Below are positions 1 to 64,000 of a DNA stretch of 64,000 nucleotides, in pieces. How positions within the stretch are numbered: the stretch's first letter is position 1; the number at the start of each line of letters is the position of its first letter. Both the position numbers and the translations under genes were made by a program. The notes under the pieces were generated by a model. It saw only the letters and a list, made by a program, of their open reading frames with translations, was not told where the DNA came from and did not search any database. Source of the DNA: an uncultured Chloroflexota bacterium (GTDB taxonomy: Bacteria > Chloroflexota > Dehalococcoidia > GIF9 > AB-539-J10); assembly GCA_903884455.1 (NCBI GenBank), contig CAISEW010000041.1:17335-81334 (forward strand), given 5' to 3'.

Positions 1-492
1 AGCCCTTTTGATTGCTTTCTCAATGAGTATCTGAGCATCTTCGGTTGTTCTAGTGGCTGATATGTGAGATGCCAGCAAGTACCTTGATTTCGCATCTATG
101 ACATCCCAAAACCAGACATTGCGATTCCCCACGTTTACTCCAGTCTCATTGGCAAGCCAGACATTGCCTACTTTCGGTTTGAAATCCTTTGCCTTTACAA
201 TAGCCTCTTTGGTGAATCGTACTATCCATTTATAGATTGCTGGCTCTGATAAATGCTTGTCGTACTCTTGCTTTAGCTGTGTTTGTATGGCATCAATAGG
301 CATACCGCCATAGTACATATTGAGCACAGAGCCTATCTCGTTAATAGGTGTTTTCATCTTAGGTAAGGTGTCTAGCTCTGTAAACTTACGCTGGCAATCT
401 TTACACCAGTAACGCTGGATGCCCTGAAAAGTGCCAAACTTAATTATGTTCGGTGATTGACAGTATTTGCATATCGGCTGCTCATTTTCCAT
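1..492 (-). mobile_element. IS6/IS1-like DDE transposase, N-terminal part (runs off window edge)
   Basis: Manual translation from ATG at 492: MENEQPICKYCQSPNIIKFGTFQGIQRYWCKDCQRKF (CxxC..CxxC zinc ribbon), an HTH-like region, then VGNVWLANETGVNVGNRNVWFWDVIDAKSRYLLASHISATRT, typical of IS6-type DDE cores. Not in the ORF track because it is truncated. Confidence 0.8.
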
Positions 493-1099
493 GTCTAGCC
501 TCTCTATCATTCCTTATCTCCTCAACCAGCTTCTCGATGCTCTTTGTTAATCGGCTTATGTCTTCACTGTTTTGCTTGGCGTTGTCACTTAATGCCTTGT
601 TGCTCGCAATCAACTTATCTAGTTTTGCGTTTATATCTCTTTCGAAACGTACTTCGTGGCTATGCTGATATATTTTCCAGTACATCCAAATGACAAATAT
701 CACCGTTAATGCTATGTAGTACTGCATATGAGTTCTCGAATCCAAATCCAATAGCTGCCAAAAACTGTATTGCGGGTAGGTCTGACCATACTCCTGAATA
801 GCTTGCAATCTCTGAACAAGTGTGACCAATGCGTAGCCGTAAAATACAGGGTCAATAAGAACGATGGCGGTAGATTCCCACCACCACACAGCGGATACTT
901 TGTGCCTATTCCACCATTCTTGGCGTCTCTGACGAAGGCGAATAAAGAATCCACGTTGGGATAACCATTTGTAGAACATCGTGCCAAGCTTGTAAACAAG
1001 CGAAAAGAAACCAAAGAACACGGCTGCAAAGCCCAACGTGATAAGTATGAGCATAAGGGCGCCAAGAATGACGTTTGGAATATTGATGCCCGATTCCAT
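482..1099 (-). CDS. hypothetical membrane protein with C-terminal coiled coil, overlapping the transposase start
   Basis: 205-aa ORF with about 3 hydrophobic segments; 11-nt overlap with the transposase; TGnTAAAAT just upstream of the ATG. Confidence 0.6.
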   Translation of the reverse strand: MESGINIPNVILGALMLILITLGFAAVFFGFFSLVYKLGTMFYKWLSQRGFFIRLRQRRQEWWNRHKVSAVWWWESTAIVLIDPVFYGYALVTLVQRLQAIQEYGQTYPQYSFWQLLDLDSRTHMQYYIALTVIFVIWMYWKIYQHSHEVRFERDINAKLDKLIASNKALSDNAKQNSEDISRLTKSIEKLVEEIRNDREARHGK

Positions 1100-1195
1100 A
1101 ATTCTATTTTAGCATCCTGCCAACCACGAGTATACTTAACCGATGATTTACAATTAAAGTGGAATGCTTTATAATCCAAGATTTATAATCAAGAT

Positions 1196-1354
1196 ATGAG
1201 AGTGCATGCATTACACGGGTGGGAGGTGCGCGTTGCCCGGGCAAGGGAAATACAATTGAGCCTGGCGAAAAAGGTGGTAACTGAAAACGAAGTTATTAAC
1301 CTACCCCATTCTGTTGATGGTCAAGGGATGGCTCATCCCAGGAGGTTTAACTAA
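1196..1354 (+). pseudogene. internally deleted nfi duplicate forming a 52-aa mini-ORF coupled to hppA
   Basis: MRVHALHGWEVRVARAREIQLSLAKKVVTENEVINLPHSVDGQGMAHPRRFN* matches the Nfi N-terminus and the DGQGIAHPRR motif of 3917..4618; its TAA overlaps the hppA ATG (TAATG). Confidence 0.85.
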
Positions 1355-3666
1355 TGAATATAACACTGTTTGAAGTCTTCCGTACTGGCGTTGCCACTGA
1401 CTTTGAAAGGTATGCTTTAATCGCTGTCCTAGTAGTGGCTGTATGTGGTTTACTTTATGCCGCTTTTCTTAACCGCCAGATCATGAGGGAGCCGGAGGGG
1501 ACGGAAAAAATGAAGCGTCTATCCATGGCTATCCGCACTGGCGGCAATGCTTATCTTAGGCGGCAGTTCCGCACTATACTCGTGATTTTCTTTGTCTTAG
1601 CAGTGTTTGTATTTTTCACCGGGTGGTTTTCTCCATCAAAATACAACCCCAACTGGGTTATCGGTCTGGGTCGCGCTGGTGGCTTCTTGATAGGTGCTCT
1701 ATTCTCTGCCCTGGTAGGTTACCTGGGTATGAATATGGCGATGCGAGGCAATGTCAGGGTGGCTCAAGCTGCCCGCAGCAGTTTTGCCAAGGCTCTCAAG
1801 ATAGGCTATCGCACCGGCACTGTAACCGGCATGCTCACCGACGGTCTTGGGCTTCTCGGTGGCACTGTACTCTTCATTATCTTCTTTAAGGATGCTCCCT
1901 TGGTGCTAATAGGCTTTGGTTTCGGCGGCACGCTACTTGCCCTGTTTATGCGTGTTGGTGGTGGCATTTATACCAAAGCTGCTGATGTTGGGGCTGACCT
2001 GGTGGGTAAGGTAGAAAAGGGTATCCCTGAGGATGACCCCCGAAATGCCGCGGTGATTGCTGACCAGGTTGGCGATAACGTAGGTGACTGTGCCGGAATG
2101 GCAGCCGATATCTTTGAGTCTTACGAAGTTACCATTGTTGCTGCTTTAATCTTAGGGATTTTGCTAACCATTGCCACTGGCGCCCTTTACTGGATTATCT
2201 TGCCGCTTTTGATACGGGCTTGCGGCGTTCTGGGTTCCATTATTAGCACCTATACGGTTGGGCGTGGTAAGGGGGAGAATGCGATGGATGCTATACACCG
2301 TGCTTACTGGCTCGGTGCGGCAATCACTTGTGTATCTGCCTTCCTTTTTGCCCATTTTTACTGCCACGACCTTCGTTTCTTCTGGGTGATAATGATAGGT
2401 GTATTCTTAGCCATAGCCACAAACTATATCGCCGATTACTACACTGGAGACAGACATGCCCCAGTAAAGGAAATCGCCAAATCAACCAAAACTGGACCAG
2501 CTACTGTCATCCTCTCCGGGTTTGGCTGGGGATTTGAGAGCACTGTTATGGCTATACTTGCTATTGCATTAGCCATCTTAGGCTCAGCAATCGTGTGGCG
2601 GAATGGTATCCCCGGTTTCGACATGATATCAGGCATGCCAGCAAGTTTACTCTGCATATTCTACGGCGTAGCTCTTTGCGGCATTGGTCTACTTACCTTG
2701 ACCGGCAACAATATTGCCATGGATACCTTTGGTCCCGTGGTTGATAATGCCAATGGCATCGGGGAAATGGCAAAGCTCGAACCTGAGACTCGCCAGACTT
2801 TGAATGACCTGGATGCGGTAGGCAACACTACCAAGGCTATCACCAAGTGCATTGCTATCGCTTCGGCAGTCCTGGCAGCAGTGGCTCTATTTGCTGCCTT
2901 CTACGCCGACTATCAGCTTAAAACAATTGACTTAATTCAGTGGAAGGTCTTCGTTGCCTTCCTTATCGGGGGTGCCATACCGTTTCTGTTCAGTTCTCTC
3001 ACCATTAGAGCTGTGGGTAGAGCGGCACATGAGATTATAAATGAGGTGCGTTACCAGTTTGCCAATGTTAAAGGAGTCTGGGAAGGCACAGTTGACCCTG
3101 ACTATGCTAGGGTGGTTTCTATTTGCACTGGAGCGGCTCAGAGAGAGTTGATCACTCCGGCACTTTTGGCTGTCCTTTCACCCATAGCCATAGGCTTACT
3201 CCTTGGCCTGGAAGCGCTGGCAGGATTCCTGGCAGGGGTGATACTGGTGGGGCAACTCCTGGCAGTATATATGGCAAATACGGGGAATGCCTGGGACAAT
3301 GCCAAGAAGTCCATTGAAGACGGGTTATACGGTGGCAAAGGCTCCGAGGCGCACAAGGCAGCGGTGATAGGCGATACCGTAGGTGACCCGCTTAAAGACA
3401 CCGCCGGGCCAGCTTTGAACCCGCTGATTAAAGTCATTAACCTGGTTTCGGTCCTTGCTGCCGCACTGATGGTGGTAGTAGTGAACGGTCAAATTGTGCC
3501 GCGGGGACTCACACCGGTTACCGTCAGCGTAGCGGTGGCAGCGATTATAGTCATACTTGTAGCCGTCTGGCGTTCGAGGAAAGAGGAATCCTTCGGTCGC
3601 GAATACGAAACAATGGAAGGGGTTTCCACAACGAATCCAGGAAAACAGGGCCCGCCCAACAAATGA
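1354..3666 (+). CDS. hppA: membrane-bound H+-translocating pyrophosphatase, K+-independent type
   Basis: Motifs GGGIYTKAADVGADLVGKVE, DDPRN, GDNVGDCAGMAAD, GDTVGDPLKDTAGP; GNTTKA carries the Lys signature of K+-independent enzymes. Confidence 0.95.
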   Translation: MNITLFEVFRTGVATDFERYALIAVLVVAVCGLLYAAFLNRQIMREPEGTEKMKRLSMAIRTGGNAYLRRQFRTILVIFFVLAVFVFFTGWFSPSKYNPNWVIGLGRAGGFLIGALFSALVGYLGMNMAMRGNVRVAQAARSSFAKALKIGYRTGTVTGMLTDGLGLLGGTVLFIIFFKDAPLVLIGFGFGGTLLALFMRVGGGIYTKAADVGADLVGKVEKGIPEDDPRNAAVIADQVGDNVGDCAGMAADIFESYEVTIVAALILGILLTIATGALYWIILPLLIRACGVLGSIISTYTVGRGKGENAMDAIHRAYWLGAAITCVSAFLFAHFYCHDLRFFWVIMIGVFLAIATNYIADYYTGDRHAPVKEIAKSTKTGPATVILSGFGWGFESTVMAILAIALAILGSAIVWRNGIPGFDMISGMPASLLCIFYGVALCGIGLLTLTGNNIAMDTFGPVVDNANGIGEMAKLEPETRQTLNDLDAVGNTTKAITKCIAIASAVLAAVALFAAFYADYQLKTIDLIQWKVFVAFLIGGAIPFLFSSLTIRAVGRAAHEIINEVRYQFANVKGVWEGTVDPDYARVVSICTGAAQRELITPALLAVLSPIAIGLLLGLEALAGFLAGVILVGQLLAVYMANTGNAWDNAKKSIEDGLYGGKGSEAHKAAVIGDTVGDPLKDTAGPALNPLIKVINLVSVLAAALMVVVVNGQIVPRGLTPVTVSVAVAAIIVILVAVWRSRKEESFGREYETMEGVSTTNPGKQGPPNK

Positions 3667-3916
3667 AAGCTAAGGGGCCGTAATACTAGATGATGTAACG
3701 CTCCCTCGGGCTTGGTTTCTATCACTCACAGGAAGCGTAGAAGCGTACCTGGATACTCTCCCTGGTGGGGGTTTAGAGGGGGAAATTTCACAAGGTTTCA
3801 CCTCGGCTATTCCTCTCCCTTGGAAGGACAGGAATTCTATACAAAGCCATGGGAAAGACTATAAATTGTTGTTTTCGAGCTTTGTCATAAAGTAGCAATG
3901 CTTTATAATAAGCTGT

Positions 3917-4618
3917 ATGGTAGTGCACAAATTACACGACTGGGAGGTGAGCGTTGCCCGAGCGAGGGAAATACAATTGAGCCTGGCGAAAAGGGTGGTA
4001 ACTGAAAACGAAGTTATTAACCCACACCTCGTTGCCGGTATTGACATATCTTCTCCTGATGCTCAGGGCGTAGCCAGAGGAGCAGTGGTAGTTCTCCGTT
4101 ACCCCGAGTTTAGCATGGTCGAGGTAAAGGTAGTGGAAGGTAAGATTACATTTCCCTATATTCCTGGTCTATTGTCTTTTCGAGAAAGTCCCTTGATTCT
4201 GGCTGCCTGTGAAAAAATAAATAATACTCCCGACCTTATTCTGATTGATGGTCAAGGGATTGCTCATCCCAGGAGATTGGGGCTCGCCTCACATGTGGGA
4301 CTCTTTCTCGATTTGCCTACTATAGGCTGTGCAAAATCTATCCTTTGTGGCCAGCATCGGCCTGTGGGAGAAGAGGCTGGCTCTCATGCTGAACTGCTTG
4401 ATAATGGGGAGCTTGTTGGAGCAGCGTTAAGGACTAAATCTGGAGTGAGGCCAATATATGTTTCTGTGGGTCATAAAATTGACCTGGCATCGGCTTTACA
4501 ATGGGTGATAAAGTGCTGCCGTGGTTATAGACTTCCTGAACCTACCCGCTTGGCTCACCTTGCTGCCGGAGGAATGTTGACCTCCGAACCGAGCTGCCAA
4601 GGGAAATTATTTAATTAA
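3917..4618 (+). CDS. nfi: endonuclease V
   Basis: AGIDIS, FPYIPGLLSFRE, DGQGIAHPRRLGLASH, IGCAKS and RLPEPTRLAH motifs. Confidence 0.95.
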   Translation: MVVHKLHDWEVSVARAREIQLSLAKRVVTENEVINPHLVAGIDISSPDAQGVARGAVVVLRYPEFSMVEVKVVEGKITFPYIPGLLSFRESPLILAACEKINNTPDLILIDGQGIAHPRRLGLASHVGLFLDLPTIGCAKSILCGQHRPVGEEAGSHAELLDNGELVGAALRTKSGVRPIYVSVGHKIDLASALQWVIKCCRGYRLPEPTRLAHLAAGGMLTSEPSCQGKLFN

Positions 4619-4630
4619 GGAGTATTTCAG

Positions 4631-5729
4631 ATGCAAGAAGAGAAAGAAAACCTAGAAGCCTTGCTTCGCCAAATCTCAGACATCATGGTGCATCTTTGAC
4701 GTCCCGGGCAGGGAAAAAGAAATTGCCAGGATAGAGGCAGAGTCAGCCCAACCTGATTTTTGGCGTGACCCGGCTAAAGCTCAAGCTATCATGCGGGAGC
4801 TCAGGGGCCAGAAGAATCTAGCCAATGTTTGGCGCGGGCTGGAGAAGAAAGCCACCGATCTGCTGGAAATGATTGTTCTAGCTATTGGGGAGGAAGATTA
4901 CTCTCTTAAGGAAGAGATACAACTGGAACTAAAAAAGCTGAGCTCTCGGTTTGAACAGTTGGAGAGCCAGCAGCTTTTTACTGGCGATTACGATAGTCGA
5001 AATGCCATGCTTGCCTTTCATGCTGGTGCTGGTGGCACAGAGTCTCAGGATTGGGCAAACATGTTGCTCAGGATGTACTTGAGGTGGGCAGAGCGGCATG
5101 ATTATGAAGCTGAAGTCTTAGATGTCTCCCCGGGAGAAGAGGCTGGTATCAAAAGTGCTATCGTGGAGATTAAGGGGGATTATGTCTATGGCTATCTCAA
5201 AAGTGAGCATGGGGTACACAGATTGGTACGGCTGTCCCCCTTTGATGCTGACCATGCTCGCCACACATCTTTTGTCCTGGTGGAAGTCCTCCCTGAAGCT
5301 GAAGAGACGGTGGATGTCAAAATAAACCCGGAAGACTTGAGAATAGATACTTTCAGATCCAGTGGTCCTGGCGGGCAACATATGCAGAAGACAAGCAGCG
5401 CTGTCAGGATAACTCACTTACCTACAGGGCTGGTAGCTACTTGCCAAGGTCAGAGGTCTCAGCACCAAAACAAGGAAGCTGCGTTGAAAGTCCTTTATTC
5501 TCGCCTCCTAGAACTTGACCGCAAGAAGAAAGAGGAGGAGAGAGCCAAGATAAAAGGTGAGCGTATTGAAGCGAGTTGGGGAAATCAAATTAGAAGTTAT
5601 GTTCTTCACCCCTACAAAATGGTGAAGGATCACCGCACCGATTATGAGGTTCACGATGCCGAAGCTGTGTTAGATGGAGAACTAGATGGATTTATCACTG
5701 ACTACCTTCGGTCTAGAGTAGGGGAATGA
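4631..5729 (+). CDS. prfB: peptide chain release factor 2 with programmed +1 frameshift
   Basis: 22-codon ORF from ATG 4631 ends at CTT TGA C (4694-4700); the +1 frame continues DVPGREKE...DFW and contains SPF and GGQ motifs. Confidence 0.95.
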
Positions 5730-6964
5730 TTAGACGCATTGCTTTATTAACTTGGGCGCTTCTCATGCTTTTAAGCCCCTCCCTCGTCGCAGCCCAGGTT
5801 GGTATTACAGTTACAGCTAGCAATGTGGATGTGAGTTTCCCAAGCCAGGCTGTGTTCACTGTTAATGCTGAAAGCTATGTTGATATCGTTGATGTCCGTC
5901 TTTATTACCAGGTGAATAAGATGAACTACGCTGAAGTTGTCAGTGAGGGTTGGGCTGATTTTACTCCAGCAAGCAAGGTAGAGGCTAATTGGACGTGGGA
6001 TATGACGAATGCCAGCTTGCCCCCTGGTGCTGAAGTCACATATTGGTGGAGGATTGAGGATGCTGCCGGGAACAAAATTGAGACCTCACCCAAGATAATG
6101 CATTTCGATGACGGTCGCTATACTTGGCAGAGCTTGACTGGTACCGTACCTCAGGATGGCGAGCTGACCCTTTTCTGGTATACAGGCAGCGATTCTTTCG
6201 CCCGAGAGTTGATGGATGCTTGTCAAGAAGGACTTGCCAGATTGACCCAGGATATTGGTACCTATCCAAAGAGGCCCATCAAGATATATATTTATGCCTC
6301 CGATAGTGATTTAAAGGGGGCTATGATTTCTTCTAACGAATGGAGTGGCGGCGTTGCCTTTACTGATTTTGGCATAATCGCTATTAGTATTTCACCGAGC
6401 GAACTTGATTGGGGCAAAAAGGCGCTGGTTCACGAGCTGACGCATCTTGTTGTTCGTCAGGCGACTTTTAGCCCCTATGGGCAGCTTCCTCTCTGGCTTG
6501 ACGAAGGATTAGCTATGTATAACGAGGGCGGGCTTGACCCTGTTCTTCGCTCCTATCTAGAAGAGGCTATTTTGAAAGATGAACTTATTTCTGTGCGCAG
6601 CCTGTGCAGTCCCTTTTCCGCTTACTCTGAAAAAGCTTACCTTTCCTATGCTGAAAGCTATAGCCTTGTGGAGTACCTTCTGGATAATTATGGACAGGAC
6701 AAGATGCTCGATTTATTAGCTCTTTTGAAGCAGGGTAATACCTATGATGAAGCTTTGACCGAAGTCTATGGTTTTGATATGGATGGTCTTGATGCTTGTT
6801 GGCGCGCAACGCTGACGAGCCCGGTAGTTCCAGCTCCAAGGACATCGCTACCTCCTGCTTTGATTGCTGTGTTAGCGGCATTAGCGACAACACTGACCTT
6901 ATGGGGTGCTCTGGCTCTGGAGAAGCGGACCTGGCGAAGGTCGTCTGGGAAATCAACCATGTAA
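5726..6964 (+). CDS. secreted, membrane-anchored peptidase MA family metallopeptidase
   Basis: Signal peptide, HELTH..PLWLDEGLA gluzincin motif, C-terminal TM helix. Confidence 0.8.
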   Translation: MIRRIALLTWALLMLLSPSLVAAQVGITVTASNVDVSFPSQAVFTVNAESYVDIVDVRLYYQVNKMNYAEVVSEGWADFTPASKVEANWTWDMTNASLPPGAEVTYWWRIEDAAGNKIETSPKIMHFDDGRYTWQSLTGTVPQDGELTLFWYTGSDSFARELMDACQEGLARLTQDIGTYPKRPIKIYIYASDSDLKGAMISSNEWSGGVAFTDFGIIAISISPSELDWGKKALVHELTHLVVRQATFSPYGQLPLWLDEGLAMYNEGGLDPVLRSYLEEAILKDELISVRSLCSPFSAYSEKAYLSYAESYSLVEYLLDNYGQDKMLDLLALLKQGNTYDEALTEVYGFDMDGLDACWRATLTSPVVPAPRTSLPPALIAVLAALATTLTLWGALALEKRTWRRSSGKSTM

Positions 6965-6972
6965 GATAAGCC

Positions 6973-7662
6973 ATGAAAGACTCTTTTACTGTTCACGATT
7001 TACCCCTCAGTGAGCGCCCCCGGGAGAGGCTGCTTAAGCTGGGTAGCGAAGCTCTTTCTGCCCAGGAAATTTTAGCCTTAATCCTGGGTCGAGGAATTAA
7101 AGGTGAGTCTGTCATGGTGACTAGCCAGAAGCTGTTAAGCCGATTTGGCAATCTCAAGGGCGTTGCCAATGCCTCTATGGAGGAGTTGACTCAGACGAGA
7201 GGTATTGGGCCAGCCAAGGCGGCGCAAATTAAAGCTGCCCTTGAATTAAGTAAAAGGCTGGAAGCCGATGCCGATGAGAACCCCAAGCCGATGCTCAAGT
7301 CCCCGGAGGATGTGGCTGCCGAGGTGAGGAGCCAGTTGAAAGGCAAGAAGAAGGAACATTTTTTGGTACTTTGCCTGGATACTAGAAACAGGTTAATAAA
7401 TTGCAAGCCAGTTTCCATAGGCAGTTTGGACACCAGCATCGTCCATCCCCGTGAAGTGTTTAAGGAGGCGATATCTTCCTGCGCCGCCTCGGTAATTTTT
7501 GCTCATAATCATCCTTCGGGTGACCCTGAGCCATCCAAAGAGGATGTTGAGCTAACCAAGCGGCTGGCTAAAGCTGGTGAAATCATAGGAATTGATGTCC
7601 TTGATCACATCATTGTCTGCGATAAAAGCTATTTAAGTCTGAAGGCTAGAAATTTGTTCTAA
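6973..7662 (+). CDS. radC: RadC family JAB-domain protein
   Basis: ERPRERL, GIGPAKA, VHPREVF, HNHPSGD and DHII motifs. Confidence 0.95.
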   Translation: MKDSFTVHDLPLSERPRERLLKLGSEALSAQEILALILGRGIKGESVMVTSQKLLSRFGNLKGVANASMEELTQTRGIGPAKAAQIKAALELSKRLEADADENPKPMLKSPEDVAAEVRSQLKGKKKEHFLVLCLDTRNRLINCKPVSIGSLDTSIVHPREVFKEAISSCAASVIFAHNHPSGDPEPSKEDVELTKRLAKAGEIIGIDVLDHIIVCDKSYLSLKARNLF

Positions 7663-7715
7663 ATCAATTTACTGCGGCTTAATTTCTGAGATATACTATT
7701 GGGCAAGCGAGTATC

Positions 7716-8831
7716 ATGAAAACTAGCGAAAGAAGCGAGGTTTTCTTTTTCCCCTATGATAGAGGCAGAGCTTTCCTCAGAGGGTTGAGGATTCTTTTCT
7801 CTAAAGTAGCCAATGTTGTTTCTACGGGTGATTCAGTAGCGGTGAAAGTTCATATGGGAGAATATGGCGGTAGTGCTTACCTTCGCCCGCCGATAGTGCG
7901 CCGAGTATGTGATTTGATTAAGGAAGCTGGGGGCAAACCGTTTGTCACGGATACCACTACTCTTTATCCCATGGGGAGATTCACTGCCAGCAAATATCTG
8001 TCTACAGCAGCCTACAATGGCTTTACCGAGGAATCGGTAGGAGCGCCTGTGGTTATCGCTGATGGAGAACGAGGCTATGACGGAGAGTGGGTGGATATTC
8101 CCAGGCAGGTTTCTGATTGCTCTTTAGATAAGATAAAGATAGCCAAGAAAATTTTCAATGCCGACTCTCTGATAGTTCTTTCTCATGTGAAAGGGCATGA
8201 TCTAGCTGGCTTTGGCGGCTCTATCAAGAATGTGGCTATGGGCTGTGTTACCAAGGAATCGAAGGCTGCTCAACATAGGGTAAATCGTGGTGTCATCGAC
8301 CTCTCTAAATGCACAGGTTGTGGACAATGCGTTGAAGCTTGCCCCTTCAAAGTTTTGTCGTTACTTGAGGAGAAAATGGTTCGTGACGAAGAGAAATGCA
8401 TGAATTGCAATAGTTGTCTTTATCTTTGCCCGGAGAGTGTTTATTCCATGCCTCCCCAGGCACAGGAAAGGTTTCAAGTTTCTCTAGCTCACGCTGCCAC
8501 GGGGGTGCTAAGCCGGTTTCACTCTAAAGTGGCTTTCATCAATTTCGTCCAGGATGTAACGCGATCGTGTGACTGTGTCGCGCCGTCAGGTTTTCCAGTA
8601 GTTCCCGATATTGGCATCCTCGCTTCCACAGATGTGGTAGCTATTGACAAGGCATCGTTGGACTTGATTGCTCAAAGCAAGCCCCTAGGCAAATTTGCTA
8701 GCATCAACTCTCCCGATATACTAGGCAAGATAAATGGGACGGATAGCCTGGTTCAAATAAGAACCGCCCAGGAGCTTGGCTTGGGCAACATGACATATGA
8801 GCTAAAAGAGCAAAATAAAAATGCAAAATGA
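7716..8831 (+). CDS. DUF362 family protein with 2x[4Fe-4S] ferredoxin domain
   Basis: KVHMGE, SHVKGH..FGGSIKN, CTGCGQC/CMNCNSC, CDC, DVVAIDKAS. Confidence 0.85.
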   Translation: MKTSERSEVFFFPYDRGRAFLRGLRILFSKVANVVSTGDSVAVKVHMGEYGGSAYLRPPIVRRVCDLIKEAGGKPFVTDTTTLYPMGRFTASKYLSTAAYNGFTEESVGAPVVIADGERGYDGEWVDIPRQVSDCSLDKIKIAKKIFNADSLIVLSHVKGHDLAGFGGSIKNVAMGCVTKESKAAQHRVNRGVIDLSKCTGCGQCVEACPFKVLSLLEEKMVRDEEKCMNCNSCLYLCPESVYSMPPQAQERFQVSLAHAATGVLSRFHSKVAFINFVQDVTRSCDCVAPSGFPVVPDIGILASTDVVAIDKASLDLIAQSKPLGKFASINSPDILGKINGTDSLVQIRTAQELGLGNMTYELKEQNKNAK

Positions 8832-8930
8832 CAAGGCAAAATTTCAAAATGGATTTAAGGGGCAAAGGAAGCAAATGGTTTTTGCATTTTAATTTGTAAT
8901 TTTGATTTTTTATCTTTGCTTTTTGATATT
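8810..8930. repeat. AT-rich imperfect inverted short-unit repeat (CAAAAT..ATTTTG)
   Basis: Repeated AAAATG/CAAAAT units followed by complementary TTTTGC/TTTTGA units. Confidence 0.5.
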
Positions 8931-8974
8931 CCTCTCAAGATTTAATCACTGTTTAGAACACTATACAGAGTAAT

Positions 8975-9400
8975 ATGGAAGATATTGACCTGGCTCGCTC
9001 TCTTTTGGAGGAAGAGAAATGGAATCTCGTTATAGTGAAGGGAGGGCAAGTTCTTTTCAGCTCCAGAGAGCGCGGAGTAGCCCCCTTTTTCCAGGCTGTT
9101 CAGAGTATGAGAAAGAGTTTACATAATGCTGCAGTGGCTGACCGCATCGTGGGCTTAGCTGTAGCTATGCTTTGCCTTCATGCCCGGATAGCCGCGGTGT
9201 ATGCTGTCATAGCAAGCCAGGGAGCACTTGACATGCTCAAGAAGAAAGGAGTGGCCGTTAGTAGTAAGAACACAGTTTCTCATATCTCTAACTATGATGG
9301 CACAGACTTGTGTCCTTTCGAGAAGCTGGCAGGAAGTTGCCAAAAGCCTTCTCAATTGTTGGCGGCGTTACAGTCTCTTTTTGCCGAAGGTGACCAGTGA
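8975..9400 (+). CDS. DUF1893 (TM1506-like) protein
   Basis: RGVAP, ADRIVGLA, ISN..G...CPFE motifs. Confidence 0.75.
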   Translation: MEDIDLARSLLEEEKWNLVIVKGGQVLFSSRERGVAPFFQAVQSMRKSLHNAAVADRIVGLAVAMLCLHARIAAVYAVIASQGALDMLKKKGVAVSSKNTVSHISNYDGTDLCPFEKLAGSCQKPSQLLAALQSLFAEGDQ

Positions 9401-10980
9401 AAAGAATTTGGCAGCTTGCATTATTAGCTCTTCTCGTCGCTGCTTTATTGTTTTTGCCTTTGACTGCTTGCCAGCCATCTTCCAGCGGTCAAGGCGTCCT
9501 TAATCTATGGGATACTGGCCCTCTAACGCTTGACCCGGCGATTGCTGCCGACATGTCTTCTTATGTCTATGTCATGCACATCTTCTCTGGATTGGTTCGC
9601 CTTGACCAGAGTCTGAACATAGCGCCCGATATTGCTGAGAGCTGGGAGCCAAGCTCTGATAACAAAACATATACCTTCCACCTGCGCCAGGGAGTGAAAT
9701 TTCATGACGGCAGGGAGGTTAAAGCTGCCGATTTCAAATACTCCTGGGAACGAGCTTGCGACCCTGCTACTGGCTCTGGCACGGCCGCTACGTATCTGGG
9801 CGATATCGTTGGTGCCAAAGATATGCTGGCGGGAAAAACGGGAGAAATCCCTGGAGTCAAAGTCCTTGATGACTATACTCTTCAGGTTACCATTGATGCT
9901 CCCAAGGCTTACTTCTTGAACAAGCTGGCTTATCCTACCGCCTTCGTGGTTGATAGGGCTAATGTGGAATCCGGGAAGAATTGGTGGCGGGAACCAAACG
10001 GGACAGGCCCATTTAAGCTAAAGGAATGGAAAGAAGGGCAGCGGCTGATTTTGGAGCGTAGCCAGATTTATTACGGCGAACCTGCCAAATTGGGGCAGGT
10101 CGTCTTTCGCTTTCTCGCTGGTGTGCCCATGGCTCTCTACGAAACAGGGCAGATTGATGTTTCCCCTGTTTCCACGAGTTACATTGACGAGGTTAGTGAT
10201 GTGACTAATCCGCTTCATCAAGAGTTAACTGTAACGCCTGAGCTCAGCCTCTATTATATTGGCTTCAACACTGCCCAACCTCCTTTCGACGACGTTAACA
10301 TCCGCCGTGCCTTTTGTCTAGCTGTGAATAAAGAGCATATCGCTAAGGTGATATTGAAGGATATGGTAAATGAAGCTGAGGGTATTTTGCCGCCGGGCAT
10401 GCCTGGCTATAATGAGACTCTCGAGGGACTGGACTACGATGTGGAAAAGGCGAAAGAGCTCATCGCCGCCTCGAAATACGGAGATGTCTCGAACTTGCCC
10501 CCTATCACCCTGACTATGGAAGGCTATGGCAATAGCGTTCCCAGTTATCTTGGCGCCATCATCCAGGAATGGCAGCAAAATCTCGGCGTGGAAATCTCGG
10601 TGAGGCAACTGGAAACAGAGAATTTCCTCTATAACCTGAAACAAGAGAAGGATGAGCTGTTCATACTGGGCTGGGTAGCTGACTATCCCGACCCCCATAA
10701 TTTCCTGGATATTCTCTTTTATACCGGAAGCGAAAATAATATCTTCGAATACAGCAACCCCACCCTGGATGCTTTACTTGACCAGGCAGCTATAGAACAG
10801 AATAAGGCTGACCGCCTGGATATGTACCAGCAAGCTGAGCAGCTGGTAGTTGATGATGCTCCTTGCCTCCCCCTGTTCCATGGCACTAACTATATCCTGG
10901 TGAAGCCTTATGTCAAAGACTATGCGCTCAGTCCCTTGGGTATTCCCGACCTGAGCAAGGTGTATATCGACAGGGGCTAG
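9397..10980 (+). CDS. ABC peptide transporter substrate-binding lipoprotein (family 5)
   Basis: Lipobox LTAC; TLDPA, PDIAESW, YTFHLRQGVKFHDG, GTGPFKL. Confidence 0.9.
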   Translation: MKRIWQLALLALLVAALLFLPLTACQPSSSGQGVLNLWDTGPLTLDPAIAADMSSYVYVMHIFSGLVRLDQSLNIAPDIAESWEPSSDNKTYTFHLRQGVKFHDGREVKAADFKYSWERACDPATGSGTAATYLGDIVGAKDMLAGKTGEIPGVKVLDDYTLQVTIDAPKAYFLNKLAYPTAFVVDRANVESGKNWWREPNGTGPFKLKEWKEGQRLILERSQIYYGEPAKLGQVVFRFLAGVPMALYETGQIDVSPVSTSYIDEVSDVTNPLHQELTVTPELSLYYIGFNTAQPPFDDVNIRRAFCLAVNKEHIAKVILKDMVNEAEGILPPGMPGYNETLEGLDYDVEKAKELIAASKYGDVSNLPPITLTMEGYGNSVPSYLGAIIQEWQQNLGVEISVRQLETENFLYNLKQEKDELFILGWVADYPDPHNFLDILFYTGSENNIFEYSNPTLDALLDQAAIEQNKADRLDMYQQAEQLVVDDAPCLPLFHGTNYILVKPYVKDYALSPLGIPDLSKVYIDRG

Positions 10981-11120
10981 ATTCCAAATCCCAAAGGCGC
11001 TCCGCTTCAAATCCCAAATTCTAAGCACTAAATACCAAACAAATACTAAATTCAAAATCCTAAATGTTCGGTCATTTGTGCTATGATATTGTTTAGGATT
11101 TAGAAATTAGTATTTAGAGT
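10981..11120. repeat. AT-rich imperfect inverted short-unit repeat (CTAAAT..ATTTAG)
   Basis: aaatcccaaattctaagcactaaatacc...tttaggatttagaaattagtatttag; related stretches at 16662-16690 and 21326-21370. Confidence 0.55.
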
Positions 11121-11210
11121 TTTCCCCTTCAGGGATTGTCCTCGCCTACAGCACTGCCAAGCCGTCTCGAAGCTATGTTGGTGGTGTCCGTGGTGGTATA
11201 ATGATAAGGG

Positions 11211-12221
11211 ATGGAAAGGGAGGCGATGCTCTATGAGACACTCCCTGGTGGCAGGGCGAGGTGTCATGTTTGCCAGTGGAGGTGCCTTATTAATCCCGGT
11301 AAGCTTGGCGTCTGCCGTATGCGCATCAATCGGGATGGCAAGCTCTTTAGCATGAATTATGCCGAGGTATCCTCCATGGCGGCTGACCATATTGAGAAAA
11401 AACCTCTATTTCATTTCTTCCCTGGTACCTACGCCTTCTCCTTAGGCACCTGGGGATGCAATTTCCACTGCAAGGGATGCCAGAACTGGGAGATTTCCTG
11501 TGTGGATATTCCGCGGGGTTCCCAGCAATTGCTCCCGGAAAGAGAGATAGAGCTGACCAAGAGGTATAACTGCCAGGGCATTGCCTGGACTTACAATGAG
11601 CCGGCGATTTGGTTTGAATACACCTTGGACTCAGCCAAACTGGCTAAGAAGAATAATCTATACACTGTGTATGTGACCAATGGCTATGCCACGCCTGAAG
11701 CTCTGGATACCATAGGTCCCTGGCTTGATGCCTGGAGGGTGGATGTCAAGGGCTTCACCGACGGGTTCTATCGGCAGCTAGCCAAGATCCCTCAGTGGCA
11801 GGGCATTCTGGACGTCGCTAAGCGGGCTAAAGAGAAATGGCATATGCATGTTGAGGTGGTGACCAATATCATTCCTGCGATGAATGACGACGAGGAGCAG
11901 CTCAGGAACATTGCTACCTGGATTCGAGATAATCTAGGTGAGCTCACTCCCTGGCACGTAACTCGTTTCCATCCCCTGCACGAATTTACCCATCTGTCGG
12001 CTACTCCGCTATCCACTTTAGAAAGGGCATATAAGATTGGGAAAGAGGCGGGGCTGAAATTTGTCTATCTGGGCAATGTGCCGGGGCATGAGTATGAAAA
12101 TACCGTATGTTATTCTTGTGGCAAGAAGGTTGTTCAGCGCATTGGCTATGATACCCAGGTAGTGGGGCTGGATGGCTCAAGGTGTAAATTCTGCGGAACT
12201 GAGCTTGGTTTCCGGACATGA
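11211..12221 (+). CDS. amrS: AmmeMemoRadiSam system radical SAM enzyme
   Basis: DHIEKKPLFHFFPG, GCNFHCKGCQNWEIS, IAWTYNEP, VYLGNV. Confidence 0.9.
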   Translation: MEREAMLYETLPGGRARCHVCQWRCLINPGKLGVCRMRINRDGKLFSMNYAEVSSMAADHIEKKPLFHFFPGTYAFSLGTWGCNFHCKGCQNWEISCVDIPRGSQQLLPEREIELTKRYNCQGIAWTYNEPAIWFEYTLDSAKLAKKNNLYTVYVTNGYATPEALDTIGPWLDAWRVDVKGFTDGFYRQLAKIPQWQGILDVAKRAKEKWHMHVEVVTNIIPAMNDDEEQLRNIATWIRDNLGELTPWHVTRFHPLHEFTHLSATPLSTLERAYKIGKEAGLKFVYLGNVPGHEYENTVCYSCGKKVVQRIGYDTQVVGLDGSRCKFCGTELGFRT

Positions 12222-12233
12222 GAGAGGTGCTTT

Positions 12234-12749
12234 ATGGCAAGGGGACTTCATCCTGTGGTAAAACTGGCTAAGGAGGCTGTGGAAAGCTATGTTCGAGCTG
12301 GGAAAATGCCCAAGCCGAAGGAGTTGACTCCGGAAATGAGAGAGCGGGCAGGGGTTTTTGTTTCCCTTCATAAGCATGGGCAATTAAGAGGATGTATTGG
12401 CACCTTTGAGCCAACCAAGGATAATGTGGCTGAAGAAATCATGGCCAACGCTATTAGCTCATCTACCGCAGACCCTCGCTTTCCCCCGGTGGCTGCGTCT
12501 GAGCTTGATGACCTGGAATATAGTGTGGATATCCTTACTAAGCCTGAGCCAGTCACAGATATCAACCAACTTGACCCTCTGACATACGGCGTTATCGTGG
12601 AGAGTGGTTGGAAAAGGGGACTTTTACTGCCTGCTCTGGAAGGTGTAGATAGCGTTGAGGAGCAAATCGCTATTTGCCGGCTCAAGGCGGGGATATCAGC
12701 CAGCGAGCCGATTGAACTTTATCGCTTTCAGGTGAGAAGATTCAAGTAA
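12234..12749 (+). CDS. amrA: AmmeMemoRadiSam system protein A (AMMECR1 domain)
   Basis: GVFVSL...LRGCIGT, DPRF, GLLLP. Confidence 0.9.
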
Positions 12750-12768
12750 CAGATTGTGATTACCAATA

Positions 12769-14112
12769 ATGGACAGGATGCCTCTTTTCGACCTACCGGA
12801 GGAAAAGGACTTACCTCAGAGTATGCCCTTGGCGGCAAGGATGCGACCACAGACGTTTGCTGAGTTCGTGGGGCAGGAACATTTGGTTGGCGAGGGACGG
12901 GTGCTCCGGAAATGCATCGAGGCAGACCAGCTACCTTCTATGGTATTCTGGGGACCGCCAGGCAGCGGAAAAACAACTCTGGCTCACATTATCGCCAATG
13001 TGACCAGAGCGCACTTCAGCTCTCTTAGTGCCGTGAGTGCCGGGGTAGCTGATTTGCGGCGTGTTATCGGGGAAGCTAAAAAGAGACTGAAATCATCGGG
13101 ACAGAGAACCATTCTTTTCGTTGATGAGATTCACCGTTTTAATAAGGCGCAACAGGACGCCGTATTGCCTTTCGTGGAAAATGGTACAGTGACTTTCATT
13201 GGAGCCACTACGGAAAATCCCTCCTTCGAAATTATCTCTCCGCTTCTTTCCCGGTGCCGGGTTTTTCGATTGAATCTGCTGAGTGACGACGAGGTCAGGC
13301 TCATTGTGGAGCGAGTCATTGAGAATAAAGAAAGAGGGCTGGGGAAGTTCCAGATTACCATAGGTGAGGAAGCTCTGCGCCACTTGGTGACCATGTCCAA
13401 TGGAGATGCCCGGGTGGCATTGAACGCTTTAGAGATGGCGGTATTTGCTACTTTGCCTGACAGTGATGGCTTGCGGTCAATAGACCTGCCGGCCATTGAG
13501 GAGGCACTACAGCACCGTGCTTTGCTGTATGATAAGAGCGGTGACCAGCATTATGACCTGATTTCGGCACTGCATAAATCCTTACGAGGCTCCGACCCCG
13601 ATGCTGCTTTATATTGGTTGGGGCGTATGCTTGAAGCCGGGGAGGACCCTTTGTATATCGCCCGTCGCCTGGTGCGCTTTGCTTCTGAGGACGTTGGCGT
13701 GGCTGACCCTCAAGCACTGGTGATAGTGGTAGCTGCCCAGCAGGCAGTGCACTTCGTGGGCTTACCCGAAGGGAATCTTGCTTTAGCTGAGGCCGTGGTT
13801 TATCTGGCCGTTGCTCCTAAAAGCAACTCGTTGTACCAGGCTTACTCCCGGGTTCAACAGGACATCCAGCATGGCCGAAATGAGCCTGTGCCACTCCACC
13901 TGCGTAACCCGGTAACCGGCTTGATGCGGCAGACGGGATATGGCCGGGGCTATAAATATGCCCATGATTATCCTGACCATTTTGTCAAGCAACAAAACCT
14001 ACCGCCTTCGCTTCAGGGAAAACGCTATTACACCCCCGGTGACCAGGGCTATGAAAAGGAGATTGCTGACAGGCTAAAGAAGTGGTGGGGGAAGTCGCAT
14101 GAAGAGGTGTAA
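12769..14112 (+). CDS. rarA: replication-associated recombination protein A (MgsA/RarA AAA+ ATPase)
   Basis: PLAARMRP, GPPGSGKTT, DEIHRFNKAQQD, ISALHKSLRGSD, YKYAHD. Confidence 0.95.
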   Translation: MDRMPLFDLPEEKDLPQSMPLAARMRPQTFAEFVGQEHLVGEGRVLRKCIEADQLPSMVFWGPPGSGKTTLAHIIANVTRAHFSSLSAVSAGVADLRRVIGEAKKRLKSSGQRTILFVDEIHRFNKAQQDAVLPFVENGTVTFIGATTENPSFEIISPLLSRCRVFRLNLLSDDEVRLIVERVIENKERGLGKFQITIGEEALRHLVTMSNGDARVALNALEMAVFATLPDSDGLRSIDLPAIEEALQHRALLYDKSGDQHYDLISALHKSLRGSDPDAALYWLGRMLEAGEDPLYIARRLVRFASEDVGVADPQALVIVVAAQQAVHFVGLPEGNLALAEAVVYLAVAPKSNSLYQAYSRVQQDIQHGRNEPVPLHLRNPVTGLMRQTGYGRGYKYAHDYPDHFVKQQNLPPSLQGKRYYTPGDQGYEKEIADRLKKWWGKSHEEV

Positions 14113-14204
14113 AGCATAGTGGGAGTTTCTTACCGCGTGCTATAATGCGAGACGGACCTGAGGGGATCCTGGAGATAGAAGGTATGTATTGATGGAGGTG
14201 CACT

Positions 14205-14837
14205 TTGGCTAAGTTTTCCCTAATCCCTAGAGATATGAAGTTCTACGACCTGTTCGAACAGGAGACGGCTAATCTGGTCGTTGCTGCCGAAAAGCTGGTT
14301 GACCTCTTTAACAACTACGAAAACGTGGAAGCAAAAGCAGGAGAGCTTAAGGATTTCGAACATAGAGGCGACGTTATAACACACGAGATAATAGCCCGGG
14401 TGCATCGGAGCTTTGTGACACCCATTGACAGAGAGGATATTACTCTTCTCGCCCACAGCTTGGACGATGTCATGGATTTCATTGAGGCTGCGGGCAGGAC
14501 AGCCTACCTTTATCATATTGCTCAACCCACGGAGAGGGCCCGAGAGCTGGCCCAAATTGTGGATAAGATGGCACGCAAATTGAACGAGGTAATGCCTCAG
14601 TTACGTCATCGTGACAAGTTCAAATGGATTCTAAAGCAATGTGTGGAGATTAACACTCTGGAAAACGAAGCTGATGATGTGCAACATGCTGCCCTGGCTG
14701 AGCTGTTCGAAGCCTGTGCCGGTAACGCATGTGAGGTAATCAAATGGCGCGAACTGTATGGACACTTGGAAGATGCCACTGACCGAGGGGAAGATGTCGC
14801 CAATGTACTTGAGGGGGTAGTCCTCAAGTATGCCTGA
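14205..14837 (+). CDS. DUF47/PhoU-like phosphate transport regulator
   Basis: EHRGD, FVTPIDRED, LENEAD motifs; lies upstream of pit; TTG start with GGAGG RBS. Confidence 0.85.
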   Translation: MAKFSLIPRDMKFYDLFEQETANLVVAAEKLVDLFNNYENVEAKAGELKDFEHRGDVITHEIIARVHRSFVTPIDREDITLLAHSLDDVMDFIEAAGRTAYLYHIAQPTERARELAQIVDKMARKLNEVMPQLRHRDKFKWILKQCVEINTLENEADDVQHAALAELFEACAGNACEVIKWRELYGHLEDATDRGEDVANVLEGVVLKYA

Positions 14838-15027
14838 CGGCAGCTTTCTTCTGATAGCCGCTTTAGTATTAGTGCTGGCCGCCGAGTTTGTTAATGGCTG
14901 GACGGACGCTCCCAATGCTATCGCTACCGTGGTTTCTACTCGTGTCCTTTCCCCATCTCAGGCTGTGCTTATGACTGCTGTCCTTAATCGCACCGTGATT
15001 AGTGTTGCACTGAGGACTTTATGGTGA
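14830..15027 (+). pseudogene. truncated N-terminal fragment of a second PiT transporter
   Basis: EFVNGWTDAPNAIATVVSTRVLSP is a PiT signature; the ORF ends after 65 aa and overlaps the full pit gene. Confidence 0.8.
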
Positions 15028-16031
15028 CATTAGGCCTGCCATTCATAATCTTTGTCATCATTATAGCCCTTACGTTCGATTTCACCAACGGCATGCATGA
15101 TGCCGCTAATTCAATTTCCACTATTGTCTCTACCAGGGTCCTATCACCGAGACTGGCTGTCATCTGGGCAGCTTTCTTCAACTTTATCGCTTTTCTTATA
15201 TTTGGCACTACTGTGGCGTCGACAATTGGAAGGGGAATGATTAATGTCAATGCAGTAACTCCGACTGTGGTCTTTGCCGGATTGCTTGGAGCTATATCAT
15301 GGAATCTGATTACCTGGTATTTCGGGCTGCCCAGCAGTTCTTCTCATGCTCTAATCGGCGGATACGCCGGAGCAGCGATAGCAAAGAGCGGCCTGGGAGT
15401 ACTAATCGCCGCTGGCTGGTACAAGACATTGATTTTTATTGCCCTGGCGCCCATAATCGGCCTAGTTCTCGGTTTCTTTCTAAAGATTGCTGCCACCTGG
15501 ATGATATATTTGAATAAACAAGCTCCAGCTACTGTTGACAGATGGTCTCGGATATTGCAACTTTTTTCTGCGGCAGCCTATAGCCTGGGCCATGGTAGTA
15601 ATGATGCACAGAAGACCATGGGTATCACCACCAGTCTTCTTTTTGCCGGCGGGTTGATTTCTGAATTCAAGATACCTCTGTGGGTTATTCTCAGCGCACA
15701 TGCCGCCATAGCTCTGGGCACGCTCAGTGGCGGCTGGCGGATTGTCAAAACAATGGGGCAAAGGATTACCAAATTACAGCCAATTGATGGTTTTTGCGCC
15801 GAAACATCCAGTGCAGCCAGTATTTTCTTGGCTACACATCTCGGTATTCCGGTGAGTACCACCCATGTTATCACCGGGGCAATATCTGGTGTTGGTTCTG
15901 CCAATCGGCTTTCTGCTGTCCGCTGGAACGTGACCATCCGCATTGTTTGGGCCTGGATTTTCACCATCCCAGCTGCCGCTGTAATGTCTGGCCTCATCTA
16001 TTTCCTGGCTAGGGTATTTCTTCCTGCCTAG
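15021..16031 (+). CDS. pit: inorganic phosphate transporter (PiT family)
   Basis: NGMHDAANSISTIVSTR, GLPSSSSHAL, HGSNDAQK, PVSTTH. Confidence 0.95.
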   Translation: MVTLGLPFIIFVIIIALTFDFTNGMHDAANSISTIVSTRVLSPRLAVIWAAFFNFIAFLIFGTTVASTIGRGMINVNAVTPTVVFAGLLGAISWNLITWYFGLPSSSSHALIGGYAGAAIAKSGLGVLIAAGWYKTLIFIALAPIIGLVLGFFLKIAATWMIYLNKQAPATVDRWSRILQLFSAAAYSLGHGSNDAQKTMGITTSLLFAGGLISEFKIPLWVILSAHAAIALGTLSGGWRIVKTMGQRITKLQPIDGFCAETSSAASIFLATHLGIPVSTTHVITGAISGVGSANRLSAVRWNVTIRIVWAWIFTIPAAAVMSGLIYFLARVFLPA

Positions 16032-16136
16032 ATGAAGTGGTTTTAGATAAATGTCTGGCTGTCATCATCGTACATTTAGTCTGGTACGACGCCCGGCTGG
16101 GTAATAGCGTCGCTTCTGAAGATTGCCTTGTGAAGT

Positions 16137-16177
16137 GACAAAACCTCTTTGTCTCTTTAGAACACCTGTGCCATAAT
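16137..16177 (+). promoter_or_regulatory. sigma70 promoter with LexA-like box, upstream of the terminase operon
   Basis: -35 TTGTCT (16149), 17-bp spacer, -10 CATAAT (16172); AGAAC-ACCT-GTGCC at 16159-16172; 26/35 ungapped identity to 27414-27448. Confidence 0.65.
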
Positions 16178-16222
16178 TTAGCTTCGCTAAATGGGTAATA
16201 AGGGTTCAATAAGGAAAGTAGA

Positions 16223-16369
16223 TTGAGTTTGAAGCTATTGCCGGCGGCTCTTCAGAGGCAAGATTACAACCTGGCAGCTCATGTTCTCGTCTATGGCTTG
16301 GTCAAAGCCTCGGTAGAAAACCCCAAAAAGTGTTATGGCAGCAAAAGGAAAAGGCCAGAGAAAGAGTAG
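16223..16369 (+). CDS. small hypothetical protein (48 aa), first gene of the terminase operon
   Basis: TTG start after AAGGAAAG; MSLKLLPAALQRQDYNLAAHVLVYGLVKASVENPKKCYGSKRKRPEKE*; overlaps the next gene; below the ORF-track cutoff. Confidence 0.5.
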   Translation: MSLKLLPAALQRQDYNLAAHVLVYGLVKASVENPKKCYGSKRKRPEKE

Positions 16370-16691
16370 CCCACGGGGTTTCTATAGCCGGGCCTTGGAC
16401 GAGGCAGAAAAGCTCGAGCTGGAAGAAGCTTCTCATGTCGAAGGAATCGACGAGGAGATTGCCCTTCTCAGAGTAAAGCTCAGGGAACTTCTGGAAGAGC
16501 AGCCAGAGCGAATCGACCTGCACTTCGAGGCTGCCAATATCATAGCCCGGCTGGTAAGAACCCGATATCAAATTACCAAAGAGCAAAAGAAGTCCCTCAA
16601 GGAAGCCATCCAGAAAGTCTTGACCGAAGTCGCTATGCCCCTGGGGGTTGGGGTGGGCGGAAAAATCCTAAGCACTAAATCCCGAAATTAA
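16335..16691 (+). CDS. putative terminase small subunit
   Basis: Basic N-terminus, then GFYS..L...E....IDEEIALLR helical pattern; directly upstream of TerL. Confidence 0.6.
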   Translation: MAAKGKGQRKSSPRGFYSRALDEAEKLELEEASHVEGIDEEIALLRVKLRELLEEQPERIDLHFEAANIIARLVRTRYQITKEQKKSLKEAIQKVLTEVAMPLGVGVGGKILSTKSRN

Positions 16692-16759
16692 TAGTCAGTA
16701 GTCAGTAGATTCCTCTACTGGCTACTGGATTCTGTATTCTTGTTACTACCACTATTTTT
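16688..16759. repeat. heptamer-built palindromic element (AGTAGTC/AGAATTC...CTACTG), copy 1
   Basis: taatagtcagtagtcagtag...ctactggattctgtattcttgttactacc; near-identical inverted copy at 21371-21455; relatives at 31405-31480 and 32686-32746. Confidence 0.75.
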
Positions 16760-18161
16760 ATGGAACTAAGACCTTATCAAATGGAAGTAGCGCGGGCGGC
16801 TATGGACTCTATCCAGAAGGGAATGGGACTGACCTTTTCTGTGGAGATTGCTAGGCAAGGCGGCAAAAACGAGCTTTCAGCGCATCTGGAAATTCTGCTG
16901 TTAACGCTCTATATGGCTAAGGGAGGCAATCTTATAAAGTGCTCCCCGACCTTTAAGCCTCAAACCATTATATCTATAGAAAGGTTAAAGCAGAGGCTGG
17001 ATGATTTCGGTTTTGCCGGCATTTATCGTCTCCAGATGGGCTATATTGTTCAGCTCGGCAACGCTAAAGCCATCTTTCTATCGGCTGAGGGCTCGTCTTC
17101 AGTGGTGGGACACACCCGCTGACATACTTCTGGAGATTGATGAATCGCAAGATATTAGCAAGGAAAAGTACACCAGGGAATTCCGCCCCATGGGTTCCGC
17201 TACCAACGTGACTACGATTCTTTATGGCACTACCTGGGATGATAGCACCTTGCTGGAAGAGGTAAAGCAGGCTAATCTGGAACTGGAAAGAGAGGACGGC
17301 ATTAAGCGCCACTTTAGATATGATTGGCAGGAGGTAGGCCGGTACAATCCTGACTATGTCAAGTTCGTCCAGGCGGAGCGGCAAAGACTGGGTGAAGAGC
17401 ATCCCCTGTTCAGGACTCAATATGCTTTATTACCTATCACCCATGGCGGGGGCTTCCTATCACGGCAACAGATAGCTCTGGTGCTGGGAGAACACCACAG
17501 GCAATCGCAGCCTGAGGGGAAGAGGACTTATATTGCTGGTGTAGATTTGGCCGGAGAACATGAGCCGGAAATGACAGGGGAAGACGCTCCTGACAATAAT
17601 AGGGGAAAAGGATGTGATTCCACAGTAATCACCATTGCCGAGGTGGATGCCCGCCTGCCAAGCCTTGGCGGGCAGGCCACCAATCCATCACAGCCACTGT
17701 TGAAAGTTGTGGAGCAATACCGGTGGACGGGAACGCCCCATAGCCAACTTTTTACCCAGATGACGGATATCCTTAAGAACGTCTGGAACTGCCGCAGGAT
17801 AGTGGTGGACGCCACCGGCATTGGTCAGCCTGTAGCTAGCTTTCTCAGAAAGGAACTGGGAAGCCGGATCATCCCATTTGTCATTACCTCCAAAAGCAAA
17901 TCCGACATGGGCTTTGAGCTATTGTCCTTTATCAATTCCGGGAGGCTTAAACTCTACAAGCAGGATGGCTCCAGGGAGTATAAGGAGACCCTGTTTGAGC
18001 TAGAAAGAGCCAGGGTGCAATATCGCCCCAACCAAACGATGAACTTTTATGTTGACCCTCAAGAGGGGCATGATGATCTTCTCGTGAGTCTGGCTCTGGT
18101 GATCCAGGCCGCTAAAGGTCTTAGCCCCCGGGGAGCCAAAGGTTGGCTCCGGGAAAGCTAG
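16760..18161 (+). CDS. terL: terminase large subunit (one apparent extra base at about 17115-17117)
   Basis: LRPYQ adenine motif, ARQGGKN Walker A, LLEIDE Walker B, YGTT coupling motif, RNase H-like nuclease IAGVDLA..DATGIG..HDDLL; removing one C from ACCCGCT joins the two ORFs (GHT-ADILLEIDE). Confidence 0.85.
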
Positions 18162-18186
18162 GCAGGGGTCGGGCTTGCCCCCGGCT

Positions 18187-19365
18187 TCATTCCAATTTAG
18201 GCAAGTCTTTGCCTAGCTCAGCCAGGGATTCAATCCTCTTCTTAGTTTCTTCTAATTGTCCCTTATGTTCATGGGCAAACTGCGTAGCTTGCTCGTAAAA
18301 CTCTTTTATCCTGGGCACAAAGGCTAACTGGGATAATATCAAGGTAACGTCGATGTAGTGCTTTTCTCCGGGAAAATCGCCGCCGCGAATCAGGGCGGTG
18401 GGTGCCAGTTCCTTGATGTAATCGCTAATGTTCTTGACCATGTCCATATTCAGATCTTTTTCCGGACCAGATATGATATATATAGCTTTGCCGGCATCCT
18501 TAGGGCTACAAGTAAGGGAAAGGTCAGAGATGGTGGCGTCTAGGGCTTGTGTCCCCCTGAAGCTTTCCAGAGCTTTGTCGCGGAAAGTCTTCTTCCTTAT
18601 CTCCCAGGGAAAACGGAATGAAGGAAGCTCAGTTCTCCCCAGGCCAATGGTGGTCCATCCCTCTAGGCTGGCAATTATGTCCCCGGCGTCTATCGTCCGC
18701 GAACCTACGTATTTGGCCTTGGTTACCTCACCGGCGCACATTAAATCATAGAAGGGCTCGGCAATCATCCTGTTTATTATATCTATGTTACTAACGAGAC
18801 TGGCATCTTTTCTCACATACCTCTGGTTATCCGCGAGAAAAACGGCATCCACTAAGTCATAAGTGGATTTCAGGCAAGTGGCGGTGTTATATGTGCTCCT
18901 GGACTCTGTGGTCTGCTCGTGCTCAAAAGGCAAAACTATCAGGGCATAAACTGGCTTGCCAATATATCTATCCTTAACTGCCTTGGCTATTATGGGTAGC
19001 GCTCCCGACCCTGTGCCGCCGGCAGCGCCAGCCATGAGAAGAAAACCATGTGTCTCGTAAAACTGTGAACTAGCTTTCACGGCATCCAGTACCTTATCAC
19101 CGTCCTCCTTAGCCAATTGAGCTCCTAGCTCGTTTATCTTGCCTACCCCGTGTCCCAGGGTCTGGCGCAAGCCCAGGAGCACCCGGTGCGTGTAGTCGTT
19201 CTTGATAAACCTTAGTCCGGTCAAATCAGCCTGATCTGTATTCACGGCAATGACGACGGGGGCTATGGTGGCCTTGCGCTGAGCATGCGCCTTGAGATTT
19301 AGCCTGGCAAAGTGGTCAGCAATCCGGCATCCACACTGCCCCAGTCCAATAACTGTTAGCTTCAT
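18187..19365 (-). CDS. tubulin/FtsZ superfamily GTPase, CetZ-like
   Basis: MKLTVIGLGQCG, AVNTDQADL, GHGVG..NELGA, AGGTGSG, CAGEV..IDAGDII; closely parallels archaeal CetZ and lacks the FtsZ C-terminal linker/peptide. Confidence 0.85.
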   Translation of the reverse strand: MKLTVIGLGQCGCRIADHFARLNLKAHAQRKATIAPVVIAVNTDQADLTGLRFIKNDYTHRVLLGLRQTLGHGVGKINELGAQLAKEDGDKVLDAVKASSQFYETHGFLLMAGAAGGTGSGALPIIAKAVKDRYIGKPVYALIVLPFEHEQTTESRSTYNTATCLKSTYDLVDAVFLADNQRYVRKDASLVSNIDIINRMIAEPFYDLMCAGEVTKAKYVGSRTIDAGDIIASLEGWTTIGLGRTELPSFRFPWEIRKKTFRDKALESFRGTQALDATISDLSLTCSPKDAGKAIYIISGPEKDLNMDMVKNISDYIKELAPTALIRGGDFPGEKHYIDVTLILSQLAFVPRIKEFYEQATQFAHEHKGQLEETKKRIESLAELGKDLPKLE

Positions 19366-19407
19366 TTTTCCCTCCTTCTTTCTTTACCGTTGTTTACCCT
19401 CTTGTTG

Positions 19408-19558
19408 GTCATTGCGAGCGGAGCGAATGCGGAGCGCGGCAATCTCCTTCCCCCGTAGCCCCTCCGAGATTGCTTCGTCGCCCCGATGAATCGAGGCTCC
19501 TCGCAATGACAAAGGGGAGGGTATTGCTTCGGCTGACGGAGTCAGCCTCGCAATGACA
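19408..19558. repeat. cluster of 3 TGTCATTGCGA..GCAATC palindromic elements
   Basis: Copies at 19408-19446 (+), 19466-19511 (-), 19523-19558 (-). Confidence 0.9.
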
Positions 19559-19589
19559 GGAAGGGACCGTGCCTGGCAATGGCGCTCCT

Positions 19590-21152
19590 TTAGTAGTAGT
19601 AATGTGTTCTTCTCCTTATTACGAAAAAGTAAACCAGGGCGCCGATGAGCACCACTATTGCGACTATGCTGGCAATGAATACCCATAGGGGCAGGAGTCC
19701 AGCATGTAAGGAACGGGCTGCGGTCCAGTTGCCTGCGTTCTCTGCTCTATCTACGGCTTGCACAATCCAGTAGTAGGTGCCATAAGGCAGGGCTTCTGTC
19801 GCATTCAAGGTATAGTTCGTTCCGACTATGTCCGGAACTGAAACTATGGGGTCAGCAAATCCTTCAGTGGTGATGTTGGCACTGGTCGCTATCTGCAGGC
19901 TATAGCGAACTCCACTGGGATCGGATACCGCCGACCATTCAAATGTCGGCCTCACCTTGCCTATGAATCCCACGCGGCTTCCGTCGGCTGGCGATTTGAG
20001 TTCCGGCACAGGTGGAGGGACTGATTCCATGGTGAAGTTGGCGGTGGCGTTGTTCCCGGCAGTATCGCCGGCTGTTACCGGGCGCTCGCCGTGTTGACTT
20101 TCAGGCACGGCAAAACTTGCCTCAAAGTTGCCGTTGTCGTTGGTTTCGGCTGTCGCTTTCTGGCTACCATCGTACTTTATGGACACATCTTCGGTGGCGG
20201 CAAATCCGCGACCGGTGACGGTCAGGTTTGTGCCCACGTGTCCTTCGTCAGGAGACAGCACGATGCCAGGCTCTATCTTGAAGCTGAGTGCAGTGATGGC
20301 GGCTTTTGGAGTCGATTCTCCGTAGGCAGTCACGTTATACGTGCCTTTGGGCATTTCGGGCACCTCGAAGCTTTTTTCCCAGTAACCTTCGTCGTCAGCA
20401 TCAACCCTGATTTCTGTCCCCACTTCCTCTCCTGCAAATAATATCCTGATGTACCTGTCGTTAGCATAAAATCCGTTGCCTGTCATAGTTATGTTGTCGC
20501 CTACGGTGCCCGATGATTTATCCAGGCTTATCCCCGGCGTTACTTCGAAGGTGGCATCCTTGACTTGATAGAAGCTGCTGCTGGCACCCTGGGCGTCTAT
20601 TTTATGGTTTCCCGTGGTGGAAGGAGGAATTTGGAAACTCCGCTGCCAATTGCCCGTGGCATTCGCCGTGATATTCCCTGGTATCGGTGCATAGCCGGTG
20701 CTATTGAGGTAATACCTCAGCTCGATGCCTGTTTCATTCTTGGCAAATCCATGGCCTTGCACGGTAACATTAGTGCCCACAGGACCTTTGGCAGGACTTA
20801 TTGTCAGCCCCGGCTTCACGGTAAAGTTTTCCGTAGCTTGAGGGGTAGTGTCTATATCAGCACGCACTTCGTGTGCGCCTTTGCAGCTTTCGGGAACGGT
20901 GAAGGTGACATTGAAGCTTCCCGTACTGGTGGTCTGGACATCTATCATCCAGTCCCCGGCATAGTAAATATCAACCCACTTACGAGCCGTAAAGTTATAG
21001 CCATAGACGGTAACCTCTGTTCCGGGCACTCCGTCACCGGGGTCGAGCGTGATAGAAGGTCCTATGCCATCGGCTTGTGCAGGCGTAGCCGGCAGGGCCA
21101 TAGCTACAAGGCAAACGATGAAAACAACCAGTAACCGAGATAGCACACGCAT
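19590..21152 (-). CDS. surface protein with Ig-like (IPT/TIG-type) repeats and C-terminal TM anchor
   Basis: Signal peptide (AQA); four G-x-x-G-T-x-V-T-V-x-G-x-x-F repeats; FN3-like GTYYWIVQAVD; TM helix then RRR. Confidence 0.8.
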   Translation of the reverse strand: MRVLSRLLVVFIVCLVAMALPATPAQADGIGPSITLDPGDGVPGTEVTVYGYNFTARKWVDIYYAGDWMIDVQTTSTGSFNVTFTVPESCKGAHEVRADIDTTPQATENFTVKPGLTISPAKGPVGTNVTVQGHGFAKNETGIELRYYLNSTGYAPIPGNITANATGNWQRSFQIPPSTTGNHKIDAQGASSSFYQVKDATFEVTPGISLDKSSGTVGDNITMTGNGFYANDRYIRILFAGEEVGTEIRVDADDEGYWEKSFEVPEMPKGTYNVTAYGESTPKAAITALSFKIEPGIVLSPDEGHVGTNLTVTGRGFAATEDVSIKYDGSQKATAETNDNGNFEASFAVPESQHGERPVTAGDTAGNNATANFTMESVPPPVPELKSPADGSRVGFIGKVRPTFEWSAVSDPSGVRYSLQIATSANITTEGFADPIVSVPDIVGTNYTLNATEALPYGTYYWIVQAVDRAENAGNWTAARSLHAGLLPLWVFIASIVAIVVLIGALVYFFVIRRRTHYYY

Positions 21153-21234
21153 TTAACTCACCTCCCTTTTGCTATTATAAACGAAAATGACCAGAAAAAG
21201 TAAGTAGTCTTGACTATTTTGGGACAAATTTGTT

Positions 21235-21319
21235 GAGATTGCTTCGGCTGATTTCATCAGCCTCGCAATGACAGGAAGGGAATGTCATTGCGAGCACCTG
21301 AAAGGTGCGTGGCAATCCC
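21235..21319. repeat. pair of TGTCATTGCGA..GCAATC elements
   Basis: 21235-21273 (-) and 21283-21319 (+). Confidence 0.9.
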
Positions 21320-21370
21320 CACAGTTAAATTCCAAAATCCAAACTCCAAACAAATCCCTTCAAAATGCAA

Positions 21371-21455
21371 AAATAGCGGTAGTAACAAGAATACAGAATC
21401 CAGTAGGGAAATCTTCTGAATACTGAATTCTGACTACTGGCTACTGACTATTACT
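21371..21455. repeat. heptamer-built palindromic element, inverted copy of 16688-16759
   Basis: Reverse complement shares taatagtcagtag.cagtag and ctactggattctgtattcttgttactacc.ctattt with copy 1. Confidence 0.75.
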
Positions 21456-23013
21456 AGTAGTAGTATCTTCTCCTTATTACCAAAGCGCGAATCAAAGCGC
21501 CGAGAAGCACCGCTATTGCCACTATGATGAGAATGAATGCCCACATAGGCAAGAGTCCAGCACGGAAAGAGTGAGCCGCAGTCCAGCCTCTTTCGTTCCC
21601 TGCGCCGTCTACGGCTTGCACAATCCAGTAGTAAGTGCCATCAGGCAGGGCATCTGTCGCATTCAGGGTGTAGTTCGTCCCGACTATGTCCGCAACTGAA
21701 ACTATGGGGTGAGCGAATTCTCCGGTGGTGGTGACGTTGGCACTGGTTGCTATCTGCAGGCTATAGTGAACTCCACTGTCATCGGATACTGCTGACCAAC
21801 TGAACGTCGGCGTCACCTTGCCCATGAGTCCCGCCCAACCTCCGTTGGATGGTGAAATGAGTGTTGGTATGTCCGGAGGATGTGATTCCATGATGAGGAT
21901 AGCAGTGGCATTATTCCCCCCAACATCCGTGGCTATTATTTGGCGCTCACCATGTGGGCTCTCAGGCACGACAAAGATTGCCTCAAAGCTGCCTGTGTCG
22001 TTGGTCGTGGCTGTTGCTTTCTGGTTACCATCGTACATTATGACCACATCTTTGTTGGCGGCGAATCCATGGCCCGTGACGGTCAAGTTCATGCCCACGT
22101 ATCCTTCGTCGGGGGGCAACACGATGTCCGGCTCTATCTTGAAGCTGAGCTCGCTGATATCTTCTTTCTTAGTCCATTCTCCCTCGGCGGCCACGCTATA
22201 CGTGCCTGCGGGCATTTCGGGCACCTCGAAGCTTCCCTCCCAGTTACCTTGAGAATCGGCTTTGATGCCTGTGACCACTGCCTCCCCATCAAACAATATC
22301 TGGATGTTCTTTTCATAAGCCACAAATCTGCTGCCCGTCATGGTTATTGCATCGCCCATGCTGCCCCATGGTTTATCTAGGCTTACCTCTGACGTTACTC
22401 TAAAAATGGCATCTTGGACCTCATAAAACTGGCTCTCAGCACCCTGGGCATCTATCTTATGTTCTCCCTTGGTGGAGGGGGGAATTGAGAAACTCGTCTC
22501 CCAACTGCCCGTGGCATTGGCTACTATACGCCTTTGTATCGTTTGGTAGTTGTCATTGAGGTAATACATCAACTCGATGCCCTGTTCATTCTGGGCAAAG
22601 CCCTGTCCTGTCACGGTAACATTAGTGCCCACAGGACCTTCGGCAAGACTTATTGTCAACCCCGGCTTCACGGCGAAGTAAGTATCTACTCTGACAGTCC
22701 CTATGTAGGTCCCTACCACAGCGAGTAATTTGTGGTCTCCCTTACAGCTTTCAGGGATGGTGAGGTGGATTGTGAAATCTCCACTGCCATCGGTCTGGCC
22801 TGTGGCTACGTGGGTCTCGTCATAATAGATGTCCACATACTTGCCGTCATCAAAGTACTGGCCAGTGACGATGATCTCTGTTCCGGGGGCTCCTGAGCCA
22901 GGGGAGAGCTGGATGGAAGGTCCTCCACACTGAGCCTGTGCGGGCACAGCTGGCAGGGTCATAGTGACAAGGCAGACGACGAGAACGATGACCAATCGAG
23001 ATAGTAAGCGCAT
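21454..23013 (-). CDS. tandem paralogue of the Ig-repeat surface protein
   Basis: Same architecture and long near-identical stretches (e.g. DIVGTNYTLNAT, YYWIVQAVD) as 19590..21152. Confidence 0.8.
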   Translation of the reverse strand: MRLLSRLVIVLVVCLVTMTLPAVPAQAQCGGPSIQLSPGSGAPGTEIIVTGQYFDDGKYVDIYYDETHVATGQTDGSGDFTIHLTIPESCKGDHKLLAVVGTYIGTVRVDTYFAVKPGLTISLAEGPVGTNVTVTGQGFAQNEQGIELMYYLNDNYQTIQRRIVANATGSWETSFSIPPSTKGEHKIDAQGAESQFYEVQDAIFRVTSEVSLDKPWGSMGDAITMTGSRFVAYEKNIQILFDGEAVVTGIKADSQGNWEGSFEVPEMPAGTYSVAAEGEWTKKEDISELSFKIEPDIVLPPDEGYVGMNLTVTGHGFAANKDVVIMYDGNQKATATTNDTGSFEAIFVVPESPHGERQIIATDVGGNNATAILIMESHPPDIPTLISPSNGGWAGLMGKVTPTFSWSAVSDDSGVHYSLQIATSANVTTTGEFAHPIVSVADIVGTNYTLNATDALPDGTYYWIVQAVDGAGNERGWTAAHSFRAGLLPMWAFILIIVAIAVLLGALIRALVIRRRYYY

Positions 23014-23093
23014 TTGACTATTCTTTCGTTATTATAACCGAAAAGTATACCAGAAAGTAAAGCGGGCTACCCCTGCCACTATGCTTTTCTATA

Positions 23094-23182
23094 TGTCATT
23101 GCGAGTCCCGATTTATCGGGACGTGGCAATCCCTGCCCCTCCGAGATTGCTTCGGCTGACTAAAGTCAGCCTCGCAATGACA
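23094..23182. repeat. pair of TGTCATTGCGA..GCAATC elements
   Basis: 23094-23132 (+) and 23143-23182 (-). Confidence 0.9.
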
Positions 23183-23209
23183 AATGGGAATACACTGAGC
23201 ATTTGTGGA

Positions 23210-23241
23210 AAAAGGGAGGGGCGGCTTTCGCCGCCCCTCTT
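23210..23241 (-). terminator. putative intrinsic terminator of the S-layer gene
   Basis: GAGGGGCGG stem with short loop; CCTTTT follows on the minus strand. Confidence 0.6.
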
Positions 23242-23290
23242 GGAAATCACCTTTACCTCTCCCTCGAAGAGAGGGTTAGGTGGGGTGTGC

Positions 23291-26200
23291 TTATACCCGA
23301 CGAGTCCTGAAGATGAGCACTATGACCACAATCACCAGAACCGCGCCGATGGCGATAACTACCCACACCCAGAATGGGGTTGCGGGAGCTGGGTGCGACG
23401 TAGCTTCGTGCGCTTGCAGTGCCGCCGCACTGTCGAAGCACAGACCGTCAATTGGATCACAGAACGCACCCTGTGCTCCTGTGGTAAAGGTGCCTATGAC
23501 GCTCGTGCTTATGACAGCACCTGCATTGTAGGCGGTCACCTGCCAGTAGTAGGTGGTGCCGTGGGTCAGCGTTCCGGTATAAGTGCAGGCTGTGGTGGTC
23601 AGGCCGGTCTTGGTTTGGAGGGGGCTGGAAAGATCAGCGTTGGCCGACAGCACCCACTTGAACGCATCAGCAGTAGCTGTCATGTGCCAGCTGAAGCCCA
23701 CATTCATTGTACCCACACCGGTGGCTCCGGGCGCAGGAGCGACAAGGTCGATCGCGGCAGCTCCCACACTGGGAGCAATTGTGACCTTCATGGGATCAGA
23801 CCACCAGCTGTGGATTACTTGACAGGTCCCAGCCTGGGTAGCTCTGACTCTCATGTAGTAGGTGGTTTCACAAGAAAGCCCTTCTCCACCCACTCCTCCC
23901 GCGACCAAGTAGCTAGTAGGGGTTTTACTGCCTTCGCGAGGAGCTGATATGGTGTCAAACACAGCGGTGAAGTCCTCGTCCAGTGCAAACTGTATTTCAT
24001 AGTGGCAGGCATCGCACAGGCCGTCCCACGTGATGCCAAACGGTGCATTGTAGCATGAGCAGGGGTCGGCTTTGATGGTCGTGTTGCCAGTAGGAGATGT
24101 CACGTCGGGAGCCTTCTTGGCATAGCAGTCCTCGAAGGTCCAGACAGCGCCATCTTCGTGATTGGACATGTCGTAGCCATATTCCGAGGCGCCCCAGGAG
24201 TCAATGGCAAAGAGCTTGCTGTTGCTATCTGGAGTCAGACAACCGCAGATCTTCAGGGCATTGGGCGTTGCCTGGAAGCCTACCTCGTAGTCAAGGCCCA
24301 CAGTCAGGTAATCCCACTCAACACACGTCGCGCACTCTATGGTTTCGGCAGGGTTGAGCGAGCGGGCCACGCCGGTCTGCCAACACGTCCAGGTGTTACA
24401 GTCAGGGGCACCGGCGTAGTCACAATACTCTCTGGTGAAGCTGGCGTAGAGGACGCCGCCGGTGGCAGCGCTGGTGTAGGGATTGCCATTAATATTGCTC
24501 AGTACCAGGCCGGTGTAGCTCAAGTCATGCCTGGCACCCGTGTCTGCCCAGTCATCGCTTGTGCCAAGGACCCAGCGGTAGATGCCGCCGTTGTAGTCGT
24601 CGCCGCCCCATCCCTCTATAGCAGCGTAGATTATATTATTGGTGTCGAAGTAGGTATCGAAAGCCACGCTGGTGTGGCCCTCAACGGGAGTCGTCGCGTC
24701 GTTGCCAGCTGCATCCTGCAGATGGGTGAAGGTCTCACCTCCATCGTCGGAGTAAGCAACCTCACCATCAAACATGCCGCCGACAAGGACATAGTCGCCA
24801 TGGACAGCGATGCTCCAACCATAAGTGTTCAGCTTGCTGTCCACCGCGTCATGCCAGCCATCAGAATCGTACATGGAAACGTCGCCATTATAATCCAGGG
24901 CATAGAGGGTATCGGCGTCTTTGGCGACCAGGTCCACGATCTCGGTTAGCGTGGTGGATGGTAAGGGGGTCCAGCAACCCAGGGTTTCCAGGTCATTCCG
25001 GTACACATTGCTGGTCCCATAGTCCACGAGATAGACGGTATCTCCGGTTGTTTCAGTCAGAGGCAGCCTGAGCAAGCCCGCTTCGGAACCATCTGTGTAT
25101 TCATACCATGTTGTGCCTGTGAGCTCGCCGCACCAGGTCCTCAGCCATTTGCCGCTGTATTCCTCAGCCTCGGGAAGGCTCGTAGCTTTGAGCCAGACGC
25201 TGTCACAGCCAGCACCCTGACGCTGCCCGTTATTAACGCTGACAAGCATCATCTTGTTGCAGTCGGGCGAGACCGCGACATCGGACAGGTAGTCGATCGC
25301 AGTGTCAACCAGGCTGAGCTGGTTCCAGGTATTGCCGCCGTCGAAAGTTACCGACCAGGCGCCCTCGTCGTAATCGAAAACGCCCTGGAGGGCGACAGCG
25401 TAAGCCTTGTCTGCGCTGACAAAGGATACCGCCATGGCGGTCTCTCCGGTGGGTGGCTTGCAAGCCTTCAGCCATCGCTGACAGCAGATATCCATGTTGT
25501 GGATGCCCGTGTTGCGATAGACCTGGACGCCCGCACAGCCGCCACCGTTATAGAGGCTGGTTCCGCTGCCTAGCACGCCGGCGATAGCCTCACCTTCGGC
25601 TATGGTACCGTAGTAGGAGACATTGGTCAGCCAGAGTTCGCCGTTCTTGACCTGCTGTACTACGGGGTCGGCGGAGTCATTGTCCACCCGCACTATCTTG
25701 CATGCGGAATAGCCCGTATTATAATCATAGTAGTTCACCCAGACCCAGAGAACTCTGGTATCGGTGCTCTTACTGTTGTAGTCGCTGGGCAGGGTCAGGC
25801 CGGCTATTGATCTGACGTCGTACGAGATACCGCTTGATAGCAGATTCTCATTGTGTAGTACGAGCACAGCGTCGATGCCCAGAGTGGACTTCGCGTTCCA
25901 GCCCGGGGTTGATAGCATACTACCGGACTGCAGGTAGATATCCGAGTAGGGCATGTTGTAGGGAACAACGGTGGTAACCAGGAGGGTCTTGTCCGTCGCA
26001 TAGCTGGGTGAGAATTCCATGAAGGTAACGCCAATCGAGGTAAAGCTGGCAGCGGTAGAGCTGCCGACGTTATCCCAGCCAGCATAGGCTGTGGCATCCT
26101 GCCAGGCACCGGCGCTCTCTCCGGTAACCGTGCAGCGGAAAAGCAGGGAGTATCCGCTCAAATCGGAGCCACCGGCGACGATATCCCGCTTGCCGGCCAC

Positions 26201-26767
26201 TTCGGGGGAGACGGCGAGGTCAGCGACTGACCCGCCTGAGGGGTTGAAGTATTTGCCGTTATCCGTAACTTCGCCGGCGTCATTGAAGGTCGTGCCGCCG
26301 TCGTTGGAGAAGTAAACACGGAGTTCAGTGGTATTAGTCCAGAAAACGACAGCCACGAAGTTGGGGTCCACCCCGTCGGTCTCGACTCGCAGCAATTGAC
26401 TTATGCTGACTGTCTTGTCTACTTTCGCCAGTGCATCGGTGAGGTCGGTCCAGGTGGCAGCGCCGTCATCGGACTTCAGCACGCGATAACTCTGATTACT
26501 CCAACTCTCATCATATCCATATACCACGGCGTAGGTCACTGCTCCTTCGGAAGCCAGGGCATAATCGATAATCGTGCTCTGTGGTGACAGGACCCAGCCG
26601 GCCATGGTGGGAGTGTCCGTCATGCTCCATTCGGCCTTTACATTATTATTGCCATTGGCGGCGCTCACCTTGTGGGCGGGTGCCGCTGTAATAAACAGAC
26701 TGAGCGCCAGTGCCGCAGCGATGAGTATATACATCGCCCTCACTGGCCACTCTCTTGATTTAATCAT
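23291..26767 (-). CDS. large BNR/Asp-box, Cys-rich cell-surface (S-layer-like) protein with C-terminal TM anchor
   Basis: Start reassigned to ATG 26767 after AAAGGAGG; signal peptide; Asp-boxes KSDDGAATW, FSNDGGTTF, TFDGGNTW, YSDDGGETF; FN3-like TTYYWQV; TM helix then FRTRRV. Confidence 0.8.
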   Translation of the reverse strand: MIKSREWPVRAMYILIAAALALSLFITAAPAHKVSAANGNNNVKAEWSMTDTPTMAGWVLSPQSTIIDYALASEGAVTYAVVYGYDESWSNQSYRVLKSDDGAATWTDLTDALAKVDKTVSISQLLRVETDGVDPNFVAVVFWTNTTELRVYFSNDGGTTFNDAGEVTDNGKYFNPSGGSVADLAVSPEVAGKRDIVAGGSDLSGYSLLFRCTVTGESAGAWQDATAYAGWDNVGSSTAASFTSIGVTFMEFSPSYATDKTLLVTTVVPYNMPYSDIYLQSGSMLSTPGWNAKSTLGIDAVLVLHNENLLSSGISYDVRSIAGLTLPSDYNSKSTDTRVLWVWVNYYDYNTGYSACKIVRVDNDSADPVVQQVKNGELWLTNVSYYGTIAEGEAIAGVLGSGTSLYNGGGCAGVQVYRNTGIHNMDICCQRWLKACKPPTGETAMAVSFVSADKAYAVALQGVFDYDEGAWSVTFDGGNTWNQLSLVDTAIDYLSDVAVSPDCNKMMLVSVNNGQRQGAGCDSVWLKATSLPEAEEYSGKWLRTWCGELTGTTWYEYTDGSEAGLLRLPLTETTGDTVYLVDYGTSNVYRNDLETLGCWTPLPSTTLTEIVDLVAKDADTLYALDYNGDVSMYDSDGWHDAVDSKLNTYGWSIAVHGDYVLVGGMFDGEVAYSDDGGETFTHLQDAAGNDATTPVEGHTSVAFDTYFDTNNIIYAAIEGWGGDDYNGGIYRWVLGTSDDWADTGARHDLSYTGLVLSNINGNPYTSAATGGVLYASFTREYCDYAGAPDCNTWTCWQTGVARSLNPAETIECATCVEWDYLTVGLDYEVGFQATPNALKICGCLTPDSNSKLFAIDSWGASEYGYDMSNHEDGAVWTFEDCYAKKAPDVTSPTGNTTIKADPCSCYNAPFGITWDGLCDACHYEIQFALDEDFTAVFDTISAPREGSKTPTSYLVAGGVGGEGLSCETTYYMRVRATQAGTCQVIHSWWSDPMKVTIAPSVGAAAIDLVAPAPGATGVGTMNVGFSWHMTATADAFKWVLSANADLSSPLQTKTGLTTTACTYTGTLTHGTTYYWQVTAYNAGAVISTSVIGTFTTGAQGAFCDPIDGLCFDSAAALQAHEATSHPAPATPFWVWVVIAIGAVLVIVVIVLIFRTRRV

Positions 26768-27206
26768 TATTTCCTCCTTTATAGGTATCCAACTTATCTT
26801 CACTCTCGCCCGAGGTCGACCCCTCAGGGCTCGAGTCATTGGAAACGTTTTTTCAGTAAACCTAGTTTTAAGCCTGCCTCATTTCAGGCTGCCCTTTTTG
26901 AGATTGCGGAGCTTGTTCCGAGTGAAACAAGGAATCTCGCTCCTCGCAATAGCTTCTTGCCCGGGCCAGGCATTGTTCTCTTCCCCTCGACTCCTCGCAA
27001 TGGCGATTCGCTTCGGGACTTTGCCATAGGCGTCACCTCCTTTCCATTTTATTGAGTAATGCCATTCTGAGGAGCCCCGATTCATCGGAGCTGGCTCAGA
27101 ATGACCGGCAAATGTCATCTAACAATATTCAATTATTAAAGTTCCAACAAAATCAAATTTCTCGCCAAAAGCCATAGTAATAGGCTTTAGGCCTACCTAA
27201 CCTTCT

Positions 27207-27301
27207 ACTTTAAACCTATATATCTATTTTGTCAATAGGTGAATTAAGAAATTTGCCAAAATAGCTTAGGTTTATTATAACCCCCAGCTTTCTTTTGTCA
27301 A
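27207..27301 (-). promoter_or_regulatory. two tandem near-consensus sigma70 promoters for the S-layer gene
   Basis: TTGACA(27235-27230)-17-TAAAGT(27212-27207) and TTGACA(27301-27296)-16-TATAAT(27279-27274). Confidence 0.7.
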
Positions 27302-27413
27302 TATGCCTCATATAGCGAGGTATAAGTGAGGCAGGGACAATCCCCCTCCTGTCATTGCGAGGCTGACTTCGTCAGCCGAAGCAATCTCGGGTCGGGATGG
27401 TTGAGGCTAACAG

Positions 27414-27459
27414 GACAAAAATTCCTTGCCCTTTTAGAACAAAGGTGCTAATTTATACT
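27414..27459 (+). promoter_or_regulatory. promoter with LexA-like box, upstream of the virion operon
   Basis: GACAAAA-N5-TTGCCC; AGAAC-AAAG-GTGCT at 27436-27449; TATACT at 27454; same spacing as 16137-16177. Confidence 0.65.
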
Positions 27460-27464
27460 CTATT

Positions 27465-27848
27465 ATGGAAAATGGATTGCTCTGGGATTTGTTGCCCGAG
27501 GAATTCCCCTACGAAGATAAAGGCTGTGAGCTCTTTTCCTCCTGTCTTAACTGCCCCTTTCCTGATTGTCTTGAAGAGGAGCCCTGGGGGAAGGAGAGAT
27601 TCTTAAAGCGCAGGCGAGCCGGGAGAATGCTGGAGTTGAAGCGGGAAGGGAAAAGCGTTAAGGAGATTGCCCGCATATTTGAGGTGAGCCCGAGAACGGT
27701 ACAGAGATGGTTGAAGGCGGTGGAAGCAGCTACCCCCTCTGTCGTTGCGAGAAGCCGAGATTCCTCGTTTCACTCGGAACCTGCTCCGCAATCCCATGGG
27801 GCTGTTGACGATGGAGATTGCCACGCACCTTTCAGGTGCTCGCAATGA
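27465..27848 (+). CDS. Cys-rich HTH regulator (sigma70 region 4-like HTH); C-terminus extended by repeat elements
   Basis: C-x5-CxxCP-x3-C, then GKSVKEIARIFEVSPRTVQRWL; residues after about 27740 and the stop codon come from palindromic elements. Confidence 0.75.
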   Translation: MENGLLWDLLPEEFPYEDKGCELFSSCLNCPFPDCLEEEPWGKERFLKRRRAGRMLELKREGKSVKEIARIFEVSPRTVQRWLKAVEAATPSVVARSRDSSFHSEPAPQSHGAVDDGDCHAPFRCSQ

Positions 27849-27927
27849 CACTCCCTTCATGTCGTTGCGAGGCTGATTTCGTCAGCCGAAGCAATCTTGT
27901 GGAGGACAGCTAAAGGAGGCTTAAGAG

Positions 27928-29454
27928 ATGACTGATTTTACCCCATCCCAACTAGCCCGCATGGACACCCAACGCCTGGCTAATTACCGTGCTAACCTGG
28001 ACTTTTACCAGGGCAATCACTGGCCCACGCAGTCACGTCACCGCCAGCTCGTCTTTAATTACGCCAAGGTCTCCATTGACAAGGTCACCAGCTTCCTTAT
28101 GCCGGGGCTGGGCTTTGCCTGCTACCCCAGCGGCGCCCCCTTGTCATTGCGAGGAGCGCAGCGACGAAGCAATCTCGAAAGTGAAGAGGCTCGGGTGAGA
28201 AAGGCCGAGCAGCTCCTTCGCCAGGTCTATGAGCAAAACAACCTCCAGCAGCTTGATTACGAGACGGAGATTGACACCGCCATCTTGGGCGACGGTTGCT
28301 ATAAGGTCATCTGGGATACTGGCGAGAAGCGAGTCCGTATCACCGCCCCTGATGTCTCAGGCATCTATGCCTGGTGGCTGGGAGACGATGCGTCACGAGT
28401 GTGGAGAGTCGCTTCACGCTACACCCTCACCCAGGACGAAATCCAGATGCTTTATGGTGATGTCATTGCGAGCACAGCGAAGCAATCTCAAGGGATTGCC
28501 ACGTCGCCCCGATTCATCGGAGCTCCTCGCAATGACACCCCTCTGTCATTGCGAGGCACGCCAGTGCCGAAGCAATCCCAAGGAAAGGACAGAGTCGTGG
28601 TAACCGAGCTCTGGACGGCTAAGGACTTTGAGCTTTACCTGGATAACGACCTTATACAGTCCAAGCCCAACCCCTACGGCTTCATCCCCTTTATTATCTT
28701 CCCCAACATCAAGCAGCCCAAGAAGTTCTGGGGAGAGTCGGACATTCCCATCCTTATGCAGCCTCAGCGGGAGCTTAATAGAGCCCTGAGCCAGTTATCC
28801 CGCATCCTGGAGCTTTCTGGCAATCCCATCGCCGTTCTCGAAAACATCGCCTCAGCCGAGGACATCAAGGTCCAGCCCGGCGCCCTGTGGACGATACCGG
28901 AGGACGCTAAGGCATATCTTCTGGACTTACTGCAAGGCGGTGGAGTCAGGCTTCATGTCGATTACATCGAGTTGCTATACCGCTCGTTGCACGACATCTC
29001 CGAGCTTCCAAAGGCCGCCTGGGGAGGCGCTGAGAGAGACCTCTCAGGCTCAGCTATGAGGATTGAGCTCGGTAGCCTTATCCAGAAGGTAGTCAGGAAA
29101 CGCACCATCAGGATGAACGTGTATCACCAGCGAAACGACATGATATTGAAGCTCGCTGAGAGATATATGGACGAGAACTTTGAGGGAGTAAACCACAGAG
29201 TAGTCTGGGGCCCTATCTTGCCACAGGATGCAGATAGGCAAGCCCAGACCGAGCAGCTTTTGGTCCAGGCGGGAGTCCACTCACGAAGAACCGCTATAGA
29301 CGAAATGGGAATCCAGGACCCCGATGAGGAGTTTAACAGGTGGCTAGAGGAGAGGGAGAAAATCCTGGAAATGAACAGGGAGTTTAGGGCAGCGTCCACT
29401 CGTGGCGGAGCGAGAGAGAGAGCGGTAGCCGCAGAGATGGAAGTGCCTGAGTAA
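27928..29454 (+). CDS. phage portal protein (SPP1 gp6-like) with in-frame repeat insertions
   Basis: LDFYQGNHW, LVFNYAK, ILGDG, NPYGFIPF, WGESD, LSGSA, VWGPILPQD; AAGGAGG RBS. Confidence 0.85.
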   Translation: MTDFTPSQLARMDTQRLANYRANLDFYQGNHWPTQSRHRQLVFNYAKVSIDKVTSFLMPGLGFACYPSGAPLSLRGAQRRSNLESEEARVRKAEQLLRQVYEQNNLQQLDYETEIDTAILGDGCYKVIWDTGEKRVRITAPDVSGIYAWWLGDDASRVWRVASRYTLTQDEIQMLYGDVIASTAKQSQGIATSPRFIGAPRNDTPLSLRGTPVPKQSQGKDRVVVTELWTAKDFELYLDNDLIQSKPNPYGFIPFIIFPNIKQPKKFWGESDIPILMQPQRELNRALSQLSRILELSGNPIAVLENIASAEDIKVQPGALWTIPEDAKAYLLDLLQGGGVRLHVDYIELLYRSLHDISELPKAAWGGAERDLSGSAMRIELGSLIQKVVRKRTIRMNVYHQRNDMILKLAERYMDENFEGVNHRVVWGPILPQDADRQAQTEQLLVQAGVHSRRTAIDEMGIQDPDEEFNRWLEEREKILEMNREFRAASTRGGARERAVAAEMEVPE

Positions 29455-29530
29455 TAACTCAACCCCTTGTCATTGCGAGCCCTGAGCTCGGCAAAGGGCG
29501 AAGCAATCTCAAGAGGAATAGGAGAAATGT

Positions 29531-30043
29531 ATGGAAAACGAAACTCAAGAAACCTTGGAAACTCAAGAACCCGGGAATACTGCCCCAGACCCTGAGGACT
29601 TATCAATCATCAAGGCCGAGCTTGAGGAGGGGAGGAAGGCGAAGGCCGAAATCGAGGCAGCGTTAGCCGACAGAGCTAAACGTATCACCGAGCTGGAGGC
29701 CTCGCTAAATGTAGTCTCTCAGGCCAGCGAGGCGGCGGCAGCCGAGCTCGCCGCAGTGAAGGGCGCTAGCTCGAAGGCCGTCTCTAAATACCTCGAGGCC
29801 GCCAGAGCTCTTAATTCCACCATCCCCAAAGACGTCATCTCTGGCCAGACTATTGAGGAGATAGACGCCTCTGTGGAGAAGGCGAAGGCCATCGCCAATG
29901 CCGTCAGGGCTAACCTCGAAGCTCAGGCCAAAGAGGCTAAGGTCCCGGCAGGAGCACCCACCAGAAGTGAGATATCCCTTGAGGGACTTTCCCCCCGGGA
30001 GAAGATCGCCGCTGGAATAATGTCATTGCGAGGAACGCAGTGA
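29531..30043 (+). CDS. putative capsid scaffolding protein
   Basis: Acidic Ala/Glu-rich coiled coil ending LSPREKIAAG; position between portal and capsid; last codons and stop come from a repeat element. Confidence 0.7.
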   Translation: MENETQETLETQEPGNTAPDPEDLSIIKAELEEGRKAKAEIEAALADRAKRITELEASLNVVSQASEAAAAELAAVKGASSKAVSKYLEAARALNSTIPKDVISGQTIEEIDASVEKAKAIANAVRANLEAQAKEAKVPAGAPTRSEISLEGLSPREKIAAGIMSLRGTQ

Positions 30044-30074
30044 CGAAGCAAACTCAAAAAGGAGGAACAAGCTA

Positions 30075-30305
30075 ATGCAAGACATCATCGAAATGGGAGT
30101 TTGGGCTATTATTGGAATAGCCATTCTCAGTGTGCTAGCCACGCTGTCCATCCACTTCCTGTCGCAGCGTTCGCAGCAGCACATGAACGAAACCTCCCAG
30201 TCTAACCTCTACAACCTACACTCGTTGGGCATCCAGGCCATTATCGGAGCTAACGAGATGAAGATTGTGGACGATAGCCTGCAAGACACCGAAAAGAAAA
30301 GCTAA
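30075..30305 (+). CDS. small single-TM protein between scaffold and capsid genes
   Basis: AAGGAGG RBS; N-terminal hydrophobic helix; flanked by duplicated AAAAAGGAGGAAC(A/T)AGCTA. Confidence 0.55.
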   Translation: MQDIIEMGVWAIIGIAILSVLATLSIHFLSQRSQQHMNETSQSNLYNLHSLGIQAIIGANEMKIVDDSLQDTEKKS

Positions 30306-30325
30306 AAAGGAGGAACTAGCTAGAC

Positions 30326-31398
30326 ATGACAATATCTTTAGCAGAAGCCAGTAAACTCTCGAGCGATATCCTGCTTAAAGGTATCATCGAGACAATAATC
30401 AAGGACAGCCCCATCTTAGAGAGGCTGCCCTTCATTCAAATCGTCGGCAATAGCCTTAAATACAACAGGGAGAAGACCTTGCCGACCGTTGGCTGGTATG
30501 CCCCGGTAACCGGTACCTGGACTCAGTCCGAGCCGGCTTTTGAGCAGTGCTCGGCCAGCCTGGGCGTCCTCGGCGGAGACGCCGACGTGGACAACTTTCT
30601 TAAGGCCACCCGGAGCAACATCCAGGACCTCGAGGCCGCCGTCATCGAGCAGAAGGCCAAGGCTCTCAGGCACGAGTTCGAGAACACCTTCCTTAACGGA
30701 GACTCGGGCGTCGACGCCAACCAGCCCGATGGCCTCTATAAGACCATGAAAGGCACCGCCTGGGCAGCCAGCACCGCCTATACATTAGGCCAATTTGTCG
30801 TGCCCACGGCCGGCCTCGAAAACGGATTCCGTTACGAGTGCACCACCGCCGGCACCTCAGGATCCTCAGCGCCTACCTGGCCCACCACGGAAGGGGCCAC
30901 GGTAGCCGACAACACCGCCGTCTGGACCTGCCGTTACGGCAGCCATCAGGGCTCAGGAGCCAACGGAGCCACCCTTTCCTTGACCAGCCTGGATAAGCTT
31001 ATTGACCTGGTCAGAGGCGGCAAGCCCGACTTACTCTTAATGAGCCGCCGGTCCCGCAGGAAGATTGTGACCCTGGCCAGAGCTGCGGGCACCAATCTAC
31101 TTATCGGAGAGGGCGCGCTCGGCCAGGTCGTTGAGTACTTTAACGGCATCCCTGTGGCCATCTCCGACTGGGTAAAGGATAACTACACCGTCGGCACGTC
31201 GTCCGACTGCTCTGCCATCTTCGCCTTCCAGATGGGTGAGGGGGGAGTCTGTGGACTTACAGCCCTGAGATGATTCAGGTTGAGCGTCTTGGCTCACTGG
31301 AGACTAAGGACGCCACCAGAACCAGGGTCAAGTGGTATGTATCACTGGCTCTCTTTTCCGTAGTGAAGGCTGCCATGCTGACGGGGGTGAGAGACTAA
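30326..31398 (+). CDS. HK97-fold major capsid protein (one apparent missing base at about 31260)
   Basis: IIETIIKDSPILERLPF, YNREKTLP, LGGDADVDNFL, FNGIPVAISDW; adding one C at CTTACAGC gives GLTSPEMIQVERLGSLETKDATRTRVKWYVSLALFSVVKAAMLTGVRD* ending at 31398. Confidence 0.85.
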
Positions 31399-31404
31399 CA
31401 GAAA

Positions 31405-31480
31405 GCGGGAGTCAGGAGAAAGCAGTAGTCAGTAGTCAGAATTCAGAATCTACTGGCTCCTGACTCCTGTCTACTGACCA
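31405..31480. repeat. heptamer-built palindromic element
   Basis: agcagtagtcagtagtcagaattcagaatctactggctcctgactcctgtctactgac. Confidence 0.7.
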
Positions 31481-31488
31481 GGTGAACT

Positions 31489-32079
31489 ATGAACCTAACC
31501 CAAATGAGAGCCAGGGTCCGACAGGACCTCCAGGATACTGATAGCCAGAACTACTGCTGGACGGACGACGAAATCGAAGCAGCTATCCAGAGAGTAGCAT
31601 TGGAGTATTCTCTCCATGCTCCCATCGAGCAGCAGACCGATATCGCCACCACCTACGGAAGCACCGAGCTCGATATATCAGGACTGCAAGGAGCCCTTAG
31701 AATCGAGTCCGTCGAGTTTCCCATCGGCAAGACCCCGAAATATATACAGAGGTTTGAGTACTGGGGCACCAGCCTGCACATGGAAGACCAGGGAAACGGC
31801 CAGAACGCCCGGGTGAGATGGCTAAAGAAGCACACGCTCACAACCGAGTCCACGACCATCCCAACCGAGCACGACGAAATCATTATCCTGGGGGCCACAG
31901 GCTACCTGGCTATGTCAGCGTCAGCCTATACAGTGGACAGAGCCACTATCGCTGGGCGTTACGGCACCACGAGCTACAAGGCCTGGGGTCAAGAACGCCT
32001 TGACCGCTACGACAAGCAGCTCAAGGCCGTTAGCCGTTCTAACCAAGTTGTTCGGAAGGAGCTCTATACAGATGATTGA
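31489..32079 (+). CDS. putative head-tail adaptor
   Basis: MNLTQMRARVRQDLQD..WTDDEIEAAI adaptor-like N-terminus; directly after capsid. Confidence 0.65.
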   Translation: MNLTQMRARVRQDLQDTDSQNYCWTDDEIEAAIQRVALEYSLHAPIEQQTDIATTYGSTELDISGLQGALRIESVEFPIGKTPKYIQRFEYWGTSLHMEDQGNGQNARVRWLKKHTLTTESTTIPTEHDEIIILGATGYLAMSASAYTVDRATIAGRYGTTSYKAWGQERLDRYDKQLKAVSRSNQVVRKELYTDD

Positions 32080-32281
32080 AAAAGGCATCCTACGAAGCTA
32101 CGACCCTATTAACCACAGAGCCAGCGTTCAGCTCATGGGCTCTTTGACCACCTATTTTGACAACGTCCGAGTTGCCAGGAATATCCCTTCCCTTGAAATG
32201 GTACTCGGCCGACACGTGTTTATAGCCATTCCCGAGAACAACCCCGGGAACGCCGCTATCATCGCCATTTTTGACCCGTAG
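32072..32281 (+). CDS. small beta-rich (OB-fold-like) putative spike/baseplate protein
   Basis: ATG at 32072 after AAGGAG; MIEKGILRSYDPINHRASVQL..VLGRHVFI pattern recalls the gp5/gpV N-terminal OB fold. Confidence 0.45.
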   Translation: MIEKGILRSYDPINHRASVQLMGSLTTYFDNVRVARNIPSLEMVLGRHVFIAIPENNPGNAAIIAIFDP

Positions 32282-32290
32282 CACCAAACT

Positions 32291-32327
32291 ACCCCTCTTA
32301 AATTAAGAGGGGATAGGGGAGTTATGA
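32291..32327. repeat. CCCCTCTTAA..TTAAGAGGGG palindromic element
   Basis: acccctcttaaattaagaggggataggggagttatga; relatives at 60265-60400. Confidence 0.65.
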
Positions 32328-32346
32328 CAGCGAAAAGGAGGGAAAC

Positions 32347-32685
32347 ATGAGTAAACTAACAGAAGCACTTACAAAGGAGAAAACCAAGGAGGGCCTCCCC
32401 AAAGAAGCCTTCGCCATCGTGGAAGACCCTGATGACCCCAGCACCTGGAAGCTTCCCCATCACACCAAAGCTATACTGAGAGCTCTTAAAGGCCGTCTCG
32501 ATATCGAAAAGACTGTGGACTGGGATAGAATGCCAGCAGCCATCGCCGCTCTCAGCAGAGGCGGATATCGGGGGGAGAGGGTCCAAGCCTCAGAGGAGGA
32601 CATCATCAAGGCCGCCCGTCACTTAGCGGCCCACTATGAAAAGGCCGACAAGTCCGTCCCCGACACCCTGGGCGCCCTCATTTGA
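32347..32685 (+). CDS. phage-type hypothetical protein
   Basis: AFAIVEDPDDPSTWKLPHH motif of the kind seen in phage head-region proteins; strong RBS. Confidence 0.55.
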   Translation: MSKLTEALTKEKTKEGLPKEAFAIVEDPDDPSTWKLPHHTKAILRALKGRLDIEKTVDWDRMPAAIAALSRGGYRGERVQASEEDIIKAARHLAAHYEKADKSVPDTLGALI

Positions 32686-32746
32686 GCAGAAGACAGTAGT
32701 CAGAATCCAGAATCTACTGTCTACTGACTCCTGACTACTGATTACT
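32686..32746. repeat. heptamer-built palindromic element
   Basis: agacagtagtcagaatccagaatctactgtctactgactcctgactactg. Confidence 0.7.
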
Positions 32747-32757
32747 ACGGAGGAACC

Positions 32758-33936
32758 ATGGCTAAATCAGGACTCAAGCATATAGACGTCGGAGCAGAGC
32801 TCACCAAAACCGAGTGGGAGAGTGAGGAGAGCCACGAGGTCGTTCACGGCACCAGCTTCTCATCCTCGCCCGTCGAACGTCAGCTCTTTTATCGGGACGA
32901 CGAGCACAAGTGGTACGTCTACAACGGCTCAACCTGGGTGTGGCTCGGTGGAGGCGGAGTAAGCACATTCCTTCAGCTTACAGACACGCCGTCCAGCTAC
33001 TCGGGCCAGGGCGGGAAAGTCGCCAAAGTAAAGTCCTCAGAGGACGGCCTCGAATTCGGCCAGGTCACTGGCATGCAGGAGCACGGCAACGAGTATCACG
33101 ACCCCGACTTCGCCGAAGTATCCCACACGCACTCCGACCTGTCCCCCGCCCACAAGGACCAAGCAACTGGCGTTCATGGAGTAGGGGGGAGCGCAGTCGA
33201 AAGTGCCTCTGGCTCTCAAGCCAAAGTCGACGCCCACAAAGACCTCCCCACCGGCGTTCACGGCGTGGGGGTGGGAACAATCGCCAAAGTGGCGGACATA
33301 GCCGTCGATAGCAACCTGTCTTCTGCGGCTCAGGACGCAATCAGTAAGAGGCATACACAGAATACCGACACCGAAATCAGGGATACCGATAACGATACCC
33401 AAGTTGACGTCGAGCAGTCTGCAGATGAAGACCAAGTCCGCATGAAGGTCGCAGGCACTGAGGCTTTTTTGCTCTATAACAATGGGGTATTAACTCTAAA
33501 CAAACAAAGTGGATTTAGAGCCTATAGGACAGCAACCCAGAGTGTAAGCCCTATGACATGGACTAAGGTTCAATACAACACCGAGGAATACGATATTCAG
33601 GGTGAATATGACCATGTAACAAATTTCAGGTTTACGGCTACAAAAGCTGGAAGATACTTAGTAACAGCTATATGTGGACTTGACAACCTATCTGATGGGA
33701 AAGCCGTAACACTCGTAGTAGTTAGGAATGGTGATACAACTACTTGGGTGGGAGCTAGGCGATTAGTCACCGCAACCACTGGTGCTGCTGGAGGCCTTTG
33801 CTTCTCTGGCTCAGGCACAATGAACTTAGCAGCTAACGACTACATTGAAATCTACATACTTCACACTGACACCGCAGCAAAAAACACCCCAGCAGAGGCA
33901 ATGTCTGTGTCGGTTGAGGTAATTAAGGTAGCCTAA
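32758..33936 (+). CDS. tail fibre-like protein with C1q/TNF-like C-terminal head
   Basis: FLQLTDTPSSYSGQ and HKD..TGVHGVG fibre repeats; C-terminal FRAY..Q....WTKVQYNTEEYD..F.F.ATKAGRYLV. Confidence 0.7.
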   Translation: MAKSGLKHIDVGAELTKTEWESEESHEVVHGTSFSSSPVERQLFYRDDEHKWYVYNGSTWVWLGGGGVSTFLQLTDTPSSYSGQGGKVAKVKSSEDGLEFGQVTGMQEHGNEYHDPDFAEVSHTHSDLSPAHKDQATGVHGVGGSAVESASGSQAKVDAHKDLPTGVHGVGVGTIAKVADIAVDSNLSSAAQDAISKRHTQNTDTEIRDTDNDTQVDVEQSADEDQVRMKVAGTEAFLLYNNGVLTLNKQSGFRAYRTATQSVSPMTWTKVQYNTEEYDIQGEYDHVTNFRFTATKAGRYLVTAICGLDNLSDGKAVTLVVVRNGDTTTWVGARRLVTATTGAAGGLCFSGSGTMNLAANDYIEIYILHTDTAAKNTPAEAMSVSVEVIKVA

Positions 33937-33943
33937 GACATCT

Positions 33944-36107
33944 ATGAAAACCTTAACCTCCACTCTGCTCGCAAGCCAGAAGAAAGCCAACCACCTCCCC
34001 TACGTCGAGGCTAAAGTCTATGACTATGAGGCGGGCATCAAGAGGCTATCCTGGACACGCATTTATGAAGGCAGCGAGCCCGACAACCATCACGGCATTG
34101 CCTTCGACGGCCAGGGCTCTATGCACCGCATCAGGAGCCAGGGCAACAATCTTTATTATCAGAAGCAGACGCTTCCTTTTGGTGTCCCGTCATCCTTCCC
34201 CCTTATCTTCCCCGTCTCCCTGGTCGACGGCCCAGCCCTTGACCAGTGGACGTTAATAGCGGAGGACTGCTACGGTCCCTGCGCTATCGCTGCCTATGGC
34301 AGCAAGGTCTATATCTTCTACAAACCCAACGAACCCAACAAACTCAACAAACTCTATAGTCATGACTACGGCCAGTCCTGGAATAATGCTCAGCTCGCAG
34401 CCTACGATGAGGTCGTTTCCCTGGCGGCGTGTTGGTGGAGGACAGGGAACAATGTCGTCTGCTTCGCTCTCAAAGGGAGCTATCCAGTCAAGATCAACGG
34501 CATAGTCTTAGACACCTCCGACCAGAGCACCAGCCAGCACGAATGGTACGACGCCACCCACCCTTTGTTGGACACCTATGGCATCGGAGCTACCTTTAAT
34601 CCTTTCTGGCCTGCTATCGAGATCATCTTCGCTGGCAGGGAGTCTGATTCCCCCTATAATCACTATGACCTTTTCCGTACCAAGTTTAGTTCATCATACA
34701 ACTTCCTGGCCCTGGAAAGCTTTCTCATGGCCCCCGATGGAGAGGGCATCACCTATGAATACCCCGACTGCCATTTACCCGCCGTAGCCTCCGGCGAAGG
34801 CGGGCCGGACTACGAGACTAACCGCATTGTCGCCGTCGAGAAGTTCATGGGGACGACCGCCTACACCCGCCCTATTACTTGCCACGTGGTAAAAGGAACA
34901 TACTGGTCCGATACCACTTTTACTGAGCCCAAGCCCCTCCCTGTCATTGCGAGCGGAGCGTGGCAATCTCCCTACGGGCTCAGAATCGCCAGCACCGCCG
35001 ATTATTGGTGGCTCTCCGAAGCCCGACGGAGTCTGGAGAGCCACCCGCCCCGCCGACTCGCCCCTCGACTTGACTGGCGATATTGTCTCCGTCACCTTAA
35101 CCCAATCACCCCAACAAACTCAAAGAACTCAAGGAACTCTCATTATCGAGCTCAACAACTCCAAGGGACAGTATGCCAACCCTGGCAGCGGAGTCCTTGC
35201 TTCTCTTCGCTTCCGCAGTGAAGTCGTCCTTAAGCTCGGCTATAAGACCTCTGTCGGGAACGAAGCTGTCGAAGTTGGGACTTACTGGATTGATTCCTGG
35301 GAGTACCAGTCCGTGTCATTGCGAGGCGAAAGCCGAAGCAATCTCAGCACTTTCACCCTCACCTGCCTGGACGGCTGGGGGCTCATGAACCGCTGGTCAG
35401 CTCGCTACCAGATGCGCTGGAACAAGGACGCCGTCAACCCCAAGTCCGTCTGGCAAATCCTCTATCAACTCTTAGCCAGGGTCGGCATCAAGCTCACCAA
35501 CACCCCACCCAAACCCCAGTCCTCCGCCATCAACAACTTCTATCCCGACTTCACCATTAACCCTGGCACCAAGGGGGATGCTGCTATCAGGAGGCTGCTT
35601 TCCTTCGTCCCCGACCAGCTCGTCTTCAGAGGCCAGGAAGCCTTCACCAAGAACCCTTTACCCGCCGAAGCCCCCTCTTACTCCTACGGCGTAGGCGCGG
35701 CCGCCCACCCCATCATCTCCGGCCGATACCAGGACGCCGTCACCGCTTCCCGGGCCCGTGCCATCGGCCAGGACGAAGATGCCAACCGCATCGTTAGAGA
35801 CGCCTTTGATTGGGATTTACTGAAGCTTGACATTGATATATTAGAACAAGACTATGACCCTAACCTTAGCGAGGAGGCCAGGGCCCAGGAGAGAGCCGAT
35901 GCCCTCCTAAGGGAGGCGTCATTGCGAGCGGAGCGTGGCAATCTCGTAGTCCCCACCAACGTCGGCCAAGAGCTCTTAGATGTCGTGGGGTTCACCGACG
36001 CCCGCTGCGGCGTCGACCAGGAGAACTACCGGGTCCAGGGGATTCGAACCCTCTACGACCGCCGTCAGGGACGATACGAGCAGGCTCTAACCTTGGGAGC
36101 ACCGTGA
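33944..36107 (+). CDS. large tail/baseplate-hub-like protein (one apparent extra base at about 35016)
   Basis: N-terminal propeller with Asp-box YSHDYGQSW; C-terminal hub-like region (LKLGY, ELLDVV..YRVQGI..Y..TLGAP); removing one C gives WWLSKPDGVWRA; three in-frame repeat inserts. Confidence 0.6.
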
Positions 36108-36118
36108 TTTGTTTCCCG

Positions 36119-36673
36119 TTAGCTAATTAATGCTTGCTTCAAATCATTGAGCCTTGGGGTAAAAGCTTCAACGAGCTCCTGCCGGGCTAGTTGCCATTGG
36201 TTGTTAGTTTCGATATTGATAGCATCCACTGCTGTTCCTGAGATTCTCAATTGGTGCAGGGTTTCCCTGTAGTTGCTTTCTAGGTCCTGTCTTATCTTCT
36301 GTTCTGCCTCTTCATATTCTTGAACAAGCTGGCCTATTTCTTCTGCCTTTGGCTGCAATTCAGGCCTTAAGCTGCTTATCGCCTCGACTACCCTTTTCAC
36401 GCTATTTATACCCTGGGTAGTTGTAAACCCGATAGCCTCTACGAGGTGCTCGATTACGGCCTGCTTTATGATGTCTCTCCCCTTCTCTTCATGCTTGTTT
36501 AGCTCCGCAGTCATATCCAGTTGTCGGGAACTGTCTAGCCATTTTTGTGCCAGCACCTGACCGATTTGACGATACCCTTGTCTTTCTTGCTGTTCCTTTT
36601 CCTCGGTTGACAGCTTGCCCAATCTATTTGCTCTCTCTTGAGCAATTTCCCAGGAACTCTTTAACTCACCCAT
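36119..36673 (-). CDS. hypothetical helical protein
   Basis: 184-aa ORF (MGELKSSWEIAQER); convergent with the virion operon and marks its end. Confidence 0.7.
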   Translation of the reverse strand: MGELKSSWEIAQERANRLGKLSTEEKEQQERQGYRQIGQVLAQKWLDSSRQLDMTAELNKHEEKGRDIIKQAVIEHLVEAIGFTTTQGINSVKRVVEAISSLRPELQPKAEEIGQLVQEYEEAEQKIRQDLESNYRETLHQLRISGTAVDAINIETNNQWQLARQELVEAFTPRLNDLKQALIS

Positions 36674-36755
36674 ACAGGCCTTCAGTTTATTAGCACTAGC
36701 AGTGCATTTTAGCCTATAATATTGAGGGGTTCAACAAAGCGAGTTTGAGGTTATA

Positions 36756-37487
36756 GTGATGATTTATTATAAATCTGTGAAGTTGGCCGAGTATTTTTAT
36801 TGTTATGTATGGCAAGGCAGGGGCAATAACTGCAATGCCATTCTCTGGCCCTCGGTTTTAAGGGGGGAGCGTCCGCACGTATTAATTGACCCTGGCCATG
36901 TTAGGAATGAGCTTGGGGAGCCCTGTTTTGATTCACTGGCTCAGGCTATAGAGAAGGATGGCTTCAAAATGGAGGATATTGGCCTGGTGATTGGCACCCA
37001 TAGCCATCCTGACCATATTGAAGCCACCGATTTGGTAGTGGGAAAAAGCGGAGCTTTGTTTACTTTATCCCGTGAGGAGGATGAATTTTATCGCACGATG
37101 GGGAAGATGTTCTTTCAGGCATTTGGCGGTAAGCCGCCGCAGGTTAATCCCTTCTTTTATCTTAAGGAGGGCGATTTGTCTCTGGGGGCTAAAAATAATA
37201 AAGTCGCGGTCAAGGTTTTCCTTACCCCGGGACATTCTCCCGGTTCTATTTCCCTTTATCTGGAAGAGGATAAAATATTGATCAGCGGTGACGTGGTCTT
37301 TGCGGGCAGCATAGGTAGGACTGATTTCCCTGGTGGCAGCCCTTCCTTGCTACGGAAGAGCATTGATGAGCTGTCTCAGCTTGATGTGGAATACCTTGTT
37401 CCTGGTCACAGCACCGAAGCGGGCAGCATAATTGTCGGCAAGGATAAAGTAAGGCGTAACTTTTACACGGTCAAGATGTTTATTTAA
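36756..37487 (+). CDS. metallo-beta-lactamase fold hydrolase
   Basis: THSHPDH, TPGHSPGS, SGDVVF, PGH. Confidence 0.9.
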   Translation: MMIYYKSVKLAEYFYCYVWQGRGNNCNAILWPSVLRGERPHVLIDPGHVRNELGEPCFDSLAQAIEKDGFKMEDIGLVIGTHSHPDHIEATDLVVGKSGALFTLSREEDEFYRTMGKMFFQAFGGKPPQVNPFFYLKEGDLSLGAKNNKVAVKVFLTPGHSPGSISLYLEEDKILISGDVVFAGSIGRTDFPGGSPSLLRKSIDELSQLDVEYLVPGHSTEAGSIIVGKDKVRRNFYTVKMFI

Positions 37488-37539
37488 CAAATGATAAGGA
37501 GTGAAGAGCTTAGAATAACAGGTTGAATTGGGGTCTATT

Positions 37540-38214
37540 ATGGAGACGGATGACAAAGTTAAATATGCTCTGGAGCACACGGAATTAATCCGAGCACCAC
37601 AGCAAAACCTGGCCACTTTTGGCAGTTCTGTTATTGATTATTACGTTGTCACTGAACTGGTGGGGAATCTCAGTGTGGTCCGGGATGGGAAGGTAATTGC
37701 GGAAAGACCCAAAATTGTCACTCCTGCTTACCTGGTCAATGTTGAAGGATTCAGTGAGCAGGCGAGAAGATACATAGCGATGATGGCTCGGGAGCGCCCT
37801 TATGAGTCGGGCATTTTTTACCGATATAAGAACGAACCCAAGGGGATGAATGTTGTCTCCGAGCCTATCAGGCAGGTGATAGAAAAGCTCAGCTCTCAAA
37901 TAGAGGAGCAGAATAACCCCTTAAGCACCATAATCAGAGGGGTGGAGGAACTATGGGATGTATCTTTGCTCATGTTCATCTATGAGATAACTAACAGGTC
38001 GGTTCGCACTAATGTAGTCGAATTTAATCGTCGGGGCTTTTTAGAAGTAGATGCCGGTGGAGTGCCTCAGGGTGCCCGAGATTACATTGAGGAACTTTTC
38101 GAGCAAGCGAGTCGCAACCTTTCCCGAGCCCCGGAGCTGGTGGTTGAGTTAAACCGCTGGGGTCTATTCCCGGAATATCAAGACCGTTTCTTTGCCCTGT
38201 TCAGAAGAAAGTGA
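37540..38214 (+). CDS. conserved hypothetical protein
   Basis: Long ORF with LATFG, ERPKIVTP and L..WGLF.EYQDRFF. Confidence 0.7.
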   Translation: METDDKVKYALEHTELIRAPQQNLATFGSSVIDYYVVTELVGNLSVVRDGKVIAERPKIVTPAYLVNVEGFSEQARRYIAMMARERPYESGIFYRYKNEPKGMNVVSEPIRQVIEKLSSQIEEQNNPLSTIIRGVEELWDVSLLMFIYEITNRSVRTNVVEFNRRGFLEVDAGGVPQGARDYIEELFEQASRNLSRAPELVVELNRWGLFPEYQDRFFALFRRK

Positions 38215-38225
38215 GCCTGCCCGAG

Positions 38226-38999
38226 TCACCACAGTCCCAGGTACCAGCTTAGTATATTACTTCCCCAGAGTAGTGTTACCATGGCGGCTAGGGCCAGGAA
38301 GGGACCGAAAGGAATCGTCTCCCGGCGTTTTCTCTTTTTAGCTATCATCAAGACCACAGCCACTATGCCACCGATGATAGCTCCCATAATAATGGCGAGA
38401 AGAACCAGAGGAAAGCCGGTTGCCAGGCCAATCAAAGCCGCGAGCTTAACATCTCCCCAACCCATGCCCCCACGGGAGACTATGGCAATCACAAGGAATA
38501 GAGCAAAACCAATGCCTCCGCCTAGAGCGGCGTAAGCAACTCGCATAACTATCGAATCAGTAAGCCATGGCCAGGGATATAAAGACAGGAGCAAAGCCAC
38601 AACCATGCCGGGATAGACTACCTTGTTCAGGATGAGCCCCTGCTCCAGGTCGATGACGAAAATGATAATGAATAGGCAGGCGTAGAAAGCCATAACTCCC
38701 AGCTCCGCACTTAAGCCATAGTGCCAGTAGAGTAAAGCGAATATCAGGCCGGTGGCCAGCTCCACCCAGAATATCCTGCGGGGTATGGAAGCCTGACAGT
38801 ACCGACAGCGACCACGAAGCCGGAGGTAGCTAAATACGGGAATGTTGTCTTTAGCGGCTAGCTTGTGCTGGCAAGCTTCGCAATGAGACGGTGGAAGTAC
38901 AATGGACTTGTTCTGGGGTAGACGGTCAATGCATACATTAAGGAAGCTGCCTATAGCCAGACCCAGAAGGGCAAATATGAATATCAAAAGTATTTCCAC
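38226..38999 (-). CDS. pilD: type IV prepilin peptidase
   Basis: GSFLNV, SHC..C, GRCRYC, MGWGDVKL, IPFGPFLA. Confidence 0.95.
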   Translation of the reverse strand: MEILLIFIFALLGLAIGSFLNVCIDRLPQNKSIVLPPSHCEACQHKLAAKDNIPVFSYLRLRGRCRYCQASIPRRIFWVELATGLIFALLYWHYGLSAELGVMAFYACLFIIIFVIDLEQGLILNKVVYPGMVVALLLSLYPWPWLTDSIVMRVAYAALGGGIGFALFLVIAIVSRGGMGWGDVKLAALIGLATGFPLVLLAIIMGAIIGGIVAVVLMIAKKRKRRETIPFGPFLALAAMVTLLWGSNILSWYLGLW

Positions 39000-39083
39000 G
39001 GGTGTTTATTGTGGACGTATTATGTGCCTGAAGTCAATACCTGCTCTGATAAAATCGGAGTTATTGCCAGGCGTAGCTTCTTC

Positions 39084-39196
39084 TGTCGTTGCGAGGAGCG
39101 TAGCGACGAAGCAATCTCGTGGAGCCAATGAGATTGCCACACTTCGCTAGCAACGACAATATAACCGTACCTCCGCCCTTAGGGGCGGAGGTACGG
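39084..39196. repeat. two TGTC(A/G)TTGC elements plus a 14-bp-stem GC hairpin
   Basis: 39084-39118 (+), 39130-39158 (-); ccgtacctccgccc-ttag-gggcggaggtacgg at 39165-39196. Confidence 0.75.
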
Positions 39197-39204
39197 GGGA
39201 AAAT

Positions 39205-40350
39205 TCAATTGAGATCCCAGCCGCCGACATTGCACTGACCATTGGAGTTCCATCCCACGGCGACCACAGCGCCGTTGGACTTAAGCCCCACTGTGTGGAA
39301 GACGCCTGTAGCGACCTGGACGATGTCCGTCCAGTTGCCGACATCATACTGCCCGAAGGCGTTAGATCCCACGGCGACCACGGTGCCGTTGGCACAAAGC
39401 CCCACCGTGTACAAGCCGCCTGCGGCGACCTGGACAATGCTCGTCCAGTTGCCGACATCACACTGCCCGGAGGTATTATCTCCCACGGCGACCACGGTGC
39501 CATCGAGCTTAAGCCCCACCGTGTGACCGCCACCTGCGGCGACCTGGATGATGTTCGTCCAGTTGCCGACATCACACTGCCCGTAGGTGTCATTTCCCAC
39601 GGCGACCACAGTGTCGTCGAGCTTAAGCCCCACCGTGTGACCGCCGCCTGCGGCGGCCTGGACGATGCGCGTCCAGTTGCCGACGTCGCACTGCCCGGAG
39701 TCGTTCAATCCCACGGCGACCACGGTGCCGTCAGGCTTAAGCCCCACTGTGTCTGAGCCGCCCGCAGCGACCTGGATGATGTCCGTCCAGTCGCTGACAT
39801 TACACTGCCCGTCCCAGTTCAATCCCACGGCGACCACAGTGACGTCGGATTTAAGCCCCACCGTGTGATACCTGCCGGCGGCGACCTGGACGATGTGCGC
39901 CCAGCCGCTGACATCCAACTGATGATAGTAATTGCTCCCCATGGCGACCACGGTGCCGTCGGACTTAAGCCCCACTGTGTGCTTCTCGCCTGCAGCGAGG
40001 CCATATTGCTTGACAAAGTTGGCTGTTACAGAGTAGTTGTGGCCCATCGTGATGGTAGTTGTGGCGGCATTGACATTGGCAATCGTGCCTGCGTCACCAG
40101 TCCAGCTGGCAAACAGATAGCCGTTATCAGGAGTCGCCACCAGGTGGACCACCGTTCCGTTAGAATAGGTAAAATTCCCCCCTCCAGGGGTGGTTACCAA
40201 CCCTCCAGCGGTACTGGCGATAGTGAGGGTATAATAAGAACGAGTAGTCTGAGCACAGCTTACCATCCCGCCAATTAAGGCTACCGCAATCAAAAGGATG
40301 CTAACTCTGGCCACGTAACAGTGTTTCCTCAAGCTAAGTATTATCCTCAT
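39205..40350 (-). CDS. lipoprotein with InlB B-repeat-like domain and about 7 RCC1-like repeats
   Basis: Lipobox MVSC; W-T-G-D B-repeat; 37-aa (111-bp) repeats QVAAGGxHTVGLKxDGTVVAVG. Confidence 0.85.
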   Translation of the reverse strand: MRIILSLRKHCYVARVSILLIAVALIGGMVSCAQTTRSYYTLTIASTAGGLVTTPGGGNFTYSNGTVVHLVATPDNGYLFASWTGDAGTIANVNAATTTITMGHNYSVTANFVKQYGLAAGEKHTVGLKSDGTVVAMGSNYYHQLDVSGWAHIVQVAAGRYHTVGLKSDVTVVAVGLNWDGQCNVSDWTDIIQVAAGGSDTVGLKPDGTVVAVGLNDSGQCDVGNWTRIVQAAAGGGHTVGLKLDDTVVAVGNDTYGQCDVGNWTNIIQVAAGGGHTVGLKLDGTVVAVGDNTSGQCDVGNWTSIVQVAAGGLYTVGLCANGTVVAVGSNAFGQYDVGNWTDIVQVATGVFHTVGLKSNGAVVAVGWNSNGQCNVGGWDLN

Positions 40351-40472
40351 TTTTCACCTCTAGATTCTTGTAGTTGCCTGATTCGGCGCAATAGAGTGCT
40401 CTTGCTTATGCCAACTATCTGGCAAACTTCAGCAGTTCCATAACAGATTCGGCTGTTTATTTTTACACGCAT
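40347..40472 (-). pseudogene. short MerR/excisionase-like HTH remnant
   Basis: MRVKINSRICYGTAEVCQIVGISKSTLLR; only 41 aa. Confidence 0.4.
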
Positions 40473-40882
40473 ATAGAACTCCCTCACAAGACTAATTGAA
40501 TATAGTCTAAGATCTGTTCGCTTCTCCGTCAATCACCCATTAGTAACCGTACTTTCGTAAGGGAAGGCTTGTCCTCTCCCGATTGGTAGGAGCACACAAG
40601 GAGTTCTCTGTAGAAAATCTCATTACCACAGTACCAATCAAGCCTACTATAAATTAGGTATTATTTCCCCAGAATAATCCGGTTTGCCCAGACTAGGGGT
40701 CAATGAAGTTTGAGGATAGCTTGAGGCTTTATCGGAGGATTGAGCAACTCTTGTCATTGTGGGGCACTTTTCTCTTGTCATTGCGAGGAGCGAAGCCCCG
40801 AAGCAATCTCAATTATGAGACTGGACACTGGATTAGGATGATAATATAGTAATGTGGTTGCCAAAATCGGGGGTGAGGCAAT

Positions 40883-41614
40883 ATGTCAGTGAAGTACTAT
40901 GTTGGTTGCAGTGGCTGGCATTATGAGCACTGGCGCGGGCTTTATTACCCCGAGGAATTGCCCAGGCCGAAATGGTTGCCATTTTACGCCCGGCAATTTA
41001 CTACCGTAGAGCTCAATAACAGTTTTTATCATATGCCTTCGGAGAAAGCGTTCACCACCTGGAGAGAATCTACACCCGACAACTTTATTTTTGCTGTTAA
41101 GGTGAGTCGATTCATCACGCACATAAAAAGGTTAAGGAATTTAGGTTCAGCGGTGGAGAACTTTCTATCGCGGGCTAGTTTTTTGGGAGAAAAACTGGGT
41201 CCCTTGCTGTACCAACTGCCTCCTAGCATGAAGCGCAACGATGAGCTATTACAGAATTTTTTATCTTCATTGCCGCCAAAATATCAGCATGTAGTTGAAT
41301 TTCGCCACGAGTCATGGATTGACGATGCTGTGTTCGATATTTTACGAGGACACAATGTTGGGTTGTGCGTTTTTGACATGCCGGGCTTTAGCTGCCCCCT
41401 TGTCGCTACCAGTGATTTTGCCTATGTCCGTTTCCATGGCAGCGAGGGTCTATATTCCAGTTGTTACTCCGACGAAGAGCTTTCCCAATGGGCACAAAGA
41501 ATTGCTCGGCTGGGGCAAAACGTTAGGGCTAGCTATATCTATTTTAATAACGATGCAGAGGCATTTGCGGTTAAGAATGCTATAACGTTGAGGAATCTTT
41601 TAAATATTCCTTAA
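40883..41614 (+). CDS. DUF72 family protein
   Basis: GCSGWHY..W, VELNNSFY, LYQLPP, EFRHESW, YVRFHG, YFNND. Confidence 0.9.
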   Translation: MSVKYYVGCSGWHYEHWRGLYYPEELPRPKWLPFYARQFTTVELNNSFYHMPSEKAFTTWRESTPDNFIFAVKVSRFITHIKRLRNLGSAVENFLSRASFLGEKLGPLLYQLPPSMKRNDELLQNFLSSLPPKYQHVVEFRHESWIDDAVFDILRGHNVGLCVFDMPGFSCPLVATSDFAYVRFHGSEGLYSSCYSDEELSQWAQRIARLGQNVRASYIYFNNDAEAFAVKNAITLRNLLNIP

Positions 41615-43400
41615 CTTTCTTCGCCAGGACTGGGGTTATGCCTTCTGTCTGGCTGAGCTCCTCTAACGAAGCTTCCTTGATAGCTTGAATTGAGCCAAGC
41701 TTTTTTAGCAGAGCCTTTTTTCGCTTTGGCCCGATGCCGGGTATGTTATCCAGAGCGGAAGCGATGACTTCTTTGTGGCGCAACTTCCGGTGGTAGCTTA
41801 TAGCGAAGCGGTGGGCTTCATCCCGGGCTCTTTGTAGGATATGAAGGGCCGGAGAGTCTTTAGCTATATAAACCGGCTGGGGGTCGCCGGGTATAAATAC
41901 CTCCTCATTTTCTTTAGCTAGGCTGACCATGGGGATAGAGTCTAGCCCTAATTCTTGCCTCACCTCCAGAGCGGCATTGAGTTGTCCCTTGCCGCCATCA
42001 ATGAGGACAAGGTCGGGAATAATTGCCCAGGTGCCTTCGCCTGTCAGGCCCCGTTTAAACCTGCGCCTCAATGTCTCTTGAATCATGGCATAATCGTCAG
42101 CGCCAGTCACAGTTTTGATACGGAAGCGGCGATAATGTGCCGGTTTAGGCCAGCCTTTTTCCAGAACAACCATGCTGCCCACAGCCAAAGCGCCCTGAAT
42201 ATTAGAGACATCATAACATTCTATTCTCCGGGGCATCTTAGGCAAGTGTAGTCTGTTTTTTAGCTCTTGTAAGCCGGAGCTTATAGTCTCTACCTTCATC
42301 TCTTTAGCTTGGGCTAGTTCTAAACCTTGTGCAGCGTTTTCGGCTGCTGTGTCCACCAGCTTCTTTTTGGCTCCCCTTTGAGGCACTTGAAGCTCCACCC
42401 TGCTCCCTCTTTGCTGTTCAAGCCATTCCGAAAGCACTGCTGGCTCGTCCACGGGGTGCTGAAGCAATATCAGCGGTGGGATATATGAAGCCGAGGCATA
42501 GTATTGTTTCACGAAACTGGTCATTATTTGCCCGGGAGACTCGCCCTGGATGCCTTCCATAATAAAATGGTCTTGGCTGATAAGTTTATTATTGCGAATA
42601 GAAAAGAGCTCGACATAAGCCTGTTTTTCATTTTGTGCCAGACCAATGACGTCCTTTTCCCCTTGTAATGTTATAGCAATCCTCTGCCCCTCTATGACTT
42701 TTCCTATGGCGTTAATTTGGTCGCGCAACAAAGCTGCCCTCTCAAACTGAAGCTGCTGCGCTGCGGCTTTCATCTTGGTGTTTAATTCACGAAGAATAAG
42801 TTCCTGCTTCCCCTGTAAGAATAAGATGACCTGGTTTATTACGTCGTGGTATTCCTGTTTTTCCACTGCCCCAATGCATGGTCCGAGACAGCGGTGGATA
42901 TAATAATCGAGACAGGGCCGCTTATCTTTACCCTCGATGCGCTTGCTGCAGCTACGAAAAGGAAAGATTTTCTTTATTAACCTTAAGGTTTTGCGTACTG
43001 AGCCAGCACTGGCAAAAGGTCCAAAGTATCTAGCTCCGTCTTTCTGAACCCGGCGAGTGATGTAGACACCCGGCCAATCTTCGTTAATGTCTATCTTGAG
43101 GTACGGGAAAGTCTTGTTATCTTTAAGGCGCACATTGTACCTGGGGGTATATTTCTTTATCATGTTGCATTCTAGGATAAGCGCCTCTTGCTCGGAATTG
43201 GTAACTACGAACTCGAAATCTTGTATTTTTGACACTAATCGTTGAATCTTGGATGATAGGTTGGAAGGAGCGCCAAAATAACTCCTTACCCGACTGTTCA
43301 AGTTGGCAGCCTTGCCAACGTAGATAACCTTACCCTCGTTGTCCTTAAACAGATAAACTCCGGGCTTTGCTGGCAAAACTTTTAATTGCTCTGATTTCAC
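41580..43400 (-). CDS. uvrC: excinuclease ABC subunit C
   Basis: PGVY..IYVGKA GIY-YIG, IECYDVS, DDY, DGGKGQ, RDEAHRFA, HhH; GTG start at 43400. Confidence 0.95.
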   Translation of the reverse strand: MKSEQLKVLPAKPGVYLFKDNEGKVIYVGKAANLNSRVRSYFGAPSNLSSKIQRLVSKIQDFEFVVTNSEQEALILECNMIKKYTPRYNVRLKDNKTFPYLKIDINEDWPGVYITRRVQKDGARYFGPFASAGSVRKTLRLIKKIFPFRSCSKRIEGKDKRPCLDYYIHRCLGPCIGAVEKQEYHDVINQVILFLQGKQELILRELNTKMKAAAQQLQFERAALLRDQINAIGKVIEGQRIAITLQGEKDVIGLAQNEKQAYVELFSIRNNKLISQDHFIMEGIQGESPGQIMTSFVKQYYASASYIPPLILLQHPVDEPAVLSEWLEQQRGSRVELQVPQRGAKKKLVDTAAENAAQGLELAQAKEMKVETISSGLQELKNRLHLPKMPRRIECYDVSNIQGALAVGSMVVLEKGWPKPAHYRRFRIKTVTGADDYAMIQETLRRRFKRGLTGEGTWAIIPDLVLIDGGKGQLNAALEVRQELGLDSIPMVSLAKENEEVFIPGDPQPVYIAKDSPALHILQRARDEAHRFAISYHRKLRHKEVIASALDNIPGIGPKRKKALLKKLGSIQAIKEASLEELSQTEGITPVLAKKVKEYLKDSSTL

Positions 43401-43459
43401 GGCAAATTTATTGTAGCAAGCGGCTGGCATAGAGGCAAAATGACTCGGATTATGTTAAA

Positions 43460-44314
43460 ATGACTCTGATGAAGCTAGATATCGAAGCCTTCCTTCAGTA
43501 TTTGACCAAGGACAAAGGCTATTCCCAGAATACTGTGGCTGCTTACCACAATGATTTGACTCAAATGGCAGCCTTTATTACCGCAGAGCAAGCCAAGGGC
43601 ATAATCACGTCCTACGATGGGCTTTTAAAGGGCTATTTGCTCAAGCTCAGGGAGAAGAGATACGCTGTGGCAACAACCGCTCGCAAAGTTGCATCAGCCA
43701 AATCATTCTTCAAATTTATGGTTGATTCGGGGAGGATGAGGGAGAATCCAACACAAAATTTGCCCTCTCCTCAAGTTAGCAAGCATGCACTCAGGTTCTT
43801 ATCTCCGTCTGAGTACCAAAAGTTACTTGCCGAGCCAGCCAAGCTATCCTCTCCGGAAGCTAAAAGAGATGCGGTGATGCTGGAATTACTATATGCCACT
43901 GGTGTACGCATAAGCGAGTTAGTGTCATTAAATGTTAAAAATATTGATTTGGAGCAAAATCGTGTGCATATTGATTCTAAAAGACAAGTTCCTTTTGACC
44001 ATCGCTTAAGCCTGATTTTAGGAAATTTCCTCAGAAGTGATAGGCTGGATTTATTATATGATGAGAGAGAGGAAGCCCTATTTCTTAACCGACGTGGTAA
44101 GAGGCTGACTCGACAGGGGTTCTGGCAGATTATTAAGGGTTATGCCTCTAAGGCAGGTCTGGGTGGCAAGATCACGCCGCAGACCTTGCGTCATAGCTTT
44201 GCCAGACGTAAATTACAGAGTGGCATTGAGCTCCGTCAACTCCAGCAACTTTTAGGTCACGCATATATTTCCAGTACAAGAATTTATAAGCAATCTGCAC
44301 CAAGGAGAGGATAA
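43460..44314 (+). CDS. XerC/XerD-family tyrosine recombinase
   Basis: LYATGVRISEL, LTRQGFW, QTLRHSFA, LLGH...T.IY. Confidence 0.85.
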   Translation: MTLMKLDIEAFLQYLTKDKGYSQNTVAAYHNDLTQMAAFITAEQAKGIITSYDGLLKGYLLKLREKRYAVATTARKVASAKSFFKFMVDSGRMRENPTQNLPSPQVSKHALRFLSPSEYQKLLAEPAKLSSPEAKRDAVMLELLYATGVRISELVSLNVKNIDLEQNRVHIDSKRQVPFDHRLSLILGNFLRSDRLDLLYDEREEALFLNRRGKRLTRQGFWQIIKGYASKAGLGGKITPQTLRHSFARRKLQSGIELRQLQQLLGHAYISSTRIYKQSAPRRG

Positions 44315-44586
44315 TGGCAAAAAAATCACGACGTGCTAAAGCTAAACAGCGGGCTAGAATGGCGAAGGCGGTAGAGCAGAGACAGCCACAACAACCAACA
44401 CAACAACCAATGTCAATGCCTACTAAGCTGCAATCACCGGCCCGAGTGTCTCCGAAAGCTCAAGCCCCAAAAGCTCAAGATTTAACCAGCCGCTATCAAT
44501 ATGTTCTGCCTGACGTAAAACGCATCGGCATCATTGCCGGCTCCATAATTGTGGTCCTCATAATCCTGTCTTTCATTCTTGGTTGA
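44314..44586 (+). CDS. small basic protein with C-terminal TM helix
   Basis: Lys/Arg-rich N-terminus, RYQYV..DVKRIGII, TM helix. Confidence 0.7.
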   Translation: MAKKSRRAKAKQRARMAKAVEQRQPQQPTQQPMSMPTKLQSPARVSPKAQAPKAQDLTSRYQYVLPDVKRIGIIAGSIIVVLIILSFILG

Positions 44587-44605
44587 CATCTTCGGCTGGT
44601 GAACT

Positions 44606-45244
44606 GTGGCGGATTTAGAGTGGGCTAGGGAAAATTTACTTAAATATCTTGACCACGAAATCGCTGACAAGCGTATAGTTGAAGCTATGAAGCATGTTCC
44701 GCGTGAAGCCTTTGTATCACCAGAGCAATATCATGCTGCTTATGACGATAGACCCTTGGGCATTGGCTTCGGGCAAACTATCTCTCAACCCTTCATTGTG
44801 GCTCTGATGGTGCAAGCTTTGGAGCTCAGGGAGAATGGAAAGGTGCTGGAGCTGGGTACTGGGAGCGGCTACGAAGCAGCGATATTAGCTGAGTTAGCTC
44901 AAAAGGTGGTTACCGTGGAGTGTATACCTGAATTGGCGGAATCGGCTAAGCAAGTTCTGGATAAGCTTGGTTATTCCAATATCGAGATTCACGTAGCTGG
45001 CAAAACTCTGGGTTGGCCAGAGGGAGCCCCTTACGATGCTATTATAGTTTCTGCTGGTGCTCCCAGTGTGCCTCAAGTTCTTTTGGAGCAACTAACTTGG
45101 GAGGGGCGATTGGTAATCCCTGTGGGCTCTCAATGGCAGCAAGACTTGCTCAAGATTACCAAGCTCAGAAAGGGTAACAGGATAGAGAACTTAGGTGGTT
45201 GCTACTTCGTGCCCCTTATTGGTGAAGGTGCTTGGGAGAAGTGA
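44606..45244 (+). CDS. pcm: protein-L-isoaspartate O-methyltransferase
   Basis: VPREAFV, GQTISQP, LELGTGSGY, APYDAIIV, FVPL. Confidence 0.95.
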   Translation: MADLEWARENLLKYLDHEIADKRIVEAMKHVPREAFVSPEQYHAAYDDRPLGIGFGQTISQPFIVALMVQALELRENGKVLELGTGSGYEAAILAELAQKVVTVECIPELAESAKQVLDKLGYSNIEIHVAGKTLGWPEGAPYDAIIVSAGAPSVPQVLLEQLTWEGRLVIPVGSQWQQDLLKITKLRKGNRIENLGGCYFVPLIGEGAWEK

Positions 45245-45344
45245 AAAGGGTAATTGGCAGTGGGAATGTTGTTGGTGCTGGAAGCGGAGAACTGTGAATG
45301 TCTATCGGAAGACCATCTGCAAAATAAGCTAACGGAGGTGAAAG

Positions 45345-46478
45345 ATGGATTTTAACTTGAGTCGAGAGCATGAGATGCTGAGGGATATGGTGAAGGAATT
45401 TGCTAACAATGAACTGGCGCCTCGCGCTTTGGAACTGGACAATAAAGGCGAATTTTTCTGGGAACAGGTGAAAAGATCAGGGCAGTTGGGTCTCATCGGG
45501 GTGATAAACTCCAAAGAGTATGGTGGCACGGCTATGGGTCATCTGGCCCGGATGATTCTAATCGAGGAAATCTCGCGCGTTTATCCACCGATGGGCTTCT
45601 TCCATCAGACGGGCAATCTGTTAATGTACGCCATAGAGACTTTTGGCAATGACCAGCAGAAGAAAAAGTATTTGCCTGCCCTCTGTAAAGGTGACAAGGT
45701 GAGTGCTTTTGCTCTTACTGAGGCTAGTGGCGGTTCTGACCCAGCCAATATGCAAACTGAGGCTACTCTGAAAGGCAACGATTACGTCATTAACGGTCGA
45801 AAGTGCTGGATCACTGCAGTCGACCCGGCAGATGTTGTGGGCTTTGTTGCCAAAACCGGGGATAAGTTCAGTGCATTTATCGTAGAAAAGGGCACACCAG
45901 GCTTTGAAGTCACCCGGAGGGAGGAAACTATAGGTCTGCGTTCTCTGCCGGTCAACGAATTTGCTCTGACCAACTGCCGCCTGCCTAAGGGAAACCTCAT
46001 AGGAGAGGAAGGACGTGGTCTTGTCTGTGCTCTGACCACTATTGCCACTATCGGCAGGACAGGTGCCGCCGGAGTAGCCTTGGGCATTGCCCGTGGCTGC
46101 TACGAGATAGCTTTGAAGTTCGCCAAAGAGCGTGTCCTCTATGGCAAGCCGATAGCTGCCCTCCAGGCGATACAGTTTATGCTGGCTGATATGAATGTGG
46201 AGATTGAAGCCGCCAAGTGGCTTTGCTACAGCACTGCCTGGCAGCTTGACCAGGGCAAGACATCCCGGGACCTGGCAGTGGATATAGCCAGATGTAAGCT
46301 CTATGCCGTTGATGTTGCTAACCGCTGCGCCTATAAGGCGGTGGATATCATGGGCGCTTACGGGTTGTCTCCCGAGTACCGTGTCATCGGTCTACTGAGA
46401 GATGCTCTAGAGCTGGGCGTGGCTGCTGGCAGTCAAGAGGTAATGAAGATTACCATCGGGGCAACCATTACAAGGTAA
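45345..46478 (+). CDS. acyl-CoA dehydrogenase
   Basis: FALTEASGGSD, INGRKCWIT, R..YGKPI..LQAIQF, MGAYG. Confidence 0.9.
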   Translation: MDFNLSREHEMLRDMVKEFANNELAPRALELDNKGEFFWEQVKRSGQLGLIGVINSKEYGGTAMGHLARMILIEEISRVYPPMGFFHQTGNLLMYAIETFGNDQQKKKYLPALCKGDKVSAFALTEASGGSDPANMQTEATLKGNDYVINGRKCWITAVDPADVVGFVAKTGDKFSAFIVEKGTPGFEVTRREETIGLRSLPVNEFALTNCRLPKGNLIGEEGRGLVCALTTIATIGRTGAAGVALGIARGCYEIALKFAKERVLYGKPIAALQAIQFMLADMNVEIEAAKWLCYSTAWQLDQGKTSRDLAVDIARCKLYAVDVANRCAYKAVDIMGAYGLSPEYRVIGLLRDALELGVAAGSQEVMKITIGATITR

Positions 46479-46487
46479 TCTGGCTCT

Positions 46488-47288
46488 ATGGGTCTTGAAA
46501 TCTTAGTTTGTATTAAACAGGTGCCGCACCCCGACCACTTCTCTGAAATCCGGCTGGATGTAGGCAGCGGGCACATTATCCGGGAGGGTGTCCCGGCAAT
46601 CATAAATCCACTGGACCGCAATGCCCTCGAAGAGGGGCTGAGGGTTAAGGAGAGGTTTTCAGGGAAGGTAACCGTGATAAGCATGGGGCCTCCCCAGGCT
46701 CAAAAAGCTCTGGAAGAAGCCCTGGCAATGGGTGCGGACAGGGGCATCCTCCTTTGCGATGTGGCATTTGCTGGAGCTGATACTCTGGCAACTGCCAATA
46801 CTTTATTTTATGCTGTCCGAAAGCTGGGCAAGTTCGACCTTATCTATTGTGGTAACGAGACGGTGGATAGCGGCACTGCCCAGGTTGGCCCTCAACTCGC
46901 AGAACTCCTTGATATTCCTCAGGTGAGCGGTGTTCAGGAAGTCGCTTTTGTTGACGAAAAGACCCTGGAGGTCAGGCGTGCCCTGGAGCACGGCTACATG
47001 AAGGTGAGGTTGAAGCTACCGGCTTTGCTTTGCGTAACCAGGGGTATTAATAGGCCTCGGTTGCCTACGGTGCAGAGTATTATGGAGGTGGCACAGAAAG
47101 AGATGATTATCTGGAAGGCGAAAGATATCGGGGCTCCACCGGAGAGCATTGGTCTCAAAGGTTCACCAACCTGTGCCGCCGGCGTTTACGAACACAAGGT
47201 GGGACGGCGGCGCGAAATAATGCAGGGCTCTACCGAAGAGCAAGTTCAAAGGACTGTGGCACGGCTTAAAGAGCTGGGAGCGATATAA
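46488..47288 (+). CDS. etfB: electron transfer flavoprotein beta subunit
   Basis: CIKQVP, INPLD, SMGPP, AGADTLAT, DSGTAQVG. Confidence 0.9.
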   Translation: MGLEILVCIKQVPHPDHFSEIRLDVGSGHIIREGVPAIINPLDRNALEEGLRVKERFSGKVTVISMGPPQAQKALEEALAMGADRGILLCDVAFAGADTLATANTLFYAVRKLGKFDLIYCGNETVDSGTAQVGPQLAELLDIPQVSGVQEVAFVDEKTLEVRRALEHGYMKVRLKLPALLCVTRGINRPRLPTVQSIMEVAQKEMIIWKAKDIGAPPESIGLKGSPTCAAGVYEHKVGRRREIMQGSTEEQVQRTVARLKELGAI

Positions 47289-47302
47289 CGAGGCGCGAAA
47301 GC

Positions 47303-48322
47303 GTGAGTAATTCCGGAGAAATATGGGTCATTGGCGAGCAGCGTCGGGGGAGGCTTGAAGAAGTCTCACTGGAGCTTTTGAGCAAGGGGACGGCACTATC
47401 TCAAAGAATGGGTGTGACCCTTTCTTCGGTGTTGTTGGGGGATGAGGTTGAGGAAATTGCCCGGGAGCTTGTCTTCCACGGTGCTGAAAAAGTTTACCTT
47501 CTTGAAGATGCCCGGCTTAGGTATTATCAGAGTGAGGCATATGCCAGGTTGCTGTCCGAGGTTATCAAGGAGCATGAGCCGCAGATAATTTTGATTGGTG
47601 CCACTGAAATTGGTATGGAGCTAGCACCTAAGGTTGCGGCTAAGTTGAGGACAGGGTTGACGGCGCACTGCATTGACCTCTATGTCGGCGAGGTTGATGA
47701 CACTCCTCATCTCATTCACGTAGTTCCTGGATGGGGTGGCAATTTGGTTATGCACATCATTTGCCCGCAAAGGAGACCGCAGGTGGTCACCGTGAAACCC
47801 GGCGTGCTACCCAAGGCGGTAAGGGATGAAAATAAGAAGGGCAAGATAATCAGGGTCAAACCTGATGTAAGAGATGAAGATTTCCGTTGGATAGAGACTG
47901 TGGAGGTGGTTGAGGAGCCGCCCCAGGGTAAATCACTGGAGTCGGCTGATGTTGTGGTTTGTGGGGGTTGGGGCATGAATGCTCTGGGTGACTTTTCCAG
48001 GGTGCAGGAACTGGCTGATATCCTGGGAGGAGTCGTTGCCGGCACCAGACCAGCCATGGATAAAGGCTGGGTTGAGGAAGCCTGGATGATAGGGCAGAGC
48101 GGTAAAACGGTTAGCCCGGGACTCTTCGTTAGCCTGGGAGCCTCAGGGGCGATGCATTACACTACCGGCTTTATGGGTTCTAAGGTAGTTCTGGCTGTGG
48201 ACCACAATCCGCAGGCTCCTATCTTTCATGTGGCTGACGTTGGCATTGTTGGCGACCTGCGCGAGGTTCTTCCCTGTCTCATTGCGGAGCTTAAGAAGGA
48301 CAGAATGCCCAGGAAATTCTAA
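47303..48322 (+). CDS. etfA: electron transfer flavoprotein alpha subunit
   Basis: GLTAHC, VVCGGWG, TRPAMD, IGQSGKTV.P, GASGA. Confidence 0.9.
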   Translation: MSNSGEIWVIGEQRRGRLEEVSLELLSKGTALSQRMGVTLSSVLLGDEVEEIARELVFHGAEKVYLLEDARLRYYQSEAYARLLSEVIKEHEPQIILIGATEIGMELAPKVAAKLRTGLTAHCIDLYVGEVDDTPHLIHVVPGWGGNLVMHIICPQRRPQVVTVKPGVLPKAVRDENKKGKIIRVKPDVRDEDFRWIETVEVVEEPPQGKSLESADVVVCGGWGMNALGDFSRVQELADILGGVVAGTRPAMDKGWVEEAWMIGQSGKTVSPGLFVSLGASGAMHYTTGFMGSKVVLAVDHNPQAPIFHVADVGIVGDLREVLPCLIAELKKDRMPRKF

Positions 48323-48347
48323 AAGAGATAAGGAGGAAAGCCAAGAC

Positions 48348-49037
48348 ATGGACATTGTTGAAGCTATCAATCAGAGGAAGAGCATTCGGGCTTTTAAATC
48401 CAACCCTGTGCCCAAAGAGATTCTGAAGGAGATAATGGAGCTGGCTTTACGAGCTCCCTCCTGGGGGAATACTCAGCCCTGGGAATTTGCCATAGTGACC
48501 GGGAAAAAGCTGGAGGAAATAAGGCAAGCCTTCGTGGAAAAGGCAGCAGAGGGACACAATCCAGACACAGACATCCCTCGTCCTCGAGAATTCCCCCAGC
48601 CCTACGATACTCGTTACCGCACTTTAGGTAGGAGAATTCTCGAACTAAAGGGAATAAGCAGGGAGGATAAGGAGAAGAGGGGGAGGTGGCTCTTGCAAGG
48701 CTTGAGACTATTTGGAGCTCCTTGCGTCATCTACATCTATATTGACCGCTCTTTCTACCGGCAAGGCGAAGGGTTGAATATTTGGCCTGTATTCGATTGT
48801 GGTTTAGTGGCTGAGAACATCATGCTGCTGGCTACCAAGTATGGGCTGGGAACTATTCCTCAAATACAGGCTGTCGTGTATCCTGATGTATTGAGGAAGG
48901 TGTTGGGAATACCAGATTCCAAGCTTATAGTGCTGGGAATAGCCGTTGGCTACCCTGACTGGGATGACCCTGTAAATCAGCTCCGCTCCGAAAGAGAGCC
49001 GTTGGATAATGTGAGCACCTGGTACGGCTTTGATTAA
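48348..49037 (+). CDS. nitroreductase family protein
   Basis: Start reassigned to ATG 48348 after AAGGAGG; RKSIRAF, APSWGNTQPW, GIAVGYPD. Confidence 0.9.
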   Translation: MDIVEAINQRKSIRAFKSNPVPKEILKEIMELALRAPSWGNTQPWEFAIVTGKKLEEIRQAFVEKAAEGHNPDTDIPRPREFPQPYDTRYRTLGRRILELKGISREDKEKRGRWLLQGLRLFGAPCVIYIYIDRSFYRQGEGLNIWPVFDCGLVAENIMLLATKYGLGTIPQIQAVVYPDVLRKVLGIPDSKLIVLGIAVGYPDWDDPVNQLRSEREPLDNVSTWYGFD

Positions 49038-49143
49038 AAGATACAAGCGGTTTGTCCCTGAGCGTAGAAGTCACTGGCGTGATGGAGCCTGAAAAACAGG
49101 TGTATAATCAAGCAGATTTTACTACCTCGTGAGGATATGAGGT

Positions 49144-49815
49144 ATGGCTGTGCAGTTGGAGTTTTTGAAGAGCATTCTATACTTTTCCGATCTTGGCCTT
49201 GCTGAACTTGAGTCAATCAGAAAGCTCGTCTTTGAGAAAACTGCTGACAGAGCAGAAGTGGTCTTGCTTGAGGGTGAATCGGCTGCGAATCTGTATTTTG
49301 TCGCTTCGGGGGCGGTGAAAGTGTTCAAGACCTCGGCCGAAGGAAAGGAGCAGATCTTGGACATCGTGCGCCCCGGTGAGTCCTTCAATGATGTCCCTAT
49401 CTTTGATGGTGGTCCAAATCCCGCCAGTGCTCGGACTATGGGACCTGTTCTTCTTTATGGGATAAAGAAGAATGACATGGAAGCTATTCTCCGGGACCAT
49501 CCACAGATAGCATTGAATGTAATTAAGGTGCTGGCAAAGCGAGTGCGTCACCTCGTGTCGCTGGTTGAGGATCTGTCTTTCAGGCATGTCATCAGCAGGG
49601 TAGCCAAGATACTCTTTGAGCACATCGGAGGTGAAATGGGCCGTGGGCCACGGCTTACACAGCAAGAAATGGCAGCTATGGCAGGTACCGCCCGGGAGGT
49701 AGTGGGCAGGTCGCTAAAGGCATTGGAAGAGGAGGGGGCGATCAAGTTGGATCGCCATCGCATAATAATTACGGATAAAGAAGCTCTCCAGGAGATAATG
49801 GAGGTGACTTCTTGA
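49144..49815 (+). CDS. Crp/Fnr family transcriptional regulator
   Basis: cNMP beta-roll (SGAVKV, GKEQIL, PGESF); HTH LTQQEMAAMAGTAREVVGR. Confidence 0.92.
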   Translation: MAVQLEFLKSILYFSDLGLAELESIRKLVFEKTADRAEVVLLEGESAANLYFVASGAVKVFKTSAEGKEQILDIVRPGESFNDVPIFDGGPNPASARTMGPVLLYGIKKNDMEAILRDHPQIALNVIKVLAKRVRHLVSLVEDLSFRHVISRVAKILFEHIGGEMGRGPRLTQQEMAAMAGTAREVVGRSLKALEEEGAIKLDRHRIIITDKEALQEIMEVTS

Positions 49816-49855
49816 GACAAAAATCACAGACAGGTATCGCCCTTTACTCTAAAAT
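49813..49855 (+). promoter_or_regulatory. Crp-type site plus -10 element (class II) upstream of the ferredoxin gene
   Basis: TGAGA-CAAAAA-TCACA at 49813-49828; TAAAAT at 49850. Confidence 0.7.
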
Positions 49856-49878
49856 AATCAACATGGAGACTGAAAAAC

Positions 49879-50085
49879 GTGGCTGAAATGCCGATTATAG
49901 ACACCAGGAAGTGCGACGGGTGTGGGTTATGCGTTAGCGTGTGCCACTGCAATGCTCTGGAGGTAGTTAACAATATTATTACCATTATTGAAACAGTGGA
50001 GTGCGACTGGTGTACAGACTGCGAAGCCGTTTGTCCCACCGGGGCCATAAGTTGCCCTTTTGAGATAATTATCCAAGAGCTCTAG
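49879..50085 (+). CDS. 2x[4Fe-4S] ferredoxin
   Basis: CDGCGLCVSVC and CDWCTDCEAVCP. Confidence 0.9.
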   Translation: MAEMPIIDTRKCDGCGLCVSVCHCNALEVVNNIITIIETVECDWCTDCEAVCPTGAISCPFEIIIQEL

Positions 50086-50179
50086 ATACCAACTAAGACC
50101 TTTTATACAATATTTTCACCTGCTTTCCTGACTGATCTTTTAATGTCCCGTGTTTCCCTATACCATCGCCATGTCTGTA

Positions 50180-50222
50180 TGAGACAAAAGTCGCATACAA
50201 GGATTGCCTCCTTACCTATAAT
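50180..50222 (+). promoter_or_regulatory. Crp-type site plus -10 element (class II) upstream of the sigma factor gene
   Basis: TGAGA-CAAAAG-TCGCA at 50180-50195; TATAAT at 50217, same 37-nt offset as the first site. Confidence 0.7.
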
Positions 50223-50276
50223 GATCTTGCATGAAAGATGCAGTTGCCCGAGCGAAGAGTATAAAGGAGGCTGAAG

Positions 50277-51695
50277 ATGATAACGGTTTTAAAAAACGTT
50301 AAAGATAGAGAACAAGTCTCTTCCGAGGATGGGGAATTGCATTTGGCTGGTGAGGAGGCTGGTCAGGAAGAGGAATTATCTGAGCTTGAGATTACTCCTC
50401 AAAAGCGGGAGCTTGAACTTGGTGAGGATTTGTTGAATTTATACTTAGATGAAGTGGGGCAAACTCCTCTCCTCAATGCCGAGGAGACAAAAATGCTGAC
50501 CAGCCAGATAGAGGATGAGAAGCATCTTGTCCGACTTGAGAAGGACTGGAGTGCCGAACATGGTGCTCAGCCGTCGGCAATCGATTTATTGTTGGCATTG
50601 GCGGAGCGCTTCAGTCGGGCGCGCGCGCTTTTTGAAGCCCTTTACCAGTGTCTTAAACTTCCTGCTCACGGAAGTATAGCAGAGAAGGTATCGCACCCAG
50701 AGCTACGTCGCGCAATCGATGGCAATATCGATCAGCATCTATCCAGCGCTATAGCTAAAATCACCGGGGCAAGCCAAACTAGAATCGAGAAGACCGTGAT
50801 TGAATTGTCGCTGGACAGCCGGCTGATACCCTGGCATATCATGGAAGAGGCAGGCCGGAAAAGTTCCCTGGCCGAATTTGAGAAAGTGCTGCAGTCGCCG
50901 GAATTCCATGACAAATTGGAAGCGCATCGCTCAGAAATTGTCAAGCACTTTGAGCAAATAAGAGAAATGACACGCCAGGCAACCAACCACATGATTAAAG
51001 CCAATTTGCGCCTGGTGGTAAGCGTGGCCAAGGGATATATTAGCTGGGGCGTGCCTCTGTCTGACCTCATCCAGGAAGGCAATATTGGGTTAATGCAGGC
51101 AGTGCAGAAATTCGACCACCGCAGAGGCTATAAGTTCAGTACCTACGCTATTCTCTGGATCTGGCAGGCAATCAACAGGGCAGCTGATGACCAGTCACGC
51201 ATTGTGCGCCTGCCGGGACACGTGGTTGACAATCTGACGAAGCTATCACGGGTAAGGAAGAACTTAGCTCAGAAGCTCGGCCGCCAGCCGATTGAGAAGG
51301 AGCTAGCTTCTGAGATGGGACTGCCGTCCGAGAAGATAGAATCGCTGCTTAAGCTGAGCTCTGGGGTGCCTGTTTCTTTTGAGACACCTGTAGGAGAAGA
51401 GGGAAGCCAACTCGGTGATTTCATCGCAGATGAGGCGATTCTGCAGCCTGATGAACAGTCCACTGCAAGCTTGCTCAGGGAAGAATTGAGCAAAACATTA
51501 GAGTCGCTGACACCCCGAGAACGACGCATAATTGAGTTGAGGTTTGGGCTGGGCAATGAGTACAGTCGGACCCTGGCAGAGGTTGGCACAGAGTTAGGTC
51601 TCAGCAAGGAGCGAATCCGCCAGATTGAAAAAGAAGCACTGGCTAAGCTGCGCCATCCAAGTCACAGCCGCGAGTTGATAGGGTATCTCGGATGA
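50277..51695 (+). CDS. RpoD/SigA-like sigma70 factor (probable non-primary paralogue)
   Basis: [50 protein letters not shown]; region 2.4 diverged ([10 protein letters not shown]). Confidence 0.88.
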
Positions 51696-51753
51696 CGGGT
51701 TTTTAGGCTGGTTAAATTTGATTTAATTCTCGCAGAAAAAAAGGAAACAGAGA

Positions 51754-51796
51754 GTGAGCCGTACAGGATTCGAACCTGTGACACCCTGATCAGAAG
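51754..51796 (-). other. 3' half of a tRNA gene (att-like remnant, possibly tRNA-Lys)
   Basis: Reverse complement ..ATCAGGGTGTCACAGGTTCGAATCCTGTACGGCTCAC has a T-arm and acceptor strand but no 5' half. Confidence 0.7.
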
Positions 51797-52085
51797 ATAC
51801 AAAAAATATATCCCTGGGCGTGAAAAGAAGTAATTCCTGATACCTTTTTACTGGCGATTTAGCTTCGATTTGTACCGCCAGGTCACTCTTGGTTTTTTAT
51901 GGTGGGGAAAAATTCATTAGCAAAAATGTTGGCAAGTGACGATGGATTTAGGCAGAAACATAGACCGCCAAACAACTTAAAGTTGATAGTTATTGAATAC
52001 AACGATTTAAAGTGTTAACATACTATGCTTGGAATAATAGAATCACTAGATATATATAGGCGCGAATAGTAGTGAGAGCAATGAA

Positions 52086-53333
52086 ATGACTGCGGAAATA
52101 GCAATACTAAATAAGGAGGCTGTAGCGTTAGCTGCGGACAGTGCGGTGACGGCTGGTGAAGGGGAAGGTATGAAGATATTCACTACAGGAAATAAGATAT
52201 TTGAGCTGTCTCCGAAGATGCCTGTGGGTGTTATGGTGTATAACAATGCACAATTCATTGGGGTGCCGTGGGAGACTATAATATGCGAGATACGTAAGCA
52301 AGTCCCAGCAGATGGATTCAAGAGTTTAGATGGATATATAAGATTATTCTTATCGTACTTTGAAAAAGGGAGCTATCTATTTCCGGAGAAGAAACAAAGA
52401 ACATATTTCATGGAGCATATATATTATTGCTGTTGGAGGACAAAAGATATAATAGTTGAGAGAGTGGACAAGGAGCTTGAGAAGCGTAAGCCTCTGAGTG
52501 AAAGGTCGATTAAAATTCTAGTATCAAACGTAATTAGGGACGAATTGAATGATTGGAGAAGTTTGGAGGAATATGAGAGGTCTTCATCTATCAAATTAAA
52601 TATGGGTGGGGAATTGATAAAATACTATCGGAGTTCGATTCAACAAATTATAGATACGGTCTTCCAAAAGATACCGATGTCTAAAGATACTAGGAAAAAT
52701 ATGTTCGAAATAATAAAGCGCTTCGTTTCGTATGGAACTGATGAAATACAAAATACAGGGATAGTAATTGCTGGTTTTGGTGAAGAAGAAGCGTTTCCTT
52801 CATTAAGGTCATTTATTTTTGACGGTCTATTTAATGGTAAGCTCAAGTATTCTAAGGGACCTAGGAGTGTTATTGGGGAAAATATTGCAGCGAGTATTTT
52901 CCCATTCGCACAAGGAGAGATGGTAGCTAGATTCATGGAAGGAGTAGACCCTGATTACCGGCAAGCTGAGCGAGATTTTATGTCAGAGTTATCAGAGAAA
53001 TTTGCTGGTGCAATAGTGAAAAATTTAAAAAAATACAGTTCACGAGAAAAAGAGAATTTGTCAGCACAAATAAAAGATGAGTGTAAGAGAATATTCAATA
53101 ATTATGACAAAGGCATGGATAGGGAGATAGAAGAACACTTTACTACTCCGATAACAGGAGTTGTAGCGGTACTACCTAAAACTGAGATGGCCAAACTTGC
53201 CGAGGCATTAGTGAACCTAACCTCTATAAAGAGAAAATTTTCTAGTGTAAGTGAAACCGTAGCCGAACCAATAGATGTTGCAGTGATTAGTAAAAGTGAC
53301 GGATTTGTATGGATAAAGAAGAAAAGTTACTAG
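52086..53333 (+). CDS. low-GC hypothetical protein with Ntn-hydrolase/proteasome-beta-like N-terminus
   Basis: M-T-AEIAILNKEAVALAADSAVT..NKIFEL, IVIAGFG, ETVAEPIDVAVISK.DGFVWIK. Confidence 0.7.
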   Translation: MTAEIAILNKEAVALAADSAVTAGEGEGMKIFTTGNKIFELSPKMPVGVMVYNNAQFIGVPWETIICEIRKQVPADGFKSLDGYIRLFLSYFEKGSYLFPEKKQRTYFMEHIYYCCWRTKDIIVERVDKELEKRKPLSERSIKILVSNVIRDELNDWRSLEEYERSSSIKLNMGGELIKYYRSSIQQIIDTVFQKIPMSKDTRKNMFEIIKRFVSYGTDEIQNTGIVIAGFGEEEAFPSLRSFIFDGLFNGKLKYSKGPRSVIGENIAASIFPFAQGEMVARFMEGVDPDYRQAERDFMSELSEKFAGAIVKNLKKYSSREKENLSAQIKDECKRIFNNYDKGMDREIEEHFTTPITGVVAVLPKTEMAKLAEALVNLTSIKRKFSSVSETVAEPIDVAVISKSDGFVWIKKKSY

Positions 53334-53358
53334 TGTACTTGAGGTAAAGGAGAGGGCA

Positions 53359-53529
53359 ATGCAGAAAACAAAAAATAGAAAACGTCTTATTTACAGCACC
53401 AGAGAATTTGAGAGAGCGTATCTCCCAAAGACAACAAAGAGGCTAGAAATTCCTGCTGGAAATAGCACGAGTGACTTTGGTGTTAATTTAGCAAAAAAGA
53501 TTATGAGTAGAATAAATGTAAAAGTATAA
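53359..53529 (+). CDS. small basic hypothetical protein (56 aa)
   Basis: AAAGGAG RBS; MQKTKNRKRLIYSTREFERAYLPK...; followed by a terminator-like hairpin. Confidence 0.5.
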   Translation: MQKTKNRKRLIYSTREFERAYLPKTTKRLEIPAGNSTSDFGVNLAKKIMSRINVKV

Positions 53530-53562
53530 TGAAACATTGCTACATTAGCAATAACGATTGCT

Positions 53563-53593
53563 AAAAAGGCCCGCATTTTATGGGTCTTTTTTT
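53563..53593 (+). terminator. intrinsic terminator
   Basis: aaaaaggccc-gcattttat-gggtcttttttt. Confidence 0.6.
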
Positions 53594-53624
53594 ATACTAC
53601 TTGACAAGGTGAACAGGCAGGGGC

Positions 53625-53730
53625 CTAGGCCCGCAGCATCTCCTTCTTCCGTAGCACCTTCTCTGCATCCTTCTTGGCACCGACCTTCTGGAATGTGACA
53701 AGTGCTTCATCGATTAAGAGATAGATGTAC
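53625..53730 (-). pseudogene. C-terminal remnant of a TPR-type protein
   Basis: LLIDEALVTFQKVGAKKDAEKVLRKKEMLRA* with no start codon, abutting the tRNA 3' end. Confidence 0.4.
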
Positions 53731-53738
53731 GTAAGAAA

Positions 53739-53812
53739 TGCCCCCAAGGGGATTCGGACCCCTGATCTTCAGCTTGAAAGGCTGATGTCCTAGGCCGCTA
53801 GACGATGGGGGC
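53739..53812 (-). tRNA. tRNA-Glu (TTC), CCA not encoded
   Basis: GCCCCCATCGTCTAGCGGCCTAGGACATCAGCCTTTCAAGCTGAAGATCAGGGGTCCGAATCCCCTTGGGGGCA cloverleaf. Confidence 0.92.
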
Positions 53813-54075
53813 AACGTTAAGCATTTTACGGGTAAATGGCTAAATGTGCAAGGTCTGACTAAAGTATAGCTTGCTTCGGCTTGCTAATAACTTGGATATG
53901 AGGTATTATGTGGCGGTTGTTATGCCCACAACTGGTAATCTCAAACTGAAAGGAATTGTCCGAAAGCGCTAAGAACATGGGCTGGGCTGTTCGCTCTCGG
54001 TGATACCTGCGCTCTACTTGTTTGGTTTGAGAAAGGATGATTCTCGAGGTCAATGAATAGGACTCAAAAGGAGGT

Positions 54076-55902
54076 TTGATAAATATGATGAAAGAGACAG
54101 ATAGAGTTGCTTCGCGAATTGAGGAAGTAATTGATGAAGCCAGCGGGAAGGCATATTTGCCTCCTTGTCAGGTTCGCTGTCCTCTTAAAATAGATATTCA
54201 ACGCAATCACGTTATGATTTCATGCCTTCCCCTGGATGAGAAGGAGGCCTCCAGCCAGATATTAAAGATAGGCGATGAAATCTATGACAAAAACCCTTTA
54301 TTTCCAATCCTCTGCAGCTACGTTTGTGGGCTTTGCGAGAAAGAGTGTAATTATGAAGAACAAACCGGAGCAGTGAGAAGAAAATTGCTGCTGCGGTTTA
54401 TCGCCGATCATTATCTACCCTACTTGGAAACAAAACCTTCATATGCTGCTCCTACCAGGGAAAAAGTGGCGGTGATTGGAGGAGGACCGGCAAGCCTGAT
54501 GTGTGCTTATACGCTGAGCAGGCAGGGTTACCGGGTCACTATTATGGAGAGAAGTTCGAAGTTGGGGGGTGCCCTGAGATGGATTCCCAAATATCGCCTT
54601 CCTGAAGATATCATGGATGCTACCTTGAATAATTTAGTCAGGATTGCTCATATAGATGTCAAGCTCGGCTACATAATGAAAGATGGTGAGAAAACGCTGG
54701 ACGAACTCAGAAAAGAAGGTTATCAGGCCATATTTATCGCTACTGGCACCCCTTCTCCAAGACCCCTTAGCTTTGAAGGGAAACTCGTGGCGGGAGCAGA
54801 TCTGGATGGAGTCATGTTTGGTTTGAACCTCCTCTCTGACGTGAGCCAGAAGAAAGTTCGTCCTCGGCTCTTCGAGGGCAAAAGGGTGATAGTAATCGGA
54901 GGCGGTAATGTGGCTTTTGATGCTGCGAGAACCGCCCGACGACTTGGCGGGAAAATTACACTCGTGTGCCTGGAATGTGAAGACAAATCTTCCAAGGATG
55001 GAATTCCAGCTGATATCGAAGAAATCGAAGGCGCCACTGAGGAAGGAATTCAAATCGTCTATTCCCGGGGTGTAGAAGAGATAATTGGCGAGGATGGGAA
55101 ATTCCGGAAGATAAAGTGCCCTCGGTGCACATCGGTCTACGACCAGATGGGATATATTGGATTTAATCCCAAGTTCGACAAGAGTGACGTGATATATCTT
55201 GAAGGAGATGTGCTACTCGTTACCATCGGACAAGGTGCGGAGAGAAAATTCTTTCAGCAAGAGGATTTATTGGATGAAAGAGGCAGGATTGACGTCGACC
55301 CACTTACTCTGATGAGCAATCGCAAAAAGGGGATTTTCATCGGAGGCGATGTCAGGAGAATAGGCTTTGCCTCAGAGGCAATGAGAGAAGGGATGATAGC
55401 TGCCGAGTCTATAGACCGCTACCTCAAGGGCGAAGACCTTAAGAAAGGAAGAGAGAGGGACTATGAGAAGGCAGCTATTCCCAGAGCTGCAGAGTACAAG
55501 TCTCAACCTGAGCTTAAATGGTTGTCGGCGAAAAAAAGGATAAACTTCAAACCTTTTGAGAAGGGATTTACCCTGGAACAGGCGGTGGAAGAGGCTGGGA
55601 GATGTCTATACTGCGGCCCGTGTAAGAGTTGTAAAGCATGTGTGATGCTAGAGCTTCAAATTGAGATACCAGAAATTGAGCTCAATCGGGAGATATGTAG
55701 CGGATGTGGGGTCTGTGTTCTCCTGTGCAGCTATGATGCCATCAAATTGGAGAAATCTGGGGATAGGGCTGTAGCAGTTATCAATAACCTCAGGTGCAAA
55801 CGATGCGGGGTGTGTGCTGCTGCTTTCCCCAGCGCGGCAATTGCCCCTGAACATTTCACTGACAAAGAAATTATGGCTGAAATCGAGGGCGTGTTGGTAT
55901 AA
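54076..55902 (+). CDS. GltD/NfnB-like FAD/NAD(P) Fe-S oxidoreductase fused to an HdrA-type C-terminal ferredoxin domain
   Basis: PPCQVRCP, GGGPAS, IGGGNVAFDAAR, EAGRCLYC, CSGCGVC, CKRCGVC, HFTDKEIMAEIEG. Confidence 0.8.
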   Translation: MINMMKETDRVASRIEEVIDEASGKAYLPPCQVRCPLKIDIQRNHVMISCLPLDEKEASSQILKIGDEIYDKNPLFPILCSYVCGLCEKECNYEEQTGAVRRKLLLRFIADHYLPYLETKPSYAAPTREKVAVIGGGPASLMCAYTLSRQGYRVTIMERSSKLGGALRWIPKYRLPEDIMDATLNNLVRIAHIDVKLGYIMKDGEKTLDELRKEGYQAIFIATGTPSPRPLSFEGKLVAGADLDGVMFGLNLLSDVSQKKVRPRLFEGKRVIVIGGGNVAFDAARTARRLGGKITLVCLECEDKSSKDGIPADIEEIEGATEEGIQIVYSRGVEEIIGEDGKFRKIKCPRCTSVYDQMGYIGFNPKFDKSDVIYLEGDVLLVTIGQGAERKFFQQEDLLDERGRIDVDPLTLMSNRKKGIFIGGDVRRIGFASEAMREGMIAAESIDRYLKGEDLKKGRERDYEKAAIPRAAEYKSQPELKWLSAKKRINFKPFEKGFTLEQAVEEAGRCLYCGPCKSCKACVMLELQIEIPEIELNREICSGCGVCVLLCSYDAIKLEKSGDRAVAVINNLRCKRCGVCAAAFPSAAIAPEHFTDKEIMAEIEGVLV

Positions 55903-56017
55903 ACTTGACTGAATATTGCATTCCTCAGGAATCGTCTTATAAACTAACCCCAGGCGAATTTTGATTTTAAATTAAGCGGGGTCCCACGAAAATCGCAAGA
56001 TTTTCGTGGGTTAGTGT

Positions 56018-58408
56018 ATGTCAAAAGCAGCAAGACAGTCCCTCAAATCAGCTTCTATTAGCGTCCGGGGCATCGTTCAGGGCGTGGGCTTCAGGCCTTT
56101 TGTCTACGGACTAGCTGTTAAACACAACCTTAAGGGATGGGTTTACAACACTTCAGAGGATGTCAAGATTGAGGTAGAAGGTGCAGCAGAGGCTATTAAG
56201 AAATTTGAGCGGGAACTCGAGACAAAAGCCCCACCGCTGGCTCACATCGAGAACATAACTATCGAGTATCACCCACCCCACGGTTATAAAAATTTTGAAA
56301 TTCGACAGAGCCAGGCACAGGCAGGGAAATATCAGCTTATCTCTCCGGATGTCGCTACCTGCCAGGCTTGCCTTGGTGAGTTGCTAAATTCTGAAGACCG
56401 CCGCCACCGCTATCCCTTTACCAACTGCACCAATTGCGGCCCACGCTTTACCATAATTGAAGATATGCCCTATGACCGCCCCAAGACAACCATGCGCTAC
56501 TTCCAGATGTGCTCCCAATGCCAGGCGGAATATGATAATCCCTTGGATCGCCGCTTCCATGCTCAACCCAACGCCTGCCCGAAATGCGGTCCCCAGGTCC
56601 AGTTAGTTGATAACCGGGGCAAGCTGGTAACCAAGTCGAATCCTATTGCCGCTGCCAGTCAGCTCCTTAAAGAAGGGAAAATCGTGGCTATTAAGGGCTT
56701 AGGGGGTTTTCTCCTGGCTTGCGATGCCACGAACGATACCGCAGTTAAAACGCTGCGGCAGAGGAAGAAGCGCTCCTCCAAGCCCTTTGCCATAATGGTA
56801 ACCGATGTAGACGAAGCTAAGAGGCATTGCTATGTCTCGCCAGAGGAGGAAAATTTACTTACCTCACCTCAAAGCCCCATCGTACTCATGAAGTGGCGGG
56901 AGGACTCATCTGGGTCTCGAGAGGTAGCGCCCAATTTACAATTCTTAGGGGTTATGCTGCCGTATACCCCGCTTCACCACATACTGCTCAGGGACACGGG
57001 CCGGCCTTTAGTAATGACCAGCGGCAATCTCAGTGAAGAGCCTATCGCCAGAGACAACGATGAAGCCTTATGGAGGCTTTCCGGTATTGCCGATTACTTT
57101 CTAATCCATAATCGGGATATCTATTCCCGCTACGATGATAGCGTGGCCATAGTAGAAAGGGGCACAAGCCAGCTTATAAGGCGAGCGCGTAGCTACGCTC
57201 CCTATCCCATCCGCCTGCCGTTTAAAACCAGGCAGGTGCTTGGTTGCGGCGCCGAGGAGAAAAATACGTTCTGCCTGACCAAAGATAACTATGCCTTCCT
57301 ATCGCAGCATATCGGCGATATGGAGAACATGGAAACTCTGGAGCATTTTGACAGCACTATATCCCTGTATAAAAGGCTTTTCCATGTAGAGCCTGAAATC
57401 ATTGCCCATGACCTCCACCCTGATTATCTGGCCACCAAATATGCCCGGGAGTTAGGCGAGTCCGGTATAAAGCTTATTCCTGTGCAGCACCACCATGCCC
57501 ATATCGCCAGTTGCCTGGCTGATAATGGGCTGGAGTCCCCGGTTATCGGCGTGGCCTTCGATGGCACGGGGATGGGTGTGGATGGGAATATCTGGGGAGG
57601 GGAATTCCTGGTCGCCGACTACCGTAATTTTCGCAGAGCAGGACATCTGGAATATTTGCCTTTGCCTGGAGGAGCCGCAGCTATAAAAAGACCTTACCGC
57701 ACCGCCATCGGCTATATTCTCACTCTATTAGGGGAAAATGCCCTCAACGCTGTCATTGCGACCCTGAACGAAGTGAAGGGGAAGCAATCCCAGTTGGCTT
57801 CTATCGGGCAAATGAGCGAAGTTGAAATAGAGGTTATCAAGCGCCAGATCGAAAGAAGGATAAATTCACCACTTAGCTCGAGCATGGGACGCCTTTTTGA
57901 TGCCATATCAGCCCTGCTGGGCATAAGGGGCGAAATAGATTACGAAGGACAGGCGGCGGTGGAACTGGAGATGGCTGCCCTCTCCTCTGTCATTGCGAGG
58001 CCTGTCCCGAGCGAAGCGAGGGAACTCGACGAAGCAATCTCCGGTAATAATGAAAGTTACCCATACCACATAGTACAAGATAAGGGAATAAGAATCGTGC
58101 GCCTGAAGGACCTGCTCGCAGCCGTAATAGAAGACTTACATCAGGGTATATCAAAGGGGAGGATATCAGTCAAATTCCACAATACCGTAGCCCGGATGAT
58201 AAACGAGATGTGCCACTTGATAGCCGACGAAACAGGCATCAGCCAGGTAGCATTAAGCGGCGGCGTATTCCAGAATCGTTTGCTGTTGAGTAAAACAGTC
58301 AGCTTACTGGAAAGCAGCGGTTTCCAGGTTTTTACCCACAGGCAGGTGCCCTGTAATGACGGCGGCATCTCCCTGGGTCAAGCCGTTATTGCCAATTTCG
58401 TCGTATAA
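56018..58408 (+). CDS. hypF: [NiFe]-hydrogenase maturation carbamoyltransferase with two in-frame repeat inserts
   Basis: GIVQGVGFRPF, CTNCGPR, RRFHAQPNACP, QHHHAH, SSMGRLFD, NDGGISLGQ. Confidence 0.95.
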   Translation: MSKAARQSLKSASISVRGIVQGVGFRPFVYGLAVKHNLKGWVYNTSEDVKIEVEGAAEAIKKFERELETKAPPLAHIENITIEYHPPHGYKNFEIRQSQAQAGKYQLISPDVATCQACLGELLNSEDRRHRYPFTNCTNCGPRFTIIEDMPYDRPKTTMRYFQMCSQCQAEYDNPLDRRFHAQPNACPKCGPQVQLVDNRGKLVTKSNPIAAASQLLKEGKIVAIKGLGGFLLACDATNDTAVKTLRQRKKRSSKPFAIMVTDVDEAKRHCYVSPEEENLLTSPQSPIVLMKWREDSSGSREVAPNLQFLGVMLPYTPLHHILLRDTGRPLVMTSGNLSEEPIARDNDEALWRLSGIADYFLIHNRDIYSRYDDSVAIVERGTSQLIRRARSYAPYPIRLPFKTRQVLGCGAEEKNTFCLTKDNYAFLSQHIGDMENMETLEHFDSTISLYKRLFHVEPEIIAHDLHPDYLATKYARELGESGIKLIPVQHHHAHIASCLADNGLESPVIGVAFDGTGMGVDGNIWGGEFLVADYRNFRRAGHLEYLPLPGGAAAIKRPYRTAIGYILTLLGENALNAVIATLNEVKGKQSQLASIGQMSEVEIEVIKRQIERRINSPLSSSMGRLFDAISALLGIRGEIDYEGQAAVELEMAALSSVIARPVPSEARELDEAISGNNESYPYHIVQDKGIRIVRLKDLLAAVIEDLHQGISKGRISVKFHNTVARMINEMCHLIADETGISQVALSGGVFQNRLLLSKTVSLLESSGFQVFTHRQVPCNDGGISLGQAVIANFVV

Positions 58409-58425
58409 AGAGTTACTTCCCCATC

Positions 58426-58464
58426 TGTCATTGCGAGGCTGCCAAAGCCAGCCGAAGCAATCTC
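58426..58464. repeat. TGTCATTGCGA..GCAATC element between convergent genes
   Basis: tgtcattgcgaggctgccaaagccagccgaagcaatctc. Confidence 0.9.
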
Positions 58465-58489
58465 GTTGTGAAAAAGAGTTACCCCCCTT

Positions 58490-59554
58490 TTACGGCTGCC
58501 AGCTCAAGAAGGGATAGGTCACTCCATTGACGATATTCCAGATGTAGGCGGGGTTAGTCTGGTTCAGAGCGACTGCGGTTATGTTCCAGCTTGCCCCTGA
58601 GAAAGTGGTGATATTCTTCATTTCGGTGGTGGTCTTGCCTGTCCCGCCAGATGAAGTAGCTTGTCCGCTGGTTTGGATGTCCCAGAAGGAGGTGCTCACA
58701 GTGCCACTATTGTCTCCCACCAGACCGCCAACTGACGAATTGCCAGTCGCGCTGCCGGTGGAATAGGAGTTGCTCACAGTGCCCGCATTACCTCCCACCA
58801 GACCGCCAACCCACTGATAGCCAGTGACGTTGCCGGTGGAATAGGAGTTGTTCACAGTGCCACTACTAGCTCCCACTAGACCGCCAACACCATAATAGCC
58901 AGTGACGTTGCCGGTGGAATAGGAGTTGCTCACAGTGGCGCCGTTACCTCCCACCAGACCGCCAACATGTCCCTGGCCGGTCACGCTGCCGCTGGAATAG
59001 GAGTTGCTCACAGTGCCTCCATTCAATCCCACCAGACCGCCAACCTCAGCGCTCCCGCCATTAACGTTGCTGCTGGAATAGGAGTTGCTCACAGTACCCA
59101 CATTCACTCCCACCAGACCGCCAACACTCGAATTGCCAGTCACAGTGACGTTCACCACGCCGATATCTTCGATGCCCCCTCCCGTATTAACAATACCAAA
59201 AAGGCCGACATAATTCTCGTCAGGGCGGTTGCTAAACAGGTCACGTATCTCGTATTCTTGTCCGTCGAAAGTCCCGGTGAATGTGTTGTTCTGAGTTCCA
59301 ATTGGCTGCCAACCCTTTCCCCCATTGGCTGTTGGGCTTGCCAGCTCAGTATAACCGGCAGTAGTGGAATCGAGGTCGTTCATTAGAGTGTAATTGCCGC
59401 CCAAGTTGTTCCTGACGGCATCCAAATCATACCAGGTCCGTATTTCCAGGCTTCGGGAAGGAAAAAGAGAACAGCCTGCCATCCCGGCAATTAAGGCTAC
59501 CATAATTAAAAGGATGCTAAGTCTTTTCACGCAACAGTTTAGTTTTTCCAACAT
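58490..59554 (-). CDS. GLUG-motif (beta-helix) surface lipoprotein
   Basis: Lipobox MAGC; 22-aa repeats VGGLVG.N.GTVSNSYSTGNVTG. Confidence 0.85.
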   Translation of the reverse strand: MLEKLNCCVKRLSILLIMVALIAGMAGCSLFPSRSLEIRTWYDLDAVRNNLGGNYTLMNDLDSTTAGYTELASPTANGGKGWQPIGTQNNTFTGTFDGQEYEIRDLFSNRPDENYVGLFGIVNTGGGIEDIGVVNVTVTGNSSVGGLVGVNVGTVSNSYSSSNVNGGSAEVGGLVGLNGGTVSNSYSSGSVTGQGHVGGLVGGNGATVSNSYSTGNVTGYYGVGGLVGASSGTVNNSYSTGNVTGYQWVGGLVGGNAGTVSNSYSTGSATGNSSVGGLVGDNSGTVSTSFWDIQTSGQATSSGGTGKTTTEMKNITTFSGASWNITAVALNQTNPAYIWNIVNGVTYPFLSWQP

Positions 59555-59648
59555 CTCTAGCTTATAGTATTATTATATCACGTCCTACGCAACGTTAAGG
59601 GGTTGATTTGGCATGTGCGCCAATTGGGATATCACATCACAGGCGAGT

Positions 59649-60188
59649 CTACTTCCCTGGCCGTGTAAAGAGGAACATGAGCAGGGCAGCGATGCTTTTG
59701 GCATCGCAGATTTCGCCCGAGGCAATAAGTCGGGGTATCTCATCCGGGGAAACGCGGACCAACTCGATATCGTCAGTATCCTCAGCCACGAGACGGGCGG
59801 GCACAAGGTCGGTAGCCAAAAAACAATAGAGGTACTCCGTGCCATAGCCCGGGGTGGCATAAAAGCCCCCCAATTTGTCTATTTTCCGGGGGAAGTAACC
59901 AATTTCCTCCTGTAATTCGCGGCGCACAGAGTCAATGGGCTCTTCGCCGGGGTCAATGCCACCAGCCGGTATTTCCAGAAGAAACCTGTCCACGGCATGG
60001 CGGAACTGGCGAACCAGAAGGACATTATCTTGTTCATCAAGGGCCACTACAGCTATACAATCGCTGTGCTCCACCACCTCTCTAGTAGTCTTTGTGCCGC
60101 TAGCTTTCTCCACGGTGTCCACGCGTATATTTACCGCGCGCCCGTGATAAATCTGTTGGGTGGCTAACTTCTTTTCCGGCTTCAACAT
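59649..60188 (-). CDS. NUDIX hydrolase (ADP-ribose pyrophosphatase-like)
   Basis: LEIPAGGIDPGE...RRELQEEIG Nudix box; DAKS. Confidence 0.9.
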   Translation of the reverse strand: MLKPEKKLATQQIYHGRAVNIRVDTVEKASGTKTTREVVEHSDCIAVVALDEQDNVLLVRQFRHAVDRFLLEIPAGGIDPGEEPIDSVRRELQEEIGYFPRKIDKLGGFYATPGYGTEYLYCFLATDLVPARLVAEDTDDIELVRVSPDEIPRLIASGEICDAKSIAALLMFLFTRPGK

Positions 60189-60239
60189 ACTTTAGTTACA
60201 TCCACTTGTTCAATAGTTTAGCTTTTTCCGCAAGTTCCA

Positions 60240-60400
60240 TCTTAAAATTAGGGGTCTCTCCTTCGTAACTCCCCTTGCCCCTCTTATCTTAAGAGTGGGA
60301 ATCTCCCTAACATGGGGATTCTCTTCTTATCCCCTTTAAGATAGGAGGCTCTCACCTTCAATATCCCCCTTAAGATAAGGGGGAATAAAGGGGGTTATGA
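60240..60400. repeat. cluster of CCCCTTAAGATAAGGGG-type palindromic elements
   Basis: Several degenerate copies, e.g. ccccttaagataagggggaataaagggggttatga; related to 32291-32327. Confidence 0.6.
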
Positions 60401-60459
60401 ATGCTTCTCAACATACTCTTGCTACTTGGCTAAAATGGCATCGCTTTGCCTGTCGAGCT

Positions 60460-60924
60460 TCAAAGGTGGAGAATAAGAGCTACCTCATCGCAGTCGGGAA
60501 ACTTGGGACAGCGATAGCATTCCGCCCAGACCTTGTGGGGCAGCTCCGCTTTGTCAATTAATTGGAAGCCATGTTTTTCAAAAAAAGCCGGCTTACGAAC
60601 GAGACAAAAAACCCTGGGTATAGCTAATTCCTTAGCCTCTTCCAGACAGGCCTGGACCAGCGCAGAGCCAACCCTCTGGTTCTGTGCCTGTTCATCGACA
60701 GCCAGAGACCTGATTTCAGCTAAATCAACCCAGGTAACGTGCAATGCCGCACAAGCGATAACCCGACCTCTTTTCCTGACTACGAAGTAATCTCTAATAT
60801 CCTCATATATCTCAGATAAGGCGCGAGGCAACACCTCCCCCTTATCAGCAAAATGACTGATCAGCCGGTGCATAGAGTTAGCATCGCTCACCCTTGCCCT
60901 ATCAACCTTTATATCAGCTTTCAT
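60460..60924 (-). CDS. GNAT N-acetyltransferase (short ArgA-type amino-acid acetyltransferase)
   Basis: LPRAL..YEDIRDY, LAEIRSLAV, LPHKVWAECYRCPKFPDCDE. Confidence 0.85.
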   Translation of the reverse strand: MKADIKVDRARVSDANSMHRLISHFADKGEVLPRALSEIYEDIRDYFVVRKRGRVIACAALHVTWVDLAEIRSLAVDEQAQNQRVGSALVQACLEEAKELAIPRVFCLVRKPAFFEKHGFQLIDKAELPHKVWAECYRCPKFPDCDEVALILHL

Positions 60925-61735
60925 TTCTTCTTCCTCCCAGTTTTTGCCACAGCGAACTATAGAAATAGGTTGGCTCGTGAATTCTTAAGAAGCAAGCTAT
61001 GTGAGGGCTGAGCTTCACTCTGACATTCTGCCCATCGGATAATGGCAATTCAACCTGTCCGTCCATGCTAAGTATGACCTTTTCTCTGCGGGCAACCTTC
61101 AAATCAACTATGCTCTGCGGAGGCAGCACCAGGGCATGACTCAATCCCAGGTGGCAGGATATTGGTTGAAGGACGATTTCCCTGGATTGAGGATGAAGAA
61201 TTGGTCCGCCGGATGCCAGGGAATAGCTGGTGCTCCCGGTAGCGGTGGCTACAATTAGGCCATCAGCCCGGTAAGTGGTTATTGCTGTGCCATCAATTTC
61301 GGCTTCTATGTTAACCAGGCGAACCGCCACACTTCGTAGGACGACATCATTTAAGGCATGAAAGCTTTTGTCTTCAACTTGAGCCTCGAGCATGGCCCTT
61401 TCCTCAATCCAGCCTTTCCCCTTAAGCAAACCGGGCAAATGAGACAAGACCTCGTCGCCATCTATCTCCGTGATGAATCCCAGCCTGCCCAGGTTTATAC
61501 CTAAAATGGGCACCGACAAGGAAGCTACGATTCGAGCAACACGGAGGATAGTGCCATCTCCGCCAATACTGAGAATTAACTCCGTGCCGGCCATCTGGGA
61601 TTTAGCTTCATCCTCATCCCTGGTTGAGCATCGCCACGAAGAGACTCCCCGAGAGGATAGAAACTCTTCCAGTTTCTTAGCTAAGTCTCGGGCTTTCTCA
61701 CGTAGAGGGTGATATAGAATACCAATACGCTTCAC
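60914..61735 (-). CDS. nadK: NAD kinase
   Basis: GGDGT, GINLGRLGF, LND, DGLIVATATGSTSYSLASGG. Confidence 0.95.
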   Translation of the reverse strand: MKRIGILYHPLREKARDLAKKLEEFLSSRGVSSWRCSTRDEDEAKSQMAGTELILSIGGDGTILRVARIVASLSVPILGINLGRLGFITEIDGDEVLSHLPGLLKGKGWIEERAMLEAQVEDKSFHALNDVVLRSVAVRLVNIEAEIDGTAITTYRADGLIVATATGSTSYSLASGGPILHPQSREIVLQPISCHLGLSHALVLPPQSIVDLKVARREKVILSMDGQVELPLSDGQNVRVKLSPHIACFLRIHEPTYFYSSLWQKLGGRRNES

Positions 61736-61780
61736 AGGTGAACGAAGTGTAGCACTGGCGAATTCTGGCTGTCAAACCAT

Positions 61781-62785
61781 CTAGCAGATACGGGGGAGCA
61801 ATTCCCCGGATAGCATATCCACGATTCGGGAGGGGCCGAGCTTTGTTTTCATTATTACCTTTCCCGGGTGCTCCTTGGTTACTTCGCCGATGATGGCAGC
61901 ATCTCTGCCATAGCGATTTTTTCTCATTCGGGCAAGAATCTTATCAGCATCGGCGGGGTCGACTATGGCTACCAGCTTGCCTTCGTTGGCCACATAAATG
62001 GGGTCCAGTCCCAGGAGCTCGCAGGCAGCTTTAACCTCTTCCTTCACTGGTATCTTTGCCTCCTCTACCACAATGCCCACCTTCGATTGCCGGGCCAATT
62101 CGTTGAGCGTGGTGGCTAGCCCACCCCTGGTTGGGTCACGCATACAATGAATCCTGGAGGAGATATCCAGCATCTGAGACACTAATTTATTCAATGGAGC
62201 GCAGTCGCTTTTCAAAGTCATGGAGAACTTTAATCCTTCGCGCTGACTCATTATAGCTATACCGTGGTCACCAATGGTGCCGCTCAGCAGGACCTTATCC
62301 CCGGCTCTGGCGTTAGCTCCTGAGATATCAACTCCGGGAGAAATTATCCCTACTCCCGATGTGGTGAGAAACAACTTGTCAGCTTGTCCTCGATTTACCA
62401 CCTTGGTATCCCCAGCGATTATACTTACCTCGGCTTCTTCAACAGCTTTCTTGATTGATTGCACTATCCGCTCAAGCTCACTTAAGAGAAAGCCTTCTTC
62501 TATGATTGCCGAGAGACTCAAATATAGAGGCTTGGCTCCATTCATAGCTAAGTCGTTCACCGTGCCGCAAACGGCTAGCTTGCCGATATCACCGCCGGGG
62601 AAAAAGATGGGATTTACTACGTAGCCATCGGTAGTGAAAGCCAGTCGCCCGCTGGCTTCGAAAATAGCTGAGTCATCTAATTTATTCAATGCCGGATTAG
62701 CCAGGAAGGGCAGGAATTTTTTCTCCACCAGCTCGTGGCTCAATTTGCCACCACTGCCATGTGCTAAAAGAATGCTGTCATCCAT
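61781..62785 (-). CDS. hypE: hydrogenase maturation protein HypE
   Basis: LAHGSGG, FTTD, GTVNDL, RDPTRGG, C-terminal LPRIC. Confidence 0.97.
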   Translation of the reverse strand: MDDSILLAHGSGGKLSHELVEKKFLPFLANPALNKLDDSAIFEASGRLAFTTDGYVVNPIFFPGGDIGKLAVCGTVNDLAMNGAKPLYLSLSAIIEEGFLLSELERIVQSIKKAVEEAEVSIIAGDTKVVNRGQADKLFLTTSGVGIISPGVDISGANARAGDKVLLSGTIGDHGIAIMSQREGLKFSMTLKSDCAPLNKLVSQMLDISSRIHCMRDPTRGGLATTLNELARQSKVGIVVEEAKIPVKEEVKAACELLGLDPIYVANEGKLVAIVDPADADKILARMRKNRYGRDAAIIGEVTKEHPGKVIMKTKLGPSRIVDMLSGELLPRIC

Positions 62786-62805
62786 GAGCCTGCTCTATAT
62801 CTACC

Positions 62806-63909
62806 CTAAAAGTCTTGCAAATTTTCAGGAATCCCGTATTGATAATAGGCGGCGCAGGCGCCTTCACTGGAGACCATGCAGGGACCGACAGGGCTTTCCG
62901 GCGTGCAGGCCTTTCCAAATAGTTTGCACTCCAGCGGTGTCGCTGCGCCGCGGATTACGTCCCCGCACCGGCATCCCTTAGGCTCCCGTGGTGGTCTCAG
63001 GCTCACTGAAAAGGCCTTGTCGGCATCAAATTGCTCGTATTTTTTTCTAATTTTCAAGCCGCTTTGAGGGACAATTCCAATCCCCCGCCAGTTAGCTTCA
63101 CCAATCTTAAAAATATCCTCCATCAGTTGACGGGCTTTTCTATTTCCCTCGGGCTTTACTCCCCGGGGGTAAGCTATCTCCACTTTGGGCTCGCCCTTTT
63201 CAATTTGTTCCACCAGCTTATCTATGCATAACAAGATATCCAGTGGTTCAAATCCCGAGATGACACAGGCCACTCCATAATCCCTGGGGATGAATTCATA
63301 GGGATGAGAACCAATTATAACACTGACATGTCCGGGACAAACGATGCCGTCCAGCTTTACTTCGCCTGAGTCGAGCAGCGCTTTCATCACCGGCGGGGTC
63401 AGCTTATTAAGGGATAGAACGTAGAAGTTTTCTATTTTCTCCTGTTGTGCCTTAAGTATAGAAGCAGCTATAGTGGGCGCAGTGGTCTCAAAGCCGATGC
63501 CGATGAAGATGACTGATTTCACCGGGTTGGCTTTGGCTATCTCTACAGCGTCTGTAGTGGAATATACTATTCGGACATCTGCTCCCTCAGCTTTTGCCTT
63601 TTGCAGGCTCGAGTAGCTGCCGGGAACTCTTATCATGTCCCCAAAAGTAGTGATGATAACGTCGGGCAGGTGTGCCAGGGCGATGGCCTTGTCCAGGTCA
63701 GCAGTGGCTGTAACACAGACAGGGCAGCCCGGCCCTGATTTCATTTCCACCGTTTTGGGAACTAACTGGCGAATTCCATATCGCAATATGGCATGCGTGT
63801 GCCCACCGCAAAATTCCATTACTCTTATCGTTTTGGTGGAGCGCTGAGCAATTTTGCGTGCCAGTCCCCTGGCTAGCTTGCTGTCTTGATACTCGTCAAT
63901 GAACTTCAC
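62806..63909 (-). CDS. hypD: hydrogenase maturation protein HypD
   Basis: MEFCGGHT, GPGCPVC, GFETT, PGHVS, GPCMVSSEGAC. Confidence 0.97.
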   Translation of the reverse strand: MKFIDEYQDSKLARGLARKIAQRSTKTIRVMEFCGGHTHAILRYGIRQLVPKTVEMKSGPGCPVCVTATADLDKAIALAHLPDVIITTFGDMIRVPGSYSSLQKAKAEGADVRIVYSTTDAVEIAKANPVKSVIFIGIGFETTAPTIAASILKAQQEKIENFYVLSLNKLTPPVMKALLDSGEVKLDGIVCPGHVSVIIGSHPYEFIPRDYGVACVISGFEPLDILLCIDKLVEQIEKGEPKVEIAYPRGVKPEGNRKARQLMEDIFKIGEANWRGIGIVPQSGLKIRKKYEQFDADKAFSVSLRPPREPKGCRCGDVIRGAATPLECKLFGKACTPESPVGPCMVSSEGACAAYYQYGIPENLQDF

Positions 63910-64000
63910 TTAGACTTGCTATCTCTTCCAGGAGCTTCAGTGTCTCCTCGGCTTCGGCTTCATCTATAACGCCTATGGCATATCCCGTATGAAGCAATAC
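63896..64000 (-). CDS. hypC: HypC chaperone, C-terminal part (runs off window edge)
   Basis: VLLHTGYAIGVIDEAEAEETLKLLEEIASLSEVH*. Confidence 0.9.
   Translation of the reverse strand, partial: VLLHTGYAIGVIDEAEAEETLKLLEEIASLSEVH

What the first reader, a model, noticed from the sequence alone, without database searches (positions are those of the whole stretch)
28142..28579. Palindromic elements inserted in-frame inside the portal gene
Seen: one element reads as LSLRGAQRRSNL (28142-28176). A triplet of elements (+,-,+; 28461-28579) reads as VIASTAKQSQGIATSPRFIGAPRNDTPLSLRGTPVPKQSQ. The 508-aa frame stays open. Established: Rickettsia palindromic elements (RPEs) add peptide segments in the same way. 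Inference: frame preservation across four insertions suggests the portal was under selection while the elements spread, which argues against a long-dead prophage.
Basis: partly seen in the sequence, partly recalled or inferred. Interest (0 to 1): 0.75.

Follow-up and report, generated by a model that had tools for sequence, protein, structure and literature searches.

The report
Hairpin repeats inserted inside portal gene
Four copies of a small hairpin-forming DNA repeat that litters this Dehalococcoidia genome sit in frame in two surface loops of a phage-type portal gene, adding 50 amino acids, which is a new example of the kind of event known from Rickettsia and from repeats inside genes of other bacteria.

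Summary
ORF 27928..29454 (508 aa) is an SPP1-type portal. It carries four copies of a 26-43-nt palindromic repeat: one at site 1, and a +,-,+ triplet at site 2.

- **Insertions, not ancestral loops.** The two sites add 36 nt and 114 nt, which is exactly the 50 codons separating this protein from its 458-aa orthologues. Those orthologues have empty sites in both DNA and protein.
- **Confined to hot spots.** In 121 close homologues, internal inserts of 5 aa or more occur only at these two loops and two minor sites. Site 2 shows alleles with one, two, three or more elements.
- **Loop positions.** AlphaFold puts both sites in short connecting loops. These are well ordered in the insert-free protein and low in confidence in the window's protein.
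- **The repeat family.** Copies share a constant 5-bp outer stem and a covarying inner hairpin. They are mostly intergenic, often in inverted pairs, and also lie in frame in HypF and in a ~720-aa phage-cluster gene. They lack the GTAG/CGTC tags of classical REPs and match no Rfam family.
- **Selection.** Portal dN/dS is 0.08-0.17, so the gene was under selection while elements accumulated.
- **Caveat.** In this window the terminase, capsid and ~720-aa genes each carry a single-base frame break. "Not a dead prophage" is therefore only partly supported.

Verdict: a new member of a known kind, of moderate interest.

The parts
27928..29454 (+). SPP1-type portal gene, 508 aa, with AAGGAGG 9-15 nt upstream of the ATG
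   Evidence: ORF. Pfam PF05133. phrog_64. AlphaFold pLDDT 86.9. Foldseek PDB matches listed are all phage portal or portal-containing tail/connector structures. Shine-Dalgarno motif read.
28134..28176 (+). Element 1 at site 1 (pyrimidine leader plus 32-nt core 28143-28174). Read as (AP)LSLRGAQRRSNL, residues ~70-83.
   Evidence: Covariance model E 3.5e-4. Site empty in L003-L010. Net +36 nt.
28462..28487 (+). Element 2, first of the site-2 triplet (26-nt short type). Read as VIASTAKQS.
   Evidence: Covariance model E 8.5e-5. Single-element alleles of this site exist in homologues.
28494..28536 (-). Element 3, middle of the triplet (43-nt type, opposite orientation). Read as IATSPRFIGAPRND.
   Evidence: Covariance model E 1e-3.
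28537..28579 (+). Element 4, third of the triplet (leader plus 33-nt core 28545-28577). Read as (TP)LSLRGTPVPKQS.
   Evidence: Covariance model E 2.4e-8, but this copy was in the training set. Absent in L002, which has only elements 2 and 3.
27741..27896 (.). Three copies between the HTH gene and the portal: a longer sister type at about 27741-27795 (+), then 27816-27849 (-) and 27861-27896 (+). The first two are read through as a C-terminal extension of ORF 27465..27848.
   Evidence: The (-,+) pair is absent in L002. HTH orthologues are 92-123 aa against 127 aa here.
29469..29508 (+). Copy just after the portal stop codon
30022..30053 (+). Copy forming the last codons and stop region of the scaffold-like ORF 29531..30043
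   Evidence: Covariance model E 0.045.
34943..35943 (+). Three in-frame copies in the ~720-aa gene of the cluster: 34943-34968, 35315-35343 and 35918-35943
   Evidence: The copy at 35315 is absent from the 90-97% identical relative L013, and L013 has another copy where the window has none.
57752..58039 (+). Two in-frame copies in the housekeeping gene hypF (57752-57789 and 57989-58039)
   Evidence: Both fall in gaps of the alignment to the solved HypF 3vth.
19408..23181 (.). Intergenic clusters of copies: 19408-19557 (three), 21237-21317 (inverted pair) and 23095-23181 (inverted pair)
27351..27386 (+). Intergenic copy upstream of the HTH gene (36-nt type)
39085..40808 (.). Intergenic copies 39085-39116 (+), 39132-39157 (-) and 40777-40808 (+)
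58427..58462 (+). Intergenic copy just after hypF

Best explanation
The four segments are copies of a family of small hairpin repeats that resemble REPs and miniature mobile elements.

**Anatomy.** The core is 26-43 nt and is often preceded by a CCCYYYT-like leader. Copies share two end boxes, GTCATTGCGAG and CG(A/T)(A/G)GCAATC. These form a constant 5-bp outer stem (ATTGC/GCAAT) and a small internal loop. They enclose an inner hairpin whose sequence differs between subfamilies while its pairing is kept.

**Where they live.** The family is abundant in this Dehalococcoidia genome and its relatives. It is mainly intergenic and often occurs as inverted pairs.

**How they came to be in genes (inferred).**
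- Copies spread by a DNA-level process whose enzyme is not identified here.
- Copies that landed in genes survived only where the net length was a multiple of three, where the frame read had no stop (five of six frames are mostly open), and where the protein tolerates extra residues.

**In the portal.**
- The tolerant places are two short connecting loops of the N-terminal (wing) half, plus two minor sites.
- Site 2 grew by accretion from one element to two and then three.
- The inserted residues are translated as floppy surface loops and probably have no function of their own.

**Shown:** repeat-family membership, hairpin covariation, empty versus filled sites, restriction to hot spots, loop location in the models, and purifying selection on the portal.

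**Inferred:** the mode of spread, translation of the inserts, and their neutrality.
For: **Repeat family**
- The core motif occurs 26 times against 0.95 expected.
- A strict pattern finds 68 copies in 214,814 bases of window plus 13 loci.
- The covariance model gives 25 matches in the window and 59 in the 13 loci.

**Structure**
- The outer stem forms in the minimum-energy fold of 41 of 45 distinct copies. Mean z-score against shuffles is -2.6.
- On 20 aligned copies (17 distinct), 96.5% of cells pair, against 77.6% in shuffles. All 7 inner pairs change on both sides. 0 of 500 shuffles reach the covariation score, and slid controls pair 17.5-54%.

**Mainly intergenic**
- 16 of 27 copies lie in the 11.4% of the window outside listed ORFs (binomial p 3e-9).

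**Insertion polarity**
- Site 1 is 114 nt here against 78 nt in the seven empty-site orthologues L003-L007, L009 and L010 (L008 is also 78 nt, making eight).
- Site 2 is 204 nt here against 90 nt in six of the seven empty-site orthologues (99 nt in L005).
- Together that is 50 codons, which equals 508 minus 458.
- In 44 distant representatives (26-61% identical), 0-2 of the 12 site-1 positions are filled in all 44. At most 13 of the 40 site-2 positions are filled in 42 of 44.
- The 94%-identical L003 has site 1 empty but carries the same triplet at site 2.

**Hot spots in 121 close homologues**
- Internal inserts of 5 aa or more occur only after reference positions 36 (5 of 121), 68-75 (44), 169 (72) and 448-452 (5).
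- Two more homologues have C-terminal extensions.
- Eighteen differ at the N-terminal start.
- Site-2 alleles have lengths of 8, 12, 20-28 and 38 aa, up to 56 aa, built from recognisable element peptides.

**Loop positions**
- In the insert-free P0050 model the sites are a 4-residue loop (68-71) and a 7-residue loop (165-171), with pLDDT above 90.
- In the window's model, residues 187-221 are coil with pLDDT about 50. The block 71-80 has pLDDT 75. All other secondary-structure elements keep their order.

**Same elements in frame elsewhere**
- HypF: both copies fall in gaps against PDB 3vth.
- The ~720-aa gene: presence differs from L013.

**Selection and frames**
- dN/dS is 0.082-0.168 in 10 of 10 comparisons.
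- Stop-free counts per frame are 53, 47, 46, 44, 7 and 55 of 59 copies.
Against: - No transposase or other mobilising enzyme was found. Pfam on 56 window ORFs shows only a Xer-like integrase at 43460-44314.
- No target-site duplication or base-exact boundary could be read from filled and empty sites. At site 1 the element replaces about 24-27 nt rather than simply adding to them.
- Translation of the inserts is not shown.
- The covariation alignment used 20 of the 68 copies, picked for clean 33-37-nt architecture, so its pair counts lean towards the structure.
- Presence or absence at the two sites needs 25 and 28 changes on a FastTree tree of 121 homologues, against shuffled means of 38 and 36. 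This could reflect recombination between alleles or tree error as much as repeated insertion.
Confidence: 0.85

Rival explanations
1. The portal, although still open, is part of a cluster that is already dead in this genome. On this reading the open frame records past selection, not present function.
For: Three neighbouring genes carry single-base frame breaks relative to intact orthologues:
- the terminase-like gene near 17115-17125, compared with L009;
- the major capsid gene near 31260, giving 315 aa against 357 aa in L013;
- the ~720-aa gene at 35018, which is split in two here.

The 40 or so housekeeping ORFs gave full-length Pfam matches.
Against: - Single-base indels are also a common assembly error, and no reads were available to check them.
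- Housekeeping genes were not compared base by base with orthologues.
- Portals bearing the same triplet sit beside intact capsid and ~700-aa genes in L001, and in the genome of L003 and L013.
- The portal itself has no break and shows dN/dS of 0.17 even against its closest relative.
Confidence: 0.3
2. The inserts are selected, not merely tolerated. Element accretion would then diversify exposed loops of virion proteins, for example to alter recognition by portal-sensing host immunity or contacts inside the capsid.
For: - Two loops show extreme length variation while the rest of the protein is 74-96% identical.
- A second virion-cluster protein (~720 aa) is also polymorphic for elements between 90-97% identical relatives.
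- A portal bound by the Avs4 immune sensor is among the fold matches (8dgf), so portals can be immune targets.
Against: - The same elements sit in HypF, a housekeeping enzyme.
- Most copies are intergenic.
- The inserts have low model confidence and no conserved residues beyond those fixed by the DNA boxes.
- No test of positive selection was possible.
Confidence: 0.08
3. The segments are ancestral portal loops, and the intergenic repeats are fragments derived from them. On this reading the empty sites are deletions.
For: On the tree of close homologues the states change many times, so losses must also occur.
Against: - Distant portals lack the segments: 44 of 44 at site 1 and 42 of 44 at site 2.
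- The repeats occur in unrelated genes and mostly between genes.
- Their inner stems covary as hairpins, which protein coding does not explain.
- The same element is read in at least three different frames in different places.
Confidence: 0.03
4. The insertions are an assembly artefact, with repeats wrongly joined into the gene, or they are removed from the mRNA or bypassed in translation.
For: - Repeats do break assemblies here. Contig L003 ends inside the portal and L013 begins inside it.
Against: - The same inserts occur in independent assemblies: L001, L002, L003 and dozens of database proteins from several sources.
- All inserts are multiples of three and free of stops, which removal or bypass would not require.
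- No intron or intein features are present, and Rfam gives no match.
Confidence: 0.03

Closest known systems
Intragenic REPs (GTAG- and CGTC-tagged repetitive extragenic palindromes; Di Nocera et al. 2013, PMC3733652; abstract and found passages read)
   Same: - Short palindromic stem-loops of 20-40 bp.
- High copy number, mostly between genes.
- Often arranged as inverted dimers or groups.
- A minority lie inside known genes as singles, dimers or groups encoding about 20-30 aa. The authors argue these sit in linkers or loops.
   Different: - There is no GTAG or CGTC tag on the family as a whole. Only the 32- and 43-nt subtypes show CGTC on the opposite strand.
- The outer stem is constant and the inner hairpin is variable.
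- No RAYT transposase is seen in the window.
- The host phylum is Chloroflexota (Dehalococcoidia).
- The paper's supplementary lists of intragenic REPs were not opened.
Rickettsia palindromic elements (RPEs; Ogata et al. 2000, 2002, as summarised in PMC10969869 and PMC3733652; found passages read)
   Same: - Palindromic selfish repeats inserted in frame in many unrelated genes.
- They add peptide segments thought to be compatible with the fold.
   Different: - RPEs are described as about 150 bp with a conserved encoded peptide. Here the cores are 26-43 nt (8-14 aa each) and build up by accretion.
- The sequences are unrelated.
- The host is a free-living anaerobe lineage, not an obligate intracellular one.
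Bacterial MITEs with in-frame fusions (ERIC, BOX, QMITE1 of Coxiella, Anabaena MITEs; review PMC10969869, found passages read)
   Same: - Non-autonomous small repeats.
- They can create in-frame fusions with host ORFs.
   Different: - MITEs are 70-300 bp with 15-30-bp terminal inverted repeats and target-site duplications.
- Here the elements are far shorter, the perfect inverted core is 5 bp, and no duplication could be read.
SPP1 gp6-type portal proteins (PF05133; solved portals such as 7z4w, 8vd8, 9vyf)
   Same: - Same fold and domain order.
- Foldseek probability 1.00 and TM-score 0.5-0.7.
- Profile hits to PDB portals.
   Different: - About 20-23% identity to the nearest cultured-phage portals.
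- Two loops are enlarged by repeat insertions.

Membership tests
REP superfamilies (GTAG/CGTC-tagged, PMC3733652) | Short (20-40 bp) palindromic stem-loop repeat | tested here: met
   Cores are 26-43 nt. The outer stem forms in 41 of 45 distinct copies. Covariation supports the inner stem.
REP superfamilies (GTAG/CGTC-tagged, PMC3733652) | Many copies, predominantly extragenic, frequently as inverted dimers | tested here: met
   16 of 27 window copies lie in the 11.4% non-coding part. Inverted pairs occur at 21237/21284, 23095/23145, 27816/27861, 28494/28545 and 39085/39132.
REP superfamilies (GTAG/CGTC-tagged, PMC3733652) | GTAG or CGTC tetranucleotide tag at one end of the palindrome | tested here: not met
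   The flanks are GTCATTGCGAG and CG(A/T)(A/G)GCAATC in all copies. Only subtypes whose inner part ends in ..CGACG(A/T) show CGTC on the other strand, roughly 17 of 68 by reading the list.
REP superfamilies (GTAG/CGTC-tagged, PMC3733652) | Association with a RAYT (Y1 HUH) transposase gene in the genome | not testable with these tools
   None of the 56 window ORFs scanned with Pfam is one.
Rickettsia palindromic elements | In-frame insertion into functional ORFs | tested here: met
   Seen in the portal, HypF and the ~720-aa gene. Portal dN/dS is 0.08-0.17.
Rickettsia palindromic elements | About 100-150-bp element of a named RPE family, in Rickettsia | tested here: not met
   Cores are 26-43 nt. 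All 12 loci with a named taxon are Dehalococcoidia. No sequence comparison with RPEs was run.
MITE | 70-300 bp, terminal inverted repeats of 15-30 bp, target-site duplication | tested here: not met
   The size and the 5-bp perfect inverted core do not fit. No duplication is readable at filled versus empty sites.
SPP1 gp6-like portal (PF05133) | Pfam match above the gathering score, and a portal fold | tested here: met
   67.1 bits against a cut-off of 25.5. Every listed Foldseek PDB match is a phage portal or portal-containing tail/connector structure.
Known RNA families (Rfam 15) | Match to any curated covariance model | tested here: not met
   At gathering threshold only a tRNA at 53739-53812 matches. 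At E <= 1 over 19300-30100 there are four chance-level hits, none on an element.

The most novel reading that the evidence does not exclude
These repeats would be an undescribed superfamily of hairpin elements with a constant base and a variable tip, active in Dehalococcoidia. Copies would prefer to land next to or within earlier copies. A first tolerated insertion in a gene would then become a landing pad that grows by accretion. In the portal and the ~720-aa protein of a vertically kept phage-derived particle (possibly like a gene transfer agent), this growth would be used to diversify exposed loops. The evidence does not exclude this reading. It shows accretion series, hot spots, fast turnover between close relatives and long-term conservation of the cluster. 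It does not show targeting, function of the cluster or benefit of the inserts.
Probability: 0.1. Interest if true: 0.75.

Novelty: new member of a known kind. Interest (0 to 1): 0.5.

Why it matters
- **Wider reach of a known process.** Protein-lengthening by selfish palindromic repeats is best known from Rickettsia. This case extends it to uncultured free-living Dehalococcoidia and to a virion protein.
- **A natural tolerance map.** More than a hundred natural alleles show which portal loops tolerate 8-56 extra residues. That is useful for engineering tags into portals.
- **Practical for annotation.** These repeats break assemblies, since contigs end inside the gene. They also lengthen ORFs, create C-terminal extensions and can seed spurious ORFs.
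- **A well-defined motif to follow up.** The family has a constant outer stem and a covarying inner hairpin. That gives a clear target in the search for the enzyme that moves it.

Tried and rejected
- **Element peptides in other proteins.** A search with the site-2 triplet (residues 178-221) against proteins longer than 889 aa scored nothing among 25 candidates. The same DNA read in another frame (ORF 28229..28603, residues 78-120) gave one hit at E 1.4e-3. The taxonomic spread of the family therefore stays unknown. My recollection that similar repeat-derived peptides are common in metagenomic proteins of other anaerobic phyla comes from no call.
- **Plasmid collection.** A 60-nt element query gave only one chance-level hit at E 0.4.
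- **Cultured phages.** The best portal matches are only 20-23% identical.
- **Rfam.** Both thresholds gave nothing on the elements.
- **Literature.** Searches for the motif, and for such repeats in Dehalococcoidia or Chloroflexi, found no description. The 12 papers containing the 11-mer are, from the 10 listed titles, unrelated; none was opened.
- **Target preference.** The empty site 2 resembles the fused element ends. It is the best match in the gene in 3 of 7 empty orthologues, scoring 15, 13 and 15 of 20. Codon-shuffled genes reach those scores in 4, 74 and 5 of 100 trials. This is inconclusive.
- **Target-site duplications.** None could be read.
- **Not run.** No complex prediction was run.
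- **Closed or spent.** A DNA-pattern census of the element could not be made.
Full report
**1. What is there**

ORF 27928..29454 is open for 508 codons. A strong Shine-Dalgarno motif (AAGGAGG) lies 9-15 nt upstream of the ATG.

The ORF encodes an SPP1-type portal:
- Pfam PF05133 at E 1.9e-18.
- phrog_64 at E 2.6e-26.
- A profile of the family hits solved portals.
- The AlphaFold model (pLDDT 86.9, pTM 0.80) matches only phage portal structures (alone or within tail/connector assemblies) among the listed Foldseek PDB hits, at probability 1.00.

- LSLRGAQRRSNL is encoded by 28141-28176.
- The 40-residue string is encoded by 28462-28581.

The DNA under them consists of four copies of one repeat:
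- 28143-28174 (+)
- 28462-28487 (+)
- 28494-28536 (-)
- 28545-28577 (+)

**2. The repeat family**

Copy number:
- The core GTCATTGCGAG (up to 1 mismatch) occurs 26 times in the window. Shuffles give 0.95.
- A stricter two-box pattern finds 68 copies in the 214,814 bases of window plus 13 related loci.
- A covariance model finds 25 matches (E <= 1) in the window and 59 in the loci.

Architecture:
- Copies share GTCATTGCGAG at one end and CG(A/T)(A/G)GCAATC at the other.
- A pyrimidine-rich leader often precedes them.
- The middle is a hairpin whose sequence differs between subtypes. Core lengths run from 26 to 43 nt.

Evidence for the fold:
- In minimum-energy folds, the ATTGC/GCAAT outer stem forms in 41 of 45 distinct copies. 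Mean z-score against shuffles is -2.6, and 27 of 45 are below -2.
- I aligned 20 copies, 17 of them distinct. They were chosen from the 68 for a clean 33-37-nt architecture, so the counts lean towards the structure.
- In that alignment 96.5% of cells pair, against 77.6% in shuffles.
- All 7 inner pairs show changes on both sides.
- 0 of 500 shuffles reach the covariation score, and slid controls pair only 17.5-54%.

Distribution:
- The family is mainly intergenic. 16 of 27 window copies lie in the 11.4% of the window outside listed ORFs (p 3e-9).
- Inverted pairs are common.
- No Rfam family matches the elements.

**3. The portal copies are insertions**

- The 120 best database homologues are 74-96% identical but 441-533 aa long.
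- Forms of 458 aa have gaps at exactly the two places.
- In DNA from 10 related loci, site 1 is 114 nt in the window against 78 nt in eight loci (L003-L010).
- Site 2 is 204 nt in the window against 90 nt in six loci (99 nt in L005).
- That is +36 and +114 nt, or 50 codons, which equals 508 minus 458.
- L003 is 94% identical in DNA. It has site 1 empty but carries the same triplet at site 2. L002 has only the first two elements of the triplet.
- L001 and L002 carry at site 1 a decayed copy read in a third frame (VASDSEAI). The model detects it only weakly, at E 0.15.
- Among 44 distant representatives (26-61% identical), all 44 fill 0-2 of the 12 site-1 positions. 42 of 44 fill at most 13 of the 40 site-2 positions.
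- The short loops are therefore ancestral.
- The orthologues that share the residues also share the palindromic DNA.

**4. Hot spots and accretion**

In 121 close homologues, inserts of 5 aa or more occur only at these places:

| Reference position (P0050) | Homologues with an insert |
|---|---|
| after 36 | 5 of 121 |
| after 68-75 | 44 of 121 |
| after 169 | 72 of 121 |
| after 448-452 | 5 of 121 |
| C-terminal extension | 2 of 121 |
| N-terminal start differs | 18 of 121 |

- Site 2 shows a series of alleles:
  - one element (8 or 12 aa);
  - two elements (20-28 aa);
  - three elements (38 aa);
  - up to 56 aa.
- Site 2 also carries inserts from other repeat families.
- I built a FastTree tree from 371 insert-free columns. 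On it, presence or absence needs 25 changes at site 2 and 28 at site 1. Shuffled labels need 38 and 36 on average, with minima of 31 and 29.
- The states therefore carry some phylogenetic signal but turn over often. Repeated gain and loss, allele recombination or tree error could each contribute.

**5. Where the sites sit in the protein**

- In the model of the insert-free P0050 (pLDDT 88.9), the sites are a 4-residue loop (68-71, between a strand and a helix) and a 7-residue loop (165-171, between a helix and a strand). Both have pLDDT above 90.
- In the window's model the same elements follow in the same order.
- There, residues 187-221 are coil with pLDDT about 50, and the block 71-80 drops to pLDDT 75.
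- Both sites lie in the N-terminal half, before the stem-clip-stem-crown part. By comparison with solved portals this is the wing. That assignment is an inference, and no oligomer model was made.

**6. Not only the portal**

- **HypF.** The same elements lie in frame in hypF at 57752 and 57989. Both fall in gaps against the solved HypF 3vth.
- **The ~720-aa gene of the cluster.** It carries three in-frame copies. The one at 35315 is absent from L013, and L013 has another copy where the window has none.
- **C-terminal tails.** Elements form C-terminal extensions of the HTH and scaffold-like ORFs.

**7. Selection**

- Portal dN/dS against 10 orthologues is 0.082-0.168.
- Element copies are stop-free in five of six frames in 44-55 of 59 cases. 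In the sixth frame only 7 of 59 are stop-free.
- Overall 252 of 354 combinations (71%) are stop-free.
- A random insertion would therefore keep the frame open about one time in four. Three or four independent ones would do so about one time in 75 to 300.

**8. What qualifies that inference**

Three genes of the cluster carry single-base frame breaks in this window relative to intact orthologues:
- the terminase-like gene;
- the capsid gene, 315 aa here against 357 aa;
- the ~720-aa gene.

These may be real decay or assembly error, and I could not check reads.

The cluster's setting also matters:
- The whole arrangement runs from a CetZ-like tubulin gene through the portal to a metallo-beta-lactamase-fold gene. 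It is syntenic in L001, L004, L005 and L006.
- There is no integrase next to the cluster.
- The cluster therefore looks like a long-kept phage-derived module rather than a recent prophage.
- In L009 the terminase directly abuts the portal. The genome of L008 and L009 has two copies of the portal.

**9. Comparison with what is known**

- In-frame palindromic repeats are known from Rickettsia (RPEs).
- They are also known from GTAG/CGTC REPs inside genes of several species, often as dimers or groups encoding 20-30 aa (PMC3733652 and PMC10969869; passages read).
- The present family works like these.
- It fails the tag test of the REP superfamilies and the size, inverted-repeat and duplication tests of MITEs. 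It is not an RPE by size or host.
- I found no description of it. However, most subscription journals and the papers' supplements were not searched.

**10. Verdict**

- This is a new member of a known kind. It is of moderate interest, chiefly for the clean natural series of insertion alleles and for the well-defined hairpin family.

Noticed in passing
window 17001-18161 (near 17115-17125), 30326-31400 (near 31260), 33944-36107 (35018): There are single-base frame breaks in the terminase-like gene, the major capsid gene and the ~720-aa gene, relative to intact orthologues in L009 and L013. No such break was noticed in housekeeping ORFs, but those were not compared base by base.
   Followed up: partly
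window 18187-26839 (minus strand): Four genes lie between the terminase-like gene and the portal: a CetZ-like tubulin (PF00091 plus PF21011), two TIG/Ig-domain proteins and a 1182-aa protein with no Pfam match. In L009 the terminase abuts the portal directly. A CetZ-type tubulin in a bacterium next to phage-like genes is unusual.
   Followed up: no
window 18857-39091; L001, L004, L005, L006: The whole phage-like cluster and both flanks are syntenic in four other species-level Dehalococcoidia genomes. The head genes are intact there and no integrase is adjacent. This may be a domesticated, gene-transfer-agent-like module.
   Followed up: partly
L004, L007 and L010 portal codon ~167 (empty site 2): The empty site (for example GCCATTGAGAAGAAGCAGGC) resembles the two end boxes of the element placed side by side. 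It is the best such match in the gene in 3 of 7 empty orthologues. Codon-shuffled controls reach those scores in 4, 74 and 5 of 100 trials.
   Followed up: yes
window 19468-19510, 28143-28174, 28494-28536, 39085-39116 and similar copies in loci: The 32- and 43-nt subtypes show CGTC directly before the inner palindrome when read on the opposite strand, followed by a 3-nt tail. This resembles the CGTC-tagged REPs that include Rickettsia RPE-4 and RPE-6. Other subtypes lack it.
   Followed up: partly
window 1-64000: Copies are very unevenly placed. 24 of 27 lie between 19.4 and 40.8 kb, and 3 lie at 57.7-58.5 kb. None lie in 1-19 kb or 41-57 kb, although intergenic spacers exist there.
   Followed up: no
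window 26912-27105 and 27741-27795; portal homologues: Sister or other repeat families are present. They include a GTCATTCTGAG...CTCAGAATG type with a compensated outer stem (27079-27105) and a longer GTCGTTGCGAG...CGCAATC type. In homologues there are in-frame inserts reading PARQ(G/A)LAG, VILSEAKNL, GDKPRPY and PTNSTNS.
   Followed up: no
L003 (contig end inside the portal) and L013 (contig start inside the portal): In the closest relative the assembly breaks inside the portal gene. The repeats are a possible cause, but this was not checked.
   Followed up: no
window 4791-5729: The release-factor gene (PCRF plus RF-1 domains) starts at profile position 29. This is as expected if it is prfB with its usual programmed +1 frameshift, but that was not checked.
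   Followed up: no
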